Origin: Mytilus edulis
Lineage: Eukaryota
Length of the DNA stretch: 64,000 nt
Direction of reading: 5' to 3'
Assembly: GCF_963676685.1 (NCBI RefSeq)
Contig: NC_092344.1
Location: forward strand, 66,774,001 to 66,838,000
Shown here: piece by piece, positions 1 through 64,000 of the stretch
Position numbering within the stretch: the stretch's first letter is position 1
How the letters are laid out: every line of letters starts with the position of its first letter
Program-made: the position numbers and the translations under genes
Notes under the pieces: model-generated
What the model was told of the DNA's origin: nothing
Databases searched by the model: none
What the model saw: only the letters and a program-made list of their open reading frames with translations

Positions 1-16
1 ATAGATACATGCAGTC

Positions 17-97
17 TTCAGAAATGATTACCTTAGCCGTATTTGGCACAACTTTTTGGAATTTTGGATCCTCAATGCTCTTCAACTTTGTACTTTT
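17..97 (+). mobile_element. Fragment of the hammerhead retrozyme-like repeat
   Basis: Near reverse complement of 9831-9900 (CCTTAGCCGTATTTGGCACAAC...CCTCAATGCTCTTCAACTTTGTACTTT). Confidence 0.7.
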
Positions 98-100
98 TTG

Positions 101-925
101 TACGGTCCAGATCCCCACCCATAAACCATATATATTTTTGAATGAGACGATAAAACAAGTCAAACGAAATTAAAGGGAGGTCCCCGGGGGTCATCCCCAC
201 CCTGTTTAATTTGAGAATGTGCTACTATCTTGTAAACAGTCCAGATCCCCACCCCTAAACCATATATATTCTTGTAGGGGGACAATAAACCAAATGAAAT
301 GAAATAACATGGAAGTCCCTAGGGGGTCACCCCACCCACTCTTGTTTGAAAACTTGTAAACGATCAACATCCCCACCCCTAAACCATATATATCTTTGTA
401 TGGGACAATACAACAAATCATATTAAATTAAATGGAAGTACCTGGGGGTCACCCCCACCACGTTCAATTTGAGAATGTACTATTATCTTGTAAACGGTCC
501 AAATTCCCACCCCTAAACCATATATATTCTTGTAGGGGTCAATAAAACAAATGAAATGAAATAAAAGGGAAGTCCGGATGGGGTCACCCTACCCCCTCTT
601 GTTTGAAAACTTGTAAACAGTCAACATCCCCACCCCTAAACCTTATATATTCTTGCAGGGGACAATAAAACAAATGGAATGAAATAAAAGGGAAGTCGCT
701 AGGGGGGTCACCCCACCCCCTTTAGTTTGAAAACTTATAAACGGTCAACAACCCCACCCCTAAACCATATATATTCTTGTAGGGGACAATAAAGCTAATC
801 AAATGAAATGTAGGTAAAGTTCCTGGGGGTCACCACCACCCCTCCTGTTTGAATACTTGTAAATGGTGGAGATCCCTACTCGTAAGCCATATATATTCTT
901 GTATGGGACAAAATATCAAATCAAA
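101..925. repeat. Tandem satellite-like array, about 7 units of ~122-136 bp
   Basis: The motif CCCCACCCCTAAACCATATATATTCTTGTAGGGGACAATAAAAC...GGGGTCACCCCCACC recurs at ~113, 247, 370, 506, 628, 752 and 874, in two length variants. Confidence 0.9.
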
Positions 926-1009
926 TGAACATGGAACCATATGAATGGCGAGTTATGGGAGCTTTGTTTGGGAGACTTCGTAACAGCATCCTGTTACAAT
1001 TACTTCTTG

Positions 1010-1385
1010 TTAATATTACTTTTACTGTTAAGTCAGTTTTTTTGAGATTTTCATTTGACGTGACTCTGTGCTTATGTAAACCATCATACTTTGAACGACA
1101 AAATTATTTTATTTATTAATATTACTTTTACTTATGTATCTTGTCATACTTTGAATGACAAAACTATTTTATTTATTAATACTACTTTTTCTGTTAAGTC
1201 TGTTTTTTATGATATACATTTGACGTGACTCTGTACTTATGTATCCCGTCATACATTGAACCACATAATTTTTATTTATTATTATTACTTGTACTGTTAA
1301 GTCTGTTTTTTTGTTATATATCTACTTTACGATACTCTGCATTTATGTATGCCGTCATACTTTGAACGACAAAACTATTTTATGT
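1010..1385. repeat. Second degenerate tandem array (~3.5 units)
   Basis: Recurrent TACTGTTAAGTC...TTTGACGTGACTCTGTACTTATGTATCCCGTCATACTTTGAACGACAAAA units. Confidence 0.75.
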
Positions 1386-1589
1386 CTACCTGTGCGAATT
1401 TCTAACGCGCATGATTACACCAGTACTGAAAACCTTCCATTCTTTATGGGTAGATTTTACATAGATAAATAAAATCGTATAAGATAAGCAAAATGAGGAT
1501 GTTTAATTTGATGTATGCCTTTTTGTGCTTCTTCGTTACATTTGTTGTTTTTATAGTGATTAAGATGTTAACACAATGTTGACTGCTGA

Positions 1590-2340
1590 ACCCCTATTTT
1601 TGACATTTTTACTTATTGAGTCTGTTTGTTTTGTTCACGCATCGTTGACAATGTAATGGAATTTGATGCGACTGTCATACAAGTGAGAGATTTAGCTAGC
1701 TATAAAACCAGGTTCAATTCACCATTTTCTACATAAGAAAATGCCTGTACCAAGTCAGGAATATGACAGTTGTTATCCATTCGTTTGATATGTTTGAGCT
1801 TTTGATTAAGCCATTTGATTATGACTTATATCTAGAAATTGACTATGAGGGTCGGTTGAAAACAAAACTGTACGACAAAAGAGATGATTTCAGCTTCAAA
1901 ATTGTGTGATTTTTCATTTTTAAACCAAGAGTTCCAAATGGTGAAGTTGAAATCATCACTTTGTAAATTTTACGAACGCCATCACGAGTTGGTTGACCGT
2001 TATCATGGTTATGGAATATCCGTTTCACAGATGATATCGGATATGTTCGGTTCCTTATGTCGTAACTACAACCCGTTCCCTTTTCACGAATGTGACCTAC
2101 CGAATTAGGCTATTTACCCCTATTTGTGACATTTTTACCTATTGTTTTTGTTGTTTTGTTCACACATCGTTGTCAATATAATGGAATTTGATGCGATTGT
2201 CATAGAAGTGAGAAGTTTAGCTAGCTTTAAAATCAGGTTCAATCCTCCATTGTCTACATAAGAAAATGCCTTACCAAGTCAGGAATATGACAGTTGTTAT
2301 CCATTCGTTTGATGTGTTTTGACTTTTGATTTTGGACTTT
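1590..2340 (+). mobile_element. Two copies of an interspersed repeat (~1590-1825 and ~2117-2340) flanking a deleted Penelope-like RT fragment (~1830-2115)
   Basis: Both flanks share GGAATTTGATGCG...CAGGTTCAAT...ACCAAGTCAGGAATATGACAGTTG. The middle segment matches 14890-14960 and 15100-15285 (LNQEFQMVKLKSSL). Confidence 0.7.
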
Positions 2341-2454
2341 CCTTTTTGAATTTTCCTCGGAGTTCAGTATTTGTGTTTTTACTTTTTATCATGTTTTTCA
2401 TTCAAAACTAAGTGAAACAAAAGTATTGAGATCTAGAAAGAAGAAAAATATCAT

Positions 2455-2572
2455 GCGTCACTGATGAGTCTTATGTAGACGAAATAAACTCATCATAGAT
2501 ACCAGGACTAAATTTACTATATACGCCAGACGCGCGTTTCGTCTACAAAAGACGAAACGCGCGTCTGACGTA
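2455..2572 (+). ncRNA. Type I hammerhead ribozyme interrupted by an inverted fragment of a related element
   Basis: GCGTCA-CTGATGA-GTCT TATGT AGAC-GAAA (2455-2484), then an insert, then AGACGAAACGCGCGTCTGACGT (2550-2571). AGACGAAA is duplicated. Confidence 0.75.
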
Positions 2573-4044
2573 CTAAATTATAACCATTGTACTTTTGATA
2601 ACTACTTTAGCTTGAGGTAATAGTAAATATAATGGTCCCAGATGACGATAGTCCTACAATGTTTCACTATCTAGAAATAAAATATTGTTATTATATCTAG
2701 AAAACACATCCATCTGAGTAAGACATCGAAAGTCTTTCATGACGTGGCAATCCGCCATCTTTAGTCAAGTTGTCTCTTCTTCTCCCCTGTTACGAGTCTG
2801 AATCTGCAGTTGAATGTAATTGACTCGGGCGCATCTTAGGCAAACAGGAGGCCACTTTTTTGGCCAAAAGTAAAAGTCCAGGAAAACTGGATTGGTATTA
2901 ACAAAATCAAATCAGCGAAAGGCAAAACTACAATAATGTCTTCCCAATTTTATATTGACTACTCTTCAACTTAAACTGCCTAAATCAAACGAATAAAAAA
3001 GGGGTATTATTTCCGATTTTCGATGTAAATGATCACAACGAGAAATAAAAAATAAATCTATCGACAGGCCGCATTTGATAACAAAACTGATTAAAGTAGG
3101 ACACGATCATTACACAGCTACAGATTTGTTTAACCTGTATTTTTTTTACTGGACATAAGTTTATTCCATTTTACTATTAAATGTGAAAATCAATTAACTT
3201 CATTAAAGGATCAAGGTAGTTTGAACTACAGATAAAATATATTTAAACATCAAATGCTGCATGAAAAATAAAATATTTAGCTAAATAATGAATCTTTGCA
3301 TGCCTATATTATGTAAAATAAAGAAATTGAAAAACAACCAAACATCTGAGGCTATATAAAACAAAATGAACAAATGGGTACTAAAGGTTCACTAGCTTCG
3401 GTAAATAAGACAGTTTATAGACAAAATTGGCAAAAAATAAGAGATATATCACACAGTTACAATATTAATTTTGTTAACAGCCATTTAGAGCGCAAACAAA
3501 ATTATTATTGTGAATAAATGTATGAAACGATTAAGAAAAGTAAATAAATAGATCTATTTGTCCGATTGAACTGTTACATGCATTAAGTTTAGTCTTTTAA
3601 TACATTTATATAAGTTTGTCTAGTTTTAATTAACAATACATTATAAATCAACATTATTAAACTTGACTATAATCAGAACTCTCGGTCTTTACTTGTATTC
3701 AGGTGGCAAAATTTGTGCTAGAAAACTCAAATCATTAAATGTTAAATGGTTGACTTATGAGTCCGACTACAATAATCGTGCTCAAAATATTTATGACCGC
3801 AATGCCATATGGTTGATGGAAATGACTGGCTCTATGCTAATGCGATAGATAACTGTGTGTTTAAAACAAGTACTCTACGTTTTTGAAACCCTAAGATAAA
3901 TGTAGTAAGCTTGTTATTTAAATTATCAAATATTTAAGTGTATATTTCAATTTTCCACAGTCGATAAAGGCAACAGTAGCTATAGTATACCGCTGTTCAA
4001 AAGTCATAAATCGAATGATAGAAAACAAATCCGTGTGACTAAGT

Positions 4045-4427
4045 TAAATTTTACGGACGCCATCACGAGTTGGTTGACCGTTATGGAATAACCGTTTCAC
4101 AAATGATATCGGATATGTTCCTTACGTCGTAACTACAATCCCCTTCCCTTTCATGAATTTGACCTACCGAATTAGACTATTTACCGGATTTGTAATCACA
4201 TAAGCAACACGACGGGTGCCACATGTGGAGCAGGATCTGCTTACCCTTCCGGAGCACCTGAGATCACCCCTAGTTTTTGGTGGGGTTCGTGTTGTTTATT
4301 CTTTAGTTTTCTATGTTGTGTCATGTGTACTATTGTTTTTCTGTTTGTCTTTTTCATTTTTAACCATGGCGTTGTCAGTTTGTTTTAGATTTATGAGTTT
4401 GACTGTCCCTTTGGTATCTTCTCTTTT
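4045..4427 (+). mobile_element. 5'-truncated Penelope-like element (family A), 3' end
   Basis: Nearly identical to 15147-15535. It is absent at the equivalent site upstream of copies 3-5. Confidence 0.85.
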
Positions 4428-4812
4428 AAACCGAGGGAAACACATCAACTAGAAAAGGAAAATATCGAAACAACAGAAACACTGACGTGTAACCAAAAGA
4501 AAGACAATATTAATGCAACATACATAGAAACGAACAATAAGATAACAACTACCATTTTCCGGCAAAATACTAAATGTTGTACGTTACACAAGCTGCAACT
4601 AATATGATACATTTTCATTTCTGGAAATGAAGAACGTGTGGTTTAGAAATAAATGAGATTAATGTCAATTTTGGAATATTAACTTTTTAGAAAGAAGCCA
4701 TAGATGATGTTATCAGTCGGATAATGTTGTCTTAAACATATTTTAAACTTAAAAATAACTATTGTTGTCACTTATCATTAATGATTGAAAATTGTTTTGT
4801 AGTTTATGTTGA

Positions 4813-6480
4813 ATGGCGACATCCTCACAAAGTTGTGGAGTTTGTGACCTCCGTCACATCACAAAACCATCAATAGTCTGGTGTACAGAATGTGACGAGG
4901 GACTCTGCAAAGAATGCCAGGAACATCATGGTTTGTCTAAAGCATCGAGAAGACATAAAGTGATTCCTATTAATGAATACCAGAAATTACCATCTGATGT
5001 ACTGAAAATTACTCAGTATTGTAGCAAACACGATGAAAAGTTTCAAATTTATTGCAAGAAGCACGAATGTCCCTGCTGCAGCAAGTGCATAGTGGAAAGC
5101 CACACAGAATGCCGGGATATTGTAAATTTAGATGACGTCATTCATAATGTCAAAACCTCCAATGCCCTCTGCGAGATAGAGGAAACATTAGTTGAAGTTG
5201 CCGAAAATCTACAAAACATTCGTCAGCATATACAGGAAAACCGGTCGAATTTGAAAGAAAAGAGAATGGAAATAGAAAAAGAAATAAAGAAGACCCGAAT
5301 AATGATCAACAACCATCTCGACAAACTACAAGAAGATTCACTGAAACAACTCTTTGAGGTCGATAAAGGAAACTCGAAAATTTGTCAACTAGTTTCATCC
5401 TTAGAGATTAAGGAAAAAGAAATAGCAGAATGCCAGAGAAATATTTCGAACATCAAGCAACATGCGACGGACCTTCAGTTGTTTCTTTCAATGAAGCAGA
5501 TAGAAAAAGACGTAAATAACAAAGATAAATTCCTACACTCGCTGGTAGAAAACGAGGGTCAACTTTCTCTTTCATTTAAGATCAATGCCTCTATCAAAAA
5601 TATCATGTCCGATATAAAAAGTTTTGGAGAAGTGCATATTGAAGCGAAACCGTACGATATTGTTCTAATCGAGAAAAAGGCTCAACAAGCCCAAACGATG
5701 ATACAAACAAGATCCATTGAAAATTTGAAACTAACGTTACACGAGACAATTAACATTCAAGGAGAATGCATAAGCGGATGTTGCATGCTGCTTGATGGTA
5801 GAATGGCCTTTACCTTCTACTATAAAAAAACAGTAAAAGTATTTAGCGACAAAGGATTACAAGACTTCGAGGTGAAGTTGCGCGTTCACCCGTGTGATAT
5901 AGTATAAATAAGTGAGGACAATACATTAGCTGTTACAACTCGTACATCAGAGTGTATTACCATTATAGACGTGGAGAGGAAACAAATCAAGAAAACCATT
6001 TCACTTGATTCGTCCAGTTATGGCATAGCACTAAAAGATAATCGATTGATTTATTCCGGTGGAGACAAAGGTATACGAATGATCAATCTCAATGACGAGT
6101 CTACAAGTGACATTGTTCGGGACAAAATGCTAACTGGCTGTTCCATTGCAACTTTTAAGGACAAATTATATCACACAAATAGTGGAAAAAATACAGTTAC
6201 GTGTTATAATCTACAAGGTCAACTACAATGGAAATTTCAAAATGAAGGCGTTCTGCAGAAACCTCAGGGTATTGATGTAGACAATGATGGCAATGTGTAC
6301 GTAGTGGGGAGTGATTCACACAACGTTGTAGTTATCTCCCCTGATGGAACACGCCATAGAGAAATAATGACAGCAAGTGATGGTCTAAAATATCCTATGT
6401 CAGTTCATTATAGTGGTTTTAAGAATCAGTTGTTAGTCGCGAACTGGAGAAACAACGCTCATTTGTTTAGTTTTATCTGA
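4813..6480 (+). pseudogene. TRIM-like B-box/coiled-coil/NHL gene, copy 1, with a premature stop
   Basis: ORFs 4813-5907 and 5971-6480 are in the same frame. TAA at 5905-5907 replaces TAC (Tyr in DIVYIS of the other copies). Otherwise colinear with the 556-aa paralogues. A polypyrimidine-AG acceptor at 4795-4802 lies just before the ATG. Confidence 0.9.
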
Positions 6481-6531
6481 AGAGTTAACAGTTCATTAGA
6501 TCATTATCTGAGATATTTCATATATAATAAC

Positions 6532-7236
6532 CACAGGCGCTTGGGTCTAGGATACAGATTTTTTTTTTTTTTTTTTTGGTTAAAATATTCAATTTTCTAT
6601 ATTTATAATACGTATCTATCACTTCTGTGCATGTCTCACCTAGTTTCGAGTGATTTAAACGACCAGGAGAAAATACCCAATTTTACTATCCATACTAAGA
6701 AACAAACAGGCAACTACCTCGACGCCATTTTTCTGCTATCTATAAATAAATAGATTGACCTACCTGGATTCCCCAACGATTTCTCTGGCAAAACGTGCCT
6801 TCCTTGCCGTCAGGTCGCACACATAGTCAACTTCCGGGCACGTAAATTTGAAATTAGTCAAAATAGTTAAAATCTTTTTATTATATGCTGGAGATGGACT
6901 AAAAATGTTACGAACAATACCAATTTGATAAATATCAACGATATGTGCGATCTGACGGCAAGGAAGGCACGTTTCCCCAGAGAAATCGTTGGGGAATCCA
7001 GGTAGGTCAATCTATTTATTTATAGATAGCAGAAAAATGACGTCGAGATAGTTGCCTTTTTGTTTCTTAGTATGGATAGTAAAATTGCGTATTTTCTCTG
7101 GGTCGTTTAAATCACTCGAAACTAGGAGAGACATGCACAGAAGTGATAGATATGTATTATAAATATAGAAAATTGAATATTTTAATAAAAAAAAAAAAAA
7201 AAAAAAAAATCTGTATCCTAGACCCCAGCGCCTGTG
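6532..7236. mobile_element. Foldback-type MITE with ~295-bp terminal inverted repeats and an 8-bp TSD (P- or hAT-superfamily-like)
   Basis: Termini are CACAGGCGC...GCGCCTGTG. Arms span ~6532-6828 and ~6937-7236. The TSD ATAATAAC is at 6524-6531 and 7237-7244. The empty site ATAATAACTGGAATAC follows copies 2-5. Confidence 0.92.
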
Positions 7237-8049
7237 ATAATAACTGGAATACAAAAACCTGTTTTGTCTATTTGGTCAATTATATAACAAGTAAGTATTT
7301 GATTGAAACACAAGGTTGAACGAAAAAACAAAGCAATAACCTAAAACAAAGAATATTATCTGTACATAACACGATAAATATTGATAATAATCAATGTTTT
7401 GATTTATCTAGGGATTTGTTTGGGTTTACAAAAAAAAAAGTGTCTCTATCAGCGCAAATACGATTCACATATTAAAAGGTTCTAGATTGAAAGAGGCATT
7501 CAATGGTCGCAAACTTCTTTGACATGTGTTTATATATGTGAAATCGACAATGTATGATCAGGTATACCTTTTGCACTTTTGATTGGTATTTTAATTAGTT
7601 TCGTAGAATAAGAACATAAGTATTCAAATAAAAAAATCAATTCCATTGGTCTCCAATTTGATATATCTCCACGGACATCATGATGTGTATTAGTAAACGT
7701 ATGGCTGAAGTTATCATATTACATGAAAGAAAAATAATTATTCAAATATTAAAAGGAAGGAATACGCCAGTAATATCATTATAAAAAGCCCAAAACACGC
7801 TTCGAAATGCATACAAGTTAGGCACAAAGAATCACATTTTCAATGATTTGAAAAAAGTGCCAAGCTGACATTTTCTATCGACGCAACATAAGAACAACGT
7901 ATCATAAAAACCAAAACCCTTCACGTGAATTATTATGACCTTCGACTACAGACTGAGGTTTTTACATAACATCATGCAAAGTACGAAGTATCCCAATTGA
8001 TTGTAAAATTAAGTTGTCAATTTATTAAAAAGTGACAATCAAAACCGAA

Positions 8050-8350
8050 TATAAAAAAGAAGATGTGGTATGATTGCCAATGAGACAACTATCCACAAAA
8101 GACCAAAATGACACAGACATAACATCTATAGGTCACCGTACGGCCTTCAACAATGAGCAAAGCCCATACTGCATAGTCAGCTATAATAGGCCTTGATAAG
8201 ACAATGTAAAACAATTCAAACGAGAAAACTAACGGCCTTATTTATTTTAAACATATGAACGAAAAACAAATATGTAACGCATAAACAAACGACAACCACT
8301 GAACTACAGGCTCCTGACTTGGGAAAGGCACATACATAAATAATGTGGCA
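8050..8350. mobile_element. Short interspersed repeat insertion
   Basis: AAGAAGATGTGGTATGATTGCCAATGAGACAACTATCCAC... is absent at the equivalent spacer site 17713-17725. Partial copies lie at ~19640, ~30895 and ~46180. Confidence 0.65.
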
Positions 8351-9722
8351 AAGTCCACTATAAATACAAATCTTCAAATGAGTCATTAGGAAGTCACAGA
8401 CGAGAATCTTGTTTAAACAGCTACATCTTATATTTTCAATCGAATATGAATTATGCTTTCTTATACTGTAGATTCGTAATTATTCGTCGGGTACCAATTT
8501 TCGTACTTTTTGTTGCTTCAGGGAAACACGAACTAAAATTTTCAAATATATATATATTTTTTCCATATATGCTGACTTAAGTAAAACAACGGAATCTTAT
8601 ATCCACGAGAATGCTAGATTTCCTGAAACCACAAAAATGGGAAGCAAGAAAATAAAAGAATCAACATTATTGATTTGGCCAATATGTTTGTTATGTTGTT
8701 TTTTGTAGTGCGGTATACTTTGGGGTGAGTTTCCCTTAATTATACCGAATTTAGTGTAATATATGACCCAGAACAACAGTGTATATTTGTATGCAGAGGA
8801 CAACTGCATCATTATATATTTTAAGAATCAACCTTCTAGAGACACAACAAATCCAATGAACCAGTTAATACGATATTCCAGGTCTTGAATGTCCGTTCTT
8901 ATTCTCTGTTAAAGGTCTGTTACTTACAAAGAATCTTTTTGACCAACTGTTCTCATTTGTAAAGTTCAAGTCATATTTTCCGAAAGTTTAAAGGAAACAA
9001 TGATCATGATACTGATTAATATTTGGTTTCCTTAATGGAAAATCTTTTGCACAATGAGCAAAGGTATTTATTCTATTTTTTATATCTTATAATTTTATGA
9101 AAGAGAAAATAAATTCATCCATATTACTATTTCACTGATACTCTTTTCTATAAATAACTCGAAATGAAAAAGGGAATTGTCTAGCCATTTTATATAACGT
9201 CAAGATTAGAATTTTGTAAATAAGCGATTATCGAATAACCGATCACCATGGCCAGGTGTGGATTTATTTGTATACACATAGATACGCACATACATGTACA
9301 TTGTACAATGGAATCTATGATTACATAACTATAAAACTATATTTATACTTTTTTTAGTACAAATGCTTTTTTGTAGACGACTTGACATCATTTGATAAAA
9401 CAGTAACACTGTCTTAAATTAGCTCAATATGTCAATGGAATGTTTTTATGAATACTGATTATAGTCTTTCACAGAACCCTGATCCGTAGTAAAAATGTTA
9501 AAAATAGTAACATCCCTATCTGTGTAGGTGGATTCTGAACTGTCCCGTCATTTATCAATTTCTTATTCAGTCGCGTGATATATAACCTTTCAGGTAAACA
9601 AGACTCAACATTTCAGCATAACAGGTACTTATTTTATTTGATATTTCAATGATTAATTCTTCTTTAATTACGATTTCCATTTTCCCTTATATAAGTATGA
9701 CCTAAATAAATTTGTTATTAAA

Positions 9723-10000
9723 ATCATCATAGATACCAGGATTAAATTTTGTATTTGCGCCAGACGCGCGTTTCGTCTACAAAAGACTCATCAGTGACGC
9801 TGGAATCCAAAATATTTAAAAAGGACAAATAAAGTACGAAGTTGAGGAGCATTGAGGACCAAAATTCCCAAACGTGTTGCCAAATACAGCTAAGGTTATC
9901 TATTCCTGAGGTAAAAAAAGCCTTAGTATTTCTAGAAGTGCTGACTACTGGGCTAGTGATACCCTCGGGGAATTAAAACTCCACCAGCAGTGGCATCGAC
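9723..10000 (-). mobile_element. Retrozyme-like non-autonomous retroelement remnant, repeated at ~20405-20680, ~31658-31940 and ~46946-47222
   Basis: About 280 bp containing a minimal type I hammerhead. Related fragments lie at 17-97 and 2485-2550. Confidence 0.7.
9757..9800 (-). ncRNA. Minimal type I hammerhead ribozyme
   Basis: The minus strand reads GCGTCA CTGATGA GTCT-TTTGT-AGAC GAAA C-GCGC-G TC TGGCGC: intact core, 6-bp stem I, 4-bp stem II and a palindromic minimal stem III. Confidence 0.88.
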
Positions 10001-11094
10001 AAAAGGGTATTATTTCAACTTTTGGTCTGTGCTTAAAAAGTGTTCACACAATGCAATGTCAATTTGAGCTGAATTCGTCCTTAACACGAAATCTTAACAT
10101 TCCTTCGTTCCCCATTACTTATATCAATGTTTTCATGTTGTAAAATCATGTTTTTATTACATGCAGCCGATAGTAAATATAGGACTTTTATGGGTTAAGT
10201 GTACATAAAACTAGATATTCAGAATGTGAAATTTATTAAGCATATTTAAGGAAAAAACATCAATTAAATACTATTGATGATAAAGATATCAACGTTAATT
10301 GCAATTTAACTGTCCGAAACTCAAAATATTGCCCAGTAATTACAACGATTAAGTTTCCTTACAAATCCCTTTTCAGACTCAAAATATCAATCATATCATT
10401 CTCTTGGACTTTCTTTACTGGGTGGAATCAACCATTAATAAATAAATGGTTTTTTAATCGAATGTATGCGATTTGATCTACGTCCAGAAGAAAATATTCC
10501 ATTCGTGTTCAGGATGACCAAAAACAATTAACAAGGTTTTCGACTGCCATCAAGGGAGGGACATTTCGCGAGAAGATAAGGGCACATTCTTTTTTGTACA
10601 TTGGATAGGGATGGAAATTAAGCTTTGCAATCAGCTACACTTGTATGTGAAGTACCACTTCTGGTACAAAATAACTCAATGTTTAAGCATGTTTATGTAT
10701 CCACTGAAGTTAATAAATCGATCAGAATTAGATTATGTGCAATTTTTGAGACGAAAAGGATTTTATTGAACATTGTCATTAACGGAAAGGAATGGGGCAA
10801 TCTAAAATAAAAAATAAAATGTTGAAACAGAGATATGTCTAAAATTTTACACAAATTAAGATGTTCATACAGTCATTTATGGTTGTTTATTGTTAGTAGT
10901 TTCTATTAATATGATTTAAGCAGGAAAAAATTAACATTGAAAATTGCTAACTCAAAGTCACTGTACAATGTGATAACAGGCAGGTCCTTAAAAATAATCG
11001 GCAAACTGATATGTACTGATAGTAATGCAACATTTTATTAATTATCATTGATATATCTCTCATCAAACTAACTTTAGCAAAAGAAACTTTTAAT

Positions 11095-11590
11095 TTTCAT
11101 TTTCCTATAGTCAACTTTCCATTTATGTGTAGCAACATGCCAGCGGCACCAGCATATGGAGTATATGTGTCTCAATTGATACGTTATTCTAGAACTATCT
11201 CAAAGTGCGTTGATTTTGTTGAAAGAGGAATACTGCTTTCTCAAAAGTTGCTATGACAGGGCTATGAATCAATCAAATTAAGGTCATCACCAAAGAAATG
11301 TTACGGTCGCCATCATGAGCTGATTGGCCATTATGACAAAAGTGTGTCAGAAATCATATCTGATATTCTTCCTCAGTCATAACCTCCCATCATTACCGAA
11401 CTGAACAAAGAAATAACACGACGGGTGCCGTATACGTTGCAGGAAATGCTTACCCTTCAGGAGCACCGTTTTTCACTCCCGGTTTTTAGTGGAGTTTTTG
11501 TTGTTTCTTATCTATTATTTATAACTGTTGATGTAAATGTCCTTTGGTTTTGTGAGTCTTTGTTTACTTCTTGGTTTTAATTGTTATTGT
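11095..11590 (+). mobile_element. Penelope-like element family B, 3' fragment (also ~21815-22325, ~32912-33422, ~48190-48700)
   Basis: Translates to FPIVNFPFMCSNMPAAPAYGVYVSQLIRYSR..., homologous to the family A RT thumb, followed by a related 3' UTR motif. Confidence 0.8.
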
Positions 11591-13595
11591 CTCATAAAAT
11601 TGAAAATTGCTAATTTAATTCAAAGTCACTGGACTATGTCCTGAAAGCAGGATCTGAAAAAGTCACCTGTACTGATCAATTATAGTATTGTGATTTTATA
11701 CAAAATGTCATTGATCTATCACAAATAAATCTTATCAAACTAAATTAAGTAGAAAAATTGCTAATTAATTCCAATTCGCATGACATGACTTTAGTGGCAT
11801 ATCACCAAAATAGTCGTCAAATTGTAATGCGACTTTATATACAAAATATCATGCAATTTGACCTATTACTAGTAAACCTATCAAACTAACTTAATGAGAA
11901 CTCGTTTAAACAATTATTGACGCCGTCGCAGGAGCCGTCAACGAAAAAGCAATCCCTATGTCTCGTATGGTCGCATGCGAGGCACACTTCACTTGTTTTC
12001 CAAGGAAAACACCATAGAATTTGTTTCAATGGTTCTTGTTTTCTTCGGGAGGGGTAGGGGTGCAAACAATGACAAACACACAGTTGTTTTTCAAAATATA
12101 CAGTAACAATAATTTGATTTTTGAAACTTAATGTAGGAAATTTGATGGGCCTTGCTGTACCCAGAAATATTCACAAAAGACACAAAAAGTGAAGTAACAG
12201 TTAAAACTAAACATAGCTTTTCGACTAAAATAAAAATTGTTTAATTGTTTTAGAAAGTTACAAATTAATGTCAGTGACGAGTATCCTCTATTTTAATTCT
12301 GTACAAATATAATATGAAAAACAAGTACCTAATAACCGAACCAGATTGAGCTTATTCTATTTTCATTTAAAGAGAACATAATAATTCAATGTCTAAACTT
12401 GATGTGTAATTGTTTTATCTACGTGTCCACTTGACACGAACTTTTTTAAATATCGTTGTCCTCCTTAATTGTACTGAAACATACGATTACGTTTGGTGGT
12501 GTTGAAATTAGATTACCAATAATAAATGAACATTATCCAACTTATACTAGAAATCGAGGCTTACGGTCATAAATCAACTCGGTAATTGGAGAAAACACGG
12601 TACCCCCGGTTCTTAACACAAAATTCAGTGTGTTGATTGGTTGATTTCTGATTCTGAGTACGGTAATCGTGCTCGAAATTATTATGACTGCAAGGCCAGA
12701 TGATCGATGGACACACTTGGCTCTCCACAAATAAATATATGTTTCAAAATAACAATCGCCCTATATGGAACCTAAAGATAATGAACTTTATGACGAACAT
12801 AATTAAATGTATTTATCAAAGTTGAACAAAATCGAACATATAAAATGTTGTTTGTTTATAGTTAATACGTGTTTGGATAATTGTAGTAAGGTAGGTTTGA
12901 TTGGGATATTGAGTAAATGCACGAGTGAACTAAGGTGGTTTAAAGTCATTCAAGCCATTGCTGTCAAAGTGTACAGTAGTATTTTGCCAAATAAATAATA
13001 TTATCAATCATATTATTTATTTTCAGATTTGTGGACCACAAGTATGGGGAAACCAATACAAGCTGCTTAATAGCTGTGTATTTATATGAATTTTCAACAA
13101 TATTATACTCATATTTATAATAAAATTTGTCTCTGCAAGTGGATTCTCCCGTGTAATAGTTTGTGGTTGTTTGATAAATATTTTATGTTCGTTTGAGTTT
13201 ACGAATTAGAATTTAAACTGAATCTCTTAACCTACATTTCAATTTCCTACTATCTTTTAGAAAAGTTTTAAATGCCTAACTAATATCAATTCAACATATT
13301 TGATATTCAAGGTTTCACAGGCTGCATCAAATTTAATTCATATTTAATTATTCAATTTGATTTAAGACGGCCTTTTATTTTCCACTCAATAATTTTGAAT
13401 TACTAGATTTAATACTTGTAGATATTAGATAAGTGAGAATAATTTCTTTTTCGGAATATAAACTATTACCAATGAAGCAAGCACGGTGATGATTGATGGG
13501 GTGTTGTTGTCTTTAACAGGTTGTTAACTTTAGAATCACATCTAATGCTATGACTTATTATTGATTATTGAACAATATTTTGTAGTTTATTCTTA

Positions 13596-16194
13596 ATGGC
13601 GACATCATCTCAAAGCTGTGGAGTTTGTGACGTCCGTCACATTAACAAACCATCCATAGTCTGGTGTACAAAATGTGACGAGGGACTCTGTACAGAATGC
13701 CAGAAACATCATGGTGTGTCTAAAGCATCGAGAAGGCATGAGGTGATACCTATCGTTGAATACCAGAAATTACCAACCGATGTCCGGAAAATTACTCAGT
13801 ATTGTAGCAAACACGATGACAGTTTTCAAACTTATTGTAAGAAGCATGAATGTCCCTGCTGCAGCAAGTGCATAGTGGAAAGTCATACAGAGTGCCGGGA
13901 TATCGTAAATTTAGATGACGTCATTGATAATGCCAAAACCTCCTATGCCTTGTCCGAAATAGAGGAGACATTAGTTGAAGTAGCAGATATCTACAAAAAG
14001 TTCGTCAGCATTTACAGGACAATCGGTCGAATTTGAAAGAAAAGAGAATGGAAATAGAAAAAGAAATAAAGAATACCAGAATAAAGATCAACAACCATCT
14101 CGACAAACTACAAGAAAATTTGATGAAACATCACTATGAGGTCGAAGAAAAAGAAAACTCGAAAATTTGTCAGTTAGTGTCATCCTTAGAGATCAAAGAA
14201 AAAGAAATAGCAGAATGCCAGAGAAATATTTCAAACATTAAGCAACATGCGACGGACCTTCAGTTGTTTCTTTCGATGAAGCAGATAGAAAAAGACGTAG
14301 ATAGCAAAGATAAATTCCTACACTCGCTGGTAGAAAACAAGGGGCAACTTTCTCTTTCATTTAAGATTAACGCCTCTATCAAAAATGTCATGCCCGATAT
14401 AGAAAGTTTTGGAGAAGTGCACATTGAAGCGAAACCGTACGATATTGTTCTAGTCGAGAAAAAGGCAAAACAAGCTCAAATGATGATACAATCAAGATCC
14501 ATTTATAATATAAAGTTTACGATACACAAGACCATTGACAACATAGTAAAATACATATACGGATGTTGCATGCTGTCGGATGGTAGAATGGCGTTTACTT
14601 TCTACTTTACAGTCTACAGACTGTCGGCATTCCAATGGGAACAAACTGTGCCCCTCTACTCGCCGACTTGTTTTTTATTATTATGAGGCTGACTTCATGC
14701 AGGAACTTCTTAGGAAGAAAGATAAGAAGTTAGCAATATCCTTTAACTCTACTTTCCGCTATATAGATGATGTTCTTTCACTAAACAATTCAAAATTTGG
14801 TGACTATGTGGAACGCATCTATCCAATCGAACTAGAGATAAAGGATACTGCAGATACAGTTAAGTCGGCTTCATATCTTGACTTACATCTAGAAATTGAC
14901 AATGAGGGTCGGTTGAAAACAAAACTTTACGACAAAAGAGATGATTTCAGCTTTCCAATTGTGAACTTTCCATTTCTAAGTAGCAACATTCCAGCAGCAC
15001 CTGCATACGGGGTATATATCTCCCAATTGATACGATATTCCCGTGCTTGCATTTCCTATCATGATTTTCTTGATAGAGGTTTGCTGCTCACAAGGAAGCT
15101 ATTAAACCAAGAGTTCCAAATGGTGAAGTTGAAATCATCCCTTCGTAAATTTTACGGACGCCATCACGAGTTGGTTGACCGTTATGGAATAACCGTTTCA
15201 CAAATGATATCGGATATGTTCCTTATGTCGTAACTACAATCCCCTTCCCTTTCATGAATATGACCTACCGAATTAGACTATTTACCGGATTTGTAATCAC
15301 TTAAGCAACACGACGGGTGCCACATGTGGAGCAGGATCTGCTTACCCTTCCGGAGCACCTGAGATCACCCCTAGTTTTTGGTGGGGTTCGTGTTGTTTAT
15401 TCTTTAGTTTTCTATGTTGTGTCGTGTGTACTATTGTTTTTCTGTTTGTCTTTTTTATTTTTAGCCATGGCGTTGTCAGTTTGTTTTAGATTTATGAGTT
15501 TGACTGTCCCTTTGGTATCTTTCGTCCCTCTTTTTTTAAACAGACAGTAAAAGTATTTAGCGACAAAGGATTACAAGAGTTCGAGGTGAAGTTGCCCGTT
15601 TTCCCATGTGATATAGTATACATAAGTAAGGACAATACATTAGCTGTTACAACTCGTACATCAGAGTGTATTACTATTATAGACGTGGAGAGGAAACAAA
15701 TCAAGAAAACAATTTCACTTGATTCTTACAGTTATGGCATAGCACTAAAAGATAATCGATTGATTTATTACGTTCGAAACAAAGGTATACGAATGATCAA
15801 TCTCAACGACGAATCTACAAGTGACATAGTTCGGGACAACATGCCAACTGACTGTCACATTGCAACTTTTAAGGACAAATTATATCACACAAGTAGTGGA
15901 ATATACACAGTTACGTGTTATAATCTACAAGGTCAACTACAATGGAAATTTCAAAATGAAGGCGTTCTGCAGAATCCTAAGGGTATTGATGTAGACAATG
16001 ATGGCAATGTGTACGTAGTGGGGAGTGATTCACACAACGTTTTAGTTATCTCCCCTGACGGAAAACGCCACAGAGAAGTGTTGACATTAAGTGATGGTCT
16101 AAAGGATCCCATGGCAATTCATTTTAGTGGTTTAAAGAATCAGTTGCTAGTCATGGACATGGATCACAAGGCTCATTTGTTTAGTTTTATCTGA
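13596..16194 (+). pseudogene. TRIM-like B-box/coiled-coil/NHL gene, copy 2, disrupted
   Basis: There is a 1-bp deletion near 13987 (GCAGATATCTAC versus GCAGAAAATCTAC) and a ~925-bp insertion within FTFYF|KQTV. The pieces correspond to ORFs 13596-14036, 14033-14609 and 15538-16194. Confidence 0.92.
14610..15534 (+). mobile_element. 5'-truncated Penelope-like retroelement (family A, Naiad-like): RT C-terminal half plus 3' UTR
   Basis: QTVGIPMGTNCAP, FRYIDDV, YLDL and YDKRDDF motifs of a PLE-type RT. The ORF stops after the thumb (15233) with no C-terminal GIY-YIG, consistent with the N-terminal-endonuclease Naiad clade. Possible TTTA duplication. Confidence 0.8.
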
Positions 16195-16631
16195 AGAGTT
16201 AACAATTCATTAGATCATTATCTTAGATATTTCATACATAATAACTGGAATACAGAAACCTGTTTTGTCTATTTTGTCAAATTATATTACAAATAAGTAT
16301 TTGATTGAAACACAAGGTGGAACGAAAAATATTGATAATAATCTATGTTTTGATTTATCTAGGGATTTGTTTGGGTTTACAAAATAAATATGTGACAGTG
16401 TCTCTATCAGCGCAAATGCGATTCACATTTTGAAAAAGTTCTAGATTGAAATAGGCAGTCTATGGTCGCAAACTACTTTGACATGTGTTTAAATATGTGA
16501 AATCGCCAATGTTTGTTCAGGTATACCTTTTGCACTTTGATTGTTATTTTAATTAGTTTCGTAGAATAAGAACACCAGTATTCAAATCAAAAAAATCAAT
16601 TCCATTGGTCTCCAATTTGATATATCTCCAC

Positions 16632-17328
16632 CAGGGGTCGAATTTAAGCTTTTTAGTGTACTGGCCAGCCGGACCAGTGGACTTAAAATCTACTGGTCCG
16701 GCTCAAAATTTACTGGTCCTGCAAAAGTGACATTCATTTGATAACCACTAAAAGATATGACAGATGTTTAGTTTTATTTTCCTCAGCTGCTTTCCTCTTC
16801 TTTATTCCAGTAGATTTTTGTGCTGTTCTGTTTATTCATGAGCAAGTACAAAATCTTACTTAAAATTTGAAGATCTCGTTACAAAAATACATTTCTCATC
16901 TAGGTCTGTCACTGCAAATTGTTCACATGTTTTACAATGCATTACATTACGATCGACTTTACAATTTAAACATTCGAGATCTTTTTCCCAGGATATTTTA
17001 TATTTACGTTTCCTTTTGTCAGTTTGAAAAATCTTCTTTTTGAATGTCGCTTAATTAATAATTTGTTTTGCCCTTTTAACTCCATCCAAAAATTTCCACA
17101 TTTTGTGTTGTTGTGTAGTGCGAATACTTTTAAAATAGTACTCCCAGTACCCTAAAAAATAATTTCTCAGGTTTACTTTTTTGTAAACAAACCGAGATAG
17201 AGATGCAATCAGTGATTTTAACGAAAAATTTCTACTGGTCCGCCAGACCACCAGCTGACAAACTCTACTGGTCCGACACAAATTCTACTGGTCTCGGACC
17301 ACCGGACCAGCGCCAATTTCGACCCCTG
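16632..17328. mobile_element. hAT-type MITE
   Basis: TIR CAGGGGTCGAA/TTCGACCCCTG. The 8-bp TSD ATCTCCAC is at 16624-16631 and 17329-17336. Multiple subterminal TACTGGTCC motifs occur at both ends. Confidence 0.92.
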
Positions 17329-18821
17329 ATCTCCACAGACATAATGATGTGTATAAATAAACGTATGGCTAAAGTTATCATATAACATTAAAGAAAAATA
17401 ATTAATATGATATTCAAATATTAAAAGGAAGGAATACGCTAGTAATATTATTATAAAAAGCCAAAAAACACGCTTCGAAATGCATACAAGTTAGGCACAA
17501 AGAATCACGTTTTCAATGATTTGAAAAAAGCGCCAAGCTGACATTTTCTATCGACGCAACATAAGAACAACGTATCATAAAAAAACAAAACCATTCACAT
17601 GTATTATTATGGCCTTCGACTACAGACTGAGGTTTATACTTAACATCAAGCAAAGTACGAAGTATCCCAATTGATTGTAAAATTAAAGTTGTCAATTTAT
17701 TAAAAAGTGACAATCAACACCAAAGTCCACTATAAATAAAAATCTTCAAATGTGTCATTAGGAAGTCACAGACGAGAATCTTGTTTGTTTAAGCAGCTAC
17801 ATCTTATATTTTCAATCGAATATGAATTATGCTTTCTAATACTGTAGATTCGTAATTATTCATCGGGTACCAATTTTCGTAGTTTTTGTTGCTTCAGGGA
17901 AACACGAAATAAATTTTCAAATATATATATTTTTTCCATATATGCTGATTTAAGTAAAACAACGGAATCTTATATCCACGAGAATTCTAGATTTCCTGAA
18001 ACCACAAAAATGGGACGCACGAAAATAAAAGAATCAACATTATTAGTGTAAACATATTTTATTAATTATATTCAGGTACATACATAGGCATTTACATAAT
18101 AATACAAGTGAAATAATTAATAGGATCCAGAAACAAGCTGTTAGCTTATATTAATCTGTTTCCTGGACATTATTGATTTCGCCAATGTGTTTGTTATGTT
18201 GTTTTTTGTAGTGTGGTATACTTTCGTGAGTTTCCCTCAATTATACCGAATTTGGTGTAATATATGTAACCCAGAACAACAGTGTATATTTGTATGCAGA
18301 GGACAACTGCATAATTATATATTTTAAGAATCAACCTTCTAGAGACACAACAAATCCAATGAACCAGTTAATACGATATTCCAGGTCTTGAATGTCCGTT
18401 CTTATTCTCTGTTAAAGGTCTGTTACTTAGAAAGAATCTTTTTTGACCAACTGTTCTCATTTGTAAAGTTCAAGTCATCTTTTCCAAAAGTTTAAAGGAA
18501 ACAATGATCATGATAATGATTAATATTTGGTTTCCTTAATCATGTTAATGGAACATCGTTTATAAAAATTATGAAATTCGACATTGGCTTTTTTCTCTCT
18601 ATTCACCGCAATCTGCTGTCTGTTTTCCAAATAATGATTTATAATTTTAGGTATGCAATTGAAATAAAAAAAAAATCAGACAAAGAAACAAAGATAATTT
18701 TCTGGCTTATTAATTTGCTGATAATTACACAGATAAACTGATGACATCTTTGAATCACAAGATGCTAAAATTAATAATAGCCAAGGACAGGGGAAGTATA
18801 TGTCCGGGAGACGGAAGATAT

Positions 18822-19045
18822 AAAAGAGGGGCAACAAATACCAAAGGGACATTCACACTCATAAATTGAAAATAACCTGTCAACGCCATGCCTAAATTAA
18901 AAACAGAAACGCAGACACACAGTAGTACACAAAACACAACATACAAAACTAAAGACTAAGAACCCCACCAAAACTTGGGGTGATCTAAGGTGCTCCTGAA
19001 AGGTAAGCAGATCCTGCTTAACATGTGGCAACTGTTCTGTTGCTC
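18822..19045 (-). mobile_element. Older Penelope-like 3' UTR fragment (also ~30175-30300 with a deletion, and ~45368-45595)
   Basis: Diverged reverse complement of 15305-15535. Confidence 0.75.
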
Positions 19046-19325
19046 ATGATAGTAGAGCATCTGCTTACACTGTCTTGAATACCAATCTGTTTTTGCGATT
19101 TAATTTTCGAGCACAGACTGAAAAAATGATCAACACAATTAGTTATGTTTCATATATACATGTTTATATATATAGTTTCATTATATTATCAATCACAAGC
19201 TCCTTATTTAGTACCAATGATGCACAATATTACTACACAGTTAACACGGGCTTTTCTTTGAATTGCTCTATCTAAGGCATTACAAAGTTTGCTCGATAAA
19301 TGTAATCAGTACAATAGTAATCTGA

Positions 19326-19625
19326 AATAAAATTGAGAATGAAAATGGGGAAAGTGTCAAAGAGACAACAATTCGACCATAGAAGAACAGACAACAGCAG
19401 AAGGTCACCAACAGGTCTTCAATGCAGCGAAAAATTCCCGCACCCGGAGGCGTCCTTCATCTGGCCCCTAAACAAATATATATACTAGTTCAGTGATAAT
19501 GAATGCCATACTTAACTCCAAATTGTACACAACAAACTAAAATTAAAAATAATACAAGACTAACAAAGGCCAGAGGCTCCTGACTTGGGACAGGCGCAAA
19601 AATGCGGCGGGGTTAAACATGTTTA
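19326..19625. mobile_element. Short interspersed repeat (also ~30578-30878 and ~45866-46165; inverted partial copies at 26010-26373 and 60660-60786)
   Basis: AATAAAATTGAGAATGAAAATGGGG...GAAGGTCACCAACAGGTC...CCCGCACCCGGAGGCGTCC is found in both orientations. Confidence 0.7.
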
Positions 19626-20438
19626 GGTGAAATATAAAAAAGAAAATGCGGTATGATTGCCAATGAGACAACTATCCACAAAAGACAAAAAAGACACAGA
19701 CAGTAACAACTATAGGTCATCGTACGGCCTTCAACAATGAGCAAAGGTATTTATTCTATTTTTTATATCTTATAATTTTATGAAAGAGAAAATAAATTCA
19801 TCCATATTACTATTTCACTGATACTCTTTTCTATAAATAACCCGAAATGAAAAAGGGAATTGTCTAGCCATTTTATATAACGTCAAGATTAGAATTTTGT
19901 AAATAAGCGATTATCAAATAAACCGATCACCATGGCCAGGTCTGGATTTATTTATATACACATAGATACGCACATACATGTACATTGTACAATGGAATCT
20001 ATGATTACATAAATATAAAAATATATTTATACTTTTTTTTAGTACAAATGTTTTTTTTGTAGACGACTTGACATCATTTGATAAAACAGTAACACTGTCT
20101 TTAGCTCCATATGTCAATGGAATGTTTTAATGAATACTGGTTATAGTCTTTCACAGAACCCTGATCCGTAGTAAAAATGTTAAAAATAGTAACATCCCTA
20201 TCTGTGTAGGTGGATTTTGAACTGTCCCGTCATTTATCAATTTCTTATTCAGTCGCGTGATATATAACCTTTCAGGTAAACAAGACTCAACATTTCAGCA
20301 TAACAGGTACTTATTTTATTTGATATTTCAATGATTAATTCTTCTTTAATTACGATTTCCATTTTCCCTAATATAAGTATGACCTAAATAAATTTGTTAT
20401 TAAAATCATCATAGATACCAGGATTAAATTTTGTATTT

Positions 20439-20482
20439 GCGCCAGACGCGCGTTTCGTCTACAAAAGACTCATCAGTGACGC
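20439..20482 (-). ncRNA. Minimal type I hammerhead ribozyme
   Basis: Identical to 9757-9800. Confidence 0.88.
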
Positions 20483-23400
20483 TGGAATCCAAAATATTTA
20501 AAAAGGACAAATAAAGTACGAAGTTGAGGAGCATTGAGGACCAAATTCCTAAACGTGTTGCCAAATACAGCTAAGGTTATCTATTCCTGAGGTAAAAAAG
20601 CCTTAGTATTTCTAGAAGTGCTGATTACTGGGCTAGTGATACCCTCGGGGAATTAAAACTCCTCTAGCAGTGGCATCGACAAAAGAGTATTATTTCAACT
20701 TTTGGTCTGTGCTTAAGAAGTGTTCACACAATGCAATGTCAATTTGAGCTGAATTCGTCCTTTACACGCAATCTAAACATTCCTTCGTTCCCCATTACTA
20801 ATATCAATGTTCACATGTTGTAAAATCATGTTTTTATTACATGCAGTCGATAGTAAATATAGGCCTTTCATGGGTTAAGTGTTCATAAAACAAGATATTC
20901 AGAATGTGAAATTTATGCATATTTAAGGAAAAAACATTAATTAAATACAATTGATGATAAAGATATTAACGTTATTTGCAATTTAACTGTCCGAAACTCA
21001 AAATATTGCCCAGTAATTACAACGATTAAATTTCCTTACAAATCCCTTTTCAGACTCAAAATATCAATCATATCATTCTCTTGGACTTTCGTTACTGAGT
21101 GGAATCAACCAGATTCATTAATAAATAGATGGTTCTTTAATCGATTGTATGCGATTTGATCTACGTCCAGTAGAAAATATTCCATTCGTGTTCAGGATGA
21201 CCAAAAACAATTAACATGGTTTTCGACTGCTATCAAGGGAGGGACATTTCGCGAGAAGATAAGGGCACATTCTTTTTTGTACATTGGATAGGGATGGAAA
21301 TTAAGCTTTGCAATCAGCTACACTTGTATGTTGAGTAACACTTCTGGTACAAAATAACTCAATGTTTAAACATTTTTATATATCCATTGAAGTTAATAAA
21401 TTGATGAAATCGGTACCTCGATCAGAATTAGATTATGTGCAATTTTTGGAGACGAACAAGATTTAAAATACAGTAATCCTTTTTTAATGAACATTGTCAT
21501 TAACGGAAAGGGTGGGGGCAATCTAAAATAGAAAATAAAATGTTGAAACAGAGACATGTCTAAAATTTTACACAAATTAAGATGTTCATATAGTCACTTA
21601 TGGTTGTTTATTGTAAGTAGTTTCTATTAATATAATTTAAGCAGGAAAAAATTAACATAGAAAATTGCTAACTTAAAGTCACTGTACAATGTGATAGCAG
21701 GCAGGTCCTTAAAATAATCGGCAAACTGATATGTACTGATAGTAATGCAACATTTTATTAATTATCGTTGATATATCTCTCATCAAACTAACTTTAGCAA
21801 AAGAAACTTTTAATTTTGATTTTCCTATAGTCAACTTTACATTTATGTGTAGTAACATGCCAGCGGCAACAGCATATGGAGTATATGTGTCTCAATTGAT
21901 ACGTTACTCTAGAACTATCTCAAAGTACGTTGATTTTGTTGAACGAGGAATACTGCTTTCTCAAAAGTTGCTAAGACAGGGCTATGAATCAATCAAATAA
22001 AGGTTATCACTAAAGAAATTTTACGCTCGCTATCATGAGCTGATTGGCCATTATGACAAAAGTGTGTCAGAAATCATATCTGATATTCTTCCTCAGTCAT
22101 AATAACCTTCCATCATTACCGAACTGAACAAAGAAATAACACGATGACGGGTGCCGTATACGGTGCAGGAAATGCTTACCCTTCCGGAGCACTGGATTTC
22201 ATTCCCGGTTTTTATTGGAATTACTGTTGTTTCTAATCTATTATTTATAACAGTTACTGTTGATGTAATGTCCTTTGGTTTTGTGAGTCTTTGTTTATTC
22301 CTTGGTTTTGATTGTTATTGTCTCTTAAAATTGAAAATTGCTAATTTAATTCAAAGTCACTGGACCATGTCCTGAGAGCAGGATCTGAAAAAGTCGTCAA
22401 CCTGTACTGATCGATAGTATTGTGATTTTATACAAAATGTCTTTGATCTATCACAAATAGATCTTATCAAACTAAATTAAGTAGAAACTTTGAATTAGAA
22501 AAATTGCTTATTAATTCCATTTCGCATGGCCATGACTTTAGTGGCATATCAACCAAAATAGTCGTTAAATTGTTAAGTACTTATAGTAATGCGACTTTAT
22601 ATACAAAATATCATTGACCTATCACTAGTAAACCTATCAAACTAACTTAAAGAGAACTCGTTAAAACAATTATTGACGCCGTCGCAGGAGCCGTCAACGT
22701 AAAAGCAATCCCTCTGTCGCGTATGGTCGCATGCGAGGCACACTTCACTTGTTTTCCAAGGAAAACACCATAGAATTTGTTTCAATGGTTCTTTTTTTCT
22801 TCGGGAGGGGTAGGGGTGAAAACAATGACAAACAAACAGTTGTTATTCAAAATATACAGTAACAATTATTTGATTTTTGAAACTTAATGCAGGAAATTTC
22901 ATACACTTTATTTCTAAAGAAAACATATATATAGTTGTTTGATTAAATTCTGACACAATTTTACCAAAGTCTAAATGTATTTGGAATAAACTGAAAGATA
23001 TTCATTCAATTCTATGTAATGGTCAAGTGATCGCTTACATTACTCCTATATGAAGTTTACGCATGCGAACTCAATATATTTCATGTACAGGTAATTAAAA
23101 CTGGTGTACACATGAGATTAGTATATGTAAGAGAATGATTATTCCTTTCTTCATGAGTATGTACGAGCAAAATTGTTCGAAAAGGCTTTCAAAATTTTAT
23201 AAATTTGCTGCAAAATGACGGTGGGCATGGATAACATAAACAAGCTCCGTTGGAAATTGGTCATGATACTATTTGGCTTTAATTTTTAAAATAGAGTAAT
23301 AAAGTACTAACACCACACATAACTGTTTTATCCAGGTTTTTATTATAAAAAGTGGTAAAATTAGAAAATGTTAGTATTGTCGCCTATGGCAGAATAAATA

Positions 23401-23549
23401 GTACCGTTTTCCCATTTAACAAAATCCGCGTTCTTTCCAGTCAAGGGACATAATTCATATTCACATCTAATGCAACAAACTAAGTCGGAGAAGGAGCGAA
23501 AATCCGAAACAGTATCTTAAAAAAACAGAAAATAGTTCCACTTGTGTGT

Positions 23550-23622
23550 CACAGGCACTTGTTTCTACGAGTAAACACACGTTGATAGTAGGGCTTCCAA
23601 TGGATAGAAACAAGTGCCTGTG
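23550..23622. mobile_element. 73-bp micro-MITE (also 36322-36394 and 57438-57510)
   Basis: Perfect 18-bp inverted repeat CACAGGCACTTGTTTCTA/TAGAAACAAGTGCCTGTG. The flanks GTGTGTGT/GTGTATGT at 57430-57518 resemble an 8-bp TSD. Confidence 0.65.
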
Positions 23623-25184
23623 GTGTATGTCAAAGTGATCAATCTACTTGTTACTTACGAAGAAAAGAAATATAACTCCAAAAATTGTTGAGATTTTTTA
23701 AAAAACAAATTGTTGCAATAAAGAATACACAAAAAGTAACCTATTATCTTTAAAGGCCTTGCAGGTTCCTGTTACTCCTACCCAATCTACTGGTATTTTC
23801 AAAATGGCTGCGGGGGACGCGGCCTGATAAATTATTTGAATATTGTGTCAGATTAAATATTCCTGATTTTGCTTCGTTAATATTATAGACAAATATGCTA
23901 CAAACGGTTTAATAAGGTTACTCCAAATCAAATAATTGAAATATAATTACCTTTCTGTGTATAATTGCATGAATTGATTTTCTCTCGTTTTTCTTCAAGC
24001 TCGCTCTTGCCCTCTTGATGAATGCGCATTCGTGGTATTCATCCGCAACAACAATTTTTCGGTACGTCATTGATATTGAAGATCGTTTGATAAATGTACA
24101 ATTATTTCTAACGACAAAACATTTTCATATTATTAATTTGCATTTAAAAATAATAATCTGAGTATCCATTGAAAACATGAATTTAAAAGAAGCGATAATG
24201 AATTTTATTCTGCACTTTATAATGTCCGCGGGTCTATAATTTTTATATGTCGGTTATCAAACCAAAACTAATTATATATGCATATCTATAAATAGAAAAT
24301 TAGACGATAGCAATACACCCGAGGCCCTCACGGTCCTCTGATGTAAAAACTAGCCGTCTAATAGATGATGGAATAAGAAAATTATTTCGTATGGTAATTT
24401 AAGTCGTGCAGAATGTAAAGTGAATTACAAAATCTAAGACTTTCATGACGTGGCAATCCGCTATCTTTAGTCAAGTTGTCTCTACTTCTCCCCGATTACA
24501 AGTCGGAATCTGCAGTTGAATGTAATGCATCTTAAGCAAACAGGAGGCCACTCTTTTGACAAAAGTAAAAGTCCAGGAAAACTGGATTGGTATTAACAAA
24601 ATAAAATCAGCGAAAGGCGAAGATACAATTATGTCTCCCCAATTTTATATTGACTACTCTTCACCTTAGTTTACTGGACGTAAGTTGATTCAATTTTACT
24701 ACTAGTATTACACAAATGTATACGTGAAAAGCAATTAAATTTATAAATGGACCAAGGTAGTTTGAACTGCAGATAAAAATATATTTAAACATCATATGCT
24801 GCATGAAAAATAAAAGATTGAGCTAAATAATGAAACTTTGCATGCCTATGATATGTAAAATAAAGAAATAAAAAAAACCTTATCAGCTGAGGCTATATAA
24901 CACCAAATGAACAAGTCTATACTAAACTTAAGGTTCTCTAGCTCCAGTAAATAAGACATTCTTTTAAATACAAAATTGGCAAACAAAAAAGAGGTATATC
25001 ACAGTTATATTATTTTTACTTACAGCCATCTAAAAGCGAAAAAAAAATCTTTATTGTGAATATGAATGAAATGATTTAGAAAATTAAATAAATTGATCTA
25101 TTTGTCCGATTGAACTGTGACATGCATTAAGTTTAGTCCTTTAATACATGATTTATAATTACATTTATTTGTCTAGTTAATGAA

Positions 25185-25505
25185 CCAAGATGGCAAAAGA
25201 TACCAAAGGGACAGTCAAACTCATAGATTGAAAATAAACCGACAACGCCATGGCTAAAAATTGAAAGACAAACAGACAAATATTAGTACAGCAGACACAA
25301 CATATCTATAGAAAACTAAAGAGTAGGCAACACGAACCCAACCAAAAATCAGGGGTGATCTCAGGTGCTCCAGAAGGGTAAGCAGATCCTGCTCCACATC
25401 TGGCACCCGTCATGTTGCTTATGTTATTACAAATCAAGTTAATAGTCTAATTGGGTAGGTCACATTCGTGAAAAGGGAAGGGTATTGTAGTTACGGCATA
25501 AGGAA
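25185..25505 (-). mobile_element. Penelope-like family A 3' UTR fragment (also ~40570-40895 and ~59677-59995)
   Basis: Reverse complement of ~15218-15535. It is absent upstream of copy 1. Confidence 0.8.
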
Positions 25506-26522
25506 CAATAAATTATAAATCAACATCATTTAACTTTTAAATTACTAAAATCTGAACTCTTATTTTTTTTACTTAGTACTCGGTTGGTAAAATTTTTGCC
25601 CGAAAACCCAAAATCCTGTATGTTGACAGGTTGTCTTATGAGTCTTATTAAAAACTATGTTATTCAGGTATATATTTCAATTTTCCACTGTCGCTAAAAA
25701 AAAGTTAAAACGACCGATTTATATTAGTTTATTAAAGACAACAGTAGCTATAGTATACCGCTGTTCTAAAGTCATCAATCGAATCAGAGAACACAAATCC
25801 GGGTTATAAACTAAAACCGAGGGAAACACATCAAATAGAAAAGGAAAACATCGAAACAACAGAAACACTGACGTGCAACAAAAAACAAAAGACAATGCAA
25901 CATACATAGAAAGATAACAACTGCCATTTTCCTGCACAAGCTGCAACTAATATGACATATTTTTATTTCTGAAAATGAAATACTTGTGTTAATGAGATAA
26001 ATGAGATTAAAGGACGCCTCCGGGTGCGGGAATTGCGACAGTGGAAAATTGAAATATATACCTGAATAACATAGTTTTTAATAAGTTTAAATATCAAGCT
26101 TACTATCTTAAGGTTTTTAAAACGTACGACGAGCATTTGTTCGAAACACACAGTTGCTTACCGCAATACCAAAGAGCCAGTCATTTCCATCGACCATCTG
26201 ACATTGCGGTCATAAATATTTCGAGCACGATTATCGTAGTCGGACTCATAAGTCAACCTGTCAACATACAGGATTTGACATTATAGACATGTTGGTGACC
26301 TTCTGCTGTTGTTTTTTTCTATGGTCGGGTTGTTGTCTCTTTGGCACACTCCCCATTTCCATTCTCAATTTTATTCAATTTAGGAATATTAAATATTTAA
26401 AATGAAGTCATGGCTGATGTGATTGGTGGGATATTGTTGTCTTAAACATGTTTTAAACTTTATAAACAACTATTGTTATGACTTATCATTAATGATTGCT
26501 TTTTTTTGGTAGTTTATGTTAA

Positions 26523-28193
26523 ATGGCGACATCCTCTCAAAGTTGTGGAGTTTGTGACCTCCGTCACATCACAAAACCATCCATAGTCTGGTGTACAGAA
26601 TGTGACGAGGAGCTCTGTACAGAATGCCAGGAACATCATGGTCTGTCTAAAGCATCCAGGAGACATAAAGTGATTCCTATTATTGAATACCAGAAATTAC
26701 CACCCGATGTTCTTACAATTACTCATTATTGTAGCAAACACGATGAAAAGTTTCAAATTTATTGCAAGAAGCATGAATGTCCCTGCTGCAGCAAGTGCAT
26801 AGTGGAAAGCCATTCAGAATGTCACGATATTGTAAATTTAGATTACGTCATTCATAATGTCAAAACCTCCAATGCCTTGTGCGAGATAGAGGAAACATTA
26901 GTTGAAGTTGCAGAAAATCTACAAAAAGTTCGTCAGCATATACAAGACAATCGATCGAATTTGAAAGATAAGAGAATGGAAATAGAAAAAGAAATAAAGA
27001 AGACCCGAATAATGATCAACCACCATCTCGACAAACTACAAGAAGATTTTCTGAAACAACTCTTTGAGGTCGAAGAAAAAGATAACTCGAAAATTTGTCA
27101 ATTAGTTTCGTCCTTAGAGATAAAGGAAAAAGAAATAGCAGAATACCAGAGAAATGTTTCGAACATCAAGCAACATGCGACGGACCTTCAGTTGTTTCTT
27201 TCAATGAAGCAGATAGAAAAAGACGTAAATAGCAAAGATAAATTCCTACACTCGCTTGTAGCAAACGAGGAGCAACTATCTCTTTCATTTAAGATTAACG
27301 CCTCTATCAAAAATATCATGTCCGATATAAAAAGTTTTGGAGAAGTGCATATTGAAGCAAAACCGTACGATATTGTTCTAATCGAGAAAAAGGCACAACA
27401 AGCCCAAATGATGATACAATCAAGATCCATTGAAAATTTGAAACTAACTTTACACGAGACAATTAACATTCAAGGAGGATGCATATACGGATGTTGCATG
27501 CTGCTGGATGGTAGAATGGCATTTACCTTCCACATTGAACAGACAGTAAAGGTATTTAGCGACAAAGGATTACAAGACTTCGAGGTGAAGTTGCCCATTT
27601 TCCCGTTTGATATAGTATACATAAGTAAGGACAATACATTAGCTGTTACAACTCGTACATCAGAGTGTATTACTATTATAGACGTGGAGAGGAAACAAAT
27701 CAAGAAAACCATTTCACTTGATTCGTCCAGTTATGGCATAGCACTAAAAGATAATCGATTGATTTATTACGTTCGAAACAAAGGTATACGAATGATCAAT
27801 CTCAATGACGAGTCTACAAGTGACATAGTTCGGGACAACATGCCAACTGACTGTCACATTGCAACTTTTAAGGACAAATTATATCACACAAGTAGTGGAA
27901 TATACACAGTTACGTGTTATAATCTACAAGGTCAACTACAATGGAAATTTCAAAATGAAGGCGTTCTGCAGAAACCTCAGGGTATTGATGTAGACAATGA
28001 TGGCAATGTGTACGTAGTGGGGAGTGATTCACACAACGTTGTAGTTATCTCCCCTGATGGAACACGCCATAGAGAAATAATGACAGCAAGTGATGGTCTA
28101 AAATATCCTATGTCAGTTCATTATAGTGGTTTTAAGAATCAGTTGTTAGTCGCGAACTGGAGAAACAACGCTCATTTGTTTAGTTTTATCTGA
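26523..28193 (+). CDS. RING-less TRIM-like protein (B-box1, B-box2, coiled coil, six-bladed NHL-type beta-propeller), copy 3, 556 aa
   Basis: B-box1 CGVC..WCTEC..LCTECQEHH..H; B-box2 CSKH..YCKKH..CCSKC..H; heptad-rich central region; NHL-like repeats (PQGIDVDNDGNVYVV). Uninterrupted ORF. Confidence 0.93.
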   Translation: MATSSQSCGVCDLRHITKPSIVWCTECDEELCTECQEHHGLSKASRRHKVIPIIEYQKLPPDVLTITHYCSKHDEKFQIYCKKHECPCCSKCIVESHSECHDIVNLDYVIHNVKTSNALCEIEETLVEVAENLQKVRQHIQDNRSNLKDKRMEIEKEIKKTRIMINHHLDKLQEDFLKQLFEVEEKDNSKICQLVSSLEIKEKEIAEYQRNVSNIKQHATDLQLFLSMKQIEKDVNSKDKFLHSLVANEEQLSLSFKINASIKNIMSDIKSFGEVHIEAKPYDIVLIEKKAQQAQMMIQSRSIENLKLTLHETINIQGGCIYGCCMLLDGRMAFTFHIEQTVKVFSDKGLQDFEVKLPIFPFDIVYISKDNTLAVTTRTSECITIIDVERKQIKKTISLDSSSYGIALKDNRLIYYVRNKGIRMINLNDESTSDIVRDNMPTDCHIATFKDKLYHTSSGIYTVTCYNLQGQLQWKFQNEGVLQKPQGIDVDNDGNVYVVGSDSHNVVVISPDGTRHREIMTASDGLKYPMSVHYSGFKNQLLVANWRNNAHLFSFI

Positions 28194-28621
28194 AGAGTTA
28201 ACAGTTCATTAGATCATTATCTTAGATATTTCATACATAATAACTGGAATACAGAAACCTGTTTTGTCTATTTTGTCAAATTATATTACAAATAATTATT
28301 TGATTGAAACACAAGGTGGAACGAAAAATATTGATAATAATCTATGTTTTGATTTATCTAGGGATTTGTTTGGGTTTACAAAATAAATATGTGACAGTGT
28401 CTCTATCAGCGCAAATGCGATTCACATTTTGAAAAAGTTCTAGATTGAAATAGGCAGTCTATGGTCGCAAACTACTTTGACATGTGTTTAAATATGTGAA
28501 ATCGCCAATGTTTATTCAGGTATACCTTTTGCACTTTGATTGTTATTTTCATTAGTTTCGTAGAATAAGAACACCAGTATTCAAATCAAAAAATCAATTC
28601 CATTGGTCTCCAATTTGATAT

Positions 28622-28636
28622 ATCTCCATTCTCCAC
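28622..28636. other. Transposon excision footprint (also 43817-43831)
   Basis: ATCTCCA-T-TCTCCAC lies at the site where spacer 2 has the hAT MITE with TSD ATCTCCAC and spacers 1 and 5 have a single ATCTCCAC. Confidence 0.85.
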
Positions 28637-30396
28637 AGACATAATGATGTGTATAAATAAACGTATGGCTAAAGTTATCATATAACATTAAAGAAAAATA
28701 ATTAATATGATATTCACATATTAAAAGGAAGGAATACGCCAGTAATATTGTTATAAAAAGCCAAAAAACACGCTTCGAAATGCATACAAGTTAGGCACAA
28801 AGAATCACGTTTTCAATGATTTGAAAAAAGCGCCAAGCTGACATTTTCTTTCGACGCAACATAAGAACAACGTATCATAAAAAAACAAAACCATTCACAT
28901 GTATTATTATGGCCTTCGACTACAGACTGAGGTTTATACTTAACATCAAGCAAAGTACGAAGTATCCCAATTGATTGTAAAATTAAAGTTGTCAATTTAT
29001 TAAAAAGTGACATTCAACACCAAAGTCCACTATAAATAAAAATCTTCAAATGTGTCATTAGGAAGTCACAGACGAGAATCTTGTTTGTTTAAGCAGCTAC
29101 ATCTTATATTTTCAATCGAATATGAATTATGCTTTCTAATACTGTAGATTCGTAATTATTCATCGGGTACCAATTTTCGTAGTTTTTGTTGTTTCAGGGA
29201 AACACGAAATAAATTTTCAAATATATATATTTTTTCCATATATGCTGACTTAAGTAAAACAATGGAATCTTATATCCACGAGAATGCTAGATTTCCTGAA
29301 ACCACAAAAATGGGACGCACGAAAATAAAAGAATCAACATTATTAGTGTAAACATATTTTATTAATTATATTCAGGTACATACATAGGCATTTACATAAT
29401 AATACAAGTGAAATAATTAATAGGATCCAGAAACAAGCTGTTAGCTTATATTAATCTGTTTCCTGGACATTATTGATTTGGCCAATGTTTTTGTTATGTT
29501 GTTTTTTGTAGTGTGGTATACTTTCGAGAGTTTCCCTCAATTGTACCGAATTTGGTGTAATATATGTAACCCAGAACAACAGTGTATATTTGTATGCAGA
29601 GGACAACTGCATAATTATATATTTTAAGAATCAACCTTCTAGAGACACAACAAATCCAATGAACCAGTTAATACGATATTCCAGGACTTGAATGTCCGTT
29701 CTTGTTCTGTGTTAAAGGTCTGTTACTTAGAAAGAATCTTTTTGACCAACTGTTCTCATTTGTAAAGTTCAAGTCATCTTTTCCAAAAGTTTAAAGGAAA
29801 CAATGATCATGATAATGATTAATATTTGGTTTCCTTAATCATATTAATGGAACATCGTTTATAAAAATTACAACGGCTATTTTCCATATGACGTTCTTGC
29901 AACAATTATATCCTCGTTTAAAAAAACTTAATTGTATGAAATTCGACATTGGCTTTTTTCTCTCTATTCACCGCAATCTGCTGTCTGTTTTCCAAATAAT
30001 GATTTATAATTTTAGGTATGCAATTGAAATAAAAAAAAAAATCAGACAAAGAAACAAAGATATTTTCTGGCTTATTAATTTGCTGATAAACTGATGAAAT
30101 CTTTGAATCACAAGATGCTAAAATTAATAATAGACAAGGACAGGGGAAGTATATGTCCGGGAGACGGAAGATATAAAAGAGGGGCAACAAATACCAAAGG
30201 GACATTCACACTCATAAATTGAAAATAACCTGTCAACGCCATGCCTGAAAGGTAAGCAGATCCTGCTTAACATGTGGCAACTGTTGTGTTGCTCATGATA
30301 GTAGAGCATCTGCTTACACTGTCTTGAATACCAATCTGTTTTTGCGATTTAATTTTCGAGCACAGACTGAAAAAATGATCAACACAATTAGTTATG

Positions 30397-30427
<31 letters not shown>

Positions 30428-31691
30428 GTTTCATTATATTATCAATCACAAGCTCCTTATTTAGTACCAATGATGCACAATATTACTACACAGTTAACAC
30501 TGGCTTTTCTTTTAATTGCTCTATTTAAGGCATTACAAAGTTTGCTCGATAAATGTAATCAATACAATAGTAATCTGAAATAAAATTGAGAATGAAAATG
30601 GGGAAAGTGTCAAAGAGACAAAAATTCGACCATAGAAGAACAGACAACAGCAGAAGGTCACCAACAGGTCTTCAATGCAGCGAAAAATTCCCGCACCCGG
30701 AGGCGTCCTTCATCTGGACCCTAAACAAATATATATGCTAGTTCAGTGATAATGAATGCCATACTAAACTCCAAATTGTACACAAGAAACTAAAATTAAA
30801 AATAATACAAGACTAACAAAGGCCAGAGGCTCCTGACTTGGAACAGGCGCAAAAATGCGGCGGGGTTAAACATGTTTATGTGAAATATAAAAAAGAAAAT
30901 GCGGTATGATTGCCAATGAGACAACTATCCACAAAAGACAAAAAAGACACAGACAGTAACAACTATAGGTCAACGTACGGCCTTCAACAATGAGCAAAGG
31001 TATTTATTCTATTTTTTATATCTTATAATTTTATGAAAGAGAAAATAAATTCATCCATATTACTATTTCACTGATACTCTTTTCTATAAATAACCCGAAA
31101 TGAAAAAGGGAATTGTCTAGCCATTTTATATAACGTCAAGATTAGAATTTTGTAAATAAGCGATTATCAAATAAACCGATCACCATGGCCAGGTCTGGAT
31201 TTATTTATATACACATAGATACGCACATACATGTACATTGTACAATGGAATCTATGATTACATAAATATAAAAATATATTTATACTTTTTTTTAGTACAA
31301 ATGTTTTTTTTGTAGACGACTTGACATCATTTGATAAAACAGTAACACTGTCTTTAGCTCCATATGTCAATGGAATGTTTTAATGAATACTGGTTATAGT
31401 CTTTCACAGAACCCTGATCCGTAGTAAAAATGTTAAAAATAGTAACATCCCTATCTGTGTAGGTGGATTTTGAACTGTCCCGTCATTTATCAATTTCTTA
31501 TTCAGTCGCGTGATATATAACCTTTCAGGTAAACAAGACTCAACATTTCAGCATAACAGGTACTTATTTTATTTGATATTTCAATGATTAATTCTTCTTT
31601 AATTACGATTTCCATTTTCCCTAATATAAGTATGACCTAAATAAATTTGTTATTAAAATCATCATAGATACCAGGATTAAATTTTGTATTT

Positions 31692-31741
31692 GCGCCAGAC
31701 GCGCGTTTCGAATTCGTCTACAAAAGACTCATCAGTGACGC
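31692..31741 (-). ncRNA. Hammerhead ribozyme with a 6-nt insertion in the core, probably inactive
   Basis: AATTCG is inserted at 31711-31716, separating stem II from GAAA. Confidence 0.75.
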
Positions 31742-34272
31742 TGGAATCCAAAATATTTAAAATGGACAAATAAAGTACGAAGTTAAGGAGCATTGAGGAG
31801 CAAAATTCCTAAACGTGTTGCCAAATACAACTAAGGTTATCTATTCCTGAGGTAAAAAAGCCTTAGTATTTCTAGAAGTGCTGATTACTGGGCTAGTGAT
31901 ACCCTCGGGGAATTAAAACTCCTCTAGCAGTGGCATCGACAAAAGAGTATTATTTCAACTTTTGGTCTGTGCTTAAGAAGTGTTCACACAATGCAATGTC
32001 AATTTGAGCTGAATTCGTCCTTTACACGCAATCTAAACATTCCTTCGTTCCCCATTACTAATATCAATGTTCACATGTTGTAAAATCATGTTTTTATTAC
32101 ATGCAGTCGATAGTAAATATAGGTCTTTCATGGGTTAAGTGTTCAGAAAACAAGATATTCAGAATGTGAAATTTATTATGCATATTTAAGGAAAAAAACA
32201 TTAATTAAATACAATTGATGATAAAGATATTAACGTTATTTGCAATTTAACTGTCCGAAACTCAAAATATTGCCCAGTAATTACAACGATTAAATTTCCT
32301 TACAAATCCCTTTTCAGACTCAAAATATCAATCATATCATTCTCTTGGACTTTCGTTACTGAGTGGAATCAACCAGATTCATTAATAAATAGATGGTTCT
32401 TTAATAGATTGTATGCGATTTGATCTACGTCCAGTAGAAAATATTCCATTCGTGTTCAGGATGTCCAAAAACAATTAACATGGTTTTCGACTGCTATCAA
32501 GGGAGGGACATTTCGCGAGAAGATAAGGGCACATTCTTTTTTTTGGAGACGAAAAAGATTTAAAATACAGTAATCCTTTTTTAATGAACATTGTCATTAA
32601 CGGAAAGGGTTGGGGCAATCTAAAATAGAAAATAAAATGTTGAAACAGAGACATGTCTAAAATTTTACACAAATTAAGATGTTCATATAGTCATTTATGG
32701 TTGTTTATTGTAAGTAGTTTCTATTAATATAATTTAAGCAGGAAAAAATTAACATAGCAAATTGCAAACTTAAAGTCACTGTACAATGTGATAGCAGGCA
32801 GGTCCTTAAAATAATCGGCAAACTGATATGTACTGATAGTAATGCAACATTTTATTAATTATCGTTGATATATCTCTCATCAAACTATCTTTAGCAAAAG
32901 AAACTTTTAACTTTGATTTTCCTATAGTCAACTTTACATTTATGTGTAGCAACATGCCAGCGGCAACAGCATATGGAGTATATGTGTCTCAATTGATACG
33001 TTACTCTAGAACTATCTCAAAGTACGTTGATTTTGTTGAACGAGGAATACTGCTTTCTCAAAAGTTGCTAAGACAGGGCTATGAATCAATCAAATAAAGG
33101 TTATCACTAAAGAAATTTTACGCTCGCTATCATGAGCTGATTGGCCATTATGACAAAAGTGTGTCAGAAATCATATCTGATATTCTTCCTCAGTCATAAT
33201 AACCTTCCATCATTACCGAACTGAACAAAGAAATAACACGATGACGGGTGCCGTATACGGTGCAGGAAATGCTTACCCTTCCGGAGCACCGGATTTCACT
33301 CCCGGTTTTTAGTGGAATAACTGTAGTTTCTAATCTATTATTTATAACAGTTACTGTTGATGTAATGTCCTTTGGTTTTGTGAGTCTTTGTTTATTCCTT
33401 GGTTTTGATTGTTATTGTCTCTTAAAATTGAAAATTGCTAATTTAATTCAAAGTCACTGGACCATGTCCTGAGAGCAGGATCTGAAAAAGTCGTCAACCT
33501 GTACTGATCGATAGTATTGTGATTTTATACAAAATGTCTTTGATCTATCACAAATAGATCTTATCAAACTAAATTAAGTAGAAACTTTGAATTAGAAAAA
33601 TTGCTTATTAATTCCATTTGGCATGGCCATGACCTTAGTGGCATATCAACCAAAATAGTCGTCAAATTGTTAAGTACTTATAGTAATGCGTCTTTATATA
33701 CAAAATATCATTGATCTATCACTAGTAAACCTATCAAACTAACTTAAAGAGAACTCGTTAAAACAATTATTGACGCCGTCGCAGGAGCCGTCAACGTAAA
33801 AGCAATCCCTCTGTCTCGTATGGTCGCATGCGAGGCACACTTCACTTGTTTTCCAAGGAAAACACCATAGAATTTGTTTCAATGGTTCTTTTTTTCTTCG
33901 GGAGGGGTAGGGGTGAAAACAATGACAAACAAACAGTTGTTATTCAAAATATACAGAAACAATAATTTGATTTTTGAAACTTAATGCAGGAAATTTCATA
34001 CACTTTATTTCTAAAGAAAACATATATATAGTTGTTTGATTAAATTCTGACACAATTTTACCAAAGTTTAAATGTAATTGGAATAAACTGAAAGATATTC
34101 ATTCAATTCTATGTAATGATCAAGTGATCGCTTACATTACTCCTATATGAAGTTTACGCATGCGAACTCAATATATTTCATGTACAGGTAATTAAAACTG
34201 GTGTACACATGAGATTAGTATATGTAAGAGAATGATTATTCCTTTCTTCATGATTATGTACGAGCAAAATTG

Positions 34273-36185
34273 TTCGAAAAGGCTTTCAAAATTTTATAAA
34301 TTTGCTGCAAAATGACGGTGGGCATGGATAACATAAACAAGCTCCGTTGGAAATTGGTCATGATACTATTTGGCTTCAATTTTTAAAATAGAGTAATAAA
34401 GTACTAACACCACACATAACTGTTTTATCCAGGTTTTTATTATAAAAAAGTGTTAAATCAGAAAATGTTAGTATTTTCGCCTATGGCAGAATATATAGTA
34501 CCGTTTTCCCTATATATACTGAAGATAGCAAGGGAAATCAAAATTAATCAGACTTCAGTCATATTATACTATTTTGAAGCATATGATAAGTACATTTGAT
34601 TTTCATCACAAAGAATAGAAATTTTTAACTGAGAACAGTACTGTGTTGAGAAAAGTGCTGAGTCATCATTATAAGTCAAATTGATGGGTACTGATATAAA
34701 ACTTTATTCTAGGATTTCAATATTGACCATATTATATAAACTGCACCAAACTATTCTTCTTTTGTATTTGTTTTCACCTTTCGCAAAGATTAATTCAATT
34801 GGAAATCCCAGAATTCAAGTCGCGACAAATATTTTTAACCATATATTTGATTTTTTGCTGTGTTAAATTCCTTAAATGTATCACTTGGGTATTTCTCTAG
34901 GCATAATATTTTAAAATAGGAAATTGTCGGGTTAAGTTTGTAATGTTATGGAGTAAGACAATATTTGGTCATACTAAAAGCATTTTCAGTGTTAAAATTG
35001 TCTATTTAAGAAAAAAAGAGGCCCACCTGAGGCTAAATTTAGATAGAATTTGTACACTCCTGTGTAAAGAATTGCTCACATTGTTGGCAATACATGCAGC
35101 AAATATTTCAATAATGCTTCATTTGTCGTTTCTATCTTTTATTATATATCAGGCATATATAATTTGTCATTTTGTACTGTCTGAAAGGACTTTTGTTGGA
35201 AATTAATAATTCCAAGGGACATAATTCAGCTTTTTCATAGATTAATAAGGTAACAAAGGCATCTTTAAAGCTTAGTAGTTTGCATATTAAATATTTTAAG
35301 TGTCTAATATCTTTGTTTTCATCATCTCAAGACAGAAAAATAGATTTTATAGCAACCTCTATAAGTTTGCACCACAATATTGCATATACTAAAGCATGGA
35401 ATGGAGATTAGTATGGAAAATCTTGAATTTGTACTTTTGTTGTAAATTTTGGATAAAATGAATACAAATTGAATGGAATTGTCATTTTTATCTGTTTTAA
35501 TGGAACTGTTTATTATACTTTTTAAATGAGATAAGATATGACTGGATACAGGTTGTTTATTATGCCTTATCTGAAAGAAGTAGATAAAGAGGTTAACCAG
35601 CATGTAGGGGTGTGGACAAAAAATGATCCATGTTTCTTTAAGTAATGGGACATAAAAGTATTTATTATAGCCAAGGTTTTCACAATAACCCAGTATTGCA
35701 TTAATAGTGTCATAAAAATTCTTTATAGCTTTATGTCACAGTATAGGGAAAACGGTACTATTACATTTTCCCAGCATTATGTTGGCCTTTTGTGTACCCA
35801 AGACAGGTGAAGGAAGTCAACTTAGGAGCGCCGTGATTGGATGTAAGGGTACAATCTATTTTTTTTATTTATCTATGAATAACTGCAGTGTTTATATTTA
35901 CAATATGAATTTTAAAACCTATTGAAATATTTTCTAGAGAATTATTCGAAATGGCTTTCAAAATTTTATAAATTTGCTGCAAAATGACGGTGGGCATGGA
36001 TAACATAAACAAGCTCCGTTGGAAATTGGTCATGATACTATTTGGCTTTAATTTTTAAAATAGAGTAATAAAGTACTAACACCACACATAACTGTTTTAT
36101 CCAGGTTTTTATTATAAAAAGTGGTAAAATTAGAAAATGTTAGTATTGTCGCCTATTGTGGCAGAATAAATAGTACCGTTTTCCC
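34273..36185. repeat. ~240-bp direct repeats (34273-34510 and 35945-36185) with GGGAAAACGGTACTA inverted motifs; the same structure occurs at ~55393-57301
   Basis: Spacer 2 has only one copy (23176-23413) and lacks the intervening sequence. Confidence 0.75.
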
Positions 36186-38106
36186 ATTTAACAAAATCCG
36201 CGTTCTTTCCAGTCAAGGGACATAATTCATATTCACATCTAATGCAACAAACTAAGTCGGAGAAGGAGCGAAAATCCGAAACAGTATCTTAAAAAAACAG
36301 AAAATAGTTCCACTTGTGTGTCACAGGCACTTGTTTCTACGAGTAAACACACGTTGATAGTAGGGCTTCCAATGGATAGAAACAAGTGCCTGTGGTGTAT
36401 GTCAAAGTGATCAATCTACTTGTTACTTACGAAGAAAAGAAATATAACTCCAAAAATTGTTGAGATTTTTTAAAAAACAAATTGTTGCAATAAAGAATAC
36501 ACAAAAAGTAACCTATTATCCTAAAAGGCCTTGCAGGTTCCTGTTACTCCTACCCAATCTACTGGTATTTTCAAAATGGCTGCTGGGGACGCGGCCTGAT
36601 AAATTATTTGAATATTATGTCAGATTAAATATTCCTGATTTTGCTTCGTTAATATTATAGACAAATATGCTACAAACGGTTTAATAAGGTTACTCCAAAT
36701 CAAATAATTGAAATATAATTACCTTTCTGTGTATAATTGCATGAATTGATTTTCTCTCGTTTTTCTTCAAGCTCTCTCTTGCCCTCTTGATGAATGCGCA
36801 TTCGTGGTATTCATCCGCAACAACAATTTTTCGATACGTCATTGATATTGAAGATCGTTTGATAAATGTACTATTTTTTCTAACGAGAAAACATTTTCAT
36901 ATTATAAATTTCCATTTAAAAAAAAAATAATCTGAGTATCCATTGAAAACATGAATTTAAAAGAAGCGATAAGGAATTTTATTCTGCACTTTATAATGTC
37001 CGCGGGTCTATAATTTTTATATGTCGGTTATCAAACCAAAACTAATTATATATGCATATCTATAAATAGAAAATTAGGCGATAGCAATACACCCGAGGCC
37101 CTCACGGTCCTCTGATGTAAAAACTAGCCGTCTAATAGATGATTGAATAAGAAAATTATTTCGTATGGTAATTTAAGTCGTGCAGAATGTAAAGTGAATT
37201 ACAAAATCTAAAAGTCTTAAATACAAACTTGTAGAGATTTACTGATAATTTATTTCGATTATATGTACATGTACAAAAACCAGGTAAAGGGGAGATGGGT
37301 AATTAATCAATTATTTGCGTTTGTATTTTTGTCATCAATTGGTTTACTTATTTTCAGATACGTAATTCATTTACTTTTTGGTATATTTGTTGTTTATTTC
37401 TGTGTATGAAAAAAGTACATTCACTTCCGTTTGTAAATGTTTTATTCATAGTAGGTCTAGAAAAGTGTAAAAGAGTGAAATGTGTAAAATGTGATCATTA
37501 ACGAACAACAACAAAAAACCGGATTTCTAACATCTTATTAAAATGATCCATAAAACTTATATACACAAATCTTGTATGTGTCTTGTGACCTTATAAAGTA
37601 AATTAACTTGTCCCAGGTCACGATAGACCCTAAAAATCAACTGAATTTTCAAGAATCTATGAACAAATATTTCTATTATATCTAGAAAAACTATATCCAA
37701 CTAGGTAACACATCAAAAGACTTTCATGACGTGGCAATCCGCTATCTTTAGTCAAGTTGTCTCTACGTCTCCCCGATTAAAAGTCGGAATCTGCAGTTGA
37801 ATGTAATGCATCTTAAGCAAACAGGAGGCCACTCTTTTGACAAAAGTAAAAGTCCAAGAAAACTGATTGGTATTAACAAAATAAAATCAGCGAAAGGCGA
37901 AGATACAATTATGTCTCCCCGATTTTATATTGACTACTCTTTACCTTAGTTTACTGGACGTAAGTTCATTCCATTTTACTAGTAGTATTATATGTGAAAA
38001 TCAATTCACTTTATACATGGACCAAGGTAGTTTGAACTACAGATAAAAATATATTAAAACATCAAATGCTGCATGAAAAATAAAAGATTGAGCAAAGTAA
38101 TGAAAC

Positions 38107-40222
38107 TATAACCGGGCGTTTTCCGTGTTATAGTGATTCAAAGACGGAATACCAATACTTTAAACTTTATTAGCAAGGTCCGGACAGTACCAGACCTAAG
38201 ACCTAAACTGACAACAAAATGACATACAAAAGCATATATAAAAAACAGTTACTATAGAAAAGGATTAGTGTCCAACGGATTAACTTGTCATGGTCAGAGT
38301 GATTTCCATCACGACAAACATATATTTAACAATAGAATTAATTAGACACAAAGAAATGTAAAAGGTTTGATAAACGGATTAATATATTGTCACTATAGCA
38401 CTTAAAATATATTGTCTAAATTTGATTTATATCTAATCGCAAATAGTCCAAATCTTCCTGGTTATATTCGCTACTACTCCACCTAAACTCGGTCTCCGAG
38501 TTTGCCGAATAAATTTTGTTATCGTCGTGGGTATCCTCCTCCTCGCAGATGACGTTGCTGAGAATTGCCACGCGAGCAAATTGCAAGGGTCGAACGCACA
38601 CCTCGGTTTGAATGTTTGATATCTAGATGTTGAAGTTCGTGTCTACTGTTTACGTTCTCTTCATTAAGTCAGAGTGATTTCCATCACGACAAACATATAT
38701 TTAACAATAGAATTAATTAGACACAAAGAAATGTAAAAGGTTTAATAAACGGATTAATATATTGTCACTATAGCACTTAAAATATATTGTCTAAATTTGA
38801 TTTATATCTAATCGCAAATAGTCCAAATCTTCCTGGTTATATTCGCCACTACTCCACCTAAACTCGGTCTCCGAGTTTGCCGAATAAATTTTGTTATCGT
38901 CGTGGGTATCCTCCTCCTCGCCGATGACGTTGCTGAGAATTGCCACGCGAGCAAATTGCAAGGGTCGAACGCACACCTCGGTTTGAATGTTTGATATCTA
39001 GATGTTGAAGTTCGTGTCTACTGTTTACGTTCTCTTCAATAAGTCCCTGCATTTCGTCTTCCATATCATTTAAGATGCGATTGTACTGCATGTCAGAATT
39101 TTTGAACTCCATTGTTCAGCGTTGTCTGGTGTTCGTTAAATTCAGGTTTTCCTCTTTCAGTTGAACTATTACTCTTTCCAAATGTTCAGTTCTACTTGTA
39201 TGTTCGGCTAACTCGTGTTCGATCTTTTGAATTATCCGGCCATGTTCTAAACGTTCCAAATTTACTTTGTCCAAATTCTTCCTTAATATCACGTTATCTT
39301 TCACTACGGTATCCAATTTAGAATGTTCAGACTTGAGCGCAGCGATTTCTTTGATGTAGTTTCGGTTAGTCACTTGCAACTTGTTTATGTGCTGTTTCGT
39401 GGATTCGTCCTGTATGGAGCACGTAAATGAAGCGATTTCCTGGTCCTCAAGTCCTTGAAACGGAAATTGAGACATTTGCTTCTTCTCAATAAACGTTCTC
39501 ATACGGTCACTGTCTCTCTGAATTTTGGATTTCGACTTTGATTTCTTCTTCGGTTTTTGGTTTTCACATGACTTCACGTGAAAACTACACATACGGGCAA
39601 AATGTCCATGATGTTTGCACTTGTAGCAATAAGCGTTGACAGCATAACATCGATGGTATGTGAAAACGTTCAATGTCTTACCGCAATATTTGCAAAGAAA
39701 GTCCAAACAGGTATCTTCTTTTGTTATCGGAAACGGATGTCCATTTCTGCAAGGCTGGTAATTCCAGGTTCCTTCCATATTGTTGCTTCTAAAGGTATCC
39801 ATTTACTAGTTTGGGGGAACTAGCTCAAGATCGTGCCCGGGTCCTCCCCCAATATATAACCGGGCGTTTTCCGTGTTATAGTGGTTCAAAGACGGAATAC
39901 CAATTATTTTATACTTTAAACTTTATTAGCAAGGTCCGGACAGTACCAGACCTAAGACCTAAACTGACAACAAAATGACATACAAAAGCATATATAAAAA
40001 ACAGTTACTATAGAAAAGGATTAGTGTCCAACGGATTAACTTGTCATGGTCAGAGTGATTTCCATCACGACAAACATATATTTAACAATAGAATTAATTA
40101 GACACAAAGAAATGTAAAAGGTTTGATAAACGGATTAATATATTGTCACTATAGCACTTAAAATATATTGTCTAAATTTGATTTATATCTAATCGCAAAT
40201 AGTCCAAATCTTCCTGGTTATC
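38107..40222 (-). mobile_element. Non-autonomous Gag-only LTR retrotransposon
   Basis: Direct repeats at 38107-38466 (360 bp) and 39855-40222 (368 bp) with TATAACC...GGTTATA termini. TSD AAAC; the empty site AATGAAACTTTGCATG is at ~24828. PBS-like TGGGGGAGGACCCGGG at 39836-39851. A purine-rich tract precedes the 3' LTR. Confidence 0.85.
38894..39802 (-). CDS. Gag-like zinc-knuckle plus coiled-coil ORF with one in-frame TGA (39116-39118)
   Basis: Double knuckle CKYCG...HRCYA...CYKCKHHGHFARMC (CX2CX4HX4C). ORFs 39116-39802 and 38894-39112 are in the same frame. Confidence 0.7.
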
Positions 40223-41717
40223 AAACTTTGCATGCCTATGATATGTAAAATATAAAAGAAATTGAAAAAACACTTATCAGCTGAGGCTATATAACACCAA
40301 ATAAACAAATAGATACTAAAGGTTTGCTAGCTCCGGTAAATAAGACATTTTTTTAAATACAAAATAGGCAAACAAAAAAGAGGTATATCACAGTTATATT
40401 ATTTTTACTTACAGCCATCTAAAAGCGAAAAAAAATCATTATTGTGAATATGAATGAAATGATTTAGAAAATTAAATAAATTGATCTATTTGTCCGATTG
40501 AACTGTGACATGCATTACGTTTAGTCTTTTACTACATTCATAATTACATTTATTTGTCTTGTTAATGAACAAAGAGGGGCAAAAGATACCAAAGGGACAG
40601 TCAAACTCATAGATTGAAAATAAACTGACAACGCCATCGCCTATGGCTAAAAATTAAAAGACAAACAGACAAATATTAGTACAGAAGACACAACATATCT
40701 ATAGAAAACTAACGAGTATGCAACACGAACCCAACCAAAAATCAGGGGTGATCTCAGGTGCTCCGGAATGGTAAGCATATCGTGCTCGACATGTGGCTCC
40801 CGTCATGTTCTTATGTTATTACAAATCAAGTAAATAGTCTAATTTGGTAGGTCACATTCGTGAAAAGGGAAGGGTATTGTAGTTACGGCATAAGGAACAA
40901 TAAATTATAAATCAACATTATTTAACTTTTAAATTACTAAAATCTGAACTCTTATTCTTTTTATTTAGTACTCGGTTGGTAAAATGTTTGCCCGAAAACC
41001 CAAATCCTGTATGTTGACAGGTTGACTTATGAGTCCGTCTACGATAATCCTGCTCGAAATATTTATGACCGCAATGTCAGATGGTCGATGGAAATAAGCG
41101 GCTCTTCGGTATTGCGATAAACAACTGCGTGTTTCAAACAAATACTCGTCGTACGTTTTAAAAACCTTAAGATAGTAAGCTTGATATTTAAACTTATTTA
41201 AAACTATGTTATTCAGGTATATATTTTAATTTTCCACTGTCGCTAAAAAAAGTTAAAACGACCGATTTATATTAGTTTATTAAAGACAACAGTAGCTATA
41301 GTATACCGCTGTTCTAATGTCATCAATCGAATCAGAGAAAACAAATCCGGGTTATAAACTAAAACCGAGAGAAACACGTCAAATAGAAGAGGAAAACATC
41401 GAAGCAACAGAAACACTGACGTGCAACAAAAAACAAAAGACAATACAACATACATAGAAACAACCTATAAGATAACAACTGCCATTTTCCTGCACAAGCT
41501 GCAACTAATATGATATATTTTTATTTCTGGAAATGAAATACTTGTGTTAATGAGATAAATAAGATTGGTGTCAATTTAGGAATATTAGATATTTAAAATA
41601 AAGCCATCGATGACGTGATTGGTGGGATATTGTTGTCTTAAACATGTTTCAAACTTTATAAACAACTATTGTTATGACTTATCATTAATGATTGCGTTTT
41701 TTTGTAGTGTATGTTAA

Positions 41718-43388
41718 ATGGCGACATCCTCTCAAAGTTGTGGAGTTTGTGACCTCCGTCACATCACAAAACCATCCATAGTCTGGTGTACAGAATGTGA
41801 CGAGGGACTCTGTACAGAATGCCAGGAACATCATGGTCTGTCTAAAGCATCCAGAAGACATAAAGTGATTCCTATTATTGAATACCAGAAATTACCACCC
41901 GATGTTCTTAAAATTACTCAGTATTGTAGCAAACACGATGAAAAGTTTCAAATTTATTGCAAGAAGCATGAATGTCCCTGCTGCAGCAAGTGCATAGTGG
42001 AAAGCCATTCAGAATGTCGGGATATCGTAAATTTAGATGACGTCATTCATAATGTCAAAACCTCCAATGCCTTGTGCGAGATAGAGGAAACATTAGTTGA
42101 AGTTGCAGAAAATCTACAAAAAGTTCGTCAGCATATACAAGACAATCGATCGAATTTAAAAGATAAGAGAATGGAATTAGAAAAAGAAATAAAGAAGACC
42201 CGAATAATGATCAACCACCATCTCGACAAACTACAAGAAGATTTTCTGAAACAACTCTTTGAGGTCGAAGAAAAAGATAACTCGAAAATTTGTCAATTAG
42301 TTTCATCCTTAGAGATAAAGGAAAAAGAAATAGCAGAATACCAGAGAAATGTTTCGAACATCAAGCAACATGCGACGAACCTTCAGTTGTTTCTTTCAAT
42401 GAAGCAGATAGAAAAAGACGTAAATAGCAAAGATAAATTCTTACACTCGCTTGTAGCAAACGAGGGGCAACTATCTCTTTCATTTAAGATCAACGCCTCT
42501 ATCAAAAATATCATTTCCGATATAAAAAGTTTTGGAGAAGTGCATATTGAAGCAAAACCGTACGATATTGTTCTAATCGAGAAAAAGGCTCAACAAGCCC
42601 AAATGATGATACAATCAAGATCCATTGAAAATTTGAAACTAATGTTACACGAGACAATAAACACTCAAGGAGAATTCATATACGGATGTTGCATGCTGCT
42701 TGATGGTAGAATGGCCTTTACCTTCTACTATAAAAAGACAGTAAACGTATTCAGCGACAAAGGATTACAAGACTTCGAGGTGAAGTTGCCCGTTAACCCG
42801 TGTGATATAGTATACATAAGTGTGGACAATACATTAGCTGTCACAACTGATTCATCAGAGTGTATTACCATTATAGACGTGGAGAGGAAACAAATCAAGA
42901 AAACAATTTTAATTGATTCTTACAGTAATGGCATAGCACTTAAAGATAATCGATTGATTTATTCCGCTGGAGACAAAGGTATACGAATGATCAATCTCAA
43001 CGACGAATCTACAAGTGACATAGTTCGGGACAACATGCCTTATGACTGTTACATTGCAACTTTTAAGGACAAATTATATCACACAAATAGTGGAAAAAAT
43101 ACAGTTACGTGTTATAATCTACAAGGTCAACTACAATGGAAATTTCAAAATGAAGGCGTTCTGCAGAAACCTCAGGGTATTGATGTAGACAATGATGGCA
43201 ATGTGTACGTAGAGGGGAGTGATTCACACAACGTTGTAGTTATCTCCCCTGATGGAACACGCCATAGAGAAATAATGACAGCAAGTGATGGTCTAAAATA
43301 TCCTATGTCAGTTCATTATAGTGGTTTTAAGAATCAGTTGTTAGTCGCGAACTGGAGAAACAACGCTCATTTGTTTAGTTTTATCTGA
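41718..43388 (+). CDS. RING-less TRIM-like B-box/coiled-coil/NHL protein, copy 4, 556 aa
   Basis: Intact ORF with the same architecture as copy 3. Confidence 0.93.
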   Translation: MATSSQSCGVCDLRHITKPSIVWCTECDEGLCTECQEHHGLSKASRRHKVIPIIEYQKLPPDVLKITQYCSKHDEKFQIYCKKHECPCCSKCIVESHSECRDIVNLDDVIHNVKTSNALCEIEETLVEVAENLQKVRQHIQDNRSNLKDKRMELEKEIKKTRIMINHHLDKLQEDFLKQLFEVEEKDNSKICQLVSSLEIKEKEIAEYQRNVSNIKQHATNLQLFLSMKQIEKDVNSKDKFLHSLVANEGQLSLSFKINASIKNIISDIKSFGEVHIEAKPYDIVLIEKKAQQAQMMIQSRSIENLKLMLHETINTQGEFIYGCCMLLDGRMAFTFYYKKTVNVFSDKGLQDFEVKLPVNPCDIVYISVDNTLAVTTDSSECITIIDVERKQIKKTILIDSYSNGIALKDNRLIYSAGDKGIRMINLNDESTSDIVRDNMPYDCYIATFKDKLYHTNSGKNTVTCYNLQGQLQWKFQNEGVLQKPQGIDVDNDGNVYVEGSDSHNVVVISPDGTRHREIMTASDGLKYPMSVHYSGFKNQLLVANWRNNAHLFSFI

Positions 43389-46300
43389 AGAGTTAACAGT
43401 TCATTAGATCATTATCTTAGATATTTCATACATAATAACTGGAATACAGAAACCTGTTTTGTCTATTTTGTCAAATTATATTACAAATAAGTATTTGATT
43501 GAAACACAAGTTGGAACGAAAAATATTGATAATAATCTATGTTTTGATTTATCTAGGGATTTGTTTGGGTTTACAAAATAAATATGTGACAGTGTCTCTA
43601 TCAGCGCAAATGCGATTCACATTTTGAAAAAGTTCTAGATTGAAATAGGCAGTCTATGGTCGCAAACTACTTTGACATGTGTTTAAATATGTGAAATCGC
43701 CAATGTTTGTTCAGGTATACCTTTTGCACTTTGATTGTTATTTTCATTAGTTTCGTAGAATAAGAACACCAGTATTCAAATCAAAAAATCAATTCCATTG
43801 GTCTCCAATTTGATATATCTCCATTCTCCACAGACATAATGATGTGTATAAATAAACGTATGGCTAAAGTTATCATATAACATTAAAGAAAAATAATTAA
43901 TATGATATTCAAATATTAAAAGGAAGGAATACGCCAGTAATATTGTTATAAAAAGCCAAAAAACACGCTTCGAAATGCATACAAGTTAGGCACAAAGAAT
44001 CACGTTTTCAATGATTTGAAAAAAGCGCCAAGCTGACATTTTCTATCGACGCAACATAAGAACAACGTATCATAAAAAAACAAAACCATTCACATGTATT
44101 ATTATGGCCTTCGACTACAGAATGAGGTTTATACTTAACATCAAGCAAAGTACGAAGTATCCCAATTGATTGTAAAATTAAAGTTGTCAATTTATTAAAA
44201 AGTGACATTCAACACCAAAGTCCACTATAAATAAAAATCTTCAAATGTGTCATTAGGAAGTCACAGACGAGAATCTTGTTTGTTTAAGCAGCTACATCTT
44301 ATATTTTCAATCGAATATGAATTATGCTTTCTAATACTGTAGATTCGTAATTATTCATCGGGTACCAATTTTCGTAGTTTTTGTTGCTTCAGGGAAACAC
44401 GAAATAAATTTTCAAATATATATATTTTTTCCATATATGCTGACTTAAGTAAAACAATGGAATCTTATATCCACGAGAATGCTAGATTTCCTGAAACCAC
44501 AAAAATGGGACGCACGAAAATAAAAGAATCAACATTATTAGTGTAAACATAGTTTATTAATTATATTCAGGTACATACATAGGCATTTACATAATAATAC
44601 AAGTGAAATAATTAATAGGATCCAGAAACAAGCTGTTAGCTTATATTAATCTGTTTCCTGGACATTATTGATTTGACCAATGTTTTTATTATGTTGTTTT
44701 TTGTAGTGTGGTATACTTTCGTGAGTTTCCCTCAATTATACCGAATTTGGTGTAATATATGTAACCCAGAACAACAGTGTATATTTGTATGCAGAGGACA
44801 ACTGCATAATTATATATTTTAAGAATCAACCTTCTAGAGACACAACAAATCCAATGAACCAGTTAATACGATATTCCAGGACTTGAATGTCCGTTCTTGT
44901 TCTGTGTTAAAGGTCTGTTACTTAGAAAGAATCTTTTTGACCAACTGTTCTCATTTGTAAAGTTCAAGTCATCTTTTCCAAAAGTTTAAAGGAAACAATG
45001 ATCATGATAATGATTAATATTTGGTTTCCTTAATCATATTAATGGAACATCGTTTATAAAAATTACAACGGCTATTTTCCATATGACGTTCTTGCAACAA
45101 TTATATCCTCGTTTAAAAAAACTTAATTGTATGAAATTCGACATTGGCTTTTTTCTCTCTATTCACCGCAATCTGCTGTCTGTTTTCCAAATAATGATTT
45201 ATAATTTTAGGTATGCAATTGAAATAAAAAAAAATCAGACAAAGAAACAAAGATATTTTCTGGCTTATTAATTTGCTGATAAACTGATGAAATCTTTGAA
45301 TCACAAGATGCTAAAATTAATAATAGACAAGGACAGGGGAAGTATATGTCCGGGAGACGGAAGATATAAAAGAGGGGCAACAAATACCAAAGGGACATTC
45401 ACACTCATTAATTGAAAATAACCTGTCAACGCCATGCCTAAAATAAAAACAGAAAAGCAGACACACAGTAGTACACAAAACACAACATACAAAACTAAAG
45501 ACTAAGAACCCCACCAAAACTTGGGGTGATCTAAGGTGCTCCTGACAGGTAAGCAGATCCTGCTTAACATGTGGCAACTGTTGTGTTGCTCATGATAGTA
45601 GAGCATCTGCTTACACTGTCTTGAATACCAATCTGTTTTTGCGATTTAATTTTCGAGCACAGACTGAAAAAATGATCAACACAATTAGTTATGTTTCATA
45701 TATATATATATATAGTTTCATTATATTATCAATCACAAGCTCCTTATTTAGTACCAATGATGCACAATATTACTACACAGTTAACACTGGCTTTTCTTTT
45801 AATTGCTCTATCCAAGGCATTACAAAGTTTGCTCGATAAATGTAATCAATACAATAGTAATCTGAAATAAAATTGAGAATGAAAATGGGGAAAGTGTCAA
45901 AGAGACAAAAATTCGACCATAGAAGAACAGACAACAGCAGAAGGTCACCAACAGGTCTTCAATGCAGCGAAAAATTCCCGCACCCGGAGGCGTCCTTCAT
46001 CTGGCCCCTAAACAAATATATATACTAGTTCAGTGATAATGAATGCCATACTAAACTCCAAATTGTACACAAGAAACTAAAATTAAAAAATAATACAAGA
46101 CTAACAAAGGCCAGAGACTCCTGACTTGGGACAGGCGCAAAAATGCCGGGGGGTTAAACCTGTTTATGTGAAATATAAAAAAGAAAATGCGGTATGATTG
46201 CCAATGAGACAACTATCCACAAAAGACAAAAAAGACACAGACAGTAACAACTATAGGTCAACGTACGGCCTTCAACAATGAGCAAAGGTATTTATTCTAT

Positions 46301-46979
46301 TTTTTATATCTTATAATTTTATGAAAGAGAAAATAAATTCATCCATATTACTATTTCACTGATACTCTTTTCTATAAATAACCCGAAATGAAAAAGGGAA
46401 TTGTCTAGCCATTTTATATAACGTCAAGATTAGAATTTTGTAAATAAGCGATTATCAAATAAACCGATCACCATGGCCAGGTGTGGATTTATTTATATAC
46501 ACATAGATACGCACATACATGTACATTGTACAATGGAATCTATGATTACATAAATATAAAAATATATTTATACTTTTTTTTAGTACAAATGTTTTTTTAG
46601 TAGACGACTTGACATCATTTGATAAAACAGTAACACTGTCTTTAGCTCCCTATGTCAATGGAATGTTTTTATGAATACTGGTTATAGTCTTTCACAGAAC
46701 CCTGATCCGTAGTAAAAATGTTAAAAATAGTAACATCCCTATCTGTGTAGGTGGATTTTGAACTGTCCCGTCATTTATCAGTTTCTTATTCAGTCGCGTG
46801 ATATATAACCTTTCAGGTAAACAAGACTCAACATTTCAGCATAACAGGTACTTATTTTATTTGATATTTCAATGATTAATTCTTCTTTAATTACGATTTC
46901 CATTTTCCCTAATATAAGTATGACCTAAATAAATTTGTTATTAAAATCATCATAGATACCAGGATTAAATTTTGTATTT

Positions 46980-47023
46980 GCGCCAGACGCGCGTTTCGTC
47001 TACAAAAGACTCATCAGTGACGC
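46980..47023 (-). ncRNA. Minimal type I hammerhead ribozyme
   Basis: Identical to 9757-9800. Confidence 0.88.
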
Positions 47024-49906
47024 TGGAATCCAAAATATTTAAAAAGGACAAATAAAGTACGAAGTTAAGGAGCATTGAGGACCAAAATTCCTAAACGTGT
47101 TGCCAAATACAACTAAGGTTATCTATTCCTGAGGTAAAAAAGCCTAAGTATTTCTAGAAGTGCTGATTACTGGGCTAGTGATACCCTCGGGGAATTAAAA
47201 CTCCTCTAGCAGTGGCATCGACAAAAGAGTATTATTTCAACTTTTGGTCTGTGCTTAAGAAGTGTTCACACAATGCAATGTCAATTTGAGCTGAATTCGT
47301 CCTTTACACGCAATCTAAACATTCCTTCGTTCCCCATTACTAATATCAATGTTCACATGTTGTAAAATCATGTTTTTATTACATGCAGTCGATAGTAAAT
47401 ATAGGCCTTTCATGGGTTAAGTGTTCATAAAACAAGATATTCAGAATGTGAAATTTATTATGCATATTTAAGGAAAAAAACATTAATTAAATACAATTGA
47501 TGATAAAGATATTAACGTTATTTGCAATTTAACTGTCCGAAACTCAAAATATTGCCCAGTAATTACAACGATTAAATTTCCTTACAAATCCCTTTTCAGA
47601 CTCAAAATATCAATCATATCATTCTCTTGGACTTTCGTTACTGAGTGAAATCAACCAGATTCATTAATAAATAGATGGTTCTTTAATCGATTGTATGCGA
47701 TTTGATCTACGTCCAGTAGAAAATATTCCATTCGTGTTCAGGATGACCAAAAACAATTAACGTGGTTTTCGACTGCTATCAAGGGAGGGACATTTCGCGA
47801 GAAGATAAGGGCACATTCTTTTTTTTGGAGACGAAAAAGATTTAAAATACAGTAATCCTTTTTTAATGAACATTGTCATTAACGGAAAGGGTTGGGGCAA
47901 TCTAAAATAGAAAATAAAATGTTGAAACAGAGACATGTCTAAAATTTTACACAAATTAAGATGTTCATATAGTCATTTATGGTTGTTTATTGTAAGTAGT
48001 TTCTATTAATGTAATTTAAGCAGGAAAAAATTAACATAGCAAATTGCAAACTTAAAGTCACTGTACAATGTGATAGCAGGCAGGTCCTTAAAATAATCGG
48101 CAAACTGATATGTACTGATAGTAATGCAACATTTTATTAATTATCGTTGATATATCTCTCATCAAACTATCTTTAGCAAAAGAAACTTTTAACTTTGATT
48201 TTCCTATAGTCAACTTTACATTTATGTGTAGCAACATGCCAGCGGCAACAGCATATGGAGTATATGTGTCTCAATTGATACGTTACTCTAGAACTATCTC
48301 AAAGTACGTTGATTTTGTTGAACGAGGAATACTGCTTTCTCAAAAGTTGCTAAGACAGGGCTATGAATCAATCAAATAAAGGTTATCACTAAAGAAATTT
48401 TACGCTCGCTATCATGAGCTGATTGGCCATTATGACAAAAGTGTGTCAGAAATCATATCTGATATTCTTCCTCAGTCATAATAACCTTCCATCATTACCG
48501 AACTGAACAAAGAAATAACACAATGACGGGTGCCGTATACGGTGCAGGAAATGCTTACCCTTCCGGAGCACCGGATTTCACTCCCGGTTTTTAGTGGAAT
48601 AACTGTAGTTTCTAATCTATTATTTATAACTGTTGATGTAATGTCCTTTGGTTTTGTGAGTCTTTGTTTATTCCTTGGTTTTGATTGTTATTGTCTCTTA
48701 AAATTGAAAATTGCTAATTTAATTCAAAGTCACTGGACCATGTCCTGAGAGCAGGATCTGAAAAAGTCGTCAACCTGTACTGATCGATAGTATTGTGATT
48801 TTATACAAAATGTCTTTGATCTATCACAAATAGATCTTATCAAACTAAATTAAGTAGAAACTTTGAATTAGAAAAATTGCTTATTAATTCCATTTCGCAT
48901 GGCCATGACTTTAGTGGCATATCAACCAAAATAGTCGTCAAATTGTTAAGTACTTATAGTAATGCGTCTTTATATACAAAATATCATTGACCTATCACTA
49001 GTAAACCTATCAAACTAACTTAAAGAGAACTCGTTAAAACAATTATTGACGCCGTCGCAGGAGCCGTCAACGTAAAAGCAATCCCTCTGTCTCGTATGGT
49101 CGCATGCGAGGCACACTTCACTTGTTTTCCAAGGAAAACACCATAGAATTTGTTTCAATGGTTCTTTTTTTCTTCGGGAGGGGTAGGGGTGCAAACAATG
49201 ACAAACACACAGTTGTTATTCAAAATATACAGTAACAATAATTTGATTTTTGAAACTTAATGTAGGAAATTTCATACACTTTATTTCTAAAGAAAACATA
49301 TATATAGTTGTTTGATTAAATTCTGACACAATTTTACCAAAGTCTAAATGTAATTGGAATAAACTGAAAGATATTCATTCAATTCTATGTAATGGTCAAG
49401 TGATCGCTTACATTACTCCTATATGAAGTTTACGCATGCGAACTCAATATATTTCATGTACAGGTAATTAAAACTGGTGTACACATGAGTGTAGATTATT
49501 GCGTTGCGTTGTGTATTTGATCGTAAGCTAACTAAGGCGTTAAAGATAGAACTACGTCTGCCATTATACGTTTCTATTCAATACAACATAAAGTATTACA
49601 ATTACGCGACGTCACAAAGATAGCGGCCGTACCGCAAAAAGGTACGTTAATATTAGCGCAATTCTTAACATTCTGGGGCCGCAGAAAATGATATTTAACT
49701 TAAATTTGAAATACAATATGAAAAATTCGTAAATTGTGACATAAAAAGAAATAAAATCAGATTTAAAGTCTCTCAATAGTATTTTAACTGTTCACGTCTG
49801 AATAATTTAACACTTTCACAAGTCTATATAATAACTGGAGTTAATTGAACAGTCTATATATCCACTAATTTCTCCAGGGCAGAAAAGTTCTCCAGGGCAG
49901 AAAAGT

Positions 49907-52738
49907 TCATTCACTGTCATCATGTGTACTGCGTATTTCCAACGGATAGAGCTTCACAATCGGACGGTTGGTGATTCCTGTGTCGGTCTTGATAACAGCT
50001 GATCGAATGAGTCCATCCTTTCCACGAACTAAATCTTGTACAACTGCTAATTTCCACATTATACGATTTGTGTCATTGTGTACTTGTACAATGTCACCTA
50101 TTTGTATTGTTTGTTCGTTTCTTCCAGATGTACGGTGAAATTCACGGAGTGACGTCAGATATTCGTGTTTCCATCTTGAGCGAAAATGGTTGATTAGTTC
50201 ATTATTTCTCTGTAACTTTTTATTGAGTTTCACGTGCAAATCTTCGGAAGTAGCACTGTCAATATTCTGTTCCGATTGGTTGTCAAGTCGACGACCATAT
50301 AAAAGGTGCGCTGGCGTCAGCGGTTCGGGATCTTTAATATCAGTAGAAATGTGAGTTATCGGACGATTGTTTAGAGTTCCCTCGATTTCGATTACAATTG
50401 TATTCAACATTTCCGTAGTGACACATGACTTTCCTAGTATTGCTTTAATTGACTTTTTCGTGAGTCCAATTAGGCGTTCCCAAAAGCCTCCAAACCACGG
50501 TGCTCGGTTGGGTATGAATTTCCACTCCGTTCCTTGATCGGCAAGTTTTTCTTGTATTCGGTTGTCTTTGTTTGATCTTGTAATCTTTTCGGCGGCTGCC
50601 TTGAAGGTTGTTGCATTATCGGACAACATAATCCTTGGTGTAGATCTCCTAGCGACAAATCTTTTAAAAGCAAGCATGAAAGACTCCTCGGTTAAATCTG
50701 TGACTATCTCCAAGTGTATAGCTCGTGTAGCGGCGCAAGTAAATAAACAAATATATGTTTTGCTTAATTCGTTGTGTTTTCCTTTTGTATACAAAGCTCC
50801 TGTGAAATCAACGCCGGTTACTGAAAAAGGATAATCGTAGTTGACTCGATCTTTAGGTAGCGGTGGCGGATCGGGTGCGCTGTAAGGCATTCCTGATATT
50901 TTAATGCATTGGACGCATTTACGAATTTGTGATTTTACGCATTGCCTTATTCTCGGTATCCAATATTTCTGTTGAATATATGCGATTGTACTGTTAAGTC
51001 CGGCATGTAAAGTCTTTGTGTGTGCATCCATTACGATTAAGGACGTAAGACTGTGGTGTGTTGGCAATAACAACGGATATTTAGTACTCTCCTTCACAGG
51101 TGCGTTTTGTATTCTCCCGGTACAACGTAGTAATCCATTTTTGTCTGTATATAGTTTAAGTTGTCGAACAAGTGGCACTTTTTTCTGTGAAGATGAATTC
51201 AAGCTTTCAATTTCATCCTTAAAAGTTTCCTGTTGTACTGTCATTATTAGAACTTTTAATGCTTTACATCGCTCCTCAACACTGATAAATCCGATTGACC
51301 GTTTATCTTTTGAATTCCGTATATTCTGTATAAAACGCATGACGTATGCTGTTACTCTAATTGCTTTTTCTAAAGATCTGTATCGTTGTATATCTATACA
51401 TGAAATTGTCTGTGTTGAAGCATTTGTACTTTTATCGTCTGTTTTTTCATCGCTAACAGTTACCATCGTGCTGCATTCGTCAATTTTCCTCGTCCATGTC
51501 GGCCAATTCTCACGATTTAAAATCCATTGTGGACCGTTCATCCATAAGCTGTTGTTATAAAGTTGTTTAGCGTAAATTCCGCGAGTTAGGTAATCAGCTG
51601 GATTGTCATCTGTTGGACAATAATTCCATTCAGCATTCTCTGTTAATTTTCTTATTTCTTTAAGTCGATTTGCTACGAACGGTTTTAAGTTTTTTGACGA
51701 TTTAATCCAACTCAAAACAATTTGACTATCGCTCCACATATACACATGTTCTGCTGTTATGACTTTAAGAAGATGCGTTGCTAATCTGGCGCCGATAAGC
51801 GCGCCCATAAGTTCTAAACGTGGTAATGAAATCGGTTTTACGGGTACTACTCTATTTTTAGCCATGACGATGATCGATGAATTTGCTGTAACTAAGTAAG
51901 CACAAGCTCCGTATGCTAACTGACTGGCGTCTGTGAAAATATGTAGCGACGTTTTCTCGTTAATTACTCCTTCCGTTAACATTCGTGGAAATACTATTTT
52001 GGTAGCCTCCTCGATATCTAAAGCTATTACCTGCCATTTACTTCTCAGTTCGTCGGACAAACATTCATCCCAATCCAACTTTGCCTTCCATAAAGTTTGC
52101 ATAAACAGCTTAGCTTTCACCGTAATTGGCGTGATTAATCCAAGGGGGTCGAAAATTCTAGATGATGTGCGCAAAACCTCACGCTTTGTTGTCATTTTGT
52201 CCTTTTCCATAAATTCAATCTGTTGAAATTTCAAATCGTCGGATTCCCTATCCCATCTCATGCCTAAAATTTTGACTATGTCGTCATTGTCGCCGATCTT
52301 GTCTCGTCCTGCGATGTTCTGTAATTCCGTACTATTAGAATTCCAAGACCGTAAGTTGAATCCTGCCTCTGACAATAATTTTCTTGACTCCGTGTAAAAT
52401 TTCAAAAGTGATTGTTTATCTGTAAAACTGGTCAGAACGTTATCCACGTATACATTTCTCTGTAATTCTGTTGATGTAGTTGACGGATTGTCTCTAAAAT
52501 GTTTCATTAGCGTGGCGCTTAACATGAATGGCGAACAGGTGGCGCCGAAAAGTACAACTTTAAACCGGTAAGTAATCAAACGGCTTTCTGTGTCCATGGG
52601 ATTCTCTAACCAATAAAATCTTGTGACATCTCTGTCATCAACATCTAATTCAATATGCAAAAATGCTTTTTCAATGTCTGCTGTAACTGCATATTTGTAC
52701 ATTCTAAAGCGTACTAATATCTCCGTCAAATCAGTCAT
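49907..52738 (-). CDS. BEL/Pao polyprotein, C-terminal part: RT, RNase H, integrase (frame continues from ~52845)
   Basis: ADIEKAF, FGATCSPF and YVDN (RT); FTDAS and PRLEL (RNase H); H..H..C..C, DFTG, SDNA and GGFWERLI (integrase). Confidence 0.93.
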   Translation of the reverse strand: MTDLTEILVRFRMYKYAVTADIEKAFLHIELDVDDRDVTRFYWLENPMDTESRLITYRFKVVLFGATCSPFMLSATLMKHFRDNPSTTSTELQRNVYVDNVLTSFTDKQSLLKFYTESRKLLSEAGFNLRSWNSNSTELQNIAGRDKIGDNDDIVKILGMRWDRESDDLKFQQIEFMEKDKMTTKREVLRTSSRIFDPLGLITPITVKAKLFMQTLWKAKLDWDECLSDELRSKWQVIALDIEEATKIVFPRMLTEGVINEKTSLHIFTDASQLAYGACAYLVTANSSIIVMAKNRVVPVKPISLPRLELMGALIGARLATHLLKVITAEHVYMWSDSQIVLSWIKSSKNLKPFVANRLKEIRKLTENAEWNYCPTDDNPADYLTRGIYAKQLYNNSLWMNGPQWILNRENWPTWTRKIDECSTMVTVSDEKTDDKSTNASTQTISCIDIQRYRSLEKAIRVTAYVMRFIQNIRNSKDKRSIGFISVEERCKALKVLIMTVQQETFKDEIESLNSSSQKKVPLVRQLKLYTDKNGLLRCTGRIQNAPVKESTKYPLLLPTHHSLTSLIVMDAHTKTLHAGLNSTIAYIQQKYWIPRIRQCVKSQIRKCVQCIKISGMPYSAPDPPPLPKDRVNYDYPFSVTGVDFTGALYTKGKHNELSKTYICLFTCAATRAIHLEIVTDLTEESFMLAFKRFVARRSTPRIMLSDNATTFKAAAEKITRSNKDNRIQEKLADQGTEWKFIPNRAPWFGGFWERLIGLTKKSIKAILGKSCVTTEMLNTIVIEIEGTLNNRPITHISTDIKDPEPLTPAHLLYGRRLDNQSEQNIDSATSEDLHVKLNKKLQRNNELINHFRSRWKHEYLTSLREFHRTSGRNEQTIQIGDIVQVHNDTNRIMWKLAVVQDLVRGKDGLIRSAVIKTDTGITNRPIVKLYPLEIRSTHDDSE

Positions 52739-52805
52739 AATTGGTGGATATGTTGCTAGGCAATCGTTAAGACAAGGACTACTGTCGTTCGCTCTACAGC
52801 TACAG

Positions 52806-55121
52806 TTATATACTATGCGTATCGGGGTGGTGACTGATTCCTTTTTTTACGGGATGATGCGGAATGTAATGAACCTTGTTTGTGCATGTACTTTCATCAC
52901 ATACCTTTTCAATGAATCCTCTTTGTTCTTGGTCTGTAATTATCTCGCCATACTTTCGGAACATCTCGGGATCCTTCTTAAGGCGACGAATAACGCTTTC
53001 CGTTCTGCGTTTTGCGATGTCTTCATTTGTCGGTAGTTCTGGCGCATTCTCTCTCCATGGTAATTTCGTAATATACTTATCATTTTTCTTCGTAATAGAG
53101 GTTTGTAAGTAATTTTCAATTGATTCAGCTAGGTCTGGATCATTTTGTTCTTTAGTGTCAATTCCCAACGATTCAAGCTTCCAAAATTTTTCAAGATCGC
53201 ACTCTTCTTGTTTGTGACATACTAGTATATTCATCATTGAGAAAGATGCATTACTGGCTCGTGTAGGGACAGGACCGGAAAGTAAATATCCAATTCTCGA
53301 GCTAACTGCGGTTGGACCGTTTCCACGCACTATTTTGTCTTGAACTATGTCCCAGTAAAAATCACCTCCAATTAATAAGGATATTTCAAATTGCTCTCCA
53401 TCCATGACTGGGTGTGCTAATTGTAGACCACGTAAATAAGAAAACTTCTGCGTTATTCCTATGTTGTGAGTTTGAAGTGGTGAAGCAATGGTTGGTACAA
53501 TTAAAACTTCAATAGGGATTAATTCTCCTTCGGTAGACTTAAGATTAATTGTTGTTTTGTCAAGATTTCTCACCTTTTTTGTAGTACTTCCAAATGTAGC
53601 TATACTTAATGTTTCAGAACCTTCTTTTTTAATGTCCAATTTAGCTGCTAGTTCTTCTGTTATAAATGAGCGCTGAGCTCCCTCGTCAAAGAGTATTCTT
53701 GCATCTATACATGTATTCTTGTGAACGACTGGACTGAATGCGGTTTTCAGTAAAACAGTGGACCTTTCTTCGCTAGCGGTATACAACATAGAAGTTTCTG
53801 TGTCTACTTTACTTTGTGATTGTTCAGTTTCAATATGATGTTTATTTGAGTACGAGTTCTGTTTACATAATGAAGAGTGATGCTTCCGGTGGCAACACTT
53901 ACACGTATTCTTGGATTTGCAATCGGCTATTTTATGCTTACCTAAACAATTAAAGCATAACCTCTTTTCTTTTATAATGGCTACTCTTTTATCGTGATCT
54001 GTGACATCTTTACATTCGTTTGGCCAGTGGTTTCCGTCACAATATGCGCATTGTTTCTTCCGATTCGAGTTAAATGATTTATCTGTTGTGTTTATCGGAC
54101 AGGTTTTATCTGTAGTTACTCGTTTAACGCCTGTTATGAAATTTGCGCTAGGGGTTGCTGTTGAATACGTCTGTGTATAATCTCCGTATCCGGACTCTTG
54201 AATAGAAATCTCTTTACCTATCGCGATTCTAAGCGATTGAATATTCCAACTGTCGCTCCCGTTTTCTCGTGTTATATTTTTTCGTACTTCATGCGGTATC
54301 TTCCCGAGAATTACTGGTATCAATAACGATCCGTACATTTCCTGACATTGTCCGAGAGACTCTAGACCCCGTATGTAGGCTTCCGATTTGTCATGAAATG
54401 TTCTCAAACTTTCTAATGTATCATGTGGTGCGGGTATATCAAGTAGTGCTCTCATATATGCATTAATGATTTTATGTGGTTGCCCATAGCGGTTTCTCAA
54501 TAATTCAATTGCTTTGTGATAGTTTGGATTTGTCATGGTCAATCCTGAAATTACGTTTGCAGTTTCAAATTGAAGCAATGAGTTCAAGTACGAAAATTTC
54601 TGAATGTCAGTTAATGTGTGATTGTGATGAATCGTGGTCTCGTATGAATCCCAGAAATATTGCCATTGTAGAATGTCTCCATTAAAATTGGGAAGAGATA
54701 GCTTTGGTAGGCGATGGTTATTACTTGAGGTCGAACTTGACTGAGATAATTGCTGACTTGTGTGAGTAAATGGGTTTGTGTACGGAACAAACTCTGGTGC
54801 GCTTGAATCTAGTATCGAAGATGCTGCTTTTGGTACGGGTTTTAAGAACTTTTTAAATTTTCGAATTTTACCCTCTAAATCTAAATAATACTCATCTGTT
54901 TCAAGAATTTCATTTGTTATATCTTCTGATTCGACTGCATTTAATATCTGTTCGTCTATAGAGGCTAACGTCTTCTTTTTCTTCTCAATTGCTTCGAGCA
55001 ATGTTGATACTTCCTCCGTGTCTATTTCTGAATCTCCGATGGCTTCCTCCAGTTTTTTAAAAACTTTTGTTACTGCTGCTTTGTTCCCCGCTCTCAAGGA
55101 TTTTAGTCGGCTGATGTCCAT
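52806..55121 (-). CDS. BEL/Pao polyprotein, N-terminal part: Gag, three zinc knuckles, aspartic protease, start of RT
   Basis: LPKLSLPNFNGD; CAYCDGNHWPNEC, CFNCLGKHKIADC and CKCCHRKHHSSLC; LFDEGAQRSFI; HYIPHHPV. Confidence 0.92.
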   Translation of the reverse strand: MDISRLKSLRAGNKAAVTKVFKKLEEAIGDSEIDTEEVSTLLEAIEKKKKTLASIDEQILNAVESEDITNEILETDEYYLDLEGKIRKFKKFLKPVPKAASSILDSSAPEFVPYTNPFTHTSQQLSQSSSTSSNNHRLPKLSLPNFNGDILQWQYFWDSYETTIHHNHTLTDIQKFSYLNSLLQFETANVISGLTMTNPNYHKAIELLRNRYGQPHKIINAYMRALLDIPAPHDTLESLRTFHDKSEAYIRGLESLGQCQEMYGSLLIPVILGKIPHEVRKNITRENGSDSWNIQSLRIAIGKEISIQESGYGDYTQTYSTATPSANFITGVKRVTTDKTCPINTTDKSFNSNRKKQCAYCDGNHWPNECKDVTDHDKRVAIIKEKRLCFNCLGKHKIADCKSKNTCKCCHRKHHSSLCKQNSYSNKHHIETEQSQSKVDTETSMLYTASEERSTVLLKTAFSPVVHKNTCIDARILFDEGAQRSFITEELAAKLDIKKEGSETLSIATFGSTTKKVRNLDKTTINLKSTEGELIPIEVLIVPTIASPLQTHNIGITQKFSYLRGLQLAHPVMDGEQFEISLLIGGDFYWDIVQDKIVRGNGPTAVSSRIGYLLSGPVPTRASNASFSMMNILVCHKQEECDLEKFWKLESLGIDTKEQNDPDLAESIENYLQTSITKKNDKYITKLPWRENAPELPTNEDIAKRRTESVIRRLKKDPEMFRKYGEIITDQEQRGFIEKVCDESTCTNKVHYIPHHPVKKGISHHPDTHSI

Positions 55122-55134
55122 TCTCTCCGTTTGA

Positions 55135-55147
55135 AGTCACGGCACCA
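55135..55147 (-). promoter_or_regulatory. Primer-binding site of the BEL element (tRNA-His)
   Basis: TGGTGCCGTGACT lies 1 nt inside the 5' LTR and is complementary to the eukaryotic tRNA-His 3' end (AGUCACGGCACCA). Confidence 0.85.
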
Positions 55148-58100
55148 ATGTAGATTATTGCGTTGCGTTGTGTATTTGATCGTAAGCTAACTAAGGCGTT
55201 AAAGATAGAACTACGTCTGCCATTATACGTTTCTATTCAATACAACATAAAGTATTACAATTACGCGACGTCACAAAGATAGCGGCCGTACCGCAAAAAG
55301 GTACGTTAATATTAGCGCAATTCTTAACAATGAGATTAGTATATGTAAGAGAATGATTATTCCTTTCTTCATGATTATGTACGAGCAAAATTGTTCGAAA
55401 AGGCTTTCAAAATTTTATAAATTTGCTGCAAAATGACGGTGGGCATGGATAACATAAACAAGCTCCGTTGGAAATTGGTCATGATACTATTTGGCTTCAA
55501 TTTTTAAAATAGAGTAATAAAGTACTAACACCACACATAACTGTTTTATCCAGGTTTTTATTATAAAAAAGTGTTAAATCAGAAAATGTTAGTATTGTCG
55601 CCTATGGCAGAATAAATAGTACCGTTTTCCCTACATATACTGAAGATAGCAAGGGAAATCAAAATTAATCAGACTTCAGTCATATTATACTATTTTGAAG
55701 CATTTGATAAGTACATTTGATTTTCATCACAAAGAATAGAAATTTTTAACTGAGAACAGTACTGTGTTGAGAAAAGTGCTGAGTCATCATTATAAGTCAA
55801 ATTGATGGGTACTGATATAAAACTTCTAGGATTTCAATATTGACCATATTGTATAAACTGCACCAAACTATTCTTCTTTTGTATTTGTTTTCACCTTTCG
55901 CAAAGATTAACTCAATTGGAAATCCCAGAATTCAAGTCGCGACAAATATTTTTAACCATATATTTGATTTTTTGCTGTGTTAAATTCCTTAAATGTATCA
56001 CTTGGGTATTTCTCTAGGCATAATATTTTAAAATAGGAAATTGTCGGGTTAAGTTTGTAATGTTATGGAGTAAGACAATATTTGGTCATACTAAAAGCAT
56101 TTTCAGTGTTAAAATTGTCTATTTAAGAAAAAAAGAGGCCCACCTGAGGCTAAATTTAGATAGAATTTGTACACTCCTGTGTAAAGAATTGCTCACATTG
56201 TTGGCAATACATGCAGCAAATATTTCAATAATGCTTCATTTGTCGTTTCTATCTTTTATTATATATCAGGCATATATAATTTGTCATTTTGTACTGTCTG
56301 AAAGGACTTTTGTTGGAAATTAATAATCCCAAGGGACATAATTCAGCTTTTTCATAGATTAATACAGGTAACAAAGGCATCTTTAAAGCTTAGTAGTTTG
56401 CATATTAAATATTTTAAGTGTCTAATATCTTTGTTTTCATCATCTCAAGACAGAAAAATAGATTTTATAGCAACCTCTATAAGTTTGCACCACAATATTG
56501 CATATACTAAAGCATGGAATGGAGATTAGTATGGAAAATCTTGAATTTGTACTTTTGTTGTAAATTTTGGATAAAATGAATACAAATTGAATGAAATTGT
56601 CATTTTTATCTGTTTTAATGGAACTGTTTATTATACTTTTTAAATGAGATAAGATATGACTGGATACAGGTTGTTTATTAGGCCTTATCTGAAAGAAGTA
56701 GAGAAAGAGGTTAACCAGCATGTAGGGGTGGGGACAAAAAATGATCCATGTTTCTTTAAGTAATGGGGACATAAAAGTATTTATTATAGCCAAGGTTTTC
56801 ACAATAACCCAGTATTGCATTAATAGTGTCATAAAAATTCTTTATAGCTTTATGTCACAGTATAGGGAAAACGGTACTATTACATTTTCCCAGCATTAGG
56901 TTGGCCTTTTGTGTACCCAAGACAGGTGAAGGAAGTCAACTTAGGAGCGCCGTGATTGGATGTAAGGGTACAATATATTTTTTTATTTATCTATGAATAA
57001 CTGCAGTGTTTATATTTACAATATAAATTTTAAAACCTATTGAAATATTTTCTAGAGAATTATTCGAAAAGGCTTTCAAAATTTTATAAATTTGCTGCAA
57101 AATGACGGTGGGCATGGATAACATAAACAAGCTCCGTTGGAAATTGGTCATGATACTATTTGGCTTCAATTTTTAAAATAGAGTAATAAAGTACTAACAC
57201 CACACATAACTGTTTTATCCAGGTTTTTATCATAAAAAGTGGTAAAATTAGAAAATGTTAGTATTGTCGCCTATGGCAGAATAAATAGTACCGTTTTCCC
57301 CATTTAACAAAATCCGCATTCTTTCCAGTCAAGGGACATAATTCATATTCACATCTAATGCAACAAACTAAGTCGGAGAAGGAGCGAAAATCCGAAACAG
57401 TATCTTAAAAAAACAGAAAATAGTTCCACGTGTGTGTCACAGGCACTTGTTTCTACGAGTAAACACACGTTGATAGTAGGGCTTCCAATGGATAGAAACA
57501 AGTGCCTGTGGTGTATGTCCAAGTGATCAATCTACTTGTTACTTACGAAGAAAAGAAATATAACTCCAAAAATTGTTGAGATTTTTTTAAAAACAAATTG
57601 TTGCAATAAAGAATACACAAAAAGTAACCTATTATCTTTAAAGGCCTTGCAGGTTCCTGTTACTCCTACCCAATCTACTGGTATTTTCAAAATGGCTGCG
57701 GGGGACGCGGCCTGATAAATTATTTGAATATTGTGTCAGATTAAATATTCCTGATTTTGCTTCGTTAATATTATAGATAAATATGATACAAACGGTTTAA
57801 TAAGGTTACTCCAAATCAAATAATTGAAATATAATTACCTTTCTGTGTATAATTGCATGAATTGATTTTCTCTCGTTTTTCTTCAAGCTCGCTCTTGCCC
57901 TCTTGATGAATGCGCATTCGTGGTATTCGTCCGCAACAACAATTTTTCGGTACGTCATTGATATTGAAGATCGTTTGATAAATGTACTATTATTTCTAAC
58001 GACAAAACATTTTCATATTATTAATTTCCATTTAAAAAAAAATAATCTGAGTATCCATTGAAAACATGAATTTAAAAGAAGCGATAAGGAATTTTATTCT

Positions 58101-60935
58101 GCACTTTATAATGTCCGCGGGTCTATAATTTTTATATGTCGGTTATCAAACCAAAACTAATTATATATGCATATCTATAAATAGAAAATTAGGCGATAGC
58201 AATACACCCGAGGCCCTCACGGTCCTCTGATGTAAAAACTAGCCGTCTAATAGATGATGGAATAAGAAAATTATTTCGTATGGTAATTTAAGTCGTGCAG
58301 AATGTAAAGTGAATTACAAAATCTAAAAGTCTTAAATACAAACTTGTAGAGATTTACTGATAATTTATTTCTATTATATGTACATGTACAAAAACCAGGT
58401 AAAGGGGAGATGGGTAATTAATCAATTATTTGCGTTTGTATTTTTGTTATCAATTAGTTTACTTATTTTCAGATACGTAATTCATTTACTTCTTGGTATA
58501 CTTGTTGTTTATTTCTGTGTATGAAAAAAGTACATTCACTTCCGTTTGTAAATGGTTTATTCATAGTAGGTCTAGAAAAGTGTAGAAAGAGTGAAATGTG
58601 TAAAATTTGATCATTAAAGAACAACAAAAAACCGGATTTCTAACATCTTATTAAAATGATCCATAAAACTTATATACACAAATCTTGTATGTGTCTTGTG
58701 TTTTATGCACGATGAAAACAGATAATTTTGCTTTTTGTTGTTCAAAACTAAGTGAAAAAAAAAAGTGTTGAGATCTAGGCAAAAATTCTCGTTTCTTAAG
58801 CATGACCTTATAAAGTAAATTAACTTGTCCCAGGTCACGATAGACCCTAAACATCAACTCAATTTTCAAGAATCTATGAACAAATATTCCTATTATATCT
58901 AGAAAAAATATATCCAACTAGGTAACACATCAAAAGACTTTCATGACGTGGCAATCCGCTATCTTTAGTCAAGTTGTCTCTACTTCTCCCCGATTTAAAG
59001 TCGGAATCTGCAGTTGAAAGTAATGCATCTTAAGCAAACAGGAGGCCACTCTTTTGACAAAAGTAAAAGTCCAGGAAAACTGATTGGTATTAACAAAATA
59101 AAATCAGCGAAAGGCGAAGATACAATTATGTCTCCCCAATTTTATATTGACTACTCTTCACCTTAGTTTACTGGACGTAAGTTGATTCAATTTTACTACT
59201 AGTACTACCCAAATGTATATATGAAAATCAATTAACTTTATAAATGGACCAAGGTAGTTTGAACTACAGATAAAAATATATTTAAACATCAAATGCTGCA
59301 TGAAAAATAAAAGATTGAGCTAAATAATGTAACTTTGCATGCCTATGATATGTAAAATAAAGAAATTTAAAAAAACTTATCAGCTGAGGCTATATAACAC
59401 CAAATAAACAATAGATACGCAAGGTTCGCTAGCTCCGGTAAATAAGACATTCTTTTAAATACAAAATTGGCAAACAAAAAAAAGGTATATCACAGTTATA
59501 TTATTTTTACTTACAGCCATCTAAAAGCGAAAAAAAAATCATTATTGTGAATATGAATGAAATGATTTAGAAAATTGAATAAATTGATCTATTTGTCCGA
59601 TTGAACTGTGACATGCATTAAGTTTAGTGCTTTAATGCATGATTTATTATTACATTTATTTGTCTAGTTAATGAACAAAGAGGGGCAAAAGATACCAAAG
59701 GGACAGTCAAACTCATAGATTGAAAATAAACTGACAACGCCATGGCTAAAAATTAAAAGACAAACAGACAAATATTAGTACAGCAGACACAACATATCTA
59801 TAGAAAACTAAAGAGTAAGCAACACGAACCCAACCAAAAATCAGGGCTGATCTCATGTGCTCCGGAAGGGTAAGCAGATCCTGCTCCACATGTGGCACCC
59901 GTCATGTTGCTTATGTCATTACAAATCAAGTAAATAGTCTAATTTGGTAGGTCACATTCGTGAAAAGGGAAGGGTATAGTAGTTACGGCATAAGGAACAA
60001 TAAATTATAAATCAACATCATTTAACTTTTAAATTACTAAAATCTGAACTCTTATTCTTTTTACTTAGTACTCGGTTGGTAAAATTTTTGCCCGAAAACC
60101 CAAATCCTGTATGTTGACAGGTTGACTTATGAGTCCGACTACGATAATCGTGCTCGAAATATTTATGACCGCAATGTCAGATGGTCGATGAAAATGACTG
60201 GCTCTTCGGTATTGCGATAAGCAACTGTGTGTTTCGAACAAATGATCGTCGTACGTTTTAAAAACCTTAAGATAGTAAGCTTGATATTTAAACTTATTAA
60301 AAACTATGTTATTCAGGTATATATTTCAATTCTCCACTGTCGCTAAAAAAAAGTTAAAACGACCGATTTATATTAGTTTATTAAAGACAACAATAGCTAT
60401 AGTATACCGCTGTTCTAAAGTCATCAATCGAATCAGAGAAAACAAATCCGGGTTATAAACTAAAACCGTGGGAAACACATCAAATAGAAGAGGAAAACAT
60501 CGAAACAACAGAAACACTGACGTGCAACAAAAAACAAAATACAATGCAACATACAAAGAAAGATAACAACTGCCATTTTCCTGCACAAGCTGCAACTAAT
60601 ATGATATATTTTTATTTCTGGAAATGAAATACTTGTGTTAATGAGATAAATGAGATTGAAGAACGCCTCTGGGTGAGGGAATTTCTCGCTACATAATAGA
60701 TCTGTTGGTGACCTTCTGCTGTTGTTTTTTTCTATGGTCGGGTTGTTGTCTCTTTGGCACACTCCCCATTTCCATTCTCAATTTTATTCAATTTAGGAAT
60801 ATTAAATATTTAAAATGAAGTCATCGATGATGTGATTGGTGGGATATTGTTGTCTTAAACATGTTTTAAACTTTATAAACAACTATTGTTATGACTTATC
60901 ATTAATGATTGTTTTTTTTTGGTAGTTTATGTTAA

Positions 60936-64000: not shown

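Follow-up and report, generated by a model that had tools for sequence, protein, structure and literature searches.

Bivalves, which have no adaptive immunity, hold out against heavy exposure to microbes and viruses, and this is often attributed to expanded gene families, usually documented by copy number only. Among the bivalve-specific immune-type expansions that have been listed is a B-box zinc-finger orthogroup with a mean of 8.9 genes per bivalve vs 0.1 in other species (PMC8382680); the B-box also ranks with the most abundant domains of a mytilid transcriptome (PMC5549309), and TRIM-annotated genes are among the candidates for herpesvirus resistance in oysters (PMC9437489). Atlas clusters named 'B box-type domain-containing protein' come mostly from Mollusca. 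These reports of bivalve B-box/TRIM-like expansions concern copy number only, unlike the loop-level diversity described below, and a literature search found no description of one-face hypervariability of NHL loops, or of dN/dS above 1, in mollusc TRIM-like genes, which is not proof of novelty. The TRIM-NHL proteins number three genes in flies, four in worms and five in mammals; the top surface of their NHL propeller is by definition that of the b-c and d-a loops, and it is the binding platform in Brat (PMC4015489).

The window analyzed here, a 64-kb stretch of the Mytilus edulis genome with 0 N, holds five copies of a single gene, of which copies 3, 4 and 5 are the sole intact ones and the other two are broken (Table 1). 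A sequence-only reading of this DNA had described a near-identical TRIM-like array with hypervariable loops on one face of the propeller and had interpreted it as a family of cytosolic immune or restriction receptors under diversifying selection. That interpretation as a whole is partly supported: what it says on structure and evolution holds, whereas an immune or restriction role, lattice-type recognition and the nature of the ligand are conjectural. The interval to which it drew attention (27440-28193) is the NHL propeller of copy 3. Beyond the window, the array extends to approximately 11 loci over 210 kb, six intact and five defective. The frame of copy 1 is interrupted by a TAA at 5905-5907, where copy 3 has Tyr366, and copy 1 has also lost 3 bp in frame; copy 2 has both a 1-bp deletion near codon 131 and an insertion of ~929 bp of retroelement (~14609-15535) in blade 1. 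Copy 5 lacks four codons of the coiled coil and has two extra codons in the b2-c2 loop. The five units on the one contig are 8.8-19.2 kb long and bear different insertions: a BEL/Pao element lies between copies 4 and 5, and copy 2 contains the retroelement fragment. Genome-wide, at least 79 strong matches to the family were found, mostly open single-exon ORFs clustered on several chromosomes; the family in the M. edulis genome is very large.

Table 1. Features of the array within the 64-kb window; residue numbers are those of copy 3.
Feature	Positions	Strand	Residues	Remarks
Copy 1	4813..6480	+		B-box1/B-box2/coiled-coil/NHL gene; broken (ORF list, codon alignment)
Copy 2	13596..16194	+		Pseudogene
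Putative promoter and first exon of copy 3	20076..20306	+		Taken to be non-coding; conserved CAG/GTAC donor, exon end 20306
Splice acceptor	26500..26512	+		Polypyrimidine tract + TAG, 10 nt 5' of copy 3 ATG
Copy 3	26523..28193	+		Intact, 556 aa; CDS one exon
B-box1			~8-48	Copy 3
B-box2			70-100	Copy 3
Long helix			106-237	Copy 3
Linker			238-300	Copy 3; low confidence
NHL propeller	27444..28190	+	308-556	Copy 3
Loop d6-a1	27468..27482	+	316-320	Hypervariable; residue 320: 4 states in six copies
Loop b1-c1	27531..27542	+	337-340	4/4 positions variable; residue 338: 4 states
Loop d1-a2	27591..27602	+	357-360	Residue 360: 4 states
Loop b2-c2	27654..27665	+	378-381	Residues 378 and 379: 4 states each
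Loop d2-a3	27717..27728	+	399-402	Residue 402: 4 states
Loop b3-c3	27774..27782	+	418-420	With end of strand b3, the YVRN/SAGD/SGGD patch
Loop d3-a4	27831..27857	+	437-445	Longest, most variable; residue 442: 6 states; 439 and 443: 4 each
Loop b4-c4	27894..27905	+	458-461	Residue 458: 4 states
Blades 5-6	27954..28166	+		d4-a5 478-484, b5-c5 501-504, d5-a6 521-528, b6-c6 546-548
Copy 4	41718..43388	+		Intact, 556 aa
Copy 5	60936..62600	+		Intact, 554 aa

The encoded protein comprises, in order, B-box1, B-box2, a coiled coil and a six-bladed NHL propeller. Two stretches match the Pfam zf-B_box family (PF00643, E=7e-9), and residues 8-50 match the ANCHR-like B-box PF22586. The Cys/His ligands, eight in each B-box, are invariant (B-box1: C8, C11, C24, C27, C32, C35, H39, H48; B-box2: C70, H73, C81, H84, C88/89, C92, H97, C100). 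The coiled coil, a putative dimerization element, is predicted by AlphaFold2 (AF2) as a single helix, and profile searches of the PDB matched residues 5-194 and 15-214 to the B-box-coiled-coil regions of TRIM28 and TRIM25. The AF2 model of the propeller, with 24 strands in six blades and pLDDT values of 86-95, found its best Foldseek matches for fold in the NHL domains of TRIM2, TRIM3, Brat, Thin and Mei-P26 (TM 0.75-0.77), that of LIN-41 also being among the best matches. PDB profile matches to the NHL domains of TRIM3 (7e-12) and TRIM2 (1e-10) agree with this assignment; the NHL Pfam family PF01436 was matched at threshold, with the motif falling on strands a-c of blade 5. Pfam gave no RING match at E<=0.1 for copy 3, 4 or 5. 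The ORF starts seven residues ahead of the first cysteine of B-box1, a start kept in 23 paralogues. The proteins thus possess the B-boxes and coiled coil of the TRIM/RBCC family without its N-terminal RING, and the six-bladed NHL propeller of TRIM-NHL class VII without a filamin domain: Pfam gave no match to filamin/ABP280, and the AF2 model shows no Ig-like fold in the linker that precedes the propeller. The filamin domain is present in TRIM2, TRIM3 and TRIM71, and absent in TRIM32 and Brat.

The distribution of variable residues over this fold was determined with loop classes fixed beforehand from the AF2 model and faces assigned by strand topology. The strand register agrees with that of TRIM2, TRIM3 and TRIM71, with the N and C termini in blade 6 and the C-terminal end at the bottom surface (PMC9634614). 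The observation made in the sequence-only reading is confirmed: the nine variable patches listed there were all recovered in the codon alignment as quoted. They are spaced approximately 20 residues apart, two per blade, and fall on the d-a and b-c loops of the confidently modeled propeller. Among copies 3-5, which had been described as almost identical N-terminally, only 12/307 residues differ in the N-terminal half vs 55/249 in the whole propeller, and within the latter the variable positions are not scattered over both faces and the core: 31/59 top-loop residues vary, compared with 3/46 in the bottom loops and 21/144 in the strands. The description of a constant scaffold with a variable surface is accurate. 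The excess of top over bottom loops is significant by Fisher's test in copies 3-5 (p=2e-7) and in the six intact array copies (p=1.4e-4), as is that of top loops over strands and bottom loops combined (p=1e-9 and 2e-7, respectively). The halves of the strands near the top face also vary more than the bottom halves (21/66 vs 11/77, p=0.016). Ten of the 11 codons with at least four amino-acid states lie in top loops. The two codons added to b2-c2 in copy 5 constitute the sole change of length in a top loop. The top loops of blades 5-6 are less variable, and what differs there mostly separates two old lineages, one formed by copy 5 and the array member L006, the other by the rest. Across 17 distant paralogues, top loops were again the most variable class (1.56 bits vs 0.84 and 0.94). 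By residue count rather than by electrostatic surface, the top loops of each copy are about net neutral, with 5-9 K+R and 7-10 D+E.

Selection on these loops was assessed with partitions set in advance, by means of IQ-TREE GY models and of counting bounds that recombination does not upset. Top-loop dN/dS lay between 1.2 and 3.7 in each of the 15 pairs of intact array copies. The pooled Nei-Gojobori value was 1.75 for top loops vs 0.29 for strands, 0.23 for bottom loops and 0.25 for the N-terminal half. Minimum-change counts gave 65 nonsynonymous vs 8 synonymous changes in the top loops (ratio 2.08, p=0.026), the corresponding numbers elsewhere in the propeller being 51 and 42 (Fisher p=1.3e-6 for the comparison). 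Under GY+F3X4, top-loop omega was 1.90 with six copies (p=0.068) and 2.09 with nine copies including pseudogenes (p=0.0048), although this maximum-likelihood test takes one tree where recombination is heavy; omega outside the top loops was 0.32-0.37 and 0.27. A dN/dS of 1 or less at the loop codons, named beforehand as the outcome that would speak against diversification, was thus not obtained by any of the three methods. Four or more states are seen at ten top-loop codons, compared with 2.55 expected at omega=1 (p=3e-4). The nonsynonymous rate of the top loops is higher than the synonymous rate taken over the whole propeller (p=0.03), and top-loop dN, at approximately 0.2, is higher than any of the neutral proxies, among them the 3' flank of copies 3 and 4 (0.008). 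Elsewhere in the genome the pattern is weaker. Two clusters on another chromosome (the chromosome-scale contig C7), representing older arrays, gave top-loop omega values of 0.67-0.74 by maximum likelihood, and ten pairs from other arrays gave 0.4-0.95; in these arrays the top loops evolve faster than the rest of the propeller (0.34-0.40), yet none exceeds 1. The finding of dN/dS above 1 is a moderate signal, seen only in the present young array.

Recombination among the copies was found to be extensive. The array copies are mosaics, with at least 34 recombination events (Rm) and significant shared tracts in 12 pairs; half of the informative site pairs show four gametes, and identical loop alleles occur in different combinations among copies. 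No other N-terminal half in the array has diverged as far as that of copy 2 (dS ~0.28), yet codons 367-484 of copy 2 are nearly identical to those of copy 3. The C-terminal half of the copy 5 propeller belongs to an older lineage common to L006, and L006 itself differs from another member, L002, by 0.4% in the N-terminal CDS and 12.9% in the propeller. Between copies 3 and 4, divergence is 0.8% in 1.5 kb of 3' flank, 2.0% in the N-terminal CDS and 6.4% in the propeller. Propeller dS (0.12-0.17) is 3-4x that of the N-terminal half (0.04). The N-terminal half has been homogenized while the propeller retains old lineages, and the constancy of the scaffold is due partly to gene conversion. Changes in the loops come as clusters of two to eight substitutions within 4-9 codons, with perfect identity on both sides, and many neighboring loop alleles are one nucleotide step apart.

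The array is transcribed. RNA libraries contain contigs of the family, one of which is spliced. This contig, from a cDNA library (run X19), departs from the genome exactly at the splice acceptor of copy 3, with its loose end at 26511. The 30 nt of this loose end have no match inside the window; with one mismatch they map 5.9 kb upstream of it, in the same array, to the block upstream of copy 1 (C1:66768150-66768179), where they are followed by AAG/GTAAAG. Alignment and pattern search located homologous exon blocks ending at 9624 upstream of copy 2, at 31559 for copy 4 and at 46847 for copy 5, and copy 3 presumably uses the corresponding exon listed in Table 1. Only one upstream exon was detected, 4-14 kb away and joined to the acceptor ahead of the ATG. 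Logan contigs over the gene are pieces of 90-800 nt that break at the variable loops, and individual public runs contain a share of 0.53-0.65 of the copy 3 31-mers; given this fragmentation, these shares say nothing on presence or absence.

The explanation that best accommodates these observations, to which we assign a probability of roughly 0.6 as a whole, is that the genes encode cytosolic, RING-less, TRIM-type proteins of Brat-like architecture, and that the young tandem array is evolving by birth and death. Gene conversion and unequal crossing-over would keep the B-box/coiled-coil oligomerization scaffold and the propeller framework near-identical, while also reshuffling segments of the propeller among copies. 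Positive diversifying selection would favor new amino acids in the top-face d-a and b-c loops, most strongly in blades 1-4. The outcome would be a germline repertoire with one constant body and many binding surfaces, whose most likely role may be the recognition of fast-changing intracellular targets, such as the proteins or RNAs that viruses, other parasites or transposable elements produce. Without a RING, such proteins might bind or sequester the target, or recruit RING-bearing relatives or other effectors via the coiled coil and B-boxes; the class of ligand, the immune role and this effector mechanism are proposed from architecture and pattern of variation. Several observations weigh against this explanation: the test for omega above 1 is of moderate significance, the top-loop omega of the two older arrays could be accounted for by relaxed constraint alone, with five of 11 members defective the array is partly decaying, and its net-neutral top loops are unlike the basic RNA-binding faces of Brat and TRIM71. 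A bolder form, which we advance tentatively and consider less likely than not, is that the family constitutes a large germline repertoire of cytosolic recognition proteins based on NHL propellers where others use B30.2, LRR or Ig domains, with a face diversified by positive selection, loop cassettes and whole propeller modules recombined by gene conversion and a uniform B-box/coiled-coil part; it would be a new class of invertebrate intracellular restriction or pattern-recognition receptors against viruses or transposons.

Among the alternatives, relaxed constraint combined with concerted evolution is unlikely, though it has the most in its favor: unconstrained loops would drift while conversion erased differences elsewhere, without adaptive diversification, and a partly decaying array would merely seem to have variable patches on an unchanging scaffold. 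The sub-unity omega of the older arrays, the high share of defective members, the pervasiveness of gene conversion and the marginal six-copy test all fit such a process. It would be expected to yield an omega near 1, however, rather than the value of approximately 2 found here with all 15 pairs above unity, and it accounts neither for the excess of codons with four or more states over neutrality nor for a top-loop nonsynonymous rate above the synonymous rate of the propeller. Moreover, conversion tracts that homogenized strands of 15 codons would not pass over the 4-codon loops lying among them, unless selection removed the loops that had been converted. Only marginally less probable is that selection is real but unconnected with defense, every paralogue having, as in Brat and LIN-41, its own cellular RNA or protein partner, for example in gametogenesis, development or proteostasis; behind the changes in the loops would then be subfunctionalization or a conflict unrelated to pathogens, e.g., in reproduction or self/non-self recognition. 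The characterized TRIM-NHL proteins cited here are indeed RNA-binding or cellular regulators that use the top face (PMC4015489, PMC9634614), and Brat shares exactly this domain architecture; on the other hand, hundreds of lineage-specific, tandem copies with fast turnover are atypical of developmental regulators, and the top loops are not basic.

The clustered form of the substitutions raises the further proposal that mutation is the main driver, short-tract templated conversion from paralogues, or some other local process, installing multi-nucleotide loop cassettes so that clustering records the mode of origin. The recurrence of loop alleles in different combinations and the elevated propeller dS are in keeping with this, but many neighboring alleles differ by single nucleotide steps, and imported tracts should have brought synonymous changes in proportion to the nonsynonymous ones, contrary to the 65 to 8 observed; we regard it as improbable. 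An assembly artefact, in which one or two genes would appear as several copies through collapsed or duplicated haplotypes, is more improbable still. Mollusc genomes are highly heterozygous and no public run contains more than 65% of the copy 3 31-mers, but five copies stand on one contig in units of unequal length with distinct insertions, and eleven loci are spread over 210 kb.

If the favored explanation of a selected, conversion-shaped repertoire is true, exchanging loops should alter the specificity of binding, and resistance should be associated with copy or allele content. The array bears a clear molecular signature: diversification is directed specifically at the side of a known fold that binds ligands, and the scaffold that carries it is one familiar from restriction factors of vertebrates. 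Its homogenized N-terminal module and diversified propeller also represent a clean case of selection opposing concerted evolution within one exon.

With regard to known systems, the mussel genes share the fold of TRIM-NHL class VII (TRIM2, TRIM3, TRIM32, TRIM71/LIN-41, Mei-P26 and NHL-2, together with Brat), and Brat is likewise RING-less with the same order of B-box1, B-box2, coiled coil and NHL; the face that varies in the mussel is that by which Brat binds RNA or partners. They are unlike this class in having only 12-17% propeller identity to it, neither a filamin domain nor a RING, top loops that are net neutral instead of basic, and hundreds of young paralogues vs three to five conserved single-copy genes. 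The fungal NLR-like proteins with hypervariable WD40, ANK or TPR repeats (PMC4986451) are comparable in combining a propeller or repeat recognition domain with diversifying selection, recombination or concerted evolution, and intracellular non-self recognition; they differ in their WD40 propeller, NACHT/NB-ARC scaffold and kingdom, and in varying also between repeats within a gene. TRIM5alpha and the finTRIM/bloodthirsty-type TRIMs of fish are alike in their B-box and coiled-coil scaffold and lineage-specific tandem expansion, the latter accompanied by turnover in the mussel as in diversified immune-type TRIM families, and alike in positive selection focused on surface loops of the C-terminal recognition domain, here of moderate significance and confined to the present array, with recombination among paralogues (PMC2657112). 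The recognition domain there is a B30.2 domain vs the six-bladed NHL propeller here, and the mussel proteins, with no RING, would have no intrinsic E3 ligase activity; antiviral function has been demonstrated for TRIM5alpha, whereas for the mussel genes it is hypothetical. Should their proposed role hold, the principle exemplified by TRIM5 and finTRIM would be extended to another recognition domain and another phylum.

Five homologous open reading frames lie on the + strand of the window, which corresponds to G000:C1:66774001-66838000 of a 1.37-Gb assembly and is AT-rich animal DNA throughout (GC 0.29-0.39, zero N). They belong to an array of about 11 loci that extends past the window and covers 210 kb, with six members intact and the other five broken or partial; the repeat unit measures 8.8-19.2 kb, and the non-coding DNA of the units of copies 3, 4 and 5 is up to 98-99% identical. 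The longer spacing of the copy 4-5 unit is owed largely to a BEL/Pao element, whose Pfam matches include Peptidase_A17, RVT_1, an integrase zinc-binding domain, DUF1759 and DUF1758. Neither of the two short spacer or insertion ORFs listed below had a Pfam match at E<=0.001. Of L008 (G000:C1:66856344-) and G000:C1:66865695-66866624, both defective array members, one carries a 5-bp insertion that causes a frameshift in blade 3, and the other is an N-terminal fragment alone (residues 3-317, 82% identity). Genome-wide, at least 79 strong matches, mostly open and single-exon, were found in clusters on several contigs. Atlas neighbours are for the most part from Mollusca, and the gene occurs in sequencing runs whose labels name gill, mollusc and invertebrate samples.

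Gene copies, inserted elements and putative first-exon markers, in window positions
Feature	Position	Strand	Description
Copy 1	4813-6480	+	single in-frame TAA at 5905-5907
Copy 2	13596-16194	+	1-bp deletion and ~929-bp insertion
Insertion in copy 2	~14609-15535	+	~929 bp, interrupts blade 1
ORF overlapping copy 2 insertion	14580-15233		YIDD-type motif
Copy 3	26523-28193	+	intact
228-aa ORF	39116-39802	-	copy 3-4 spacer; many Cys/His knuckle-like motifs, then coiled-coil-like tail
Copy 4	41718-43388	+	intact
BEL/Pao-type LTR retroelement	49907-55121	-	copy 4-5 spacer; two long ORFs of 943 and 771 aa
Copy 5	60936-62600	+	intact
Identical 20-mer ending in CAG/GTAC donor	9611-9630, 20293-20312, 31546-31565, 46834-46853	+	one per repeat unit

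Pfam recognized B-box zinc fingers and, at threshold, an NHL repeat in the gene product; a RING was sought with Pfam and not found. B-box1 (residues 8-48) and B-box2 (70-100) each have the full eight Cys/His ligands, invariant in 23 paralogues. From a 23-paralogue alignment, AlphaFold2 modelled a long helix (residues 106-237), a low-confidence linker (238-300) and a 24-strand propeller (pLDDT 86-95). Foldseek against the PDB ranked highest the NHL domains of TRIM2, TRIM3, Brat, Thin, Mei-P26, LIN-41 and NHL-2 (target TM 0.75-0.77); a profile search retrieved the same NHL domains and, for the N-terminal part, the B-box-coiled-coil region of TRIM28/TRIM25. Together, these results identify a B-box1/B-box2/coiled-coil/NHL architecture, from which a filamin domain is absent. 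Given that inspection of the gene product revealed no signal peptide or hydrophobic N terminus and that B-box1 lies right at the start of the protein, the array proteins should be intracellular.

The sequence-only reading had placed the variable loops on one face of this propeller; all nine of the patch strings it quoted were correct, and its interval 27440-28193 is the propeller of copy 3. By definition, the top surface of an NHL propeller is formed by the b-c and d-a loops and the bottom by the a-b and c-d loops (PMC4015489). To avoid circularity, residue classes were drawn solely from the model's DSSP strands: the first strand (308-315, copy 3 numbering) was taken as d of blade 6, blades 1-5 then contribute a-b-c-d each, and strands a-b-c complete blade 6. 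This register is supported by the loop definition above and the NHL motif on strands a-c of blade 5, and because both termini of TRIM2/3/71 likewise lie in blade 6, with the C terminus at the bottom face (PMC9634614); were it in error by one strand, the variable loops of the model would stay on a single face. Top loops of copies 3-5 were more variable than bottom loops (p=2e-7), with the same pattern in the six intact and in nine array copies, and the strand halves closer to the top face were the more variable (21/66 vs 11/77, p=0.016). In nucleotide alignment, strands and bottom loops appear as runs of perfect identity, with clusters of replacement changes at the top loops between them. The variable residues are thus on one face and not scattered, and the hypervariability of the loops is real and statistically robust.

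Variability and selection by protein region (six copies, the intact ones; nine copies, the set including pseudogenes)
Region	Varying residues, copies 3-5	Pooled Nei-Gojobori dN/dS	IQ-TREE omega, six copies	IQ-TREE omega, nine copies
Top loops	31/59	1.75 (1.2-3.7 across all 15 intact-copy pairs)	1.90 (LRT vs omega=1, p=0.068)	2.09 (p=0.0048)
Bottom loops	3/46	0.23		
Strands	21/144	0.29		
Remaining propeller			0.32	0.37
N-terminal half	12/307	0.25	0.275	0.269

At the loop codons, dN/dS exceeded 1 by both Nei-Gojobori counting and maximum likelihood (IQ-TREE, GY+F3X4, each partition separate), and every IQ-TREE value for the remaining propeller and N-terminal half was significantly below 1. Because recombination is heavy, tree-free lower bounds were applied per codon, with the nonsynonymous minimum given by distinct amino acids minus one and the synonymous minimum by distinct codons minus distinct amino acids. 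These amounted to 65 nonsynonymous vs 8 synonymous changes in the top loops (ratio 2.08; binomial p=0.026 vs neutrality) and 51 vs 42 in the remaining propeller (Fisher vs top loops, p=1.3e-6). With the whole-propeller synonymous rate as neutral yardstick, three or more replacements were found at 10 top-loop codons vs 2.55 expected (p=3e-4); the single such codon elsewhere, residue 486, adjoins a top loop. The refuting outcome named in the sequence-only reading, dN/dS<=1 at the loop codons, was therefore not observed; the margin above 1, however, is moderate and falls short of overwhelming. Both the one-face mapping and dN/dS>1 at the loops are supported.

Among 17 more distant paralogues, top loops were again the most variable (1.56 bits; strands 0.84, bottom loops 0.94). 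Pairwise omega for these loops outside the array ranged over 0.4-0.95 and maximum likelihood gave 0.67-0.74, about twice that of the remaining propeller, and since these values are sub-neutral, the family-wide loop variability is compatible with weak constraint. Of the arrays and paralogues compared, the young array only gave a signal of positive selection.

Recombination among the copies is evident from Sawyer-type run tests, significant for many pairs, from four gametes at half of the informative site pairs, and from at least 34 recombination events. Among intact copies, dS was approximately 0.04 in the N-terminal half vs 0.12-0.17 in the propeller. L006 and L002, members at opposite ends of the array (G000:C1:66686326 and 66895994), differ by 0.4% (4/921) in N-terminal coding sequence and by 12.9% in the propeller, implying that recombination had a boundary close to the linker between coiled coil and NHL; their 5' proximal regions have 0/147 differences. 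Divergence between copies 3 and 4 is 0.8% in the 3' flank (1.5 kb) and 6.4% in the propeller. The N-terminal half is most diverged in copy 2, whose codons 367-484 are nonetheless nearly identical to copy 3. These patterns are read as a scaffold under concerted evolution, with propeller diversity retained or exchanged. Loop alleles are common to several copies in differing combinations, and hence recombination also generates new loop combinations.

The coding sequence occupies one exon, and in copy 3 a polypyrimidine tract followed by TAG precedes the ATG by 10 nt. A PacBio cDNA library contig departs from the genome exactly at this site; the portion without a match there aligns, with a single mismatch, to the same array 5.9 kb upstream of the window, where AAG/GTAAAG follows. 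At least one array member therefore yields a spliced transcript, whose short 5' exon is taken to be non-coding; RNA-seq contigs also span the propeller and 3' end, with paralogue-type differences. Homologous blocks with a conserved CAG/GTAC donor lie upstream of copy 2 (by 4.0 kb), copy 3 (6.2 kb), copy 4 (10.2 kb) and copy 5 (14.1 kb); each block is conserved around the 20-mer, contains a TATATAA-like element, and is a putative promoter and first exon, which would make the introns 4-14 kb long.

The array is classed as a diversified TRIM-type recognition family with the NHL propeller as its variable module. Brat is likewise RING-less, with the same domain order. Brat and TRIM71 have basic RNA-binding faces, whereas the mussel top loops are net neutral, rich at variable positions in Asn, Lys, Tyr, Gly, Asp and Ser, and marked by charge and aromatic swaps between copies; the mixed surface of TRIM2/3 is nearer (PMC9634614). 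As the ligand, a protein is no less probable than RNA. As circumstantial context, bivalves have expanded B-box families (PMC8382680), and oyster herpesvirus-resistance candidates include TRIM-annotated genes (PMC9437489). That the array genes may encode immune receptors is a reasonable hypothesis. The best analogy is provided by TRIM5alpha and finTRIM, in which tandem expansion is accompanied by positive selection in recognition loops (PMC2657112).
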